Assembly (NCBI GenBank): GCA_012735535.1
Contig: JAAYHC010000063.1
Coordinates: 19,027-83,026, forward strand
Reading direction: 5' to 3'
Source: Bacillota bacterium
Lineage (GTDB): Bacteria > Bacillota > UBA5301
DNA: 64,000 bases
Shown: positions 1 to 64,000 of the stretch, piece by piece
Layout: the number at the start of each line of letters is the position of its first letter
Numbering within the stretch: the first letter of the stretch is position 1
Notes under the pieces: generated by a model
Told to the model about the DNA's origin: nothing
The model's database searches: none
What the model saw: the letters and a program-made list of their open reading frames with translations, nothing else
Made by a program: the position numbers and the translations under genes

Positions 1-53
1 CTCACTGGACTAATTTAAAGGGTCCGATTCATTTACCTTTACTTTCTTGTAGT

Positions 54-1025
54 CTAGCAATCCAGCCCCCAGTTGTCAAGAGCAAGATATTCATAATTGA
101 ATCCGTCAGGGGCTAGAGTTTGTACCGCTTGTTGGAAATCGGCCGGTGGCGGCACAAAACAATCTATGGTTGCACCGGTCCGCGGATGGTTAAATCGTAG
201 CCGACAGGCATGCAGTGCTTGTCCTGGTAAACCTAACTCAGGTCCTTTGCCATAAACCTGATCGCCAACGACCGGGGTGCCGATAAAATGCAGGTGTACA
301 CGGATCTGATGGGTCCGACCGGTCCGTAGTTTCAGCTGCACCAACGAGTAGCCGGGATAGTGGGCTAATACGCGGTACTTAGTTACCGCGTGCCGCCCGG
401 ATTGGTGAACGGCCATCTTCTGCCGATGAATCCGGTGACGACCAATCGGAGCATCGATCAGCCCTTCACCGGTAGCCGGTGCTCCGCGTACAATAGCCAA
501 ATACCACCGATGAATCTGCCGATCTTTGAGCATTGCAGCCAAAGCCGCATGGGCAAAGTCATTTTTCGCTACCACCAACAGACCGGTCGTATCTTTGTCC
601 AGCCGGTGTACGATCCCCGGCCGCAGTTCGCCGCCAATGCCGGAGAGATCCGTACAATGATAGAGCAAGGCATTGACCAGCGTACGGTTCTGGTGGCCGG
701 CCCCCGGATGAACTACCAGTCCGCGCGGTTTATTGACCACCAGTAAATCACCATCTTCATACACAATATCAAGGGAGATCGGCTCCGGCCTAACCTCGAC
801 CTCTTGCGGCGGCGGTATGAGCACCACAATCAGATCCCCTGGTGAGACTCGGTAACTCGGTTTGACCTTCGCCCCATTGACCGTGACCAATCCGGCACTG
901 ATCACTTTCTCGGCCAAAGAGCGGGATGGCAAGGCTCGTCCACTTAAATAGCGGTCAATGCGCAGCCCCGCATCTTGCTCATCAACGCTCAGCTCCAACC
1001 GTTCACCCTGTTGTTCGGCGCTCAT
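54..1025 (-). CDS. rluD: RluD-family 23S rRNA pseudouridine synthase (S4 domain + catalytic HRLDKDTTGLL motif)
   Basis: Conserved pseudouridine synthase motif HRLDKDTTGLLVVAKN. Synteny with lspA as in B. subtilis ylyB. Confidence 0.85.
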   Translation of the reverse strand: MSAEQQGERLELSVDEQDAGLRIDRYLSGRALPSRSLAEKVISAGLVTVNGAKVKPSYRVSPGDLIVVLIPPPQEVEVRPEPISLDIVYEDGDLLVVNKPRGLVVHPGAGHQNRTLVNALLYHCTDLSGIGGELRPGIVHRLDKDTTGLLVVAKNDFAHAALAAMLKDRQIHRWYLAIVRGAPATGEGLIDAPIGRHRIHRQKMAVHQSGRHAVTKYRVLAHYPGYSLVQLKLRTGRTHQIRVHLHFIGTPVVGDQVYGKGPELGLPGQALHACRLRFNHPRTGATIDCFVPPPADFQQAVQTLAPDGFNYEYLALDNWGLDC

Positions 1026-1786
1026 TTTTCCACCCCCCTCTTTTGTGGATAGCGGTGCATCCGCTCAGCGATGATTAACCAGGCTATCCCAAAGGCTGCA
1101 ATGATCAAGCTGGCAATCTGTGCCAACGACAATCCCCAGACAAACTCCGGGACATCACGGAAAAACTCGACGACAAAGCGAACTGCTGAATACTGAATGG
1201 TAAAGAGGATCAAGAGGTAGCCTGGGAAATGGTGATGTTTTCGCCGCCTTGAAAGGTACCAGAAAACCCCGAACATCGCCAGAGCTTCGTAAATCTGAGT
1301 GGGATGCCGTGGGCCATCATGCCAGTATGAACAGTCAAAAGCCCAGAACAACTCGGAGGGCAGGCCATAACAACAGCCATTTAGTAAACAACCTATCCGG
1401 ACAATGGCTACCCCCAGGGCAAAAGCAGGAGTAACCACATCAGCAATCAGGCCAACTGATAAACCATGGCGGCGGACAAACCAGATGCCGACAAGAATTC
1501 CGGCGATGGCGCCGCCGTGAAAAGAAAGGCCGCCCGAGCGCAAGTCAAGGATGGCCACCGGGTCACCGGCATACTCCGGCCAGTTTAAAGCGACAAAGAA
1601 CAAGCGAGCGCCCACCACCCCGGAGACTGCCATCAACAACGCGAAGTCAGCCAACAGCTCACGAGTCATCTTAGCTTTTTCCGCGTGTTTGAGAGTTATC
1701 GCGTAACCAACTAGAAAAGCCAAGGCGACCATGAAGCCATAGCCGTAAACAGGAAGGCCAAAAAGCTCAAAGAGAACCGGTCTCAC
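1022..1786 (-). CDS. lgt: Prolipoprotein diacylglyceryl transferase
   Basis: Multi-TM protein with Lgt-like GGLSFHGGAIAG and GARLFFV motifs, adjacent to lspA. Confidence 0.8.
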   Translation of the reverse strand: MRPVLFELFGLPVYGYGFMVALAFLVGYAITLKHAEKAKMTRELLADFALLMAVSGVVGARLFFVALNWPEYAGDPVAILDLRSGGLSFHGGAIAGILVGIWFVRRHGLSVGLIADVVTPAFALGVAIVRIGCLLNGCCYGLPSELFWAFDCSYWHDGPRHPTQIYEALAMFGVFWYLSRRRKHHHFPGYLLILFTIQYSAVRFVVEFFRDVPEFVWGLSLAQIASLIIAAFGIAWLIIAERMHRYPQKRGVEK

Positions 1787-2235
1787 TTACGTAATTCCCT
1801 TTCATCCAGACGCAATAACTCGATAATCACCAAAATGCCGCCGGAAATGATCAGGACATCGGCGAGGTTAAAGACTCCCGGCCAATGTTTAAGCTGGAAC
1901 ATGTCCACCACATAACCATACCTAACCCGGTCCAATAGATTACCGATGGCTCCGGCTAATCCCAGACTGAGCCCGTACCGAGTCCAGCGACGTTCCACCG
2001 GCAGACGGCGCAAAAAGTAGAACACGGCAAGCACGGCCAATATACCCACCGACACCAAAAACTCGGTTTCATGTGCCAGAAACCCGAAAGCCGCTCCGGT
2101 ATTACGCAAGTATGTCAGCTTCAATACCCCAGGGATCAGGTTGATCGACCGGCCGGGGTGTAAGTTATAGCGCACAAACAGTTTTATTGCTTGGTCAAGT
2201 ATCACCAACAGGGGAACCAATACCAAGGGATGCAA
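1783..2235 (-). CDS. lspA: Lipoprotein signal peptidase II
   Basis: About 150 aa, 4 TM, conserved NTGAAFG and FNLADV motifs. Confidence 0.85.
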   Translation of the reverse strand: MHPLVLVPLLVILDQAIKLFVRYNLHPGRSINLIPGVLKLTYLRNTGAAFGFLAHETEFLVSVGILAVLAVFYFLRRLPVERRWTRYGLSLGLAGAIGNLLDRVRYGYVVDMFQLKHWPGVFNLADVLIISGGILVIIELLRLDERELRK

Positions 2236-2298
2236 AGTGCTGCTCCTTAACTTTTTTTCTCATTTTAGCACAGCACTACAGAAGTAGCAATCTACGGG

Positions 2299-3012
2299 CT
2301 AACCTCGGCCCCGCCGACTCTGCATCCGGTGTGGTTTACGTACAAGATTACGATCGGGCTCCGGAAAAATGATTCGGTCCTGGTCCGCTTCCCCCTCGGT
2401 GCCATCAACTACCGCTTCAATCCCCTCAACAATACCGAGATTTTCGTCCGCATCAACGTAGGTTTCATCATAACCGATCGCATCCAAGACATCTTGGGGC
2501 GAGTTAGCATTTCCGTATTTAGCCAGCGCCTGCCAGGTATCTTCCCCATCAAAACCGACATTGTCGTTCTCCGCGTCATCCGTAAAAGTGCGCGCAAAGG
2601 GCGGGTAAAGCAGTTCCTCCTCTACCGGACGCCGCCGGGTTGTCGTTTCGTACTGAGCTGCGTCGGCTACGCAGGTAGTTGCGTAGGGGATGGCTTCCAA
2701 TCTTTCAATCGGGATTTCCCGGCCACAAACTGAGCAAATACCATACTTCCCTTGCTCCAAGCGCTCTAAGGCCTCATCTATCTGGGAGAGGATAACATGT
2801 AAGTTGTCTGCCAAACCAAGGTCTTTCTCCCGCTCAAAGGTCTCGTTGCCCAAATCTGACGAGTGTTGATCATAACTCGTCAACTCGCCGACCGAATCTT
2901 TGAGCGGCTCTTCACTCTGTGGCCGGCGCAATCCGGCCAACTCGCCGGTGATGCGTTCCCGCTCGGCAAGCAGTCTTTTTTTTAACTCCGCAATTTGGCC
3001 CGTACTCAACAT
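2299..3012 (-). CDS. DksA/TraR-family C4 zinc-finger protein (YlyA/YteA-like) with long poly-acidic C-terminal tail
   Basis: Coiled-coil N-terminus then a CSVCG...C-x-x-A zinc-finger region typical of DksA/TraR. Sits between ileS and lspA like B. subtilis ylyA. Likely start is the ATG after AGGAGG at ~3012, although the track ORF extends to 3087. Confidence 0.65.
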   Translation of the reverse strand: MLSTGQIAELKKRLLAERERITGELAGLRRPQSEEPLKDSVGELTSYDQHSSDLGNETFEREKDLGLADNLHVILSQIDEALERLEQGKYGICSVCGREIPIERLEAIPYATTCVADAAQYETTTRRRPVEEELLYPPFARTFTDDAENDNVGFDGEDTWQALAKYGNANSPQDVLDAIGYDETYVDADENLGIVEGIEAVVDGTEGEADQDRIIFPEPDRNLVRKPHRMQSRRGRG

Positions 3013-3034
3013 CTTGAACATCCTCCTCAGTAGA

Positions 3035-3343
3035 TCACCTGGCATAGCTCTCCAACTGTCCCTGGACCAACTGGACCAATTCAGCAATAAACGTTCCGAT
3101 TACCGGTAGATTGAGTTGAGCCAAATAACCTAAAGCATATAGGAACAGCGCGGCAATCAAAGAAAAACCGACCGCAAAACCGAAGCCTCTAGCAACCCCG
3201 TTCAAAAAGTTGACCACCAGCATCCGGGTCGGGTTCTCTAGAAACTTGACGTACTCGGCGATACTGGCTTTTTCCAGACCGGCAATCAATTCACGAATCT
3301 GATCGGCCAGTTCCGCCTGGACTCTGCGGTCGGTAGATTCCAT
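3035..3343 (-). CDS. Small membrane protein of unknown function (DUF5665-like), 2 TM
   Basis: 102-aa ORF with amphipathic N-terminus and two hydrophobic helices. Tightly packed between ileS and the ylyA-like gene. No recognisable catalytic motifs. Confidence 0.4.
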   Translation of the reverse strand: MESTDRRVQAELADQIRELIAGLEKASIAEYVKFLENPTRMLVVNFLNGVARGFGFAVGFSLIAALFLYALGYLAQLNLPVIGTFIAELVQLVQGQLESYAR

Positions 3344-3395
3344 AGTGAGCTAACCTCCAGGCTTTAATCGTAGCCTGCCCAGGTCAGCGTAGTTT

Positions 3396-6206
3396 TTAAT
3401 CACTGGTCACAACATCTGTGCAGCGTGGACAGAGCTTCGGGTGGTTTGCATCTACTCCTAGTTGTGGAGAATAAACCCAGCACCGTTCACACTTTTCTCC
3501 TGGAGCCCGTTCGACCATGATCGCCAAACCACCGTCGGTCGCTGGGAGCGCCTCCGGCGGTGCTGCAAGGCCGAGGGGTGCCACCTCCGCAGCGGAGACA
3601 ATGAAGATCGTCGCCAGTTCGTCAGCAAATCCGGCCAGAAGCTCATAGAGCTGTGGATTGTTGGAATAGAGCACAACTTTAGCCTCCAGACTATTGCCGA
3701 TCATTTTGGCGTTCCGGGCCGCTTCCAGAGCACGATTGACCTCTTCGCGCACAGCCAAAATCCGGTTCCACTTCTCCGCCAGCTCGGGATCCAAATACTC
3801 TTGCCGTACCTCGGGCCAAGAGGTCAGCTGAACGCTTAGTGGCTTATCCTTGGTTTGGGGCAAGTATTGCCACATCTCTTCGGCCGTAAAAGTTAGTACC
3901 GGACTGATGACCCGGACCAATACATTGATGATATGGTACAGGACCGTTTGAGCCGAGCGGCGCGCATGGCTATCGGCTTTGGATGTATAGAGACGATCTT
4001 TGAGTACATCCAAGTAGAAAGCCCCAAGATCCACAGCCGCGTAGTTGTGAACCGTATGGTAAAAAACATGGAACTGATAGTTGTCAAAGGCTTTGGTCAG
4101 CTTATCCAGAACCTCCTGGAGCCGGTGTAAGGCAAAGCGGTCGATCTCGAGCAAGTCGGCATAGGCTACCAGATCAGTGTCGGGATTGAAGTCACTGAGG
4201 TTGCCGAGAATGAACCGCCCGGTATTGCGAATCCGCCGGTAAACCTCTGACAACTGCTTGAGGATCCCTTCGGACACTCTGATATCGTCGGTATAGTCGG
4301 CCGAAGAAACCCAGAGCCGCAAGATATCTGCACCATACTGTTCAATCACCTTGTCCGGAGCTACCACATTACCGAGCGATTTGGACATTTTCCGGCCTTG
4401 TTCGTCTACGATGAAACCGTGCGTTAGCACCGAACGATACGGTGCTTGACCGGTGGTGGCAACCGCTGTTAACAAGGAAGATTGGAACCACCCGCGATGC
4501 TGATCGCTGCCCTCCAGATACATATCGGCCGGCCACCTCAAATCCGGCCATTGGGTCAGCACAGCCCGATGGCTGGAGCCGGAATCAAACCAAACATCCA
4601 TGATATCCGTTTCTTTGCGGAATGTGCTAGCACCGCATCCTGGGCAAACAAAACCTGGCGGCAGGAGCTCACTTGCTTCATATTTGAACCAGGCATCCGA
4701 ACCCTCAGCGGCAAAGCGATCCCGCACAGCCGCAATCGTTTCTTCGGTAATGATCGGTTCATTGCACTCGGTACAGTAAAAGACCGGGATCGGCACGCCC
4801 CAGACCCGCTGCCGTGAGATGCACCAGTCGCGGCGCTCGCGCACCATACTGCTAATCCTGTTTTCGCCCCAAGCAGGGTACCATTTGACCTGCTTAATTG
4901 CTGTCAAGGCCTCCTCGCGAAAACCTTCGACAGAGGCAAACCACTGCTCGGTAGCCCGGAAAACGATCGGCTCTTTACAGCGCCAACAGTGCGGGAATTG
5001 GTGTTGTACAAAGCCGAATTTCAGCAAGGCACCAAGTGCTTTCAGATCTTCGACGACTTTTTTCCCGCCTGCATCGAGATCTAGCCCGGCGTAGGGACCG
5101 GCTTCGTGCGTAAAATGTCCGGTCGGGTCCACCGGATTGAGTACCGGCAAACCATATTCAGACCCAACGATAAAGTCTTCTTCACCATGACCGGGAGCCG
5201 TATGGACACAACCGGTTCCTTGTTCGAGCGTAACGTGCTCGCCCAAAATAACCAGTGATTCACGATCAAAGAGCGGATGTCGGCAAATAGCGCGTTCGAG
5301 CTCGCGTCCGACAAATTTCTGCCGCACCTGGTAATCCTGCCAACCAAACTCCTGGGCCAGGCGAGCTAATAACTCAGCCGCGACCACAAACCGCTCATCT
5401 CCCACTTCCACTAGTACGTACTCAAAAACCGGATGCAAGCAAATACCGAGGTTGGCGGGGATAGTCCACGGTGTGGTAGTCCAGATGACGATATAGGTAT
5501 TGGCGACCTCGCCGCCAAACAGCTTTTGGTCGTCAATCAACGGAAACTTGACATAAATCGAGGGCGAGCGCTTATCGGCATACTCTACTTCAGCCTCCGC
5601 CAGAGCGGTCTCACAGGAAGTGCACCAGTAAACTGGTTTTAAACCTTTGTAGATATAACCTTTTTGCGCCATGATTCCGAAGACTTCAACCTGCTTGGCT
5701 TCATAATGGGGCATGAGCGTGTAATACGAGTCATCCCAGTTACCCCAGACCCCAAGCCGTTCGAACTCTTGTCTTTGGATGGCGGCAAATTTCAGCGCAT
5801 AATCACGACACTTCGCCCGGAACTCCAAGGTACTCACGGCGTGCCGATTTAACCCGAGGTCTTTGATAACTCTGGTTTCGATCGGCAGACCATGCGTATC
5901 CCAACCATGAATGTACGGTGTAAAATATCCACGCGCAGACTTATACTTGACAATGATATCCTTCAGCGTTTTATTCAAAGCATGCCCGATATGAATATGC
6001 CCATTGGCGTACGGCGGTCCGTCATGCAAAATCCAGGCGGGAAAATTATTCTCTTTGGCCCGCTGCTGCACTCGGGCATAAATCTGGTTTTCTTCCCAAA
6101 ACTTTAAGATCTCCGGCTCTTTTTTCGGCAAGTTGGCCCGCATCGGAAAATCGGTTTTCGGCAAGTTCAGGGTTTCGGAATAGTCGACTTTGTGTGTCTC
6201 GCTCAC
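3396..6206 (-). CDS. ileS: Isoleucine--tRNA ligase
   Basis: HIGH motif (GHIHIGHALNK), KMSKS motif, C-terminal CxxC zinc knuckles. True start is probably the GTG after GGAGGTG (~6206) rather than the TTG at 6224. Confidence 0.95.
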   Translation of the reverse strand: MSETHKVDYSETLNLPKTDFPMRANLPKKEPEILKFWEENQIYARVQQRAKENNFPAWILHDGPPYANGHIHIGHALNKTLKDIIVKYKSARGYFTPYIHGWDTHGLPIETRVIKDLGLNRHAVSTLEFRAKCRDYALKFAAIQRQEFERLGVWGNWDDSYYTLMPHYEAKQVEVFGIMAQKGYIYKGLKPVYWCTSCETALAEAEVEYADKRSPSIYVKFPLIDDQKLFGGEVANTYIVIWTTTPWTIPANLGICLHPVFEYVLVEVGDERFVVAAELLARLAQEFGWQDYQVRQKFVGRELERAICRHPLFDRESLVILGEHVTLEQGTGCVHTAPGHGEEDFIVGSEYGLPVLNPVDPTGHFTHEAGPYAGLDLDAGGKKVVEDLKALGALLKFGFVQHQFPHCWRCKEPIVFRATEQWFASVEGFREEALTAIKQVKWYPAWGENRISSMVRERRDWCISRQRVWGVPIPVFYCTECNEPIITEETIAAVRDRFAAEGSDAWFKYEASELLPPGFVCPGCGASTFRKETDIMDVWFDSGSSHRAVLTQWPDLRWPADMYLEGSDQHRGWFQSSLLTAVATTGQAPYRSVLTHGFIVDEQGRKMSKSLGNVVAPDKVIEQYGADILRLWVSSADYTDDIRVSEGILKQLSEVYRRIRNTGRFILGNLSDFNPDTDLVAYADLLEIDRFALHRLQEVLDKLTKAFDNYQFHVFYHTVHNYAAVDLGAFYLDVLKDRLYTSKADSHARRSAQTVLYHIINVLVRVISPVLTFTAEEMWQYLPQTKDKPLSVQLTSWPEVRQEYLDPELAEKWNRILAVREEVNRALEAARNAKMIGNSLEAKVVLYSNNPQLYELLAGFADELATIFIVSAAEVAPLGLAAPPEALPATDGGLAIMVERAPGEKCERCWVYSPQLGVDANHPKLCPRCTDVVTSD

Positions 6207-6224
6207 CAACAGCACCTCCAACAA

Positions 6225-6486
6225 TAACTAATACTAAAAATAAATCTCGCCCGCAAGCAGGGGCGAGATTTCTCCCGTGGTACCACCCTAATTGACTACA
6301 ACATGGTGTAGCCCGCTTAAGTGCTGGATAACGGCAGCAAACCGTAGGATTTACTGGCAACCGCGTTCAATCCCTCACTCCAGGATGATCTTCACCAAGG
6401 GCTTTGGTGCCGAACTCTCACCTGCATCGACTCTCTGTAACCGTATCCCTAGGCTACTCTTCCTATCATCGCTTTAAACAGTATTA
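6225..6486 (-). promoter_or_regulatory. T-box riboswitch leader of ileS (T-box sequence AAUUAGGGUGGUACCACGGG overlapping an intrinsic terminator)
   Basis: Minus-strand leader carries the near-consensus T-box motif AATTAGGGTGGTACC (revcomp of 6278-6297). An 11-bp GC-rich terminator stem (6242-6271) plus a U-run lies immediately downstream. A GA/K-turn-like AGCGAUGA is present near the 5' end of stem I. Firmicute ileS is classically T-box regulated. Confidence 0.75.
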
Positions 6487-6492
6487 GAAAAA

Positions 6493-6522
6493 ATTATACT
6501 ATATTGGAAAAATGAGCGTCAA
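6493..6522 (-). promoter_or_regulatory. Sigma-A-like promoter for the ileS T-box leader (TTGACG-18-TATAAT)
   Basis: Minus strand: TTGACG (6517-6522) overlapping the divIVA stop, 18-nt spacer, TATAAT (6493-6498). Confidence 0.5.
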
Positions 6523-7019
6523 GCTTGCTCTTTTTCCTCGCTGCCGGCTGAAACCTGCGCGCGCATCACAATGGTCGAATCGGTGACCAACTCGTCTTCG
6601 CTCTCTTTTAGGATATGGAAAAAGGTTTGCAACATCGCTTTAAACTGTTCCTTAAACATCCGGCGTTGTTGCTTTAACTCTTCAAGGCGTTTCTTTTCTC
6701 GCGCAACTGCCTGCTGTGCCTGGGCGATCATTTCTTCAGCGCGCAGCTTGGCATCAGCAATAATCTCGCTGCTTTGACGAAGCGCCTCCTCGTAATCGGC
6801 TGTAGCCGCCTGCGCCGCCCGCAGATGGGCCAAGTCATGGGCAGGGGAACTAGGTGCAGCCTTCAGTTTCTCGAGCTGTTCTTTTAATTCGAGGTTTTCT
6901 CGGTAAAGCTGTTCATATTCCAAAAAGACCCGATCTAAAAAGTCATCGACCTCTTGCTCGTTGTAACCGCGAAAACTCCGATGAAAAGCTGCATTTTGAA
7001 TATCAAGCGGTGTTAACAT
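6519..7019 (-). CDS. divIVA: Cell division protein DivIVA
   Basis: N-terminal MLTPLDIQNAAFHRSFRGYNEQEVDDFLD lipid-binding domain followed by coiled coil. Synteny with ileS, ylmH, yggT, sepF. Confidence 0.9.
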   Translation of the reverse strand: MLTPLDIQNAAFHRSFRGYNEQEVDDFLDRVFLEYEQLYRENLELKEQLEKLKAAPSSPAHDLAHLRAAQAATADYEEALRQSSEIIADAKLRAEEMIAQAQQAVAREKKRLEELKQQRRMFKEQFKAMLQTFFHILKESEDELVTDSTIVMRAQVSAGSEEKEQA

Positions 7020-7033
7020 ATCAGTCCCCTCCC

Positions 7034-7816
7034 TTAATAATAACGCTCAATCTCGACAACTGTGCGATTTTTCTTTGTCTGACCGCCAACAGCAGTCACC
7101 ACAATCCGGCCTCTGCCCCCGATGGAAATAACGTCACCTACTTTGACCGGCTGGGAGGCCGCCCGAGCCGGGGTGCCGTTAACTCGGACGCGTAATGCGT
7201 TAATCTCGCGGACGAGCTGCGAACGGCTTTTACCAAACCCGGCCGCCGCCACAGCATCCAGCCGCAAAGAAGCCACCGTAGCTTTAACCAGTTTTTTTCG
7301 CTGTATACCGGCGGAAAGGTCGTCCAAGCCAATCAGTTCGGCCTCGGCCGTAAACCTGCCGACCTTGTGCAAAGAGCGCACAATCTCTTGGGCAATTCCG
7401 TCAACCGCAATAACCTCTCCGCCATCCGCGGTAACCACCACATCGCCGAGATAACGCCGGTTCAGTCCCAGACCCATAATCGCACCAAAAAGATCGCGAT
7501 GGGTCAGCTCATCATCCGGACCGCGTTTGATCCTAATCCGCACTGCGGTGAGAAAATGTGATTCGGTTAGATCCGCGTTAGCGGGACCAATAATCAGCCG
7601 TTTGCGTTCTGCGGTTACAAAACCGCCGGCGAAAATGTATTGGAGATCAGGGTATCGCCGCATGATCTGAGCGACTAAATCCTGCTCGCTAAGTGATAAA
7701 AACCAAGAGGCTTCAATGCTCTGCTTAGCCCGACTTCGTTCAACCAAATCAATAATGTGCGCGGCTACCTCGCGTTCTTCGTCGGTAGCCAAAGCACGCA
7801 GAATTTCTTCGCGCAT
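7034..7816 (-). CDS. YlmH-like S4-domain RNA-binding protein
   Basis: About 260 aa with a C-terminal S4-like fold, in the conserved position between yggT and divIVA. Confidence 0.75.
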   Translation of the reverse strand: MREEILRALATDEEREVAAHIIDLVERSRAKQSIEASWFLSLSEQDLVAQIMRRYPDLQYIFAGGFVTAERKRLIIGPANADLTESHFLTAVRIRIKRGPDDELTHRDLFGAIMGLGLNRRYLGDVVVTADGGEVIAVDGIAQEIVRSLHKVGRFTAEAELIGLDDLSAGIQRKKLVKATVASLRLDAVAAAGFGKSRSQLVREINALRVRVNGTPARAASQPVKVGDVISIGGRGRIVVTAVGGQTKKNRTVVEIERYY

Positions 7817-7831
7817 AAATCTCCTCCAACC

Positions 7832-8098
7832 CTAGAAAAAGAGGGTGTTATAGAGCAAACTAACCACTAACCGCTGCATAACCTGAATGATGATCAACGC
7901 AATAAACGGGCTGAAATCTAGTCCGCCTACCAGGGGCAGGCTGCGTCTGAGCCTGCTTAAGAGCGGCTCGGTCATATCGTAGACAAAGCGAACCACCGGA
8001 TGGGCGGAATACGGAGCCACCCACGAAATAATAACTCGGGCCAAGATCAGCCACTTGTAAACGGTAAAAAGACTATTAACGAGCGAAATCAAACTCAT
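7832..8098 (-). CDS. YggT-family membrane protein (YlmG)
   Basis: 88 aa, 2 TM, conserved dcw-cluster position. Confidence 0.75.
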   Translation of the reverse strand: MSLISLVNSLFTVYKWLILARVIISWVAPYSAHPVVRFVYDMTEPLLSRLRRSLPLVGGLDFSPFIALIIIQVMQRLVVSLLYNTLFF

Positions 8099-8913
8099 TT
8101 TTCGCCTCCCTTTCCTAGCGCCCGTGAAACCTGAGTCGCCTGCCGCACCGCATTGAAAATCAGGCCACGGAAACCGCCCTGCTCCAGCGCGGCCAAGCCG
8201 GCGATGGTTGTCCCGCCGGGAGTGGTAACCGCATCTTTGAGGATAGCCGGATGGGCCTCACTTTCCTTAACTAACTTGGCGGCACCCAAAACGGTTTCTA
8301 CCGCCAACTGACGCGCTACCGGACGGGCCAACCCCTCCCGCACGCCGGCATCAATCAAGGCCTCGATGAAGAGATAAACATAAGCCGGACCGCTGCCGCT
8401 TAGCCCGGTAACCGCGTCTAGCTCTGCTTCACTAACGGTTACCACTTCGCCGAGGGAGCTCAACACTGCTTTAGCCCGATCCAGATGGCTCGGCTGGACG
8501 TTACTCCCCCCGGCCAGCGCGGTTATGCCCGCTCCGATCGTTGCCGGGGTGTTAGGCATGGCTCGAACTACCAGAGCTCCATCCGGCAAGAAAGCTTCAA
8601 GACTGGCAATCCGCACGCCCGCAGCGATCGAAACCAATAAACAGTGCCGTGGCCAAGCTTTAGCCAAATCAGTCAAAACTGCCGAAACTTGCCAAGGTTT
8701 GACCGCTAAAACTACTAAATCGGCACCGGCAACGGCCTCCACTGTCGAAGACGAGATGCCGACACCAAACTGCCGTTGAACCTCGGCGAGTTTTTTGTGG
8801 TCAATATCGACAGCGACAATCGCGGCCGCACGGCTTGGGTCCTGCGCGAGCAAACCCTTGATGACCGCACAACCCATAACCCCTGTCCCAATAATGACTA
8901 CCCGCTCTCCCAA
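8095..8913 (-). CDS. proC: Pyrroline-5-carboxylate reductase
   Basis: N-terminal Rossmann fold IIGTGVMG. ProC-like C-terminal dimerisation domain with the TTPGGTT motif. Confidence 0.85.
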   Translation of the reverse strand: MGERVVIIGTGVMGCAVIKGLLAQDPSRAAAIVAVDIDHKKLAEVQRQFGVGISSSTVEAVAGADLVVLAVKPWQVSAVLTDLAKAWPRHCLLVSIAAGVRIASLEAFLPDGALVVRAMPNTPATIGAGITALAGGSNVQPSHLDRAKAVLSSLGEVVTVSEAELDAVTGLSGSGPAYVYLFIEALIDAGVREGLARPVARQLAVETVLGAAKLVKESEAHPAILKDAVTTPGGTTIAGLAALEQGGFRGLIFNAVRQATQVSRALGKGGEK

Positions 8914-8929
8914 CAGATTCCCTCCCTAT

Positions 8930-9400
8930 TTACTTATTTAGCCAGTCCAACTCGGGATCGAGACTCAATAAGTCCAAATCTGCGGAGATGTTAACCCCTT
9001 TAGGAGTCAAAAGATAAATGGCCTCCTCAACCTTGGCAATCCGGCCATCAATCGCAAAAATAACTCCGCACAAGAAATCTAAGATCCGTTGGGCCATGGG
9101 GGGAGCCGACCGTCTCAGGTTGATTACTACGGGTACATCAGACTGCAAATTATTGACAACTTCCGGCACTTCATCAAAATCACAAAGCTCACAAAGGGCT
9201 ATCTTGGTCAGTCCGCCCTCCTGATCTGATTTACCAGGAAACGAGATCAAGCGCCCCCGCGATACTTTGGGTTCAGAAGTTGCCCGCAGGACCGGTCTGG
9301 CCGGTCGCTCACTGTAACGATCATAAGTGGTATAATCGTCCTCAGGCTCCCCATCTTCTATACCCATCAAATTCAGCAGCTTGTCCAATAGATTCGCCAT
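8930..9400 (-). CDS. sepF: Cell division protein SepF
   Basis: About 150 aa with conserved C-terminal SepF core (VVINLRRS..., IDGRIAKV). Synteny with yggS and yggT. Confidence 0.8.
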   Translation of the reverse strand: MANLLDKLLNLMGIEDGEPEDDYTTYDRYSERPARPVLRATSEPKVSRGRLISFPGKSDQEGGLTKIALCELCDFDEVPEVVNNLQSDVPVVINLRRSAPPMAQRILDFLCGVIFAIDGRIAKVEEAIYLLTPKGVNISADLDLLSLDPELDWLNK

Positions 9401-9412
9401 CGCATTTTCCTC

Positions 9413-10123
9413 CTATTGCCGACGCGGCCCGAATATACCTTCTCCGATGCGCACCAGGGTTGAACCCTCCGCAATCGCCGCAGTAAAATCACCGGTCATG
9501 CCCATAGACAAGATCTCCATAGCTACATTCGGCAGCTTGAGTTCAGCAATTTTCACTGCCAGTTCGCGCATTCTGGCAAAAAACGGCCGGGCCTGATCCG
9601 GCTGAGCAACTAGCGGAGCAACGGTCATCAGCCCTTTAATTGCTAAATGGGCATAACCGGCCAATTGCTCAACCAAATCCACCGCTTGATCCGGATACAC
9701 CCCGCCCTTGGAGGGTTCTTCGCCAATGTTAACCTCAACCAACACCGCAATCTGACGGCCTTGTTCGGCCCCGATGCGATTCAGCGTCTCTGCCAAGGCA
9801 GGGCGGTCCAGCGAGTGAATCAAAGCGGCAAACTCCGCTGCTTTCCTGGCCTTATTTCGCTGCAGTTGACCGAGAAAATGCCAATTGACATCAGCCGGCA
9901 CCGCGGATACTTTCGTCAACGCCTCCTGTACCCGGTTCTCGCCAAAATCACGCAAGCCGAACTCATAGGCCGCGAGGATCGCCTCAATCTCCTGGTTTTT
10001 GCTCACCGCAACCAGGGTGATCTCCGACGGGTCACGACCGGCCCGCACCGCAGCGGTCGCGATCTGGTCCTGAATGCGTTTAATTGCTTCGCCAATTTGC
10101 TGCGCCCGATCCGATTTAACCAT
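9413..10123 (-). CDS. YggS-family pyridoxal-phosphate homeostasis protein (YlmE)
   Basis: TIM-barrel PLP protein with the VAVSK lysine motif, about 230 aa. Confidence 0.85.
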   Translation of the reverse strand: MVKSDRAQQIGEAIKRIQDQIATAAVRAGRDPSEITLVAVSKNQEIEAILAAYEFGLRDFGENRVQEALTKVSAVPADVNWHFLGQLQRNKARKAAEFAALIHSLDRPALAETLNRIGAEQGRQIAVLVEVNIGEEPSKGGVYPDQAVDLVEQLAGYAHLAIKGLMTVAPLVAQPDQARPFFARMRELAVKIAELKLPNVAMEILSMGMTGDFTAAIAEGSTLVRIGEGIFGPRRQ

Positions 10124-10125
10124 AA

Positions 10126-11451
10126 TTATAATACCTGGGCAGCCATCTCGGCTAGCGCTGACCGCTCTCCTTTCTTTAAGGTAATATGGGCAGCACCAAT
10201 ATAATCTTTAAACCTTTCGACCACATAGGTCAAACCGTTGCTATTAGCATCGAGATAAGGGTTGTCGATCTGATAAGGATCACCGGTCAAGACGATTTTG
10301 GTCCCTTCGCCGACACGCGTAATGACAGTTTTGACCTCGTGTGGGGTCAGGTTTTGGGCTTCATCAAGAATGAAATACTGCCCCGGAATGGAGCGCCCCC
10401 GAATATAAGTTAAAGCTTCGATATCTAAGAGATCGATCTCCTTTAAATGCTGAATAAACGAATCGAGTTTCTCCCGTCGGTCCCGGCTGCCGAAAATCAA
10501 CTCCAAATTGTCGTAAATCGGCTGCATCCATGGGCGCAGCTTTTCATCGACATCACCGGGAAGAAAACCAATATCGTTGCCCATCGGCACAACCGGTCGG
10601 GAGATCAGCAGTTTGCGGTATGCCTTCTCCTCCAATACTTTTTCCACCCCGGCCGCTAGAGCGAGCAACGTCTTGCCGGTGCCCGCCGTTCCCACCAAGG
10701 TAACCAGCTGGATATTGTCGTCGAGCAAAGCTTCGATCGCAAACTTTTGCTCGCGGTTGCGAGCCCTAATTCCCGAAAGATCGGCGTTGTGATTGCGCAA
10801 AGGCAGAATCCTTTGCTGCACCAGGTCAACCTTGCCTAAAGCCGTTTGGCCACGCCCGGCATTATCCTGAAACATTAAGAACTGATTGGCAAATAATGCT
10901 TCGTTCACCTCATCCAGCTCCAGATAGCCCTGGCGATAAAAGGTGTCGATCAACTCCGGAGCGGTCTCAATGGTGGTAAAGCCGGTGTATAGTTCATCGA
11001 TGTTGACCTTATTGGTTTCATAGTCTTCGGCCTCAAGACCAAGCGCATCGGCTTTAATGCGCATATTGATATCCTTGGTAACCAGGATAACCGGCTTTTT
11101 TACCCGCTCATCCCGCTGCAAATTGGCGGCTACCGCAAGGATCCGATTGTCATTGGTGATCCGCTCGCAAGTCTCCGGCAAAGACAGAACTTCTTGATGG
11201 TTAAGCTCAATCTTTAACATCCCACCTTGGCCGTTATCAACACCTTGGCTCAGACGTCCGCGCGAGCGCAACTCATCCAAATACCGTGATACCAGGCGTG
11301 CACTGCGCCCAATTTGATCAGACTTCCGCTTTTGGCCGTCGATCTCTTCAATAACGGCAATTGGAATAATCACATCATTATCTTCAAAGGCAAATAAGGC
11401 TTGCGGATCATGCAGCAGGACACTGGTATCAAGCACAAAAGTCTTTTTCAT
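10126..11451 (-). CDS. PhoH-like ATPase with N-terminal PIN domain (YlaK-like)
   Basis: N-terminal PIN-like acidic residues (LDTSVLLHD...). C-terminal Walker A GTAGTGKT and PhoH core. Confidence 0.85.
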   Translation of the reverse strand: MKKTFVLDTSVLLHDPQALFAFEDNDVIIPIAVIEEIDGQKRKSDQIGRSARLVSRYLDELRSRGRLSQGVDNGQGGMLKIELNHQEVLSLPETCERITNDNRILAVAANLQRDERVKKPVILVTKDINMRIKADALGLEAEDYETNKVNIDELYTGFTTIETAPELIDTFYRQGYLELDEVNEALFANQFLMFQDNAGRGQTALGKVDLVQQRILPLRNHNADLSGIRARNREQKFAIEALLDDNIQLVTLVGTAGTGKTLLALAAGVEKVLEEKAYRKLLISRPVVPMGNDIGFLPGDVDEKLRPWMQPIYDNLELIFGSRDRREKLDSFIQHLKEIDLLDIEALTYIRGRSIPGQYFILDEAQNLTPHEVKTVITRVGEGTKIVLTGDPYQIDNPYLDANSNGLTYVVERFKDYIGAAHITLKKGERSALAEMAAQVL

Positions 11452-11472
11452 CTGCCTACGCCTCCCGAGAAG

Positions 11473-12555
11473 CTACAAAATCACCCTGGTCCCTACAGCC
11501 AGACCATCGACGATCGCATACTCTGCATCTTGGCTAATCACACGCACGGGTTTGGCGACAACACCGCCAAACCCCTTGACATTGACTTGATATCCGCTGT
11601 TGGTTTGCTTTAGAGCCCGTACCGGAATCCGTACCCCCTCATGGTATTGAGTCACAACTTTCAACTCTGTCCAGCGTTGTTTGCTAAAGAATGGTTGATA
11701 ATCCTGGAAAAGCAACACTACCCGCAAAAACTCCGGGTGAGCAGCCACCACTTTTTCAACCTTGGCATCCAAAAGCTCACGGCCATCCCCAACAAAACCA
11801 ACTTTAATTTTTTGTCCCACCGAGACACTAGCCTCACTGGGCAGATCCGCCACCACCCAAAACTGCAAAGTATCGATGACTTTGGCCAGGGGCTTGCCAG
11901 CTTCGATCATCCGCTTATGCAAAGTCGGCAAGGGTTTTGTCGGAACTCGGGGAAACGAGGCGAGTGGCTGAGGCAGTTTGAGCAGGTTGTCGATGGCAAC
12001 CAAGGGCCCTGGACTTTCCAGACCGTCCACATAATAGGCTACCTCACCGGCGGTAGGGGTCACGATTTCGATCCGACAAGCTTTTAGCTCCTCGGCTATT
12101 TCAGCCAGACGTTGCCTGATCGTCTTTTCCTCGGCCGCCAACGCATTTGCGGCCTCAGCATCGTTGATTTCGGTCGGCTTGTTCAACGGATTGCGGGTTA
12201 AAATATCATCCAAGCGGCGTTGGAGCAAGTTCTGCTCACGGGTCAACAGTTTGACATAGTCGTTATCATTTATGATGGCTATCACCTTATTGGCCGGAAC
12301 CCTGACCCCCTCGGAAACCAATTGATCCACCTGACCACTGAGCGGAGCATTCAGGACGACCTCTTCGCGCAGGGCAATACCGATCGCTGAGTACGCTGTT
12401 TCAACCGTGCCGATTTTGGCCGTGACACTAGGACGCAATACCCGCCAATCAAAGGTAATTAACCAACCGATCGTTGCGACCAGAACAATTATGCTGACAA
12501 AAAGAAACAGAACGAAACCTAGACTTCTCTTCCTACCTGAACTGGGTAATGGCAT
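11473..12555 (-). CDS. HlyD/membrane-fusion-like protein (N-terminal TM anchor, coiled-coil, beta-barrel)
   Basis: Single N-terminal TM, central coiled-coil with TREQNLLQRRL, C-terminal beta-rich region typical of periplasmic adaptor subunits. No cognate transporter is adjacent. Confidence 0.5.
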   Translation of the reverse strand: MPLPSSGRKRSLGFVLFLFVSIIVLVATIGWLITFDWRVLRPSVTAKIGTVETAYSAIGIALREEVVLNAPLSGQVDQLVSEGVRVPANKVIAIINDNDYVKLLTREQNLLQRRLDDILTRNPLNKPTEINDAEAANALAAEEKTIRQRLAEIAEELKACRIEIVTPTAGEVAYYVDGLESPGPLVAIDNLLKLPQPLASFPRVPTKPLPTLHKRMIEAGKPLAKVIDTLQFWVVADLPSEASVSVGQKIKVGFVGDGRELLDAKVEKVVAAHPEFLRVVLLFQDYQPFFSKQRWTELKVVTQYHEGVRIPVRALKQTNSGYQVNVKGFGGVVAKPVRVISQDAEYAIVDGLAVGTRVIL

Positions 12556-12654
12556 GCATTCTCAACCTTTGATGATCGTTCGTAAAATCTTCAACAATAA
12601 GGTACATTATTCCTGTTCCAGTAGTTATTACCATCAACCCAAACACCAATTTGA

Positions 12655-12683
12655 AAGCCGCAGATTTTGGCTGCGGCTTAGCT
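12655..12683 (-). terminator. Intrinsic terminator downstream of the CBS-ACT gene
   Basis: Stem AAGCCGCAG/CTGCGGCTT with 7-nt loop, followed on the minus strand by a U-rich tract. Confidence 0.5.
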
Positions 12684-12685
12684 CG

Positions 12686-13345
12686 TTATCCCAAGTTGGA
12701 AACGTGTGCAACACTGTAACCGTGTGCTTCTAACTCTTTAATCAAGGGATCGGCTGAATCAACCGCTAACCGTACCACGATGCTGGCTCGACCCTCCGGC
12801 AAACCGGTAAAGGTAGCCAACGAAATAATATTGATCCCCGTCTTATAAATCAAGCCGGTGAGCTCGGCCAAAACTCCCGGATGATCTTCGACCTCCAAGG
12901 CAACCCGAATGCCGGCTCGGCGCAATCCCATCGATTCGATAAATGCATCAAAAATATTGGTCTCGGTAATAATCCCCACTAGTTCCCCCTCATGGACAAC
13001 CGGAAGGCCGCCGATCTGATTTTCTCTCATCAGCAAAGCAGCCTCCTCAAGCGTAGCATCAGGGCTGACGACAATCGGGTTGGTCGTCATCGCTTCTTTT
13101 ACCGTCATCTTCGCCAGCAAGTAATTAAGCTCATAAACGCTCAAAGAGGTAGCCGGCGAGGGTGAAACTCTGATCAAATCCATTTCAGTCACAATACCCA
13201 CCAATTTAGTTCCGTCCAGAACCGGTAACCGCCGAATTTTATGCTTGCGCATCAATTCGAGAGCATCCAGCACATTGGTTGTGGGGCTAACCGTAATCAC
13301 ATTCTTGGTCATCTTATCCTTAACAAACATCCCTGTCACCTCCAT
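12686..13345 (-). CDS. Tandem CBS-domain protein with C-terminal ACT domain (AcuB-like)
   Basis: Two CBS repeats (ITVSP..., IRRLPVLD, IGGLPVVHEG) then an ACT-like regulatory domain. Confidence 0.7.
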   Translation of the reverse strand: MEVTGMFVKDKMTKNVITVSPTTNVLDALELMRKHKIRRLPVLDGTKLVGIVTEMDLIRVSPSPATSLSVYELNYLLAKMTVKEAMTTNPIVVSPDATLEEAALLMRENQIGGLPVVHEGELVGIITETNIFDAFIESMGLRRAGIRVALEVEDHPGVLAELTGLIYKTGINIISLATFTGLPEGRASIVVRLAVDSADPLIKELEAHGYSVAHVSNLG

Positions 13346-13412
13346 ATTGGTCCTGTGATATATATTCCTGCTTTAACCGAACAGTCCTGCCATTATCTGT
13401 CTATATCTTTCA

Positions 13413-14375
13413 TTAATCCGCACGTGGAGAAAATAGCTCGGCGATTTGCAACAATACACCGGCTAACCAGGGAACGAAGGGTAATACGGCTAGCGCTGTA
13501 AGCAAATTAAAAAATGTATGGGCATTGGCCAATTGACGCCCGGGGTCGAGGCTGCTGGTAACTACTAAGAGTCGTAACAGGCCCACAAACGGCAAAAACA
13601 ACACAACACTGATGAGGTTGAAGACCAGATTGGCCAGGGCGGCAGCTTTGCCGGCTTTAGTTCCTCCCACCATGGCCAATAGCGTGGTGACCGAGGTGCC
13701 CACATTGCTGCCTAACATGGCGTAGAGAGCTACATCCAGCCCGAAGTGTCCCTGCCGCAGCAGGGAAATGATGGAGGCTATCACCAATGAGCTGCTCTGC
13801 ACGACAGCAGTAATCAGAAACCCGCCGGCGAAACTTTTAAATAAACCACCGCGCATCCAGTTCAGAATTGCAGCAAAGATCGCCAAGCGGCTGAGGGCTT
13901 GTAGCGCCGTCTGCAGCAATTCAAATCCGGTCAAAAGCAAACCGAGACCGCAAACCGCTAAGCCGGCCAGGAAAAACTGACGGCGCCGCGCCGATGCAAC
14001 TAGCGAAATCACGATGGCACCCAATCCGACCACTAACAGCCAGACAATGCTTTCGCGCAAAGATAGACTAATGAGCTGCGCCGTAACGGTAGTCCCGACA
14101 TTTGCACCCAGAGTTAAGGCTACCGCATCAGCAATGTTCATGACGCCGGCATTAACCAAACAGACACCAAGAACAGTTACTGCGCTGCTACTCTGGACTA
14201 CACCGGTGAAAAGTACAGAGAGCAGAAAAACCTGCCATAGACGGTTGCCGGTCACCGCAGTCAGTTGTTTTCGGAGCCGGCGGTTAAAAAGCTTGCCAAA
14301 GGCAAAAGAAGTGGTCTGAAGACCTAGAAAAAAACTGGCGATTCCGCAGATAAAAACAATGCCGGCTGCCGCCAC
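13413..14375 (-). CDS. Na+/phosphate cotransporter family (NptA-like) membrane protein
   Basis: Two internal repeats each with GxNxGT(T/S)xT motifs (GANVGTTVTAQ / GSNVGTSVTT). 8-10 TM. Confidence 0.75.
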   Translation of the reverse strand: MAAAGIVFICGIASFFLGLQTTSFAFGKLFNRRLRKQLTAVTGNRLWQVFLLSVLFTGVVQSSSAVTVLGVCLVNAGVMNIADAVALTLGANVGTTVTAQLISLSLRESIVWLLVVGLGAIVISLVASARRRQFFLAGLAVCGLGLLLTGFELLQTALQALSRLAIFAAILNWMRGGLFKSFAGGFLITAVVQSSSLVIASIISLLRQGHFGLDVALYAMLGSNVGTSVTTLLAMVGGTKAGKAAALANLVFNLISVVLFLPFVGLLRLLVVTSSLDPGRQLANAHTFFNLLTALAVLPFVPWLAGVLLQIAELFSPRAD

Positions 14376-14417
14376 CGTGCAATCACACCCCTAGCCGCTA
14401 TTCTAGGGATATGATTA

Positions 14418-14441
14418 AAGGACGGCTCTCATGCCGTCCTT
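14418..14441 (-). terminator. Intrinsic terminator after ylzJ
   Basis: AAGGACGGC-TCTCAT-GCCGTCCTT perfect 9-bp stem, followed by a U/A-rich run on the minus strand. Confidence 0.55.
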
Positions 14442-14664
14442 AGATAGCGTGCCGAATAATCGTGCCGGGCTGCAGATCCTGGCGCAGAAACACTTGCGGA
14501 TCAGAACTGATAAGGCGTTCGATGACTACTCCATCTGCCTCGGGGCATGGGCGCACCTTCATTAACACCCCTTGATAAACAATTTCCTTAGTAACGATGT
14601 ACTCTTCGTCTATGCCCTCGAATACGATTTCTTCTGGGATAATCGTCCAGAGCATCTTGCGCAA
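14440..14664 (-). CDS. YlzJ-like small protein
   Basis: 74-aa ORF immediately downstream of tepA, as in B. subtilis tepA-ylzJ. True start probably internal (MLWTII...). Confidence 0.55.
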
Positions 14665-15415
14665 CCCCCTTCAGGTCCATAGGCGGCCGACCTTCCTGTT
14701 CCGCAATCAGCTGCCACAACGCCTGCATCGCGGCAGCCACCCCGCCAACCTGGTCAATAAGGCCCTCCCGGACGGCTTCGCGACCGACCAAAACCGTGCC
14801 GATATCCCGCATTAACGCGCCATTGCGGAACATCAGTTCGCGCAGCCTCTTTTCGGTAATGCGCGAGTTCTTGACCGTAAAATGCACAATCCGATCCTGC
14901 ATCTTTTCCAGATATTCATAGGTTTGTGGAACCGAGATAACCAAACCGGTCAGTCGGATCGGATGCACGGTCATGGTCGCCGTTTCAGCGATAAAAGATC
15001 TCCTCGCGGCAACGGCGATGGGGATGCCGATCGAATGCCCGCCACCTAATACCAAGGAAACGGTGGGCTTGGACATTGTCTTGATCATCTCAGCAATGGC
15101 CAAGCCTGCTTCGATGTCGCCGCCGACGGTGTTGAGCATGAACAAAACCCCTTTAATTTTTGGGTTTTGTTCAATGGCGACCAGTTGCGGTAGAATATGC
15201 TCGTATTTGGTAGTTTTATTTTTCGGGGGCATGACCAGATGCCCCTCTATCTGGCCAATAATCGGAACTGTATGAATAACCGGCTCAGCGGGCGGACTCA
15301 AAGGCATTTGTCCAACCTGTTTGATGCTTTCCAGTGCTGCCTGCTCAGGGCTAACCGGGGAATCTTGCTCTATCCGGCGCGGTACAGCTTCATTGCCTAG
15401 ATCTTTACTCTCCAT
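14588..15415 (-). CDS. tepA: ClpP-family protease-like protein TepA (YmfB)
   Basis: ClpP/crotonase fold, about 245 aa core with an N-terminal extension. Conserved neighbours rnj and ylzJ. Confidence 0.7.
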
Positions 15416-15489
15416 CTGCTTACCTCCATACCCCGAATCACATTACTAGTATGGAGAAAACGCGCCGGTTACATTCCCTATCGGTTGGC

Positions 15490-17157
15490 TTATATTTCCA
15501 TGATAATCGGCATGATCATCGGCCGACGCTTGGTTCGCTCCCACAAAAAGGCGTCTAAGACCTCTTTGATCCTGCGTTTGAGCACCGACCACTCCTTTAC
15601 CTCTTCCTCGCCTAATTGAGCGAGCGCCGCGACAACTTTTTCCTTGGCTTCCTCAAGTAAAGCCTCGGACTCACGGACGTAGACAAACCCTCGTGAAATG
15701 ACATCCGGTCCGGCTACGATCCGTCCGGTCTGTTTCTCGGTCGTGACAACCACGATCAAGATCCCATCTTGCGAAAGCACTCGCCGATCCCGGAGCACCA
15801 CATTGCCGACATCCCCGACACCCAGGCCGTCAACCAAGACTTGGCCCACCTGAACCTTATTCACGCTCTGGGCTGATTTGGCATCAATCTCCAAAATGTC
15901 TCCATTCTTTAACACAAAGATGTTTTCGCGGGGAATTCCTACCGCCTCAGCCAAGCCGGCATGCAGATACAAGTGGCGGCTTTCGCCATGGACCGGAACA
16001 AAGTATTTGGGGCGGACCAAGTTGAGCATCAGTTTGAGCTCTTCTTGGCTGGCATGACCGGAAACATGCACCCCTGGGGTGGACTCGTACACCACCTTGG
16101 CACCTAATTCGAAAAGATGGTTAACCGTCCGACCAACCAGTTTTTCATTACCGGGAATCGCGATCGCCGAAATAATCACCAGGTCACCCGGCACAATACT
16201 GATCTTGCGATGATCATTGTTCGCAATTCGACTCAAGGCAGACATCGGCTCACCCTGGCTGCCGGTGCAAATGATCACCAGTTTGTCATGGGGGACCTGG
16301 TCAATATCGTTCAGGTCAATTTCGATTCCTTTGGGGATCCGTAGGTAACCCAAGTCACGAGCGACGGTGATCACATTCACCATGCTGCGTCCGACAATGG
16401 CAATCCGGCGCCCGTACTTGTAGGCCATATCGACTATCTGTTGGACACGATGAATATTGGTCGAAAAGGTGGCTACAATGATCCGCTGCTTGGCCGCGCG
16501 GAAGTGCTCATCCAAAAACTTGCCTACTTCCCGCTCGGAGGCGGTATAGCCCGGCCGATCGGCATTCGTACTGTCCGATAGTAATAGCAGCACACCCTTG
16601 TCCCCATAATAGGCAAGCCGATGAAACTGACTGACCTCTCCGTCAATCGGTGTTTGATCAAACTTGAAGTCGCTGGAGTGGACAATGCAGCCCAGCGGGG
16701 TTTCAATCGCCATCGCCACGGTATCGGCAATTGAGTGGTTAACCCTGATAAACTCGATGCTAAAACAACCCGACCGAACCCGATCCCCGACCTTGACCAC
16801 GCGCAGATCCGGTTTGAGCGACGGCGCTTGCTCTTGTAGTTTTTGTTCCACCAAGCCCAAAGTTAACCTGGTACCATAGACCGGAACAGCGATTTCTTGC
16901 AACAGATACGGTAAGGCCCCAATATGATCCTCGTGGCCGTGCGTGAGAAAGATCCCGCGCACGCGTTCCTTGTTCTCGACAACATACTGAAAATCCGGTA
17001 TCACTAAGTCAATACCTAATAGCTCATCATCAGGGAAGGCCATCCCGACATCTACGATAATGATATCATCACCGTACTCAAAGACGGTCATGTTTTTGCC
17101 AATTTCCCCAAGCCCCCCTAACGGAATGACTCGGAGTTTACCTGTTTTATCTCCCAA
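15490..17157 (-). CDS. rnj: Ribonuclease J
   Basis: Metallo-beta-lactamase HGHEDHIG motif, beta-CASP and C-terminal domain. 555 aa. Confidence 0.9.
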   Translation of the reverse strand: MGDKTGKLRVIPLGGLGEIGKNMTVFEYGDDIIIVDVGMAFPDDELLGIDLVIPDFQYVVENKERVRGIFLTHGHEDHIGALPYLLQEIAVPVYGTRLTLGLVEQKLQEQAPSLKPDLRVVKVGDRVRSGCFSIEFIRVNHSIADTVAMAIETPLGCIVHSSDFKFDQTPIDGEVSQFHRLAYYGDKGVLLLLSDSTNADRPGYTASEREVGKFLDEHFRAAKQRIIVATFSTNIHRVQQIVDMAYKYGRRIAIVGRSMVNVITVARDLGYLRIPKGIEIDLNDIDQVPHDKLVIICTGSQGEPMSALSRIANNDHRKISIVPGDLVIISAIAIPGNEKLVGRTVNHLFELGAKVVYESTPGVHVSGHASQEELKLMLNLVRPKYFVPVHGESRHLYLHAGLAEAVGIPRENIFVLKNGDILEIDAKSAQSVNKVQVGQVLVDGLGVGDVGNVVLRDRRVLSQDGILIVVVTTEKQTGRIVAGPDVISRGFVYVRESEALLEEAKEKVVAALAQLGEEEVKEWSVLKRRIKEVLDAFLWERTKRRPMIMPIIMEI

Positions 17158-17175
17158 TCAATCAACCTCCTGTTC

Positions 17176-18075
17176 TTAAATAAGCCCTAACGCTTTAAGC
17201 TCTGTTTTGACCGGCGCCAGCTCATCCTCGCCCGCCTCGCACAACGGCAGCCTAAATCCTCCGACGTTGAAACCTAAGAGGTTAAGGGCCGTCTTAACCG
17301 GGATCGGGTTGGTCCGCACAAAGAGAGCTTTGAACAACGGCCACAGTTTAAGATGTATTTCACGCGCCTTCGCGACTTCACCCTGGTGAAACAGAGTGCA
17401 CATCTCTTTAATCTCCATGCCCACTAAGTGTGAAGCTACGCTAATCACCCCGTGCCCGCCGACAGACAAAATCGGCAGGGTGAGGTGGTCTTCACCACTA
17501 TAGATCAGAAATGAAGCAGGTAGCTCACGTCTGATCTTGGCCACCTGGTCAAGATCTCCGCTTGCCTCCTTTACCGCAACAATATTCGGAACATCCTTGG
17601 CCAGACGGACCAAGGTTTTCGCTTCGATATTAACCCCCGTGCGCCCCGGAATGTTGTAGATGATCACCGGCAACTTGGTTGCGGTCGCGACCGTCTTGAA
17701 ATGCTGATATAAACCTTCTTGCGTAGGTTTATTATAATAAGGGCTGACCAACATCACCCCATCAACACCGGTCTTCTCCGCTGCAACTGTTAGCCGGACC
17801 GAGTCCGCGGTCGAATAGGAGCCGGTTCCCGCAATCACCATTGCCTTGCCACCTACCGCTTCGGTAATCACAGAAAACAATCTGATCTTTTCTTCCTCGG
17901 TCAGAGTCGGAGCCTCTCCGGTTGTTCCGGCAACCACCAACCCGTCGCTGCCATTGGCCACTAAGCGCTGAGCCAAATTGGCAGCTGCCTCGTAGTTGAC
18001 CTTTCCGTCTTCTTTAAATGGGGTCACCATCGCAGTTAAGACAACACCAAAATCGCTCATCCGACAACCCTCCAA
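17176..18075 (-). CDS. dapA: 4-hydroxy-tetrahydrodipicolinate synthase
   Basis: GTTGE motif and DapA TIM-barrel. Synteny with asd and aspartokinase. Confidence 0.9.
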   Translation of the reverse strand: MEGCRMSDFGVVLTAMVTPFKEDGKVNYEAAANLAQRLVANGSDGLVVAGTTGEAPTLTEEEKIRLFSVITEAVGGKAMVIAGTGSYSTADSVRLTVAAEKTGVDGVMLVSPYYNKPTQEGLYQHFKTVATATKLPVIIYNIPGRTGVNIEAKTLVRLAKDVPNIVAVKEASGDLDQVAKIRRELPASFLIYSGEDHLTLPILSVGGHGVISVASHLVGMEIKEMCTLFHQGEVAKAREIHLKLWPLFKALFVRTNPIPVKTALNLLGFNVGGFRLPLCEAGEDELAPVKTELKALGLI

Positions 18076-18076
18076 A

Positions 18077-19312
18077 TTAATCCGAAAATCCGTTCAAACC
18101 GAACTCCGCGTGTAAAGATCTAATTGCCTCTGCTAATTGATCCGCCCGGATTAAGCAAGAAATATTGGCGTGCGAGTCAACCGACTGATAAATTTCCACC
18201 TTGACCGCTTGCAGAGCCCGGACAATCCGAGCCATCACCCCTGGCACCCCACGCATAGCGGCACCAACTGCCGACACCTTCGCAAATCCGCTTTCGGTCT
18301 GGGGCACATAACCCAAGTTGGTCAAAGCGTTGACGGTAGCCGGTAAAACCTGTTCTTGCACCGTAAAAATGACCCGGTCAGGAAAAACGTTTATAATGTC
18401 CACGCTGATGTTTGCCGCCGCCAACTGAGAAAAAATAGCCAGGTGTTGTTCACCGGGGGACGGTTCCGGGCGTAAATCAACCCGAACCTGTGCAACCCCC
18501 AAGATATGGGCTATTCCCGTGATCACCCGGTCGCCGGTAATTTCGATCCCGCCGGGAACCGTTCCGGTAACCAGCGTCCCCTCCGAGCGTCCATCGGTGC
18601 CCTTAATCCAGAGCGGGATTCCGGCTGCCATCGCCAACTCGACCGCCCGTGGATGAACAACTTTAGCTCCCAGATGGGCCAACTCGACTACTTCTTGGTA
18701 GGTCACTTGCTTTAACAAAGTTGCTTCCGGGGAAATGTGCGGATCAGCCGTCATAATCCCCGAAACATCGGTGTAGATCTCCACGCGCTTTGCCTTGAGC
18801 GCAGCACCCAGAGCAACCGCCGAGGTGTCGCTGCCGCCCCGGCCGAGGGTCGTGATCTCATTGTCCTCGGTTCTGCCTTGAAACCCGGCCACGACGACAA
18901 CTTTTCCGTTCCGGAGCTCTTTAGCAACCCGTTCCGGATTCACCTTGATAATGTGAGCACAGGTGAAATTGTTATCTGTAATGATCCCGGCCTGGGCACC
19001 GGTGAGCGCTACGGCAGCCAACCCGGCAGACTGCAACAGGCCGGCAAATAAGGTGGCCGAGATGATTTCGCCACAAGAAAGCAATAAATCGAGCTCCCGC
19101 CCCGGCAGACCGCCGGGTTGCGCCAACTCTTCGGCTACGACCCCGAGAAGGGTATCGGTGGCATACGGATCCGGCTTGCGTCCCATCGCCGAGACTACGA
19201 CCACGACGGCCAAACCTTGTTCTACTGCGGCCTTAACCAGATTGACGGCTTGCTGGCGCTCTTTGGGCCCTTTTAACGAAGTACCACCAAATTTTTGGAC
19301 AATAACTTCCAC
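18077..19312 (-). CDS. dapG: Aspartate kinase (dapG-type, with C-terminal ACT domains)
   Basis: KFGGTS N-terminal motif, 411 aa with paired ACT domains. The operon position matches B. subtilis dapG. Confidence 0.85.
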   Translation of the reverse strand: MEVIVQKFGGTSLKGPKERQQAVNLVKAAVEQGLAVVVVVSAMGRKPDPYATDTLLGVVAEELAQPGGLPGRELDLLLSCGEIISATLFAGLLQSAGLAAVALTGAQAGIITDNNFTCAHIIKVNPERVAKELRNGKVVVVAGFQGRTEDNEITTLGRGGSDTSAVALGAALKAKRVEIYTDVSGIMTADPHISPEATLLKQVTYQEVVELAHLGAKVVHPRAVELAMAAGIPLWIKGTDGRSEGTLVTGTVPGGIEITGDRVITGIAHILGVAQVRVDLRPEPSPGEQHLAIFSQLAAANISVDIINVFPDRVIFTVQEQVLPATVNALTNLGYVPQTESGFAKVSAVGAAMRGVPGVMARIVRALQAVKVEIYQSVDSHANISCLIRADQLAEAIRSLHAEFGLNGFSD

Positions 19313-19313
19313 G

Positions 19314-20345
19314 CTATAGTAATCCTCTCCTGATTAACTCTTCCGCGATCTGCAGCGAATTCAAAGCTGCTCCTTTGCGGATCTGATCGGCAACAATCCA
19401 CAGGTTGAGTCCGCTGGTAACAGAGTTATCTTCACGAATACGTCCGACATAAACATCGTCGCTGCCGCTCAACACTGCGGGCATCGGATAGCTTTGCGTT
19501 TCCGGGTCGTCAATCACCGAAATGCCCGGACTATTGGCCAGCAACTCTCTGACTTCGGACACCGTCAGTTTCTTTTCGGTCTCGATATTTACCGAGAGCG
19601 AATGACAACGAAAAACCGGAACCCGTACCGTAGTCGCCGTAATGGCGAGCTCCGGCAAATGTAAAATCTTCCGGGTTTCTTTGACCATCTTCCACTCTTC
19701 TTTAGTATATCCGCCCTCCTGGAAGACATCGATCTGCGGAATCAGGTTGAAAGCGATCTGATAGTGCCGGGGCAAAGAGGCGACCGGCAAAACCTGTGCG
19801 GTCGGCTGGACGCCATCAAGATACTCTCGAACCTGCCGGTCAAGCTCGGTCATTGCCGCGGCACCGGCACCGGAAACCGCCTGGTAAGTCGAAGTGACAA
19901 CGCGCTTGAGCCCGGCCGCTTGATGGATCGGCGCCAGAACAACGGCCATAATAATTGTGGAACAGTTGGGGTTAGCGATAATCCCTTTGTGCCAGGTCAA
20001 GTCATCCGGGTTCACTTCCGGGATGACTAAAGGAACATCGGGCTCCAACCGAAAATGGCTCGTATTATCGATCACGACCGTTCCCTGCTCAGCTGCGGCC
20101 GGGGCTAAAGCGGCACTTACCGAACCACCGGCGGCAAAAAAGGCGATGTCAACTCCGGTAAACGCCTCGGCAGTCGCCTCTTCAATCACAATACTTCTCC
20201 CGCCATACTCCATGGTTTTTCCGGCCGAACGCGCCGAAGCAAGCAGTTTTAGTTGGTCGACCGGAAACTTCCGTTGCTCAAAGAGTGTGAGTAGTTCTTG
20301 ACCAACAACTCCCGTGGCTCCCACAATCGCTACATTATACCCCAT
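19314..20345 (-). CDS. asd: Aspartate-semialdehyde dehydrogenase
   Basis: N-terminal VAIVGATGVVGQ Rossmann fold, active-site Cys in the NPNCSTI motif. Confidence 0.9.
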   Translation of the reverse strand: MGYNVAIVGATGVVGQELLTLFEQRKFPVDQLKLLASARSAGKTMEYGGRSIVIEEATAEAFTGVDIAFFAAGGSVSAALAPAAAEQGTVVIDNTSHFRLEPDVPLVIPEVNPDDLTWHKGIIANPNCSTIIMAVVLAPIHQAAGLKRVVTSTYQAVSGAGAAAMTELDRQVREYLDGVQPTAQVLPVASLPRHYQIAFNLIPQIDVFQEGGYTKEEWKMVKETRKILHLPELAITATTVRVPVFRCHSLSVNIETEKKLTVSEVRELLANSPGISVIDDPETQSYPMPAVLSGSDDVYVGRIREDNSVTSGLNLWIVADQIRKGAALNSLQIAEELIRRGLL

Positions 20346-20361
20346 GGAGATCCCCTTTCAT

Positions 20362-20955
20362 TTAATGAGAAATTAAAAGCGGCTGAATTTGTTTGCCGTC
20401 TAAAGCCAACTGAACCGTCTCCGGAATCAGTTCCATTTTAGCCACCAATGAATTATGTTTATGCAGTGGGTCATCCTGACCAAACGGCACCAGAAAGATA
20501 TTTTTTAGGTTAAGCAAAGTGGCAATATTCACCGCATTTCCGGCTAAACCATCATTGCTCGAAACCGCGATCACTACCGGACGCTCGTTGCGCAAATGCG
20601 CTTTAACCGCCAAGGGAACAGTTTGGTCGCTAATCCCGTTGGCTATTTTCGCAATCGTGTTTCCCGTACAAGGGGCGACAACCAAAATATCCAGCAACCG
20701 CTGTGGCCCTAACGGTTCAACCTCCGTAATGCCTGTCAGCGGTTTTTTCCCGGTTATTTGCTGCAGCTTGGTCAGCCAAAATTCAGCCGTCCCGAACCGG
20801 GTATCCGTCGTGGCCACACGCTCTGAAACAATAGGAATTACTTCAACACCAGCCAAAAATAACCTTTCAATCTGTGGGAAGACCTGTTCGAAAGTACAGA
20901 ATGAACCGGTCAAAGCAAAACCAAGTTTGATCCCGGCTAACTCCATCTTGTTCAC
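20362..20955 (-). CDS. dpaB: Dipicolinate synthase subunit B (flavoprotein)
   Basis: About 197-aa flavodoxin-like SpoVFB. Immediately downstream of dpaA and upstream of asd, as in Bacillus spoVF. Confidence 0.85.
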   Translation of the reverse strand: MNKMELAGIKLGFALTGSFCTFEQVFPQIERLFLAGVEVIPIVSERVATTDTRFGTAEFWLTKLQQITGKKPLTGITEVEPLGPQRLLDILVVAPCTGNTIAKIANGISDQTVPLAVKAHLRNERPVVIAVSSNDGLAGNAVNIATLLNLKNIFLVPFGQDDPLHKHNSLVAKMELIPETVQLALDGKQIQPLLISH

Positions 20956-20964
20956 CCCGCGATC

Positions 20965-21852
20965 TCAGGCGAGATAACCTGTTAGTTTACGCGGAACGAT
21001 GGTAGCTAGAATCTTTCCAGCTGTTTTCGGAGAATAGCGGCCGGGCAACCCTAGAGCCAAAATGGCTTGGATGCCAAGGGCTTTGGCGGCGGCAAAATCG
21101 ACGCCGCCGGGCGCTGAAGCAATATCGATGATGACACAGTCGGGGTTGAGGTTTTCAAGGACATCAGTGGTCAAGACCAGGCTTGGCACGGTATTAAAAA
21201 TAAAATCCGCGGAGCGTAGCTTGGACTTTAAATCAGTAAACGGATATACGTTTACCGCAGCTTCTGTTGCCATCGCTCGTTTGACCGGCGAACGCTCGAT
21301 CACATGTACGCGGGCCCCTACACCAACGAGTACCCTGGCCAAGGCACGGCCACAACGGCCATAACCCAAGACAAATACGTCACTGCCATGCAAAGTGATT
21401 GTTGAAGCTTCTATAGCTACTACCAAAGCCCCTTCCGCGGTCGGAATAGCATTTAAGATCGCAAATTCATCATCATCAACCAATTCAATGAGCCGGCACC
21501 CTGTTTGGCGCGCTACCCGCTCGAGCCATTCATTGGCCTTTCCGACCACCACGGGAGCACCCGACTTTAATCGCCCTAACAATTCGGTTGAAACTGTCAG
21601 TTCCAGTCCTTCCCGTACCTCTTTGATCTTTCCTTCCGGAGTCAGACCGCTGACCGGCAAAACGAGGGCATCAGCGTTTTCTGTTGCTGCCTCAGGGGAC
21701 TGCGCCGCTAACCTTAGTTGTCCGGCCAACGTGAGTCCGGAGACCGCGACCTCAGCACCGCACTCAAGCAAAGCATTGACCAGCTCCGCTTCGCGCAAGC
21801 CGCCACCCAAAACGGCAATCTTTTTGCCCTTTAAATCGGCCATGTCCTTCAC
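20965..21852 (-). CDS. dpaA: Dipicolinate synthase subunit A
   Basis: About 295-aa NAD-binding dehydrogenase-like SpoVFA. Conserved pairing with dpaB. Confidence 0.85.
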   Translation of the reverse strand: MKDMADLKGKKIAVLGGGLREAELVNALLECGAEVAVSGLTLAGQLRLAAQSPEAATENADALVLPVSGLTPEGKIKEVREGLELTVSTELLGRLKSGAPVVVGKANEWLERVARQTGCRLIELVDDDEFAILNAIPTAEGALVVAIEASTITLHGSDVFVLGYGRCGRALARVLVGVGARVHVIERSPVKRAMATEAAVNVYPFTDLKSKLRSADFIFNTVPSLVLTTDVLENLNPDCVIIDIASAPGGVDFAAAKALGIQAILALGLPGRYSPKTAGKILATIVPRKLTGYLA

Positions 21853-21878
21853 CCATTCGTTTCCACGATTTCACCTAA

Positions 21879-22745
21879 TTATATGCTGTCGGTATCATCA
21901 TGGTGTCCGATGAGTTTGTCCAATCCATAGACTAAGCCTGTTAGCTCCCGGACTTTCCGAATTGCAAGGATGACCCCCGGCATGAAGGACTCCCGATTCA
22001 TAGAATCATGACGGATCGTCAGTACCTGACCCGGTCCGCCAAAGATTACTTCCTGGTGAGCGACGAAGCCGGGCAACCGGACACTATGAATCCGCACTCC
22101 GCCCAGTTCGCCCCCGCGCACTCCGTGCACCGACTCGATTTGGGTTGCCTCAGATTGCTGCTTGGTTTGGGTTTCAAGAATCATCTCCGCAGTTTTAATT
22201 GCCGTACCGGAAGGCGCATCAACCTTTTTCGGATGATGCAGCTCAATAATCTCTACGGCCGGGAAAAAACGAGCCGCCTCCTTGGCGAATTTCATCATGA
22301 GTAAAGCACCAATGGCAAAGTTGGGAGCGATGATCGCCCCCTTTTGCAAGCGATTACATAATTCGGAAAGATCAGCCAACTCCACTTGGGTCAAGCCGGT
22401 AGTGCCGACAACCGGATGAACCCCGGCGTTTAAAACCGTCTGAATCCTGGAAAAAAGCCCTTCCGGACGGGTGAAATCTACACACACCTCGGGCTCTGCT
22501 TTGGCCAAAGCTCGCTCCAAGTTATTATCGACCAGCACACCGTTTGTCCGTCCCAACGCAATACTGCCGATATCCTCACCGGTGTGCGAGTGATCAACGG
22601 CCCCAACCAGCTCGAGATCGGGTTCTCCGTCGATTGCCCGCACTACTTCGCTACCCATTTTGCCACAAGCCCCTACAACGAGCACCCGAATTTTGTCCGC
22701 CATTGGTCGCATCCCCCCATCTGAGTTGGCTATATTTTCATCCAA
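21879..22745 (-). CDS. dapB: 4-hydroxy-tetrahydrodipicolinate reductase
   Basis: VVGACGKMG Rossmann fold and DapB C-terminal domain. The likely true start MADKIRV... is internal to the track ORF. Confidence 0.9.
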   Translation of the reverse strand: MDENIANSDGGMRPMADKIRVLVVGACGKMGSEVVRAIDGEPDLELVGAVDHSHTGEDIGSIALGRTNGVLVDNNLERALAKAEPEVCVDFTRPEGLFSRIQTVLNAGVHPVVGTTGLTQVELADLSELCNRLQKGAIIAPNFAIGALLMMKFAKEAARFFPAVEIIELHHPKKVDAPSGTAIKTAEMILETQTKQQSEATQIESVHGVRGGELGGVRIHSVRLPGFVAHQEVIFGGPGQVLTIRHDSMNRESFMPGVILAIRKVRELTGLVYGLDKLIGHHDDTDSI

Positions 22746-22769
22746 TCCAGCCGGTCTGTCAAGAATAAA

Positions 22770-22800
22770 AACAACCCGCCCTTTGGCAGAGCAGGTTGTT
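22770..22800 (-). terminator. Putative intrinsic terminator after the general-stress-protein gene
   Basis: AACAACC...GGTTGTT stem with internal GCC/GGC pairs, followed on the minus strand by UUUUAUUCUU. Confidence 0.4.
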
Positions 22801-22822
22801 CGGTGGTCGGTTATCGCGTTAC

Positions 22823-23299
22823 CTAGTGACTTTCGACTTCATCGGCCCCGTAATCATTTAAGATCCGGTCCGCCTGATCGGCTTGGTCATCGTCCGCTTT
22901 GACAGCTACGAGAATATCGCCTTCTCTGACTCGGTCTTCATAATACTGTCCGCGCTCTTCGGGAATGCCAAGGTCAATCAGGCCTCCGGCCAAACCTCCC
23001 ATTACCGCTCCGGATAACCCGGCTGCTATTGGCCCGGCAGCGATGATCGGACCAATCCCGGGGATAGCCAACGCTCCTGCCCCCGCGAGCAGGCCGGCCA
23101 ATCCACCGAGAGCTCCACCGGTTGCAGTGCCTCCGGTGAGATTTTGGCCCATGCCGAACCCATCGTCATCACCGTCTTGGCCACCGTCATCACGGGCGAC
23201 TACGGAAATCTCCTCATCCGAAAATCCTGCCTCTTTTAGAGCATTTACAGCCTGTTCAGCGTCATCGCTACTTGAAAAAGTCGCTACAAGTGTAGGCAC
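22823..23299 (-). CDS. General stress protein 17M-like (YflT family) with Gly-rich central segment
   Basis: N-terminal DAEQAVNALKEAGFSDEEISVVARD and C-terminal repeat of the same fold, with a G/A-rich linker. Typical of heat-induced YflT-like proteins. Confidence 0.6.
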   Translation of the reverse strand: MPTLVATFSSSDDAEQAVNALKEAGFSDEEISVVARDDGGQDGDDDGFGMGQNLTGGTATGGALGGLAGLLAGAGALAIPGIGPIIAAGPIAAGLSGAVMGGLAGGLIDLGIPEERGQYYEDRVREGDILVAVKADDDQADQADRILNDYGADEVESH

Positions 23300-23379
23300 A
23301 AAAAAGACCCTCCTTCGTGGGGAATAGTATTGCTTTCCAACCCTACTTTTCCCTAACGAAGGAAGAATATACGGGTGAT

Positions 23380-23592
23380 CTAGCTGATCCTGCCCTGCGC
23401 CCGTAAAGATTGGATTTTGTCTTTGACCCGCAAGTACTCGGCAATCAGAGTATCCAGTTTATAACTGATGGTTAAGGATTGCGCATCTGCCGGCATCGTC
23501 TTTGGCTCCGACTCAGCACTCTTTTCGGTCACATCACGCTTTATCGCCATTATTTCGTTTTTGAGTCTTGAAAGACGATCCTCTAAATCCAT
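23380..23592 (-). CDS. Hypothetical small coiled-coil protein (70 aa)
   Basis: Only ORF evidence. Charged heptad-like sequence. Fills the gap between dut and the stress protein gene. Confidence 0.3.
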   Translation of the reverse strand: MDLEDRLSRLKNEIMAIKRDVTEKSAESEPKTMPADAQSLTISYKLDTLIAEYLRVKDKIQSLRAQGRIS

Positions 23593-23644
23593 CTATGCGC
23601 TCACTTCCTTGCATAGGTAACTATAACACAATTTTGGTGGTGCT

Positions 23645-24100
23645 TCAACCATTCGCACCCGTGTGCCCAAATCCTCCTGCGCCGCGCGGGGTTTCATCCA
23701 AATTAGACACCGGAACCAATTTAGCCCGCACCACCTCGGTGATCACCAGCTGGGCAATCCGATCACCTCGCGAAATTACAAAATCTTCTGAACCCAGGTT
23801 GATCAGAATTATCCCCAGGGGACCACGATAATCCGAGTCAATGGTTCCAGGGGTATTCAGACAAGTAATCCCGTGTTTTAACGCCAAGCCGCTGCGCGGC
23901 CGAATTTGCCCTTCGAACCCCTTGGGTATGGCTACGCGCAAACCGGTGGGAATTAACCGCCAGGAGCCTGGTTTGAGCACGATATCCTCTGTTACCGCCG
24001 CCCGCAGATCCAGTCCGCTGGCCCCCTCGCTCATATATTGCGGCAGCTGTAAATCTTCACAGCCAGGTTCGACCAGAACCGGAATCTCAATCTGCACCAT
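23645..24100 (-). CDS. dut: dUTP diphosphatase
   Basis: Trimeric dUTPase motifs (GLDL, PRSGLA, GxIDxDYRG). 151 aa. Confidence 0.85.
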
Positions 24101-25343
24101 TGTCTTCCTCCCCTTTCCCGTTAGGCAATACGAGCGCCGTCGAAACCGGCTGCCCCAAGATTTCCTTGGCCAAGCTGTTTACCTCTTCAAGCGTCGTTTG
24201 ATCGATAATCTCAATCATCTCGTTGGGGGTCTTGATCTCCTCCCCGAAGAGTTCACCTTTACCCAAGCGGCCCATCCGGCTGGAGGTGTTTTCCAACCCG
24301 AGCATCAATGAGCCTTTGAGCTGCTGTTTGGCCCGGTGCAACTCAGCTTCGCTAACCCCGTTGGTAACCAGATCTTCAATCTCCTTAGTGATTACCTCCG
24401 TGACCAGATCGACTTTATCTATCCCGGTGGCAGCATAAATGCCTAAAGTGCCGACATCATGATAGGACGCATGATACGAATAGGTGCTGTACACCAAACC
24501 ACGTTCTTCCCTAAGCTCCTGAAAGAGGCGCGAACTCATGCCTCCGCCCAATATGCTGTCTAAGAGAAACAGCGCATATTTGCGCTCATCATCCCGTGGC
24601 AGGCCGCGGACACCCAAGCAAATATGGGCTTGCTCGATATCTTTATGGCGTTTGAGCTTTCCAGGCGCATAATCTCCCACCCGGTCGGATAGTTGCTTGC
24701 TTTCCCCGGTCCAAGTTCCAAGGTAGCGATCGATTTGCTCAACAACCACCGCATGTTCAACATTGCCCGCGACCGCCACCACGAGGTTGTTAGGGGTGTA
24801 CCAGTTTCGCCGGTAGTTCTGAATATCGGCCAGACTAATTTGGCCAACGGTTTCCGCGGTTCCGAGAATCGGCCTGCCTAACGGATGCTCGGCAAAAACG
24901 ACCTGATTGAGTAGGTCATGGATCATTTCGTCAGGTGAATCTTCATACATTTTGATCTCCTCTAGCACCACCCCTTTTTCCCGTTCGATCAGCTCTTGAT
25001 CATCGGCCGGATGTAAGACCATATCGGCTAACAACTCAACTGCCGTTGAGAAGTGCTCATCGAGGATCTTCGCATAATAGCACGTATACTCTTTACTGGT
25101 AAAGGCGTTTACCTGGCCGCCGATAGTATCAAAAGCAATGGCTATATCTTTGGCGCTTCTGGTTGTTGTGCCTTTAAATGTAAGATGTTCAATTAAATGT
25201 GAGATCCCTGACTGATAAGGCTCCTCATTGCGCGAGCCGGCTTTGAACCATAATCCGATACAAGCCGATCTGACATGATCCAATTTTTCGGATATCACTC
25301 TAACCCCGTTAGCTAACGTGGTTCGCTCGTATTTCACGCCCAT
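24087..25343 (-). CDS. M16-family zinc peptidase (YmxG/MlpA-like)
   Basis: Inverted zincin HLIEH...E motif. 418 aa. Conserved position upstream of dpaA in Bacilli. Confidence 0.85.
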
Positions 25344-25571
25344 CGTCCCTTCTCAATAAAATCACGGTTTGATTATACCAAATAAATGCGACATTGGTAC
25401 TGCCATTCCATTCACGCCAGACTTGCGGAATAGTGACGGATATTACTTAAAGGTAGCTGCCAGCCGCTCTAGAATAAGTTTTTGTGTCCGAAAAGCGCTT
25501 GACCGGCTCTTCTGGCAATAGTTTTACCTGTTCAGAAAATGATTAACAAATATCCATGAAGGAGTGCCCAA

Positions 25572-26927
25572 ATGCTTCAGGCCTCACCCCTGATTTCGAT
25601 ATTAACCGTATTACTATATCTCGCCGGTGTCTTTGGCTTTGGGGGCGCGACCGGCAAGGATAGTGCGACCGTGCCGGGGTTGGCTGACTCGGGGTCAAGT
25701 CAACACAACGCGGCCTCTTTTGTTTTGGCTTCCGGCAGTTCCGTCAAGATTGGCGATACCGTCGAGGCTTCGGGTCGGGTAGTCAATATCCGCAGCGGCC
25801 CGGGCACCTCCTATCCGATTTTGGGCACGGTCTCTACCGGTCAAACCGCTACGGTCGAAGGTGGTAGTAACGGTTGGCTTAAGCTACGCTTTCAGGATAA
25901 TTTAACCGGCTGGGTCGCGGACTGGCTCGTCCGTCCGGGTAAAGGCAACCCCGCCGCGGCACATGTGCCGGCCGGCCTGCAAAGCATCGGTTATTTCGTT
26001 ACTACGAGTGCCAACGATACTACCTCGCTTGATTCTATGGCCCAGGCCGGCAAGAGCCTGACCGGAATTGCCCCCTTCTCCTTTACGGTGGACGGGCGGG
26101 GGTACATCTCCGGCAAAAACAATTCCGAAGCGGTGAGTAGGGCCAAAAAAGCCGGCCAAGTTGCTCTGGCCTTGGTTCATAATACCAGCGGCGATTGGTT
26201 TAGCTCTACTGTTGCTCATAACTTGCTCTCCCAACAAGTTAACAGAACCAGAGCCATTAATGAGATTCTCTATATCATCAAAACGTATGGATATGATGGG
26301 GTTAACATCGACTTTGAATCGGTGAAACCGAGTGACCGGGAAAACTTCAACACCTTTATTCGCGAACTCTCCTGGGCGCTAAGGCCCAAAGGATACTTGG
26401 TTACCGTTTCGGTCCCGGCCAAAACCAAGGATGATAAAAGTCATAATTGGTCTGGCGCCTATGATTACAAAGTCATCGGAGAGTACGCCGATTGGGTCAT
26501 GTTAATGGCCTATGATCAGCATTACAAAACAGGCAGTCCCGGACCGGTCGCCGCGATTAACTGGGTCGAGCAGGTCGTTAAATACGCAGTCTCCACCATT
26601 CCTAAACACAAAATCATCCTCGGCGTCCCGGCTTACGGCTATGACTGGCCGACCAACGGGAGTGCGGCGAGGTCGGTTAGTTATGCCCAGGCGATGAATA
26701 TAGCGAAAACCCACGGAATTACGCCCAAATGGCATGCGACCTATAAAGTTCCATACTTCTCTTACGTCAGCAATGGGGTAGTTAGACAGGTTTGGTTTGA
26801 ATCGAGCTGGAGCTTGGAGCACAAACTGAAGCTGGTTAAAGAGTATGGGCTGAAAGGAATCGCCATCTGGCGGCTAGGCCTGGAAGATCCCCGCTCCTGG
26901 GATGTGATCAAAGAGTACTTTTACTAG
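25572..26927 (+). CDS. SH3b-domain glycoside hydrolase family 18 (spore peptidoglycan hydrolase, YaaH/YdhD-like)
   Basis: Signal/TM N-terminus and SH3_3-like domain (VNIRSGPGTSYPILGTV). GH18 barrel with the DGVNIDFE catalytic motif. The only plus-strand gene in the window, with a GAAGGAG RBS. Confidence 0.8.
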   Translation: MLQASPLISILTVLLYLAGVFGFGGATGKDSATVPGLADSGSSQHNAASFVLASGSSVKIGDTVEASGRVVNIRSGPGTSYPILGTVSTGQTATVEGGSNGWLKLRFQDNLTGWVADWLVRPGKGNPAAAHVPAGLQSIGYFVTTSANDTTSLDSMAQAGKSLTGIAPFSFTVDGRGYISGKNNSEAVSRAKKAGQVALALVHNTSGDWFSSTVAHNLLSQQVNRTRAINEILYIIKTYGYDGVNIDFESVKPSDRENFNTFIRELSWALRPKGYLVTVSVPAKTKDDKSHNWSGAYDYKVIGEYADWVMLMAYDQHYKTGSPGPVAAINWVEQVVKYAVSTIPKHKIILGVPAYGYDWPTNGSAARSVSYAQAMNIAKTHGITPKWHATYKVPYFSYVSNGVVRQVWFESSWSLEHKLKLVKEYGLKGIAIWRLGLEDPRSWDVIKEYFY

Positions 26928-26932
26928 TATTC

Positions 26933-27904
26933 TCAAAGTAGCTCCGAGACCGGAACCAACTCGTAACCCTGTTGCCTCAATATTTCGATTATTCGCGGCA
27001 GGGCGGCCAGCGTAGGCTCGGTGGGGTGCATTAAAACCAGTGCCCCATTCTGAGCCTTTTTGACAACTCGCTCGATAATCACTTCCGGAGCAGGCCGTTG
27101 CCAATCAATCGTATCCACGGTCCACAACACCGTCCGATAACCTAGGCCGGCCGCTACCCGGACCACCTGTTGATTGTATTCGCCGGCCGGCGGCGCAAAA
27201 AGTCTCACCGGAGTAGCCCCGGCCTTTTCGAGCGCCGTCTGCGCCTTACTGATCAAATCAGTCAGTTCGGCCTCGCTCATTTGGTTGGGATGTCCATGAT
27301 AATATCCGTGGTTGGCGATCTCGTGACCGGCTTTGACGATCTGCCCGAACAAGCTGGGAAAACGCTCAACCCATTCCCCGATGAAGAAGAAAGTCGCTTT
27401 AACCTGATACTTGGCGAGCACTTCAAGCATGCCTGGGATGAACTCATTTCCCCAAGCTACGTTAATCATCAGCGCCATCGCTTGCCGGCTGATATCACCG
27501 CGAAATACCGGTTGAAAATAAACATGGGTAATCGGCGGATGCACCGGTTCAAGCACAGCCTGAACTTTTTGACCGCGCCGAGCCGAAAAAACCGCCTCAA
27601 GCGTACGTTCCCGGTTCAGCACTTGACCGACCGTCTCCGGAACCACCCTGCGCTCAACCGCGTTATACTGGGCGTTTACAGCTGGTTTCTCTAATTGCTG
27701 CGCTATTTTTTCGAGGAGCAGTTCCACCTCATCCCGCAACAAGCCTCCAACTGCATAGCCTTCAAGCATCACACCGGGCGGGACCCCATAGAGTGAGCGT
27801 CTAATCTTATCAAGCAAATTAGGCGCAACTAAACCAATCAAGATGCTGGCAATGAGGATCAGCAACAGAAATAGTCGCTCCTTTGAACGGACTCTGCTCA
27901 TCAC
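26933..27904 (-). CDS. Polysaccharide deacetylase family sporulation protein (YlxY-like, NodB domain)
   Basis: N-terminal TM plus an about 130-aa domain, then NodB homology (HEIANHGYYH, LWTVDTIDW). Confidence 0.75.
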   Translation of the reverse strand: MMSRVRSKERLFLLLILIASILIGLVAPNLLDKIRRSLYGVPPGVMLEGYAVGGLLRDEVELLLEKIAQQLEKPAVNAQYNAVERRVVPETVGQVLNRERTLEAVFSARRGQKVQAVLEPVHPPITHVYFQPVFRGDISRQAMALMINVAWGNEFIPGMLEVLAKYQVKATFFFIGEWVERFPSLFGQIVKAGHEIANHGYYHGHPNQMSEAELTDLISKAQTALEKAGATPVRLFAPPAGEYNQQVVRVAAGLGYRTVLWTVDTIDWQRPAPEVIIERVVKKAQNGALVLMHPTEPTLAALPRIIEILRQQGYELVPVSELL

Positions 27905-28698
27905 GCTTCCTCCTGAGGGGTGGTTAAGGGTAGAGGGCGCTGCACTCCGTTAGCGTCGATATAGTAATTCTCGTGATAAATTAGTTCAGAGATCGGTACA
28001 ACGCGATAGCCTTGGGCTTTAAACCATGGGATGAGGACTTTTAGCGCCGCCAGAGTATTCCGGCCATTATTGTGAAAAAGAATGATCGAGCCTGGGCGCA
28101 CCTGAGTTTGGATCCGGTGAACAATATGTTCAACGGTCGGATTGCGCCAATCCAGTGAATCAATCGACCACTGAATGGTCTGATAACCTAAACTGGCAGC
28201 GGCTTCAATTACTTTATTGCTGTATTCGCCAAACGGCGGACGAAACAGGGTCGGGGTAAACCCGGTGATATCGACGATCAGCGCATGGTTACGCTCGAGT
28301 TCATGCCTGATCTCCTGCGGCGACAGCGAGTTAAGATGGGGATGGGAGTAGGTATGATTACCGATTTCATGGCCGTGCGCGACAATTTTACGCGCATGTT
28401 CGGGGTATTTTTCCAGCCAGTAGCCTCCCAAGAAAAAGGTGGTTTTGATCCCTTCCCGCTCAAAAAGCTCCAAAAATCCATCGGTAAACTCGACCCCCCA
28501 AACCGCATCCAGGGAAATCGAGATAACTCGGTCCGAGCGACTGACCTCGTAGATCGGCAAGAGCCGCTTTTCCGTTAACCGGGTGATGACCTCGACAGTC
28601 CCTTGCCAGGCCAAGCCTTGCACGATCATCAGGGCCACTAGTAAGGCCAGCCCGTATAAAACGAGTTTCCAACGCTGACCATGCAAATAAAAGACCAT
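27901..28698 (-). CDS. Polysaccharide deacetylase (PdaA/PdaB-like delta-lactam-associated de-N-acetylase)
   Basis: Signal anchor plus NodB domain (HEIGNHTYSH, QWSIDSLDW). About 265 aa, like B. subtilis PdaA. Confidence 0.75.
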   Translation of the reverse strand: MVFYLHGQRWKLVLYGLALLVALMIVQGLAWQGTVEVITRLTEKRLLPIYEVSRSDRVISISLDAVWGVEFTDGFLELFEREGIKTTFFLGGYWLEKYPEHARKIVAHGHEIGNHTYSHPHLNSLSPQEIRHELERNHALIVDITGFTPTLFRPPFGEYSNKVIEAAASLGYQTIQWSIDSLDWRNPTVEHIVHRIQTQVRPGSIILFHNNGRNTLAALKVLIPWFKAQGYRVVPISELIYHENYYIDANGVQRPLPLTTPQEEA

Positions 28699-28769
28699 GA
28701 AAAAACCTCCTGTGCATCGTCGCAGTATGTTTATGCACCAGGAGGCTCAAAAATTATCGGAGATCTTGG

Positions 28770-29570
28770 TCAAATTGCAAAGTTGTGATCCCCAATTACC
28801 GCAGTGGTGGTCCGTGTTTGCCACCAAGCCAAAGCCTTGGACTTGCGCGGATTATAAAAGAAGAGCGCCCCACGGGATGGATCATGTCCGGCAAGGGCCA
28901 TATCCACCGCTCGCCTGGCTTCTTCTCCGGGTGTCAGCAGGATCATACCGTTGTCAACGCTTAAAAACTGACCAGGCTCCATAATTACTTCTTTGACGGT
29001 ATTGGGAAAACTAGGGTGTTTGACACGGTTAAGCACAACCGCTGCTACTGCGACCTGGCCTTCGAATGGTTCACCACGCGACTCCGCATAAACCAGCCTC
29101 GTTAACAGGTCATATTCCTCGGCAGTCAGGCGAAACGTGCTCTGCGGCCGTTCATTGCCGGTCTTCGGCGCTTCCAGCTTAGGAGCCTCTACCTTGGGAG
29201 GCTCCACTCTAATCGTCTCTGTCTTAGGTGTCTCGAGAGTGGGCCGATACTCAGTGGAGAGTTGAGGAATCGCAGCCACGATTGAAGCCGTTAACACCGG
29301 CAACTCGACCCCGGAACGTACCTGCCCCGTAGCCTGTTCATTGTTGCGCGGCAGTTTGAGCAGATCGCCGATCCTAATCTCAGGTCCGCTTAACCCGTTG
29401 ATAGCCATTAGCTCGTCAACACTGACCCCACGGGACTTTGCCAAGCTATAAAGCGTATCGCCTTTTTGTACGACGTGGATATCATACTCGGCACCGAAGC
29501 TTGTCCCGCTGAGTAAGGCAATAACTAGCCCCAGGGTAACAAAAAATAATCTAAGATTAGGCCGCTTCAT
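28770..29570 (-). CDS. LysM-domain SleB/CwlJ-family cell-wall hydrolase
   Basis: Signal peptide and LysM (DTLYSLAKSRGVSVDELMAINGL). C-terminal Hydrolase_2 domain (YAESRGEPFEGQVAVAAVVLNRV). Confidence 0.75.
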   Translation of the reverse strand: MKRPNLRLFFVTLGLVIALLSGTSFGAEYDIHVVQKGDTLYSLAKSRGVSVDELMAINGLSGPEIRIGDLLKLPRNNEQATGQVRSGVELPVLTASIVAAIPQLSTEYRPTLETPKTETIRVEPPKVEAPKLEAPKTGNERPQSTFRLTAEEYDLLTRLVYAESRGEPFEGQVAVAAVVLNRVKHPSFPNTVKEVIMEPGQFLSVDNGMILLTPGEEARRAVDMALAGHDPSRGALFFYNPRKSKALAWWQTRTTTAVIGDHNFAI

Positions 29571-29631
29571 CTCCTCACCCCAACAATTTTCTCAACATCC
29601 AATTATTACGATATTCGACGAAATACCGGCT

Positions 29632-30510
29632 TTACCTGCTGTTTACAGTATTACCCTGCTTCTGGCGCGTGCGCCACAGCTGCCGCAGGGTCTCAAGATT
29701 GGTAGCGAAGTTCCCCAGCTCATCCTCTGGTGTCTCTAAAATGACCGGAAGGCCGTGTAGTTCCGGCTGCTCCATCATGGCAGCAAAACCGGCCAGGCCA
29801 AGCCGGCCATGACCTATATGGGAATGCCGATCCAAACGGTCACCTAATTCCCCGGTGGCATCATTGGCATGAATTAATTTCAGCGCTGCCAAACCGCATC
29901 GTTCTTTGATCGTGTCCAACACCGCGCGCCAACCCTCAGGAGTACGCAAATCATAACCGGCAGCAAAACTATGACAAGTGTCTAAGCAGAGGCCGACCCA
30001 TTCTTCGGCAGCCTCGATTCTATCCCGGATCCGGCAGAGGTTGTCCCACGAACCGCCGATCTCCGTTCCCCCGCCGGCCTCAATTTCCAGCAAGGCCATA
30101 CTCTTAACCTCACTCTCCTGGCGGAAGCGGTTGAAGGCCTCAGCCACATAATCAAAACCTGTTTCCAGGCCGGCTCCACCATGACTACCCGGATGAATGA
30201 TCATATATTCCGCCCCGATCTGACCCGCCCGCTCCAAGTCTTCGCGGAAACGAGAATAAGACTTCTCACGGATCTCAGGATTGGGCGACGCCAAATTGAC
30301 CAAATAGGTAGAATGAACCGCGACCACCGAAATACCGGAATCAGCGCGCGCCTCCTTAAAACGGGCAACGTCCTCGGCCCGGAGCGGACTCACCCGCCAT
30401 CCCCGGGGATTACTCGCGAAAATTTGAATAGCTTCACAACCGAGCTCCACTCCGCGTTCAATAGCTTTATAAAGTCCTCCCGCAATCGAGACGTGACAAC
30501 CGAACCGCAT
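29632..30510 (-). CDS. nfo: Endonuclease IV (deoxyribonuclease IV)
   Basis: Xylose-isomerase-like TIM barrel with conserved Nfo metal ligands (HxxYLxN, HAND, CLDTCH). 292 aa. Confidence 0.85.
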   Translation of the reverse strand: MRFGCHVSIAGGLYKAIERGVELGCEAIQIFASNPRGWRVSPLRAEDVARFKEARADSGISVVAVHSTYLVNLASPNPEIREKSYSRFREDLERAGQIGAEYMIIHPGSHGGAGLETGFDYVAEAFNRFRQESEVKSMALLEIEAGGGTEIGGSWDNLCRIRDRIEAAEEWVGLCLDTCHSFAAGYDLRTPEGWRAVLDTIKERCGLAALKLIHANDATGELGDRLDRHSHIGHGRLGLAGFAAMMEQPELHGLPVILETPEDELGNFATNLETLRQLWRTRQKQGNTVNSR

Positions 30511-30522
30511 CTTGTTTTCCCC

Positions 30523-31368
30523 TCATTCTCGTCTGCCTAGCTTGTCGAACCAGGAGAGCAAGCTTGATTTTTGAATCTGAGCATTTAAAGAAAGCTTCTC
30601 TGTCAAGAGGTTTATCCCTCCCACAATGAGCAGCGCCCCTAAAGTTGTTGGCCAACTGCCGAGACCGGCCAGGCCTAATCCGGCCACTGCGCCCAGCAGA
30701 TTCGCTCCGGTATCTCCCAACATCAAATTTCCTTTAAGATCCGAAGCTCCAACTATGGCTACACCGCCCAACACCGGAAAGAGCAAGATGGCCAAATCGA
30801 CCCGGAAAATGGCAGCAGCGGCTACCGGCATTGTTAACAAGCCAAAAGCTTTAACCGCCCGACCTGGTCGTACATCGAAGAGGTTTATGAGATTCGCACA
30901 CAGAGCAATTAGCACTGCATTGAGTAGGGCCACGCCGAGATTATTCTCGCCAGATAAGCTGGCCAGCAAAGCCAGGATCCCTCCGCCGATGGCTTTAGCG
31001 CCCCCGGTGGTCAATCGCCCCTGCAGTAAAGTCGAAAAATGATAGCGAAATCCGCCATGTTCAGCTACGCCGCCGCGATCATCTAGGAATCCTAGCAGTG
31101 CAAACCCCCAGACGAGAATTATGGCCGGCTGAATCAAGCGAGACGCAGCCGGCTCGGCCTGCGGTGCCCCAATTATCAGATAAGCCAGCCAAGCCAGTGA
31201 GAGGCCCGGTAAGAGCATCAGTCCCCCGGAGGAAGGTATTTTCCGGCCCAAGTAGTTTTCAGCCAACCAACCGGCGCGGCTGGATAGCCCGTACAGCAAA
31301 GGCATGGCCAACCAAGTCACAACCGCCGAAGTGAGGGTCAAAACCACAATAGCATCCAGAGCAGTCAT
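30523..31368 (-). CDS. Truncated/divergent glycosyltransferase family 4 (MraY/WecA-like polyprenyl-phosphate sugar-phosphotransferase fold)
   Basis: Multi-TM protein with NLINLFD-like motif resembling the MraY/WecA NxxNxxDGxDGL region and an FLDD motif. Only 281 aa, shorter than MraY or WecA. Confidence 0.5.
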   Translation of the reverse strand: MTALDAIVVLTLTSAVVTWLAMPLLYGLSSRAGWLAENYLGRKIPSSGGLMLLPGLSLAWLAYLIIGAPQAEPAASRLIQPAIILVWGFALLGFLDDRGGVAEHGGFRYHFSTLLQGRLTTGGAKAIGGGILALLASLSGENNLGVALLNAVLIALCANLINLFDVRPGRAVKAFGLLTMPVAAAAIFRVDLAILLFPVLGGVAIVGASDLKGNLMLGDTGANLLGAVAGLGLAGLGSWPTTLGALLIVGGINLLTEKLSLNAQIQKSSLLSWFDKLGRRE

Positions 31369-32042
31369 CTACGCCCTTCTTTCCACAGTTTGACCATTGT
31401 TCGGAAGATATCTTGAAATTGGCGATAACGATGCAGATAACCGGCGAGATCCTTGCCGGTGTAGGCATGCTCCATCGGCAAGGGGACTTGCGCAATCGCT
31501 AATCTGGCCCGCACCGCCAGGACCGTTAAAGCGAATTCCAAGCCAAACCCCTCTCCGAGCGGTGTCAATTTCGGCAGATCGGCTTTAAAGAAGGCCCGCT
31601 GTCCGGAGAGAACAGCGGGAAAACTGCGGCCGGTCAGCCAAAACATACCGAGGCGGGCCAACCTTTTGACCAGCCCAACTCCTCCACTGCCTTTAGGTGA
31701 GGTCAGTACGGCAACCGCCATCCGCGCTTCCCCGGTGAGCAGCGGTTCAATCAAGCGCGGATAGTACTTGGCGGTTTGGCCCAAGTCAGCATCGAGCAGA
31801 ACAATGATTTCACCCCGAGCCTGTCGGAGAGCCGTTGTTACCGCGGCCGCTTTTCCCTGGTTGGTGGGAAGCTTGATCAGTTCGACCGGAAACTGGGCTG
31901 CTATTTCCGGGGTTAGATCGGTTGAACCGTCATCAACGACGATCAGCTGTTGGTGTCGCCGACGCTCGAGAATTGCGCGAATAGTGCCGGCAATCCGCTC
32001 TTCCTCATTAAATGCCGGGATGATAACTGTGATTGTGCTCAT
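31365..32042 (-). CDS. Glycosyltransferase family 2 (DPM1/GtrB-like polyprenyl-phosphate glycosyltransferase)
   Basis: N-terminal VIIPAFNEE, DDGSTD and DADL motifs of GT2 GT-A fold. 225 aa. Confidence 0.75.
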   Translation of the reverse strand: MSTITVIIPAFNEEERIAGTIRAILERRRHQQLIVVDDGSTDLTPEIAAQFPVELIKLPTNQGKAAAVTTALRQARGEIIVLLDADLGQTAKYYPRLIEPLLTGEARMAVAVLTSPKGSGGVGLVKRLARLGMFWLTGRSFPAVLSGQRAFFKADLPKLTPLGEGFGLEFALTVLAVRARLAIAQVPLPMEHAYTGKDLAGYLHRYRQFQDIFRTMVKLWKEGRR

Positions 32043-32724
32043 CAGCGATCACCCCGCTTAATTCCAAAATAAACCTGGCCTGCTCCTCTAAGGTTGAAAG
32101 CGTACTTGGAGCGGCATAGACTCTTAAACCGGCCTGAACCAGCTGTTCTTGAAACCAGTGACTGTGCTCGGTTTCGCCGATCAGAACAATGTTTTGTGCC
32201 CCGATCGGATGGCTGGCCGACAACTGGATGAGCCCGCGTTGTTCAAGCCTGGATAAGCTTGGCCCCCGCAAACCCACGGCAAGTACTCCGGCCAAGACCT
32301 TAAAATCATCGGCTGAAACCTGGCTCCACTGGGCCGGATCAGTTTCCAGTTGAGCAACCACTCTTGCGCCGCTGTCCTCAAAAAGCTTCTTCAAACTATT
32401 GACATAACTATTGGTCACCGCACCTTGCTTAATAAATGCGAAGGTTTGGTTCTGGAGTTTTCCGGCAATTGTTTGCGGTACCAACCATTCGATGAACTTG
32501 CGCTCTTGGCCCAAATCAATACGTAACAAATTGATTTGCTGGGTCAGTTTCTGGTTCTCCGTGCGCAAAGCGACAAAATCCCGTTCCAGGCGGTTAACTA
32601 GTTCCGTTTGGCTCTTGATCAGCGTTTCATCGGAAAACAAAGCACCACCGACTAAAACTCCTAATCCAAAGGCGAGAAAAACGGCAACTAGAGTAAAAAG
32701 GTGATAGCGATAATCAATCAGCAT
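32008..32724 (-). CDS. MctB/SteB-like membrane protein (DUF3186-like; N-terminal TM + coiled coil)
   Basis: N-terminal TM then coiled coil (LVNRLERDFVALRTENQKLTQQINLLR). Immediately downstream of the SteA-like gene, as steA-steB/mctB are in Actinobacteria. Confidence 0.5.
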   Translation of the reverse strand: MLIDYRYHLFTLVAVFLAFGLGVLVGGALFSDETLIKSQTELVNRLERDFVALRTENQKLTQQINLLRIDLGQERKFIEWLVPQTIAGKLQNQTFAFIKQGAVTNSYVNSLKKLFEDSGARVVAQLETDPAQWSQVSADDFKVLAGVLAVGLRGPSLSRLEQRGLIQLSASHPIGAQNIVLIGETEHSHWFQEQLVQAGLRVYAAPSTLSTLEEQARFILELSGVIADEHNHSYHPGI

Positions 32725-32736
32725 ACAACCACCACT

Positions 32737-33861
32737 TTAGAAGCCCAAGGACGCTTGCAGATACAGCAGTAACAGCCTACTCCAACTACGCAGGGGCTCG
32801 GCCAAGGACAACAAGACTAGGAGCGGAATGGCGGCGGCAACCACCATCGGAATCAGATACATCGTTCGCACTTTGCCGGAATACAGAGCATCAACTCCTT
32901 TAGCATCGACCAGTATTTCGCCCACTTTCAGTCTTACCAAAAACGTACTGCCCATTCCCGGTCGTCCTTTATCCAAGAAATCAATCATATTGGAGTGAGT
33001 ACCCACGGCTACAATGAGTTTGGCCCCTTTATCGTAGGCCAGCAGTAACGCCAAGTCCTCGCTAGTTCCCGGAATATGCCAAACATGTCCGGTCAAACCC
33101 AGGGCACGCAGACGTTCAACACCCGGCGCCCGTCCATCGACATACCCATGGACGATCAACTCAGCCCCGCTTTGCAGAGTCTCGTCACTAACGCTATCCA
33201 TGTCCCCCACAATGATATCCGGTTGCCATCCGAGATCACGCAGGGCATCCGCCCCACCGTCAACACCAATCAGAACCGGTTTAACCTCGTCAATGTAACT
33301 CGCCAAAGCAGCCAGGTCCTCTTGATAGCGTTTGCCCCGCACGACGACCAGGACATGTTTCCCCTGTAAAGAATGCTTGATCTTCGGTGCCGGATAGGCG
33401 CCCGTAATCAGCCCGAGCTCTTTTTGAGCATATTCGAGGGTGTTGGCGACGAACTTGGCCAACTCCAAGTTAAGGTTCTCGCGGGCAATCGCCAGATCGG
33501 TCTCAAGCTGTTCTTTGGTATATGGCTGCAGATAAATCTGGCCGTGTTGCCAAGTTAGTTTGCCCTGCAAATCCAGTTCGACTCGGACGCCGTCGAGCTC
33601 GCGTAAATCGGTTTTTTCTAACGCCTGAAACAAATAAACCCCTCGTTCAAGTAGGAAGAGGGGACCACTATTAGGATACCGGCCGGAAACAAAAGGCTTT
33701 ACATTGATGACCGCTGCCACGCGGGCGTCGTACAGCGAAGCGGCAGCCACCTCGTCAAGGTCTTGATGAGATATAATTACAATCTCGCCCGGCTGAACCC
33801 TGGTAGCAAGTTCTTTGGTTCGTTCTCCCACCCTCGCCACTGTTTTGATCGGGCGGGACAT
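32737..33861 (-). CDS. SteA-like putative cytokinetic ring protein (thiamin-pyrophosphokinase-like catalytic domain)
   Basis: TPK-like catalytic domain motif IIVGDMDSV. About 374 aa with a C-terminal TM. Paired with the SteB/MctB-like gene. Confidence 0.6.
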   Translation of the reverse strand: MSRPIKTVARVGERTKELATRVQPGEIVIISHQDLDEVAAASLYDARVAAVINVKPFVSGRYPNSGPLFLLERGVYLFQALEKTDLRELDGVRVELDLQGKLTWQHGQIYLQPYTKEQLETDLAIARENLNLELAKFVANTLEYAQKELGLITGAYPAPKIKHSLQGKHVLVVVRGKRYQEDLAALASYIDEVKPVLIGVDGGADALRDLGWQPDIIVGDMDSVSDETLQSGAELIVHGYVDGRAPGVERLRALGLTGHVWHIPGTSEDLALLLAYDKGAKLIVAVGTHSNMIDFLDKGRPGMGSTFLVRLKVGEILVDAKGVDALYSGKVRTMYLIPMVVAAAIPLLVLLSLAEPLRSWSRLLLLYLQASLGF

Positions 33862-33881
33862 TTTCAGGCCTCCTAAGTCGT

Positions 33882-34655
33882 TTATGCCGTAGAATTACCA
33901 AATTTGATCAAATCCGCCACCCTGGCGATAAATGCTGAATTAGTGGGTTTACCTCTGTTGCTGCTAATCGTAGCCCCAAAAAGTGAATACAGATACTCGA
34001 TGTCACCATTGGACCACGCATGTTCGATCGCGACGCGGAGCGCTCTTTCGACAACTGTCGGACTCGTCCCATATTTTTCGGCGATATACGGATAAAGGCG
34101 CGTGGTTACACCATTTAAGTAGGCTCGGTTCTCCAGAACGACTAGCACCGCATCCCGCAGATAGTTATACCCTTTAAAATGGACCGGAATTCCTATCGCC
34201 GCCAAAAGTTCAACCACCTTCTTTTCCCAGAGCGGATCCGCGTGAGTCACGGGTGCAAGGCGCGATGTCTCCTGGCCCACCTGACGGATGCGGCGCAAGA
34301 GCAACTCGGTTCTAAATGGCTTAATAATGTAATAGCTGGCACCTAAATCAAGGATCTTTTGGGTCATCTCCGGCTCCCCGACAGCGGTCAAGGCAATGAC
34401 CTTCGGCCGACCGACCTCTAACTCTGCCAGCTCTTCTAAGACGGCAATGCCATCTAGTTTGGGCATAATCATATCGAGCAGAACCACATCTGGTTTAATG
34501 TCGATAATTAACCGCAATGCCTCCTCACCGTCATAGGCTGCGCCAACAAACTCCAGATCGGGCGCCGCATTGATGGCGGAGGCCAGCAAGTCAACCAAAT
34601 CACGTTCATCATCGGCGATCAAGACACGGATTGGCCTCATGGAAAAAACCCCCAT
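33882..34655 (-). CDS. spo0A: Sporulation master regulator Spo0A
   Basis: Receiver domain (DDERD...D...K) plus Spo0A-specific C-terminal DNA-binding domain (YIAEKYGTSPTVVERALRVAIEHAWSNGD, SNRGKPTNSAFIA). Confidence 0.95.
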   Translation of the reverse strand: MGVFSMRPIRVLIADDERDLVDLLASAINAAPDLEFVGAAYDGEEALRLIIDIKPDVVLLDMIMPKLDGIAVLEELAELEVGRPKVIALTAVGEPEMTQKILDLGASYYIIKPFRTELLLRRIRQVGQETSRLAPVTHADPLWEKKVVELLAAIGIPVHFKGYNYLRDAVLVVLENRAYLNGVTTRLYPYIAEKYGTSPTVVERALRVAIEHAWSNGDIEYLYSLFGATISSNRGKPTNSAFIARVADLIKFGNSTA

Positions 34656-34694
34656 CTGCTAACTTCGCCCCAGCGGAGCTTTTTCCTCTCCTGG

Positions 34695-35993
34695 TTACGC
34701 AGCCGGAGCAGCAGCCGGATCTTGCGCAAAAAGGCCGGCTTCATGGACCATCCATTCGGCAAAAACCCCATACCCACGCGTCGGATCATTCACAAAGACA
34801 TGCGTGATGACACCGACCAGTTTCTGATTCTGAATAATCGGGCTCCCGCTCATGCCCTGCACGATTCCGCCGGTGATCTCCAACAGACGCGGATCGGTGA
34901 TTTCAATAACCATCCCTTTGATCCCCGGTTTGGTTTGCTTATTTACCTTGACGATCTTGACGTCAAACTGCTCAACTTTATCACCATCGATCACTGTTCG
35001 GATGTAGGCGGGTCCGAGCTCAACTTCATGAGCCATCGCCACCGGCAAAGTGGGCTGGTTGCTCGCGACAAGGTTGGTCAGCTCTCCAAAGATTCCAATC
35101 GAACTGTTCTTGGTGATAATGCCGAGGCTCGGAGCCCGTTCCTGAAATAAGCCGATTTTCTCGCCGGGCTGTCCCTTACTACCCCGTCTGATCCCTGCAA
35201 TGAGAGCAGGAACAATCCGACCGTTGTTAATGATCGCCTGCTCTCCGGTACGAGAATCGGTGACCATGTGGCCTAGCGCTGCATAGCGGCCGCTCGCAGG
35301 ATGATAAAAACTGAGGGTACCGACTCCGGCAGCGGTGTCTTCCAGGTAAACCCCCAGACGAAGATGGACCTGCCCACTTTCATCACGGACCCGGGCCGGA
35401 TAAACGCGCATTAAATGTGGCTCCCCTTTGCGCAGCACTTTGACTGTTACCGGGCCGGATCCCGCACTACGCAGCGCTCGTTCAACATCTAACGGCCCAG
35501 TAATCACAACCTCATTGATCTGCACCAACAAATCCCCTGGTTTCAGTCCGGCATCGCCCGCCGGACTGACAACCGTTCCGTCAATAGTTTGCAAGCGGGC
35601 GAGTTCAGCTACGATCATCCCGTGCTCGGCCAACATCACTCCGATCGATTCCCCACCCGGTACGACCTCGACCTTCGGCACAACGGAAACAACACGTTCC
35701 CGCAAGGGAATTACACCAAATAAGCTCAGATCGAGGATGCTGTCCCCGGTCTTTAACGGCCTGAATACTACTTCCGGGCCAGGCTCGATTTGCAGAATGC
35801 TGTTTACGGCTTGCCCGGAGATCTTCACCGGCCACAGCCATCTAAAAACTTGTTCATCTCCTTCAGTTAGGCGTAAATGTTCGGGAAGGCCTAATGAAGT
35901 TTCAATCTTGTTCAGACCATACCATCCGATCAGGCCAAGCATTAGCAGAGTCCAGAATACGTATTTGCCTACCGTACGAAGTCGTAGCCGCAA
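34695..35993 (-). CDS. spoIVB: SpoIVB signalling serine peptidase (PDZ + S55)
   Basis: N-terminal TM, PDZ domain, S55 peptidase core (GTLSFYHPASGRYAALGH). Adjacent to spo0A as in Bacillus. Confidence 0.9.
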   Translation of the reverse strand: MRLRLRTVGKYVFWTLLMLGLIGWYGLNKIETSLGLPEHLRLTEGDEQVFRWLWPVKISGQAVNSILQIEPGPEVVFRPLKTGDSILDLSLFGVIPLRERVVSVVPKVEVVPGGESIGVMLAEHGMIVAELARLQTIDGTVVSPAGDAGLKPGDLLVQINEVVITGPLDVERALRSAGSGPVTVKVLRKGEPHLMRVYPARVRDESGQVHLRLGVYLEDTAAGVGTLSFYHPASGRYAALGHMVTDSRTGEQAIINNGRIVPALIAGIRRGSKGQPGEKIGLFQERAPSLGIITKNSSIGIFGELTNLVASNQPTLPVAMAHEVELGPAYIRTVIDGDKVEQFDVKIVKVNKQTKPGIKGMVIEITDPRLLEITGGIVQGMSGSPIIQNQKLVGVITHVFVNDPTRGYGVFAEWMVHEAGLFAQDPAAAPAA

Positions 35994-36049
35994 AAAAACC
36001 CCTACCTTGTAGCCATTTCGGGGTTTAGCTTCTCCTCCTGCTAATTAGC

Positions 36050-37780
36050 TTATGCCTGGCAACTCTCGCTGCCTTTTTTATATCCTGCCGCTTGGGTCAA
36101 TAAGTCCCGGGCGGCTTGCACAGTCGCTTCGCTCACCGACACGCCGCCAAGCAAGCGGGCTAGTTCGTTGACCCGACCCTGCTCGTCGAGCAGCCGAACT
36201 TTAACTGTCGGATATTGATCGGCTCCGACCGCCGCTTTTTCCAAGAGAATGTGCTGATCACCCATTGCGGCAATTTGTGGCAGATGGGTAACACAAATAA
36301 CCTGGTAATTGCGGGATAGCTCAAATAGTTTTTCGGCGATAGCCTGAGCAGCCCGACCGCTGGTGCCGGTATCGATCTCATCAAAGATCAAGATGGGCAC
36401 ACCTTCGCTCGCGGCAAGCGCGCCTTTGAGAGCCAGCAACAAGCGGGAAAGTTCGCCTCCGGAGGCAACCCGGTGCAACAACTTGGGCGGCTCCGGCGGA
36501 TTAGCACTAAAACGGAATTCCACCGTATCCAACCCATCCTCGGTCGGGAGGTTATCGCTATTGGGGCTGACCACTACCTCAAAGCGAGCTTCAGATAAAC
36601 GCAGATCCTGCAAACCGTCGCGCACAGCCTGCTCTAAGCGGCGGGCTGCCTCTTCTCTGTTCGCCCGTAAAAGCAGGGCCTGCTGAATGAGCAGTTCTTG
36701 GAGACTTGCCAGTTCTCGCTCAAGTTCGCTTTTGGAAACTTCACTCCGCTCCAAAGCCGCCAACTCTGCTTGCGCCTTGGTCCAATACGCGAGAACATCG
36801 GCCAACTCCGGCCCATATTTGCGCTTAAGCGAGTCGAGCAAAGCCAACCGCGTTTCAAGCCTGTCCAGCTCCGCCGGATCAAAATTGAGTTCCGCCAGGT
36901 AAGTGCGTAAACGATCGGATAAATCTTCTAAAACGGCCAATGTCCCGTCGAGAAGATCAGTCGCATCCGACCAGGAATGGTCGATCCGGGCAATCTTCGC
37001 CACGGACTCAGCTGCTTGCCGGAGTGAATCGAGCGCACCGGGAACCTCCGACAAGCCCTGCTTGAGCAAGCCGTATGCCCTCGCGGCTTCCTCAGCCAGC
37101 TTTTCCGCATTGCGTAGAATATTGCGGCGCTCACCAAGCTCCACATCCTCGTCCGCCCGCAGCTGGGCCGCGGAAATCTCGTTCACTTGGTAAGCAAGCA
37201 TATCCAGTTGCCTGGCCCGCTCTTGTTCCGAGCGAGTTAAGTCCGCCAGTTGGCGCGAAATCTCCCGATACCGGTTAAAGAAGCGTGCATATTCCGACCT
37301 CAATCGGAAGTTTTCTGCACCGGCATAGGCATCGAGGATGCGCAAATGCTGTTTTGGACTGAGCAGCGAATAGTGATCGCCTTGGCTCTGAATATCCATG
37401 AGGCTGCTGCCGATTTCGGTCAAGTCGCTCAAAGTGACCAACTGACCATTGATTCGGCAGCGATTAGGTCCATTGATCTGCAGACGCCTGGAGAGGATTA
37501 ACTCAGATTCATCGGCCGCCGACTCTAACCCTTTCTCCCTTAGCAGCTCGGCCACGCGCTGGGAACTGTTGATTTTGAAGATGCCCTCAATCACCGCTCC
37601 GGTAGTCCCGGAACGAATTTGATCCTCAAAACCCCGTCCTCCGGATAAGAGCATAATCGCTTCGAGCAAGATTGATTTGCCGGTACCGGTTTCTCCGGTA
37701 ATTACGGTCAAACCGGGATAAAACGGCAGATCAAGCTCTTCGATCAAAACGAAATTCTCGATATGCAGTTCAGATAACAT
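36050..37780 (-). CDS. recN: DNA repair protein RecN
   Basis: Walker A GETGTGKS, long coiled-coil, C-terminal signature/Walker B. 576 aa. Confidence 0.9.
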   Translation of the reverse strand: MLSELHIENFVLIEELDLPFYPGLTVITGETGTGKSILLEAIMLLSGGRGFEDQIRSGTTGAVIEGIFKINSSQRVAELLREKGLESAADESELILSRRLQINGPNRCRINGQLVTLSDLTEIGSSLMDIQSQGDHYSLLSPKQHLRILDAYAGAENFRLRSEYARFFNRYREISRQLADLTRSEQERARQLDMLAYQVNEISAAQLRADEDVELGERRNILRNAEKLAEEAARAYGLLKQGLSEVPGALDSLRQAAESVAKIARIDHSWSDATDLLDGTLAVLEDLSDRLRTYLAELNFDPAELDRLETRLALLDSLKRKYGPELADVLAYWTKAQAELAALERSEVSKSELERELASLQELLIQQALLLRANREEAARRLEQAVRDGLQDLRLSEARFEVVVSPNSDNLPTEDGLDTVEFRFSANPPEPPKLLHRVASGGELSRLLLALKGALAASEGVPILIFDEIDTGTSGRAAQAIAEKLFELSRNYQVICVTHLPQIAAMGDQHILLEKAAVGADQYPTVKVRLLDEQGRVNELARLLGGVSVSEATVQAARDLLTQAAGYKKGSESCQA

Positions 37781-37785
37781 CTCTA

Positions 37786-38274
37786 TCAGCCTCGTAACTG
37801 CCAGAGTTTCGTCTCTAATTCACTGGCGGTCCGGTCAATCGCGGCCAAATCCGTGGTCCCCGCGGCCCGCTGATCCCGCACAATGACAAGCAGACTATCA
37901 TCACCGGCGATCGTACCGCAGATCTCCGGCCAACCCAACGCATCAATGGCCGCCGCCACCGTATTGGCTGTGCCCGGCGCCGATCGGACAATGATCAAGT
38001 TTAAGCTTCGTTCGATGGAGGTGACAAATTCCTGGAAGATTCGCTCGGCTCGCAAAACGCTGCCGGAAGGTGAGTGTTCTTTGGGCAGCCCATACTTGTA
38101 TCGGCCATCTTCGGTAACCAATTTGACTAAGCCCAAATCCTTGATGTCCCGAGATACCGTTGCTTGAGTAACCTTAATGCCTTGGCGGGATAGCTCTGCG
38201 GTTAACTGCTCTTGAGTCTCGATCTCTTTGGACTCGATTAAGTCGAGAATTAACCGATGCCTTTTCGCCTTCAT
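37786..38274 (-). CDS. argR: Arginine repressor
   Basis: Winged-helix N-terminus (QATVSRDIKDLGLVK) and hexamerisation C-terminal domain. Confidence 0.9.
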   Translation of the reverse strand: MKAKRHRLILDLIESKEIETQEQLTAELSRQGIKVTQATVSRDIKDLGLVKLVTEDGRYKYGLPKEHSPSGSVLRAERIFQEFVTSIERSLNLIIVRSAPGTANTVAAAIDALGWPEICGTIAGDDSLLVIVRDQRAAGTTDLAAIDRTASELETKLWQLRG

Positions 38275-39146
38275 CGAAAATCCTCCTCACCCTGACCACC
38301 AAGCCGTGATCTAAAGACATCAAAAAAGTTGCTGTCCGGCATACGAATCAGTTTGGTACTCAGCCGGGAGCGCACTCCTTCCACAGTATCTTCGGCTAAT
38401 AACGGATACCCCACTTGCCCGTCGACCGTGAGCATAACCTCCCCGCCGGCATGGACCACCTGAATCTGAACCATCTCGCTGTCTTTTACTACTAATGAAC
38501 GGTGACGCAAAGCATGAGGACAGATCGGATTAATCGTCAGGACGCGGGCTTCGGGATGGACGACCGGACCGCCGGCAGCCAGAGAATAGGCTGTTGAACC
38601 GGTCGGAGTGGCGACAATAACGCCATCAGCCCGGTAACGGTCAGCGCGCTGGCCGGAGATAAAGATGTCTACCGTAACAATCCGTGCGAAGGTGCCTCTG
38701 GTCACCACGAGCTCATTTAAGGCCAAATAGCGGCCCAAAACCTCACCCCGCCGCTTAATGACCACATCGAGCATCGTCCGCTCGTCGATCTGGTGACGGC
38801 CGGCGAGAACAGTGGTCAAAGCCTCTTCAATCTGCTTGAGTTCGACCGCGGTTAAAAATCCGAGGTGCCCGGCGTTGACCCCGAGTAACGGCACGGATAG
38901 AGGGGCATAGTGCTTGGCTGCCGCCAACATCGTCCCATCGCCGCCGAGGACAAGGCAAAAATCAGGAGGGTTGTCCGGCGACTCTCTGGTAAGCCCCAGG
39001 CAATTAATCAGCACCTCTTGGGGTGATACGAGCTGCAAACCCAATCTCGCCGCCAGGTGCGGCAAGATCTTGGCAGTCTGCACCGCATCCTTTTTCGACT
39101 GATTAATATAAAGGGCAGCGACAGTAATGGTTTTCCCTCCTAGCAC
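38271..39146 (-). CDS. nadK: NAD+ kinase
   Basis: GGDGT motif and NAD-kinase C-terminal domain. The track ORF extends to 39296, overlapping tlyA. An in-frame GTG at 39146, two nt after the tlyA stop and preceded by GGAG, gives an NAD-kinase-sized 292 aa. Confidence 0.85.
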   Translation of the reverse strand: MLGGKTITVAALYINQSKKDAVQTAKILPHLAARLGLQLVSPQEVLINCLGLTRESPDNPPDFCLVLGGDGTMLAAAKHYAPLSVPLLGVNAGHLGFLTAVELKQIEEALTTVLAGRHQIDERTMLDVVIKRRGEVLGRYLALNELVVTRGTFARIVTVDIFISGQRADRYRADGVIVATPTGSTAYSLAAGGPVVHPEARVLTINPICPHALRHRSLVVKDSEMVQIQVVHAGGEVMLTVDGQVGYPLLAEDTVEGVRSRLSTKLIRMPDSNFFDVFRSRLGGQGEEDFR

Positions 39147-39148
39147 AC

Positions 39149-47737: not shown

Positions 47738-48230
47738 CTATGTTGATATTGACATCACTAATTCCCACTGTCTGCGCCAAATACTCTTGCACTCTGGTGC
47801 GCACTTGGTCGGCCAGCTGCGGGATGTTGGTATCCGGAGCAACCTCTAAAGCCAACAGCACAGCCAACTTATCTCCCAAATTTGACACGGTTGGCCGGAT
47901 CGTCCGCACCCCTTCAATTTCAGCGGCAGCTCTCTTGATTAAGGTTTCCACAGCAGCCTGAGAAATAACAATCGTACCGAGGGAGGTCTCTTTCACCAAC
48001 CCCGCCGGTTCGCTTTCCCGCTGCAGGCTCAGATAAAGGCCGATCACCGCAAGCGCAAAAGCGACCACTCCCACCAGGCCGGTTCCGACTCGGTGAGCCA
48101 AGACCCACTCGGCGATTCCCATTAAGGTGATGGTTGGATCCCAACCCAGGGCAATCCCGATGGCGCTTACGGCCAACACCAAAATGACGACCGAAAAAAC
48201 AAAAACAACGCTGCGCACCGCCAAGCTCAT
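47691..48230 (-). CDS. Alkaline shock response membrane anchor protein AmaP-like
   Basis: N-terminal TM pair then a soluble domain. Directly downstream of an Asp23-family gene. Confidence 0.55.
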   Translation of the reverse strand: MSLAVRSVVFVFSVVILVLAVSAIGIALGWDPTITLMGIAEWVLAHRVGTGLVGVVAFALAVIGLYLSLQRESEPAGLVKETSLGTIVISQAAVETLIKRAAAEIEGVRTIRPTVSNLGDKLAVLLALEVAPDTNIPQLADQVRTRVQEYLAQTVGISDVNINIVVREISTSLQKARVK

Positions 48231-48242
48231 AATTCAGGCCTC

Positions 48243-48707
48243 CTACTTGACCCTGGGCTGCTGTTCCGGCTCTGCTTTATCCTCTTGCGGGAAGCTAACA
48301 CCTAGTACGTTAACATTGACTTCGACCACATCTAGACCGGTCATGCTGGCGATGGCTTTACGGACATTAGACTGAACTTTGTACGCAACCTCGGGGATAA
48401 TCGCCCCGTACGTTACCACAATAGACAGATCTACTGCGGCCTCACGCTCACCAACCTCGACCTTAACCCCTTTAGACAGGTTTTTGCGGCCTAAGAGCTC
48501 AACAATGCCACCAACGATACCGCCACTCATGCCGGCCACACCTTCAACCTCGATGGCCGCCAATCCGGCGATTACTCCGACGACCTCGTTTGCAATCCGG
48601 ATTGAACCAATATCCGTGCGACTTTCATTTTCAGCCACAGGCAAGACCTCCCTATCATGGCATTTTCTGCACTTATTATACCGAAGCGCTGCCGGCTTGG
48701 CAAACAC
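48243..48707 (-). CDS. Asp23/Gls24-family alkaline shock protein (YqhY-like)
   Basis: Asp23 domain (IANEVVGVIAGLAAIEVEGVAGM). Sits downstream of accC as yqhY does in B. subtilis. Confidence 0.8.
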   Translation of the reverse strand: MFAKPAALRYNKCRKCHDREVLPVAENESRTDIGSIRIANEVVGVIAGLAAIEVEGVAGMSGGIVGGIVELLGRKNLSKGVKVEVGEREAAVDLSIVVTYGAIIPEVAYKVQSNVRKAIASMTGLDVVEVNVNVLGVSFPQEDKAEPEQQPRVK

Positions 48708-48709
48708 CC

Positions 48710-50056
48710 TTAATCTTGCAGCACCCGACGTTGGAGGAAATTCGTATAGACTTCGCCCTTGCGGAAAAAGGCATTATCCAAAATCTTTTGGTGAAATGGA
48801 ATAGTTGTTTTAATGCCTTCAATCACCGTCTCATCTAAGGCCCGCTGCATTCGCCGGATCGCCTCCTCACGGGTAGGCGCCCAAGCGATAATTTTCGCCA
48901 CTAACGAATCATAGTATGGAGGGATTATATATCCAGGATAGAGCGCACTATCCACCCGGATTCCGATACCGCCGGGCGGCAGATAAGTCTGCACTTTGCC
49001 CGGGGACGGACGAAAATCATTCTCCGGATCCTCAGCATTGATCCGGCACTCAATAGCATATCCGCGCGGCACCAGATCCGCTTGTGAATAGCTCAGTTGA
49101 TGGCCGGCGGCCACCAAAATCTGCTCTTTGACAAGGTCAACCCCATAGATCATTTCGGTTACCGGATGCTCAACCTGGATCCGGGTGTTCATCTCAATAA
49201 AATAGAAATTACCGTGCTTATCACGCAAAAACTCAACCGTCCCGGCGTTGGTATACCCGGCAGCCAATACCGCTTGCACCACTCGCTCGCCCATTTGCTG
49301 CCGAACCTCGTCCGTAATGCCGACCGCCGGTGCTTCCTCGAGCACCTTTTGGTGTCGCCGCTGCAAACTGCAATCGCGTTCGCCGAGATAGATCCCGTTG
49401 CCATGCTCGTCGCAGAGGATTTGAAATTCGATATGCCGCGGCTCCTCGATAAACTTTTCCAAGTAGACTTCGGGATTGCCAAAAGCGGCCTCCGCTTCAT
49501 TGCGCGCCATCCGCAATGAACGGGTCAGGTCCTCATCATTGTGTGCAATCCGCATCCCCTTACCGCCACCGCCGGCGGAGGCTTTGACAATGACCGGATA
49601 ACCGATCTCTTTGGCGAGTTTGAGCGCCTCAAGATCATCGGTCACCGGGCCATCACTGCCCGGAACGACCGGAACACCTGCCTTGGCCATCACCAACTTT
49701 GCTTTGGCTTTGTCTCCCATAGCCGCAATTGCGGCAGCCGACGGTCCGATGAATTTGATGCCGTGCGTTTCGCAGATTTCGGCAAAATAAGCATTTTCGG
49801 CCAAGAACCCGTACCCAGGGTGAATTGCATCCACCCCGGTAATCATGGCCGCACTAATGATGTTCGGAATATTTAAATAGCTTTTAACCGCGGAAGCCGC
49901 CCCGATACAAACCGCTTCATCAGCATACCGGACATGCAAGGAATCGCGATCCGCCTCGGAGTAAACAGCTACGGTAGCAATGCCGAGTTCGTGGCAGGCC
50001 CGCATGACCCGCAGTGCGATCTCCCCGCGGTTAGCCACCAGAATCTTTCGAAACAA
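48710..50056 (-). CDS. accC: Biotin carboxylase (AccC/PycA-type)
   Basis: ATP-grasp biotin carboxylase, 448 aa, conserved throughout. Confidence 0.9.
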
Positions 50057-50076
50057 GTGCTGTCCTCCTTCTGCCG

Positions 50077-51906
50077 TTAAGCCTTCGCAATTATGAATAG
50101 GGGTTGGCCATACTCGACAGGCTGTCCGTTTTCGACCAGTATCTTGACAATCGTGCCCTCGACTTCGGACTCGATCTCATTCATCAACTTCATTGCTTCA
50201 ATAATGCACAACGGTTGCCCGACCGTAACCCTCTCCCCGACCTGAACATACGGCTCGGCATCAGGAGCAGGAGCACGATAAAAAGTACCAACCATCGGAG
50301 CGACAACCTGGACTTCGTTATCCTTGAGCACATCGTCCTGCTCAACAGCTGTTGAGGCCGGTGCCTCGACGCTCGCCTTTGTCGCAGGTGCAGGCGGCAC
50401 ATCAGCCTTAGCCACGACGTCGCCCGTCGCCTTCTTAATGCTGAACTTTACACCGTCACTTTCCACTTTTAATTCCGCAATGTCCGTTTCATTAACTAAT
50501 TTGACCAGCTCTTTAATCTCGTTAAGGTTCACCTGAGAAACCTCCTTGGATTGTAGGTCTGCCGGTTTTACACCGGAGTTACGCTCCCTTAACATTTTCT
50601 CAGCAATTTGCGGGAAGAGCGCATAGGATAGAACGTCTTCATCGCTCCGGGCAAAATCGGCACTTTCCGCCTTAGCCTTTTCCCATAATGGTTCTAGGTA
50701 ATCAGCCGGTCTCCCTTCAATGATGCCTTCGCCACCGGTTAGTTTTTGTAACAACTCCGGAGCGATCTCGCCCGGCGGTCGCCCGTAATATCCGCGTACA
50801 TAGGCCTTAACCTCATCTGGCACCACCTTATAACGTTCCCCGCATAAGACATTCAAAACCGCCTGAATACCAACGATCTGGCTAGTCGGTGTGACCAAAG
50901 GCGGATAACCCAAGTCTGCTCTCACCCGGGGAATCTCTTTGAGCACCTCGTCCAATTTATCCAGGGCCTTTTGTACCTCCAATTGGGCCACCAAGTTGGA
51001 AATCATCCCACCCGGAACCTGATGCGAGAAGACTTGCATGTCGCTAATCCGGGTAACTCCCCGCTCAAAACCACGCTCACGCCGCACTTTTTCAAAATAG
51101 CGCGCAACTTCAAATAGCGCATCTAAGTCGAGTGTAGCCTCACGTGGGCTCCCCTTTAGAGCGCTTACAATCGTCTCCACAGGCGGCTGGCTGGCTCCAA
51201 AGGCCAAAGGAGCGGTAGCGGTGTCGACACAGTCCACTCCGGCCTCAATCGCCTTCAGGTAGGTCATCGGAGCCAGTCCGCCAATGTAGTGAGTGTGCAA
51301 ATGGATCGGGAGATCAAACTCTGCCTTAAACTTGGCGATCAGCGTTTCCGCCATATACGGTGAGAGCAGCCCGGCCATATCTTTGATGCAGAGAGAATCG
51401 GCTCCGATCTCCACCAGCTTGTGAGCGGTGTCAAGATAGTGATCCACCGAGTGGATCGGGCTGCGGGTGTAAACAACCACTGCCTGGACATGAGCACCGG
51501 CCTCCCGGGCCTTGCGCATCGAAAACTCGAGGTTACGGACATCGTTGAGCGCATCAAAGATCCGGATAACGTCGATTCCATTCTCGACAGCTTTGAAGAT
51601 AAAGCGCTCGACAATATCATCGGGATAGTGTTTATAACCAACGAGGTTCTGACCACGTAACAGCATTTGCAACGGGGTTTTGGTGATCACCTTTTTTAAA
51701 CGGCGCAAGCGCTCCCACGGGTCCTCATGGAGGAAGCGCATACAGACATCAAAAGTGGCCCCGCCCCAGACCTCCAGAGACCAATAACCGATCGAGTCCA
51801 GCAGCTCGGCCACCGGCAGCATATCCTCGGTCCGCATCCTGGTGGCCCAGAGACTCTGATGGGCATCACGCAGCGTAGTATCGGTAAAGTTGATGATCCG
51901 TCCCAT
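50077..51906 (-). CDS. Carboxyltransferase (PYC/OADA 5S-type TIM barrel) fused to C-terminal biotin carboxyl carrier domain (PycB/OadA-like)
   Basis: N-terminal HMGL-like barrel ([12 protein letters not shown], HxHT) with a C-terminal BCCP ending MVGTFY...[13 protein letters not shown]. 609 aa. Occupies the position where accB normally precedes accC. Confidence 0.8.
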
Positions 51907-51947
51907 ATCCTCACCTGTTTAAAGACTAAGTACTAATTAAAGAAAAA

Positions 51948-51975
51948 CTCAGGCCGCAAACCTGAGTCCGCTATT
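51948..51975 (-). terminator. Hairpin + U-tract between spoIIIAH and the CT-BCCP gene (terminator/attenuator)
   Basis: CTCAGG-ccgcaaa-CCTGAG stem, followed on the minus strand by UUUUUCUUU. Confidence 0.45.
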
Positions 51976-51982
51976 TTATAAA

Positions 51983-52012
51983 ATTATACTGTTCACTAAC
52001 TGGTAGTGTCAA
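51983..52012 (-). promoter_or_regulatory. Sigma-A-like promoter TTGACA-18-TATAAT upstream of the CT-BCCP/accC genes
   Basis: Minus strand: perfect TTGACA (52007-52012), 18-nt spacer, perfect TATAAT (51983-51988). Confidence 0.5.
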
Positions 52013-52044
52013 CCAAATGGGTCAATGTATACAACATTCTTGGC

Positions 52045-52644
52045 CTACGGACGCTCCAGAATGATGATTTGCGAAGGGGCAAACCCGCTCATCTTGGCCA
52101 GTAAATTACCGATCTTCGCAGCCTCATCCGGGCTTAATTTGCGCCCCCCGAGGCTCACCGTCAGCCCATTTTCCCCAGCTACGACCAGTGGATTGACAAA
52201 ACCTTCGGCCGATAGGAGGCCGGCGACATTAACTTCTAATTCAGCTAGCCGGGCCAGCTCGAGCAGGCGGAGCTGGGCCTGCTGGCGCACAGTCGGCGCT
52301 CCCTCCGGATTTGCCGCCACCTCCCGTAATAACTCCATCTGCGCACTGCGACTTTGTTCCCGCTGCAGTTGGTAGTCGACGATGAGATCGTCCACGGATG
52401 GTACCGGTGAAATCGTCACCGGATTAAGTCGCACCGGCGCCGCGGCCTCGGCAGCCTCTATGTCCACGCCGGATCGGGATGACCCATTAGCAACTATTGG
52501 CGGCTCTAGCGGCGCAGCGACCTCATTAAGCTGGGCGACAGGCGACTGAGCGGTAATCACATTCAAATAAACACCGATTGCCACGCCGACGAAAATCACA
52601 ACTGCCAGCATAATCGCGCGGGCACTGATAAAGTGGTAGCTCAT
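52045..52644 (-). CDS. spoIIIAH: Stage III sporulation protein AH
   Basis: N-terminal TM plus C-terminal YscJ/FliF-like domain. Last gene of the spoIIIA operon. Start set at MSYHF directly after the spoIIIAG stop. Confidence 0.8.
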   Translation of the reverse strand: MSYHFISARAIMLAVVIFVGVAIGVYLNVITAQSPVAQLNEVAAPLEPPIVANGSSRSGVDIEAAEAAAPVRLNPVTISPVPSVDDLIVDYQLQREQSRSAQMELLREVAANPEGAPTVRQQAQLRLLELARLAELEVNVAGLLSAEGFVNPLVVAGENGLTVSLGGRKLSPDEAAKIGNLLAKMSGFAPSQIIILERP

Positions 52645-52645
52645 C

Positions 52646-53230
52646 TTACTTTCCCTCCTTCGACAGGACCCGTACCCGATGCGCTGGAATATCCAGGGCG
52701 GTACAGACAGCACGGGTTAATTCCAGTTTGATTCGTGGATTAGCTGCGCCCTCGGCTATGACCAGGACCCCCTGAATCTCCGGCGCAAAGGTCTGCACCA
52801 CAATCGGCTCTTCCCATGACCCGGAACGAACCAACGTCACCTGGCTATTTGTCCGACTTTCGGTCGTTTGCTGGGTCACGCTGCCGCTCTCGGCTTGGTT
52901 TTGCGTGATTTTTTCGGATGTATCAAGGCTGCGTGCATATTCGGCGCGAGAACTCGAGGCCAAAAAGACATCAACGATGACTTCACCGGTTCCGGCGATA
53001 GCCGAAATGGTTTCCCGCAGCGACTGCTCATACATCAACTCATAATCAGTACCCGAACCATAACCTTTACTAGGCGCAGCACTTTGTTGGGGTTGCGGAG
53101 AAACCGGCGACTTTGCCGGGGCCAACCAGTCCGCACCAAAGATTAACAGTACGCCAACTACGGCTAGGACTAAGATCAGGCCGGTCGGCATTTTCCCGTC
53201 AGACGGTAATTTCATCCAGCTTAACATCAT
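52646..53230 (-). CDS. spoIIIAG: Stage III sporulation protein AG
   Basis: TM anchor plus ring-forming domain. Operon position. Confidence 0.75.
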   Translation of the reverse strand: MMLSWMKLPSDGKMPTGLILVLAVVGVLLIFGADWLAPAKSPVSPQPQQSAAPSKGYGSGTDYELMYEQSLRETISAIAGTGEVIVDVFLASSSRAEYARSLDTSEKITQNQAESGSVTQQTTESRTNSQVTLVRSGSWEEPIVVQTFAPEIQGVLVIAEGAANPRIKLELTRAVCTALDIPAHRVRVLSKEGK

Positions 53231-53251
53231 CGTTTCACCTCTGTCTGGCAG

Positions 53252-53740
53252 CTAATATTCGATCCGGATCCGTTCCCCATCAATGGGGAGCAACTCGGTT
53301 AAGAGCTTGGTCACATGATCGCGATCGAGACCGGACGGCTCATCCTGCAATCTGGCGATAACCTCGGTCACACCTGCTTCAGGTGTCCATTGGATTTGGA
53401 CTTGGGCCGGTATCCCCTGCGCATTCAGGTAACGGGCGACCTCCAAGCCAAGCGTGGCTTGGTACAAGCGAGTAGCTTGCCGGGAGATAGTGTCGGTCGA
53501 AGGGAGAACAATTGGCCGCGGGTCCGGTTTGTCCGCCTGGTAAAACTCGAATCTTGGCAGGTCGCGCGAGGTGCGAACCCAATTAACGATCGGCATGATT
53601 ATCGCCGCACTAATGACAAAACCGATAATCACTTTAACCAACTTGTTCAGCTGATTCTCCGGCACCAAGAGTTCTAAAAAGGTTACGGCTAGCACCAGAT
53701 AAGCCAAGCTCCTGATCCAGTCGGCTAAGCTTTGGATCAT
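53252..53740 (-). CDS. spoIIIAF: Stage III sporulation protein AF
   Basis: Two N-terminal TM plus soluble domain. Operon position. Confidence 0.75.
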   Translation of the reverse strand: MIQSLADWIRSLAYLVLAVTFLELLVPENQLNKLVKVIIGFVISAAIIMPIVNWVRTSRDLPRFEFYQADKPDPRPIVLPSTDTISRQATRLYQATLGLEVARYLNAQGIPAQVQIQWTPEAGVTEVIARLQDEPSGLDRDHVTKLLTELLPIDGERIRIEY

Positions 53741-53744
53741 CGTT

Positions 53745-54926
53745 TCACCCCCGCATCACCACTGCCAAATTGCCCGCCCCGATAATCACCAACAGACTGA
53801 CGAAGAAGAGCACGGAAACAATAGCCACCACCACAAACAGCAGCGTCAAACCGGCTTCGAGCTGGGCCAAGCCTTTGGTGAGTTGGGCAGCGCTGATCGG
53901 TTCGACTACCGCATTGACAAACTTATATACCGCCAGCATCGCCACAATCTTAGCCATGGGAAATACGCTGACGGCCAACATCAGAAAGATTCCCAGGATG
54001 CCGACCGCATTCTTTAACAGCAAAGAACTCCCGACCACTACCTCCACAGCTTCGGAATACATCTTGCCGACGATCGGCACAAAAGAGCTGGCCAAGTACT
54101 TAGTGGCCCGTAAAGCCACACCATCGGTCACCGGAGCGGTCACACCGCGCACCGCCGTAGTTCCCAGGAAGACCGTAAATAACAGACCAAGGCTGACAGT
54201 CGCAACCTGACGCAGCATCCCAGCTAATTGGGCTAGGCTAAACCTCCCGGAGATGTTGCCGACCAATCCGACCACCACACTGCAGAAAACTAACGGCAGC
54301 ACAATTTTGCTGATCAGGCTGCTGACCAATGTCATAATCCCGTATAATAGCGGGCTGAGCACGGCAGTTGTTGTGACCGCACCGATACTGGTCAGTAGAA
54401 TTGTGTAGGTTGGCAGGAGTGCTTGCATCAAGCCAACCATATTGTTGATCGCCTCCAAACCGTACCCGATCGCGAGGTGGAAGCTCCGCAAACCGAGGAG
54501 AATCAAGACCAAATAACAAACCGCAAAAACCAATTCACGAAAAGAGCGCTCCCCAAAAGCTCCTTGGAGCTGAGTCAACAAGGCTAAGCACACTGCCAGC
54601 AGTAACAACTGCCCCAATAATTTGGAGTTGGCGAGCAACTCGCGGAAAAAAAAGGCTGCCAGGTTATGCAATAAATTGCCGAAAACCTCATCCCAGCCCT
54701 GGCCGGAGGGATCGGCTAAAATAGCCCGGAGATCCAAGCGCGGAGTGAGTTCGAGGACCTCTTGATCAAGCTCTTGAAAGAACTGCTCCAGCCCGGAGAG
54801 GTCGAGTTCCGCCAACTGTTCGCGATAAACGGCCTCCGGGGTTACCGCCTCGTCGGCTAGCACCGGCGGACCTGCACAAATCGGAATTAATACTAAGAGC
54901 AACCAGAATACTCTCGGGGGCACCAT
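53745..54926 (-). CDS. spoIIIAE: Stage III sporulation protein AE
   Basis: Signal peptide and multi-TM permease-like protein of about 390 aa, typical of SpoIIIAE. Confidence 0.8.
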   Translation of the reverse strand: MVPPRVFWLLLVLIPICAGPPVLADEAVTPEAVYREQLAELDLSGLEQFFQELDQEVLELTPRLDLRAILADPSGQGWDEVFGNLLHNLAAFFFRELLANSKLLGQLLLLAVCLALLTQLQGAFGERSFRELVFAVCYLVLILLGLRSFHLAIGYGLEAINNMVGLMQALLPTYTILLTSIGAVTTTAVLSPLLYGIMTLVSSLISKIVLPLVFCSVVVGLVGNISGRFSLAQLAGMLRQVATVSLGLLFTVFLGTTAVRGVTAPVTDGVALRATKYLASSFVPIVGKMYSEAVEVVVGSSLLLKNAVGILGIFLMLAVSVFPMAKIVAMLAVYKFVNAVVEPISAAQLTKGLAQLEAGLTLLFVVVAIVSVLFFVSLLVIIGAGNLAVVMRG

Positions 54927-54940
54927 TCATCTCTCCTCAT

Positions 54941-55327
54941 TTACGGCAACAACTCCAGGATCGAATCGAGCACGGCCATCATCACCGGCACGGCGAGAAA
55001 TAAAATCAACACCTTACCGGCAAACTCGACTTGTTCGCCCACCACATTCTCATGAGCATCGCGACAGGCCTGGGCAGCAAAACCGACCAGATAACTGATA
55101 CCGATAACCTTGAGGACAGTGCCAAGGTAAACACTTTGCAAGCCAGCCCGAGCAGCCAGCTCCGCAAGTTGGTACACCACCGCCGCCAATTCGGCGCGAA
55201 TCGCCAAAAAAACCAGGATCCCCACGGCCAAACTGAGCAAAATGGCGAGATCGCTGCGGTACTGCCGCACGTAGACCAACAAGCTGACAATCACAAGAGC
55301 CAGAGCCGAGAGGCGTAGATGATCCAT
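54941..55327 (-). CDS. spoIIIAD: Stage III sporulation protein AD
   Basis: About 128 aa, 4 TM. Operon position. Confidence 0.75.
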   Translation of the reverse strand: MDHLRLSALALVIVSLLVYVRQYRSDLAILLSLAVGILVFLAIRAELAAVVYQLAELAARAGLQSVYLGTVLKVIGISYLVGFAAQACRDAHENVVGEQVEFAGKVLILFLAVPVMMAVLDSILELLP

Positions 55328-55338
55328 CGTCGTTCACC

Positions 55339-55533
55339 TCAAATCTGGAAAGTATACCGGATGGCCTGGAAAAGCTCCTGGACCAGCTGCATGACCATCA
55401 TCAGCACCACCGCCAGTCCGGCCAGGGTAAACATTTGCGCCAAATCATCACGGCCGATCCCCTTCAGGTAGCTGTTGAAAACGGCGATCAAAACGCCAAA
55501 GCCGAGAATTCGGAAGATCAGACTCAGATCCAT
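55339..55533 (-). CDS. spoIIIAC: Stage III sporulation protein AC
   Basis: 64 aa, 2 TM. Operon position. Confidence 0.75.
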   Translation of the reverse strand: MDLSLIFRILGFGVLIAVFNSYLKGIGRDDLAQMFTLAGLAVVLMMVMQLVQELFQAIRYTFQI

Positions 55534-55548
55534 CGGTATTTCCCCTCT

Positions 55549-56058
55549 CTACCATGTCAGTAAAACAACTGCCAGCCCAATAGTGACCCCGATCTTGCGA
55601 TAAAGTCCCTGGTAGCGCTCACACTGTTCCTTCGCCTGCGCGAGCGATGCCTCCAAAGCGATCCTAACCTGTCGAATGTGTTTAACCTGATCATCCCGAT
55701 TAGTCAAACCAAGCTGATCGCCCAATCTACCAATTAATTGCAGGTCTTTCTCTGCTAGCGGATACTTGGCCAACACCGTCTCCACGGTTGTCAGCCAGAG
55801 TTTGCTGGACGATTCATACCGCTCGGAAAGGCTATCGGCAAAATGGTTAAAACATCCGGCAACCGCGGAAGTCTGCGCACCCGCAGCAACCCTTCTGGCT
55901 GCTTGTTGTAGCGGATTGAGCGCATAGCTGATCTCCGTTTCCAACCCTTGGAGAGCGAAGATCAGATCCGTGAGGATCTGCACCGGCAGTTCGACCGTCT
56001 TGGCCCACCGGCGTCCGATTTCACTAGAGGTCGAAATGATGATCAGCGCTCCCAGCAT
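55549..56058 (-). CDS. spoIIIAB: Stage III sporulation protein AB
   Basis: About 170-aa C-terminal part of the track ORF matches SpoIIIAB (MLGALIIIST...). The N-terminal 139 aa of the track ORF is an out-of-frame overlap with spoIIIAA and was discarded. Confidence 0.75.
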   Translation of the reverse strand: MLGALIIISTSSEIGRRWAKTVELPVQILTDLIFALQGLETEISYALNPLQQAARRVAAGAQTSAVAGCFNHFADSLSERYESSSKLWLTTVETVLAKYPLAEKDLQLIGRLGDQLGLTNRDDQVKHIRQVRIALEASLAQAKEQCERYQGLYRKIGVTIGLAVVLLTW

Positions 56059-56065
56059 CTTGAAA

Positions 56066-57052
56066 CTAAGCACTACCAGACACCTCAATCCGGCCCGGTG
56101 GCTGACGCTTGAGCCGAACGACCCCTTCGACGGTGCCCGGACCATGGCGGCGGCTGAGTAAGACGGCGTTGACAAAGGTCTCCGCCTGGAGTAAAGGTTG
56201 CAAGCTGGGTCTAGCTTCCAGTTCACGCCAGGATCCGGCATGTACGGTGGCGATGATCCGCACACCGGAGTTAACGGCCTCCAACAAGGCAGCCACATCC
56301 TCCTCGGTGCCAATTTCATCGGTGACCACAACTTCTGGCGAAAGGGAGCGGACAGCGATCCTAATTCCGTCCGCTTTGGGGCAAGCATCCAAGACATCAG
56401 TCTCCGGTCCGACGTCGAGCTGCGGAATGCCGTCATACACTCCGGCGATCTCCGAACGCTCATCGACGACAACAACCTTACAGCCCGCTAAGTTCAGACT
56501 GGATGAGCCGGTACTGATTAGTCGCGTAAGATCACGGAGCAAGGTCGTCTTGCCTCCCTGCGGCGGCGAGACAATCAGGGTGGAACCAATTTGATTTGAT
56601 TCATCTAGGAGCTTAGGCAGAAGGGGAACGGCACAACCGATGATTTCTCGTGCAATGCGCAAATTGAGTCCGTTAACCTCTTTTATCCCGATGATTCGGC
56701 CATTTTCGAGTAAAAAATGGCCGCACACACCAACTCGATGCCCGCCCGGCAGGGTGATAAACCCTTGTTTCAGTTGTTCCTCGAAGACATACACCGACGA
56801 TCGGGAGATAATCTGCAGAGTCAAGAGGAACTCTTCCGGCGAAACCAGGTAAGCCCCGGCCGGATTTGCGCTGAGTTCGCCTTGCGGAGTGACAAATGCT
56901 GAGCTCCCGCGAAAACCGATCGCGAGCGGCCGCAGCTTGCGAACCCGAATCTCCTCCAAACTCTGTAAAACGTTTTCGGGGAGAGAAAAAATTAAGCCCC
57001 GGAGACTGGGCGCCAAATTGGACAGGATGCTCTCGAAAGCTGGTGTTACCAC
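56066..57052 (-). CDS. spoIIIAA: Stage III sporulation protein AA (secretion-type ATPase)
   Basis: Walker A GGKTTLLRDL and VirB11/PilT-like ATPase core. The true start is probably an internal GTG (~57052); the track ORF extends to 57139. Confidence 0.85.
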   Translation of the reverse strand: MVTPAFESILSNLAPSLRGLIFSLPENVLQSLEEIRVRKLRPLAIGFRGSSAFVTPQGELSANPAGAYLVSPEEFLLTLQIISRSSVYVFEEQLKQGFITLPGGHRVGVCGHFLLENGRIIGIKEVNGLNLRIAREIIGCAVPLLPKLLDESNQIGSTLIVSPPQGGKTTLLRDLTRLISTGSSSLNLAGCKVVVVDERSEIAGVYDGIPQLDVGPETDVLDACPKADGIRIAVRSLSPEVVVTDEIGTEEDVAALLEAVNSGVRIIATVHAGSWRELEARPSLQPLLQAETFVNAVLLSRRHGPGTVEGVVRLKRQPPGRIEVSGSA

Positions 57053-57178
57053 AATCTTTGCCCCCCTATAGCAAGTCCGACTCGCTACCAAATGTTTATG
57101 GGGACAAAGACCAAAATATGAATGGCAAAAAGAAACCACCCCATCTCGGGGTGGCCGTTATCCGGAAACTAATGGGAT

Positions 57179-57601
57179 TTAATCGTCATCTTCCTCATCA
57201 TCGTCATCTTCAGCGTCGTTGTCATCTTCATCGATATCCTCGGCGCTATAGACTACCGCGCCACAGTTGAAACAGGTGATCTCCACGTTGTCCTCATACA
57301 GCAGATCCTCGTCGAAACAGACAATCTCGCCGCACTCCGGACACTCCAGTTCGATCGAACCATCGTCCTCATCGTCTTCGCCATAAAATTCGCTTTCCAA
57401 TAGCGAGAGATCGTCATCTACCGCTCGCACGTAATCTTCCAATTCGGACTGGACTTCATCCAGGGTATACAGGTCATCGATAATCGAATCCAAAACGTCG
57501 ACCACAGCCTCCCAGACCGCTTTGGTCTTGGGATCACCGCCCAAGAAATCGGAGCCTTCCAATAGGCCTCGCAGGTAGCCCACTTTCTCAGCTAAACTCA
57601 C
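57179..57601 (-). CDS. Small zinc-ribbon protein (CPEC...CFNC) with poly-Asp/Glu C-terminal tail
   Basis: 140 aa with a helical N-terminal half, then CxxC-x17-CxxC ribbon and about 25 terminal acidic residues. Located between spoIIIAA and efp. Confidence 0.6.
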   Translation of the reverse strand: MSLAEKVGYLRGLLEGSDFLGGDPKTKAVWEAVVDVLDSIIDDLYTLDEVQSELEDYVRAVDDDLSLLESEFYGEDDEDDGSIELECPECGEIVCFDEDLLYEDNVEITCFNCGAVVYSAEDIDEDDNDAEDDDDEEDDD

Positions 57602-57625
57602 ACCGAATCACTCCTTTTCGCTGAA

Positions 57626-64000: not shown

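Follow-up and report, generated by a model that had tools for sequence, protein, structure and literature searches.

A block of four minus-strand genes was identified immediately downstream of spo0A in the window, which is the whole 64,000-nucleotide stretch of Bacillota DNA that was analysed (Table 1). The first two genes, steA and steB, are genuine relatives and probably vertically inherited orthologues of the actinobacterial SteA and SteB genes. They would form the first half of a translationally coupled vegetative envelope module, completed by a glycosyltransferase family 2 (GT2) gene and a gene for an MraY/WecA-like transferase. An earlier note on this DNA had recognised the steA-steB pair and overlooked the four-gene extent. 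In M. tuberculosis, SteAB has recently been characterised as regulating cell separation and drug tolerance. The location of steAB immediately downstream of spo0A in Clostridia has already been published by Carloni et al. (mBio 2026, PMC12977500; bioRxiv 2025.06.28.662095); it is exactly the arrangement of the window and is not a discovery of the present analysis. That report gives the placement in one sentence with no analysis, proposes a role in sporulation, and is silent on the GT2 and MraY/WecA-like genes, the Bacilli that lack SteB or the short SteBs. The conserved linkage of steA to GT2 and the transferase, the SteB-less Bacilli and the short window SteB without a RipA-docking segment are the points added here. 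The role of the pair in Bacillota is little studied, as the earlier note had said, and literature searches returned nothing relevant, whether they used guessed locus tags of C. difficile and C. acetobutylicum or combined SteA/SteB with glycosyltransferase.

Table 1. Genes of the steA region of the window, in order of position
Gene	Coordinates	Strand	Product or place	Basis
MraY/WecA-like transferase	30523-31368	-	281 aa, polytopic membrane protein (predicted)	orthologue Pfam scans, profile, fold
GT2	31365-32042	-	225 aa, soluble GT-A glycosyltransferase family 2 (Dpm1/GpgS/ArnC-like)	PF00535
steB (short form)	32008-32724	-	238 aa	PF11382, hhalign, Foldseek of AF2 model
steA	32737-33861	-	374 aa, membrane-anchored SteA, full-length	NF040608, PF04263, PF12555, PDB 9HMY
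spo0A	33882-34655	-	upstream neighbour of steA	TIGR02875 283.7 bits; PF08769, PF00072
spoIVB	34695-35993	-	upstream of spo0A	TIGR02860 403.8 bits; PF05580
recN	36050-37780	-		Pfam domains in independent gene calls
argR	37786-38274	-		Pfam domains in independent gene calls
nadK	true start ~39146	-	291 aa	Pfam domains in independent gene calls
tlyA	39149-39955	-	tlyA-type methyltransferase	Pfam domains in independent gene calls
dxs	39948-41861		beyond tlyA	Pfam domains in independent gene calls

The open reading frames of steA and steB lie exactly where the earlier note had placed them, and independent gene calls concur. The steA gene carries the ribosome-binding site AGGAGG 7 nt before its ATG. 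Its product had been described as a SteA-like protein with the motif IIVGDMDSV and a C-terminal TM segment. The motif lies at residues 216-224, and the description is borne out by the profile NF040608 (division_SteA), which matches with 445 bits (cutoff 150) and aligns residues 5-369 with profile positions 1-366 of 369. The C-terminal profile PF12555 (SteA-like_C) matches residues 321-368 with 30.1 bits (cutoff 26.4). Residues 7-327 align to the M. tuberculosis SteA structure 9HMY (E 8e-59), and residues 20-328 to the C. glutamicum SteA structure 9HMZ (E 3e-39). The domains anticipated for the two proteins were found in both, namely PF04263 (TPK_catalytic, 37 bits) in SteA and PF11382 (MctB, 93.5 bits) in SteB, and the scores for SteA, SteB, Spo0A and SpoIVB are all far above chance.

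The cytoplasmic core of SteA is predicted to be built as in the solved SteA structures, with an N-terminal globular domain, a linker helix and a TPK-like nucleotide-binding C-domain that would serve in dimerisation and ligand binding. These are followed by a TM helix (hydrophobic stretch at about residues 335-357, read from the sequence) and a short C-terminal tail. The motifs GVDGGAD (199-205), GDMDS (219-223), GTSED (265-269) and VGTHS (286-290) are invariant in the SteA alignment. The conservation of GVDGGAD and GDMDS over the sampled loci (L001-L080) was computed and discarded as evidence, because the same motifs had been used to retrieve those loci. The window SteA contains the canonical TPK-type GDMDS, whereas the same position is occupied by GDPDQ in MtSteA and GNPTG in CgSteA. 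It is only from the C. glutamicum and M. tuberculosis SteA proteins that binding of GDP/UDP-type nucleotides, dimer formation and a location at the division ring are known. Either GDP or UDP stabilises the C. glutamicum protein, ADP and NTPs do not, and carbohydrate binding is predicted for its pocket (PMC12977500).

The product of steB had been likened to MctB/SteB on account of its TM segment and coiled coil, and three kinds of comparison agree with this. PF11382 matches well above its cutoff of 25.6 bits, but only over profile positions 1-136 of 306. Alignment with full-length SteBs by hhalign gives 99.9% (E 2e-34) over columns 1-206 and reaches template column 246 of 333. In a Foldseek search with the AF2 model, the top eight matches are all MtSteB/MctB or Cg1604 (E 1e-8 to 5e-7, TM 0.45-0.53), with MtSteB first. 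The protein begins with an MxIDYRYH tail, which is followed by a TM helix, a long helix of coiled-coil type (residues 33-86) and a reduced alpha/beta head. The AF2 model, which contains helices at 3-29 and 33-86, is of moderate confidence (pLDDT 74, five sequences), and in it the head appears to have the alpha/beta fold of 9HLE and 8AU6, though reduced. A SteB family profile of 50 sequences that includes Bacillota members matches the MctB structure 9M9Z (E 2.6e-29), and residues F16, G22 and G26 of the TM helix are invariant in 50 SteBs from three phyla. A single-sequence PDB search with SteB found nothing relevant, so that the kinship is visible only by the 50-sequence profile, hhalign and the fold search. 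A word-indexed homologue search returned just five proteins because the family diverges fast.

Compared with MtSteB, the window SteB is short by about 75 residues. The hydrolase-docking alpha3-alpha4 loop of MtSteB spans residues 139-153, and RipA is contacted by E130, L141, G144-L147 and K150. Residues ~128-152 of MtSteB, which carry every one of these contacts, have no counterpart in the window protein, where the alignment gap falls between Q135 and V136; comparison with all full-length SteBs shows this gap too. The C-terminal motif STVDNxDT...GxYGxK, which is present in full-length SteBs of Bacillota and Actinomycetota, is absent from the window SteB and its close relatives. Most Bacillota SteBs are full length (~290-300 aa) and keep this motif. 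Relatives with 85%, 48% and 47% identity to the window SteB are 238-241 aa long, and the window steB is therefore not a pseudogene. Reduced and without the docking segment, the window SteB may differ in its action from the mycobacterial protein. The copper label of the family derives from the Pfam name MctB and from NCBI, where a 48%-identical homologue is called 'copper transporter'.

Taken at face value, such database names would make SteB a copper transporter (MctB) and SteA, through its PF04263 match, a thiamine pyrophosphokinase, which is almost certainly wrong. Structural work argues against a copper-channel role of MctB. SteA scores 41.9 bits against the thiamine pyrophosphokinase model TIGR01378, below the cutoff of 76.4, with the match confined to residues 174-230, and the thiamine-binding domain PF04265 was not found in a Pfam scan of SteA.

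The first 35 nt of the GT2 gene lie within the end of steB, and the ATGA start of the transferase gene overlaps the GT2 stop. GT2 matches PF00535 with 100.6 bits (cutoff 23.3), and DDGS and DAD (a DxD-type motif) are visible in its sequence. No NCBIfam equivalog cutoff was reached in the NCBIfam scan; the nearest solved relatives are DPMS 5MLZ (2.8e-11), GpgS, ArnC and GtrB. The 281-aa protein is predicted to be a divergent polyprenyl-phosphate sugar-1-phosphate transferase of the MraY/WecA/DPAGT1 fold. Alone it gave no Pfam match even at E 1 and no NCBIfam match, whereas 37 of 46 orthologues match PF00953 (best E 3.9e-13) and the family profile matches the MraY structures 8G01, 5JNQ and 4J72 (E 1e-9 to 1e-7). 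The top 35 PDB matches of its AF2 model (pLDDT 93.8) are exclusively MraY/DPAGT1, with probability 1.00 and TM 0.54-0.68. The protein keeps D96-D97, N159/N162/D165 and G218-D219-x-G221; D96, D97 and D219, which do not vary in sets of 46 and 66 sequences, correspond in the alignment to the DD and GDvGS motifs of E. coli MraY. The family has NxxNLxDxRPGR in place of NxxNxxDGxDGL, with the first Asp kept and the second replaced, so that DxRPGR stands where MraY has DGxDGL.

Linkage-unit synthesis is carried out by pairs composed of a WecA/TagO-type GlcNAc-1-P transferase and a second glycosyltransferase (e.g., WbbL, TagA). The window likewise encodes an MraY/DPAGT1-fold transferase beside a soluble glycosyltransferase, as the start of a lipid-linked wall glycan needs, but its transferase is short (~280 aa), has DxRPGR in place of DGxDGL and lies below Pfam detection. 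The four-gene block showed no gene for a flippase, ligase or polymerase.

The four-gene arrangement and its surroundings were compared in the best 80 of at least 538 matches, a sample that is biased by its retrieval with SteA motif patterns and contains many MAGs. The earlier note had pointed out that the order tlyA-nadK-recN-steA-steB is kept in the window with argR-spoIVB-spo0A inserted. In these best 80 of at least 538 matches, the order tlyA-nadK-(argR)-recN-[spoIVB-spo0A]-steA-steB recurs in 43 of 47 Bacillota loci, spo0A stands directly upstream of steA in 43 of the 47 Bacillota loci with enough sequence, steA is followed in order by steB, GT2 and the transferase gene in 43/46 Bacillota loci of many classes, and a recN-steA junction without spo0A occurs in 17 of 18 Actinomycetota loci. 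The latter junction is also found in Armatimonadota and in the non-sporulating Peptostreptococcus canis, which has the module directly after recN, with spoIVB-spo0A missing from between them. In Actinomycetota and Armatimonadota, too, spoIVB is not found between recN and steA. The order steA-steB-GT2-transferase occurs in Armatimonadota and Acidimicrobiales as well, and steA-steB-transferase in Actinomadura, Nonomuraea, Isoptericola, Promicromonospora and Solirubrobacteraceae. Reciprocal look-ups from the transferase family land beside SteA in Aneurinibacillus, Paenibacillus and Solirubrobacteraceae, and a GT2-transferase fusion protein exists. In Aneurinibacillus and Paenibacillus, SteA has no TM helix and SteB is absent, and SteA is still accompanied by GT2 and the transferase; SteA, GT2 and the transferase are kept without an adjacent SteB in some Bacilli and one Clostridia MAG.

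The recN-steA linkage appears to be older than spoIVB-spo0A, the ancestral junction being preserved in non-sporulating phyla, and spoIVB-spo0A appears to be a Bacillota-specific insertion between recN and steA. Owing to this insertion in the Bacillota lineage, the module now sits after spo0A. A neighbour-joining (NJ) tree of SteA separates the phyla, which is consistent with the proposal of the earlier note that an ancient module has been retained.

In Mycobacteriales, SteA-SteB (Rv1697-Rv1698/MctB; Cg1603-Cg1604) is a septal regulator of the RipA hydrolase. The window SteA is orthologous to its counterpart from end to end and shares its domain order and C-terminal TM, and the SteBs share the N-terminal tail, TM helix, coiled coil and alpha/beta head fold. 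In both, steA and steB are adjacent and lie downstream of tlyA-nadK-recN. The window differs by the insertion of spoIVB-spo0A (and argR) upstream, by the two glycosyltransferase genes joined to the operon, by the shortened SteB, which lacks the alpha3-alpha4 RipA-docking segment and the STVDN motif, and by having no RipA-like gene nearby: no NlpC/P60 or coiled-coil hydrolase gene was found in the 20 kb around steAB. The SteAB of Mycobacteriales functions without the two transferase genes; the linkage is therefore not obligatory.

The genes of the window block overlap or lie 12-20 nt apart, with 12 nt between steA and steB and 20 nt between the spo0A stop and the steA start. A consensus scan of the region for promoters and terminators found nothing above shuffle expectation and no intergenic terminator. 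Given a 20-nt spacer with neither signal, steA is probably co-transcribed with spo0A in this genome, and its level would probably follow spo0A transcription. In about seven other loci, as in the window, the spacer measures 0-28 nt, which points to co-transcription. Genes for SleB-like, polysaccharide-deacetylase and GH18 proteins lie just downstream in the window. Among 27 spo0A-steA spacers, no Spo0A box was found (0/27) and no sigH, sigF, sigG, sigE or sigK promoter motif was enriched. An extended -10 motif (TGnTAnAAT) is present in 12 of the 27, compared with 2.8 +/- 1.6 in shuffles, in a test that is weak, as it used mononucleotide shuffles and the spacers include several from closely related Peptostreptococcaceae.

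These observations bear on whether the module is dedicated to sporulation, that is, co-regulated with spo0A and acting in asymmetric division, engulfment or cortex formation. The earlier note had raised asymmetric division in particular, a link that found no support beyond the adjacency. The presence of spo0A directly upstream in most Bacillota loci, the short gap with the co-transcription that it implies, and the SleB-like and other genes downstream speak for such a role, which is nevertheless decidedly unlikely. The ancestral recN-steA junction into which spoIVB-spo0A was inserted argues against it, as do the presence of the module in non-sporulating Peptostreptococcus canis, Armatimonadota and Actinomycetota and its intact occurrence away from spo0A in Tumebacillus, Thermoanaerobacterium, Peptoclostridium and Aneurinibacillus. 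The missing Spo0A boxes and sporulation-sigma motifs, together with the enriched sigma-A-like extended -10, point the same way. Bacillus subtilis, which is not known to carry these genes, sporulates. A sporulation-specific role is thus not supported; the adjacency to spo0A is most likely historical rather than evidence for such a role, and the module most likely has a vegetative envelope or division function.

What that function is depends on the weight given to the two transferase genes. If they were unrelated neighbours, SteAB would be a septal transmembrane complex whose sole job is to place and switch on a coiled-coil peptidoglycan hydrolase so that daughter cells separate. This mechanism is established in Mycobacteriales and agrees with the whole-length SteA homology, the conserved TM helix and coiled coil of SteB and the full-length SteBs with C-terminal motif in most Bacillota, but as the whole explanation it is doubtful. 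The window SteB has no equivalent of the RipA-contacting region or of the STVDN region, no candidate hydrolase gene lies within the surrounding 20 kb, SteA, GT2 and the transferase persist where SteB is not adjacent, and the four-gene order is conserved too widely for coincidence. FtsEX-RipC and FtsEX-CwlO resemble SteAB in being transmembrane systems that have a nucleotide-binding part on the cytoplasmic side and position a hydrolase with a part outside it (an analogy drawn in PMC12977500), but the folds are unrelated, SteAB has no ATPase, and hydrolase recruitment is doubtful for the short window SteB.

In the preferred reading, a four-gene vegetative envelope module, SteA would be a membrane-tethered dimer, as in the mycobacterial and corynebacterial homologues, with a TPK-like pocket that binds a UDP- or GDP-type nucleotide and a TM helix that pairs with the TM and coiled-coil protein SteB. 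Nucleotide sugars would be used by the MraY/WecA-like enzyme and GT2 to assemble a polyprenyl-(pyro)phosphate-linked glycan. SteA may read or control this pathway, for example via released UMP, UDP, GDP or the nucleotide-sugar pool, and may pass its state to the outside through SteB. The proposed coupling of SteA to GT2 and the transferase is based on gene order only. The minimal window SteB appears to have lost the loop that M. tuberculosis SteB uses to dock the RipA hydrolase, and its extracytoplasmic partner would therefore be different or absent.

A more far-reaching version of this coupling, offered tentatively as a possibility, is that the ancestral and main partner of SteA is the lipid-linked glycan pathway of the adjacent transferase and GT2, not a hydrolase, and that SteA(B) is a Terrabacteria-wide checkpoint. 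SteA(B) would then read wall-glycopolymer precursor synthesis and couple it to septal wall processing; given the intact GDMDS, SteA might even catalyse a step of precursor synthesis. The mycobacterial SteAB-RipA system would be a derived remnant minus the two transferases, and the neighbouring enzymes would make or consume the ligand of SteA, namely UMP, UDP, GDP or a nucleotide sugar.

The only lead on the cytoplasmic signal of SteAB has been the stabilisation of C. glutamicum SteA by UDP or GDP. Outside Mycobacteriales, in the sample formed by the best 80 of at least 538 matches, the transferase and GT2 genes nearly always accompany steA, even where SteB has been lost. This linkage provides a concrete, testable hypothesis on what SteA senses, for which genetically tractable clostridia offer a test ground, and the comparative data call for caution over the published proposal that SteAB acts in sporulation.

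Between approximately 26.9 and 42.4 kb of the window, every gene lies on the minus strand in a compact array composed of dxs, a tlyA-type methyltransferase gene, nadK, argR, recN, spoIVB, spo0A, steA, steB and further genes, in that order. The same genes are present in independent gene calls on the identical public contig. The genes spo0A and steA are separated by 20 nt containing an AGGAGG ribosome-binding site, and steA and steB by 12 nt. The third gene of the module (GT2) overlaps steB by 35 nt and is joined to the fourth, encoding an MraY/WecA-like transferase, by an ATGA overlap.

Several other features of the window are included in the table. The true start of nadK is internal, at about 39146, as independent gene calling gives a 291-aa product. 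An OLE (Ornate Large Extremophilic) RNA, located directly upstream of a small membrane ORF and dxs, heads the same-strand array whose end is spo0A-steA-steB. A T-box leader was detected upstream of a 942-aa ORF. The genes just 3' of the module make up a spore-cortex or wall-modifying cluster; nfo is also found 3' of the module in three compared genome loci (L006, L007 and L033), and deacetylases in the Limnochordia loci L008, L013 and L026.

Features of the window, in window coordinates
Feature	Position	Strand	Description
steA	32737-33861	-	374 aa; IIVGDMDSV at residues 216-224; hydrophobic helix at C-terminus
steB	32008-32724	-	238 aa; TM helix at N-terminus, then long helix
GT2	31365-32042	-	predicted soluble, Dpm1/GpgS/ArnC type
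transferase	30523-31368	-	MraY/DPAGT1 fold
nadK ORF	38271-39296	-	341 aa with TTG start; overlaps tlyA by ~150 nt
OLE RNA	42399-43028	-	RF01071, full-length, 488.6 bits
membrane ORF	41858-42394		178 aa; probably OLE-associated protein OapA
T-box leader	6256-6478	-	RF00230, 120.2 bits
ORF behind T-box	3396-6224		942 aa; presumably aminoacyl-tRNA synthetase
region 3' of module	25572-30510		AP_endonuc_2 (endonuclease IV-like); LysM + Hydrolase_2 (SleB-like) cortex-lytic enzyme; two polysaccharide deacetylases; SH3_3 + GH18 protein on opposite strand

Judged from its sequence, the 374-aa protein is a full-length SteA. It matches NCBIfam NF040608 (division_SteA) end to end with 445 bits (cutoff 150), and the Pfam families TPK_catalytic and SteA-like_C are both above threshold. 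Residues 7-327 align with the M. tuberculosis SteA crystal construct 9HMY (E 8e-59), and the protein also aligns with C. glutamicum SteA 9HMZ (E 3e-39). Identification as a thiamine pyrophosphokinase was rejected, TIGR01378 reaching 41.9 bits against a cutoff of 76.4 over residues 174-230 only. Homologues of SteA number in the thousands, mainly in Bacillota genomes and MAGs, and many already carry the NCBI name 'putative cytokinetic ring protein SteA'. Four close homologues (P0007, P0015, P0031 and P0095) carry labels of MAGs from Chitinophagales, Betaproteobacteria or Bacteroidota; at 53-58% identity to Bacillota SteA, they probably reflect contamination during binning.

The 238-aa protein is a reduced SteB/MctB homologue. 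Its match to Pfam PF11382 (93.5 bits) covers profile positions 1-136 of 306 only, a PDB search with the single window sequence gave no relevant match, and a word-indexed search retrieved only five relatives because the SteB family diverges fast. A profile based on a 50-sequence alignment built from related loci matched the whole ectodomain of MctB/SteB (9M9Z, E 2.6e-29; 9HLE/9HMX, 4e-28) and of Cg1604 (8AU6, 9e-24). Profile-profile comparison of the window SteB clade with full-length SteBs gave 99.9% probability (E 2e-34), the alignment joining window columns 1-206 to template columns 13-246 of 333 only, and the eight best PDB matches of the AF2 model (pLDDT 74) were M. tuberculosis SteB (MtSteB) and Cg1604. 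The MtSteB sequence was rebuilt from the profile-search alignment and mapped onto the SteB alignment, in which MtSteB residues ~128-152 correspond to a gap in the window protein. This gap covers every reported contact residue for the hydrolase RipA (E130, L141, G144-L147 and K150), and the conserved STVDN...GxYG region is likewise absent from window SteB in this alignment. Relatives with 85%, 48% and 47% identity are of near-equal length (238-241 aa), so the window SteB is a stable variant and no pseudogene; short forms of SteB were also seen among Halanaerobiales, Limnochordia and some unclassified Bacillota. The short form would be unable to bind a RipA-type partner by the known docking mode. 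The coordinates and description of both ORFs in the earlier note agree with the ORF calls, and its assignment of the pair to SteA and SteB/MctB is confirmed by the family and structure matches, although SteB is of a reduced form.

One genome per species was scanned with the SteA alignment, and the best 80 of at least 538 confirmed matches were compared by searching the window proteins against all ORFs of these loci. The 80 loci represent many Bacillota classes, Armatimonadota and Actinomycetota, and include many MAGs with uncertain labels. The sample is biased to query-like SteAs, and conservation of the motifs PVL[IV]GVDGG and D[ILV]I[VI]GDMD within it is circular, and was left unused, because the same motifs retrieved the loci. 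Among these best 80 of at least 538 matches, Bacillota loci show the order dxs-tlyA-nadK-argR-recN-spoIVB-spo0A-steA, and spo0A is upstream of steA in 43 of the 47 whose sequence extends 4 kb or more in that direction. The gene recN lies directly upstream of steA in 17 of the 18 Actinomycetota loci, none of which contains spo0A, and in Armatimonadota as well. The proposal that the actinobacterial order is kept with an insertion is thus supported, recN-steA in Actinomycetota and Armatimonadota standing against recN-spoIVB-spo0A-steA in Bacillota. In Peptostreptococcus canis, a member of a non-spore-forming genus, the stop codon of recN directly adjoins the start of steA, with neither spoIVB nor spo0A. 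The module is intact but relocated in Tumebacillus, one Thermoanaerobacterium and one Peptoclostridium. In six Peptostreptococcaceae loci (L015, L020, L024, L025, L031 and L042), an extra gene at ~8500-9900 separates spo0A from steA; its ~411-aa product is similar to poly(A) polymerase or a CCA-adding enzyme. The neighbour-joining tree of SteA, built without support values and with short deep branches, unites Actinomycetota with Armatimonadota in a single clade, the remainder of the tree being Bacillota, and its families group as expected. The tree is consistent with vertical descent and with the ancient retained module suggested previously.

Downstream, steA is followed by orthologues of steB, GT2 and the transferase gene, in order, in 43/46 Bacillota loci with enough downstream sequence (best 80 of at least 538); two of the three exceptions are ORF-calling artefacts and one is without steB. 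Loci that carry the block include those of Thermoanaerobacterium and Romboutsia/Terrisporobacter. The block or parts of it also occur in Armatimonadota and Acidimicrobiales, and steA-steB-transferase is found in several Actinomycetes and, followed by pyrG, in a genome of Solirubrobacteraceae. The steAB genes are the last of their operon in C. glutamicum (PMC12977500), so the Mycobacteriales appear to have lost both transferases. In a reciprocal test, look-ups were begun from the transferase family. In Aneurinibacillus (L082, 6279-8831), SteB is missing and a SteA-like protein that lacks the C-terminal TM helix is encoded directly before GT2 and the transferase. The same arrangement is present in Paenibacillus sp. 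32352 (L085, 4182-6897), with spo0A four genes (~3.2 kb) further upstream; in both, the block is followed by DUF2627 and the bkd operon. Joint loss of the SteA TM helix and SteB in these two Bacilli fits the reported TM-bundle interaction. The SteA core remains with both transferases where SteB is lost, and the linkage of SteA to the transferases in Bacillota is at least as strong as its linkage to SteB. In Clostridia bacterium 41_269 (L004, 45-2688), steA with its TM helix is directly followed by GT2 and the transferase; steB may be elsewhere or lost.

The GT2 protein matches PF00535 with 100.6 bits, and its nearest structure is DPMS 5MLZ. The window copy of the transferase alone has no match in Pfam or NCBIfam; PF00953 is matched by 37 of 46 orthologues, and the family profile matches MraY structures (E 1e-9). 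Its predicted structure (pLDDT 93.8) has exclusively MraY and DPAGT1 as top PDB matches. Throughout the family, the catalytic DD pair is invariant, as is the aspartate of GDxGS, and DxRPGR stands in place of DGxDGL. A natural 544-aa fusion of a GT2 domain and an MraY/WecA-like domain (P0160; L083, 8001-9635), which stands alone with no SteA or SteB nearby, supports functional pairing of the two enzymes.

In the window, no promoter or terminator is predicted between spo0A and steA, and the gap leaves no room for one, so co-transcription with spo0A is likely there, although the whole 14-gene array is similarly compact. In the 27 loci whose spo0A-steA spacer measures 110 nt or more, the spacers were not enriched in Spo0A boxes or in sigH, sigF, sigG, sigE or sigK motifs. 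The extended -10 motif TGnTAnAAT was present in 12 of these 27 spacers (2.8 +/- 1.6 in shuffles). This is weak evidence of housekeeping-type promoters upstream of steA, given the relatedness of the loci and the simplicity of the shuffles.

Cells of C. glutamicum need the cytokinetic-ring proteins SteA and SteB to separate (Lim et al. 2019, PMC6705760), and the structures of both proteins have been solved (Carloni et al. mBio 2026, PMC12977500; bioRxiv June 2025). In these homologues, SteA dimerises and forms a TM complex with SteB, SteB docks the RipA coiled coil, and GDP or UDP stabilises C. glutamicum SteA (PMC12977500). A purely canonical role of SteAB as hydrolase activator is weakened by the deletions in window SteB and by the Bacilli without SteB. 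A function dedicated to sporulation, to which the position of steAB beside spo0A had drawn attention in the earlier note, is weakened as well: the adjacency stands (43/47 sampled Bacillota loci), but the recN-steA junction is ancestral, the module is retained in non-sporulators, and the promoter scans are against such a role. The role of the module would instead be vegetative. It is proposed that Bacillota SteA may read or control a lipid-linked glycan pathway run by GT2 and the transferase, and may signal through SteB.

Carloni et al. stated that steAB are immediately downstream of spo0A in Clostridia (PMC12977500), so this observation is already published: the finding and its identifications are sound, but its headline is in the literature. 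That article was the only one found in which SteA is treated together with spo0A, and it makes no mention of glycosyltransferases; the literature search found no paper tying SteA/SteB to glycosyltransferase neighbours. The analysis adds the four-gene association, the SteB-independent linkage of SteA to the transferases and the minimal SteB, and these additions give a testable lead to the ligand of SteA.
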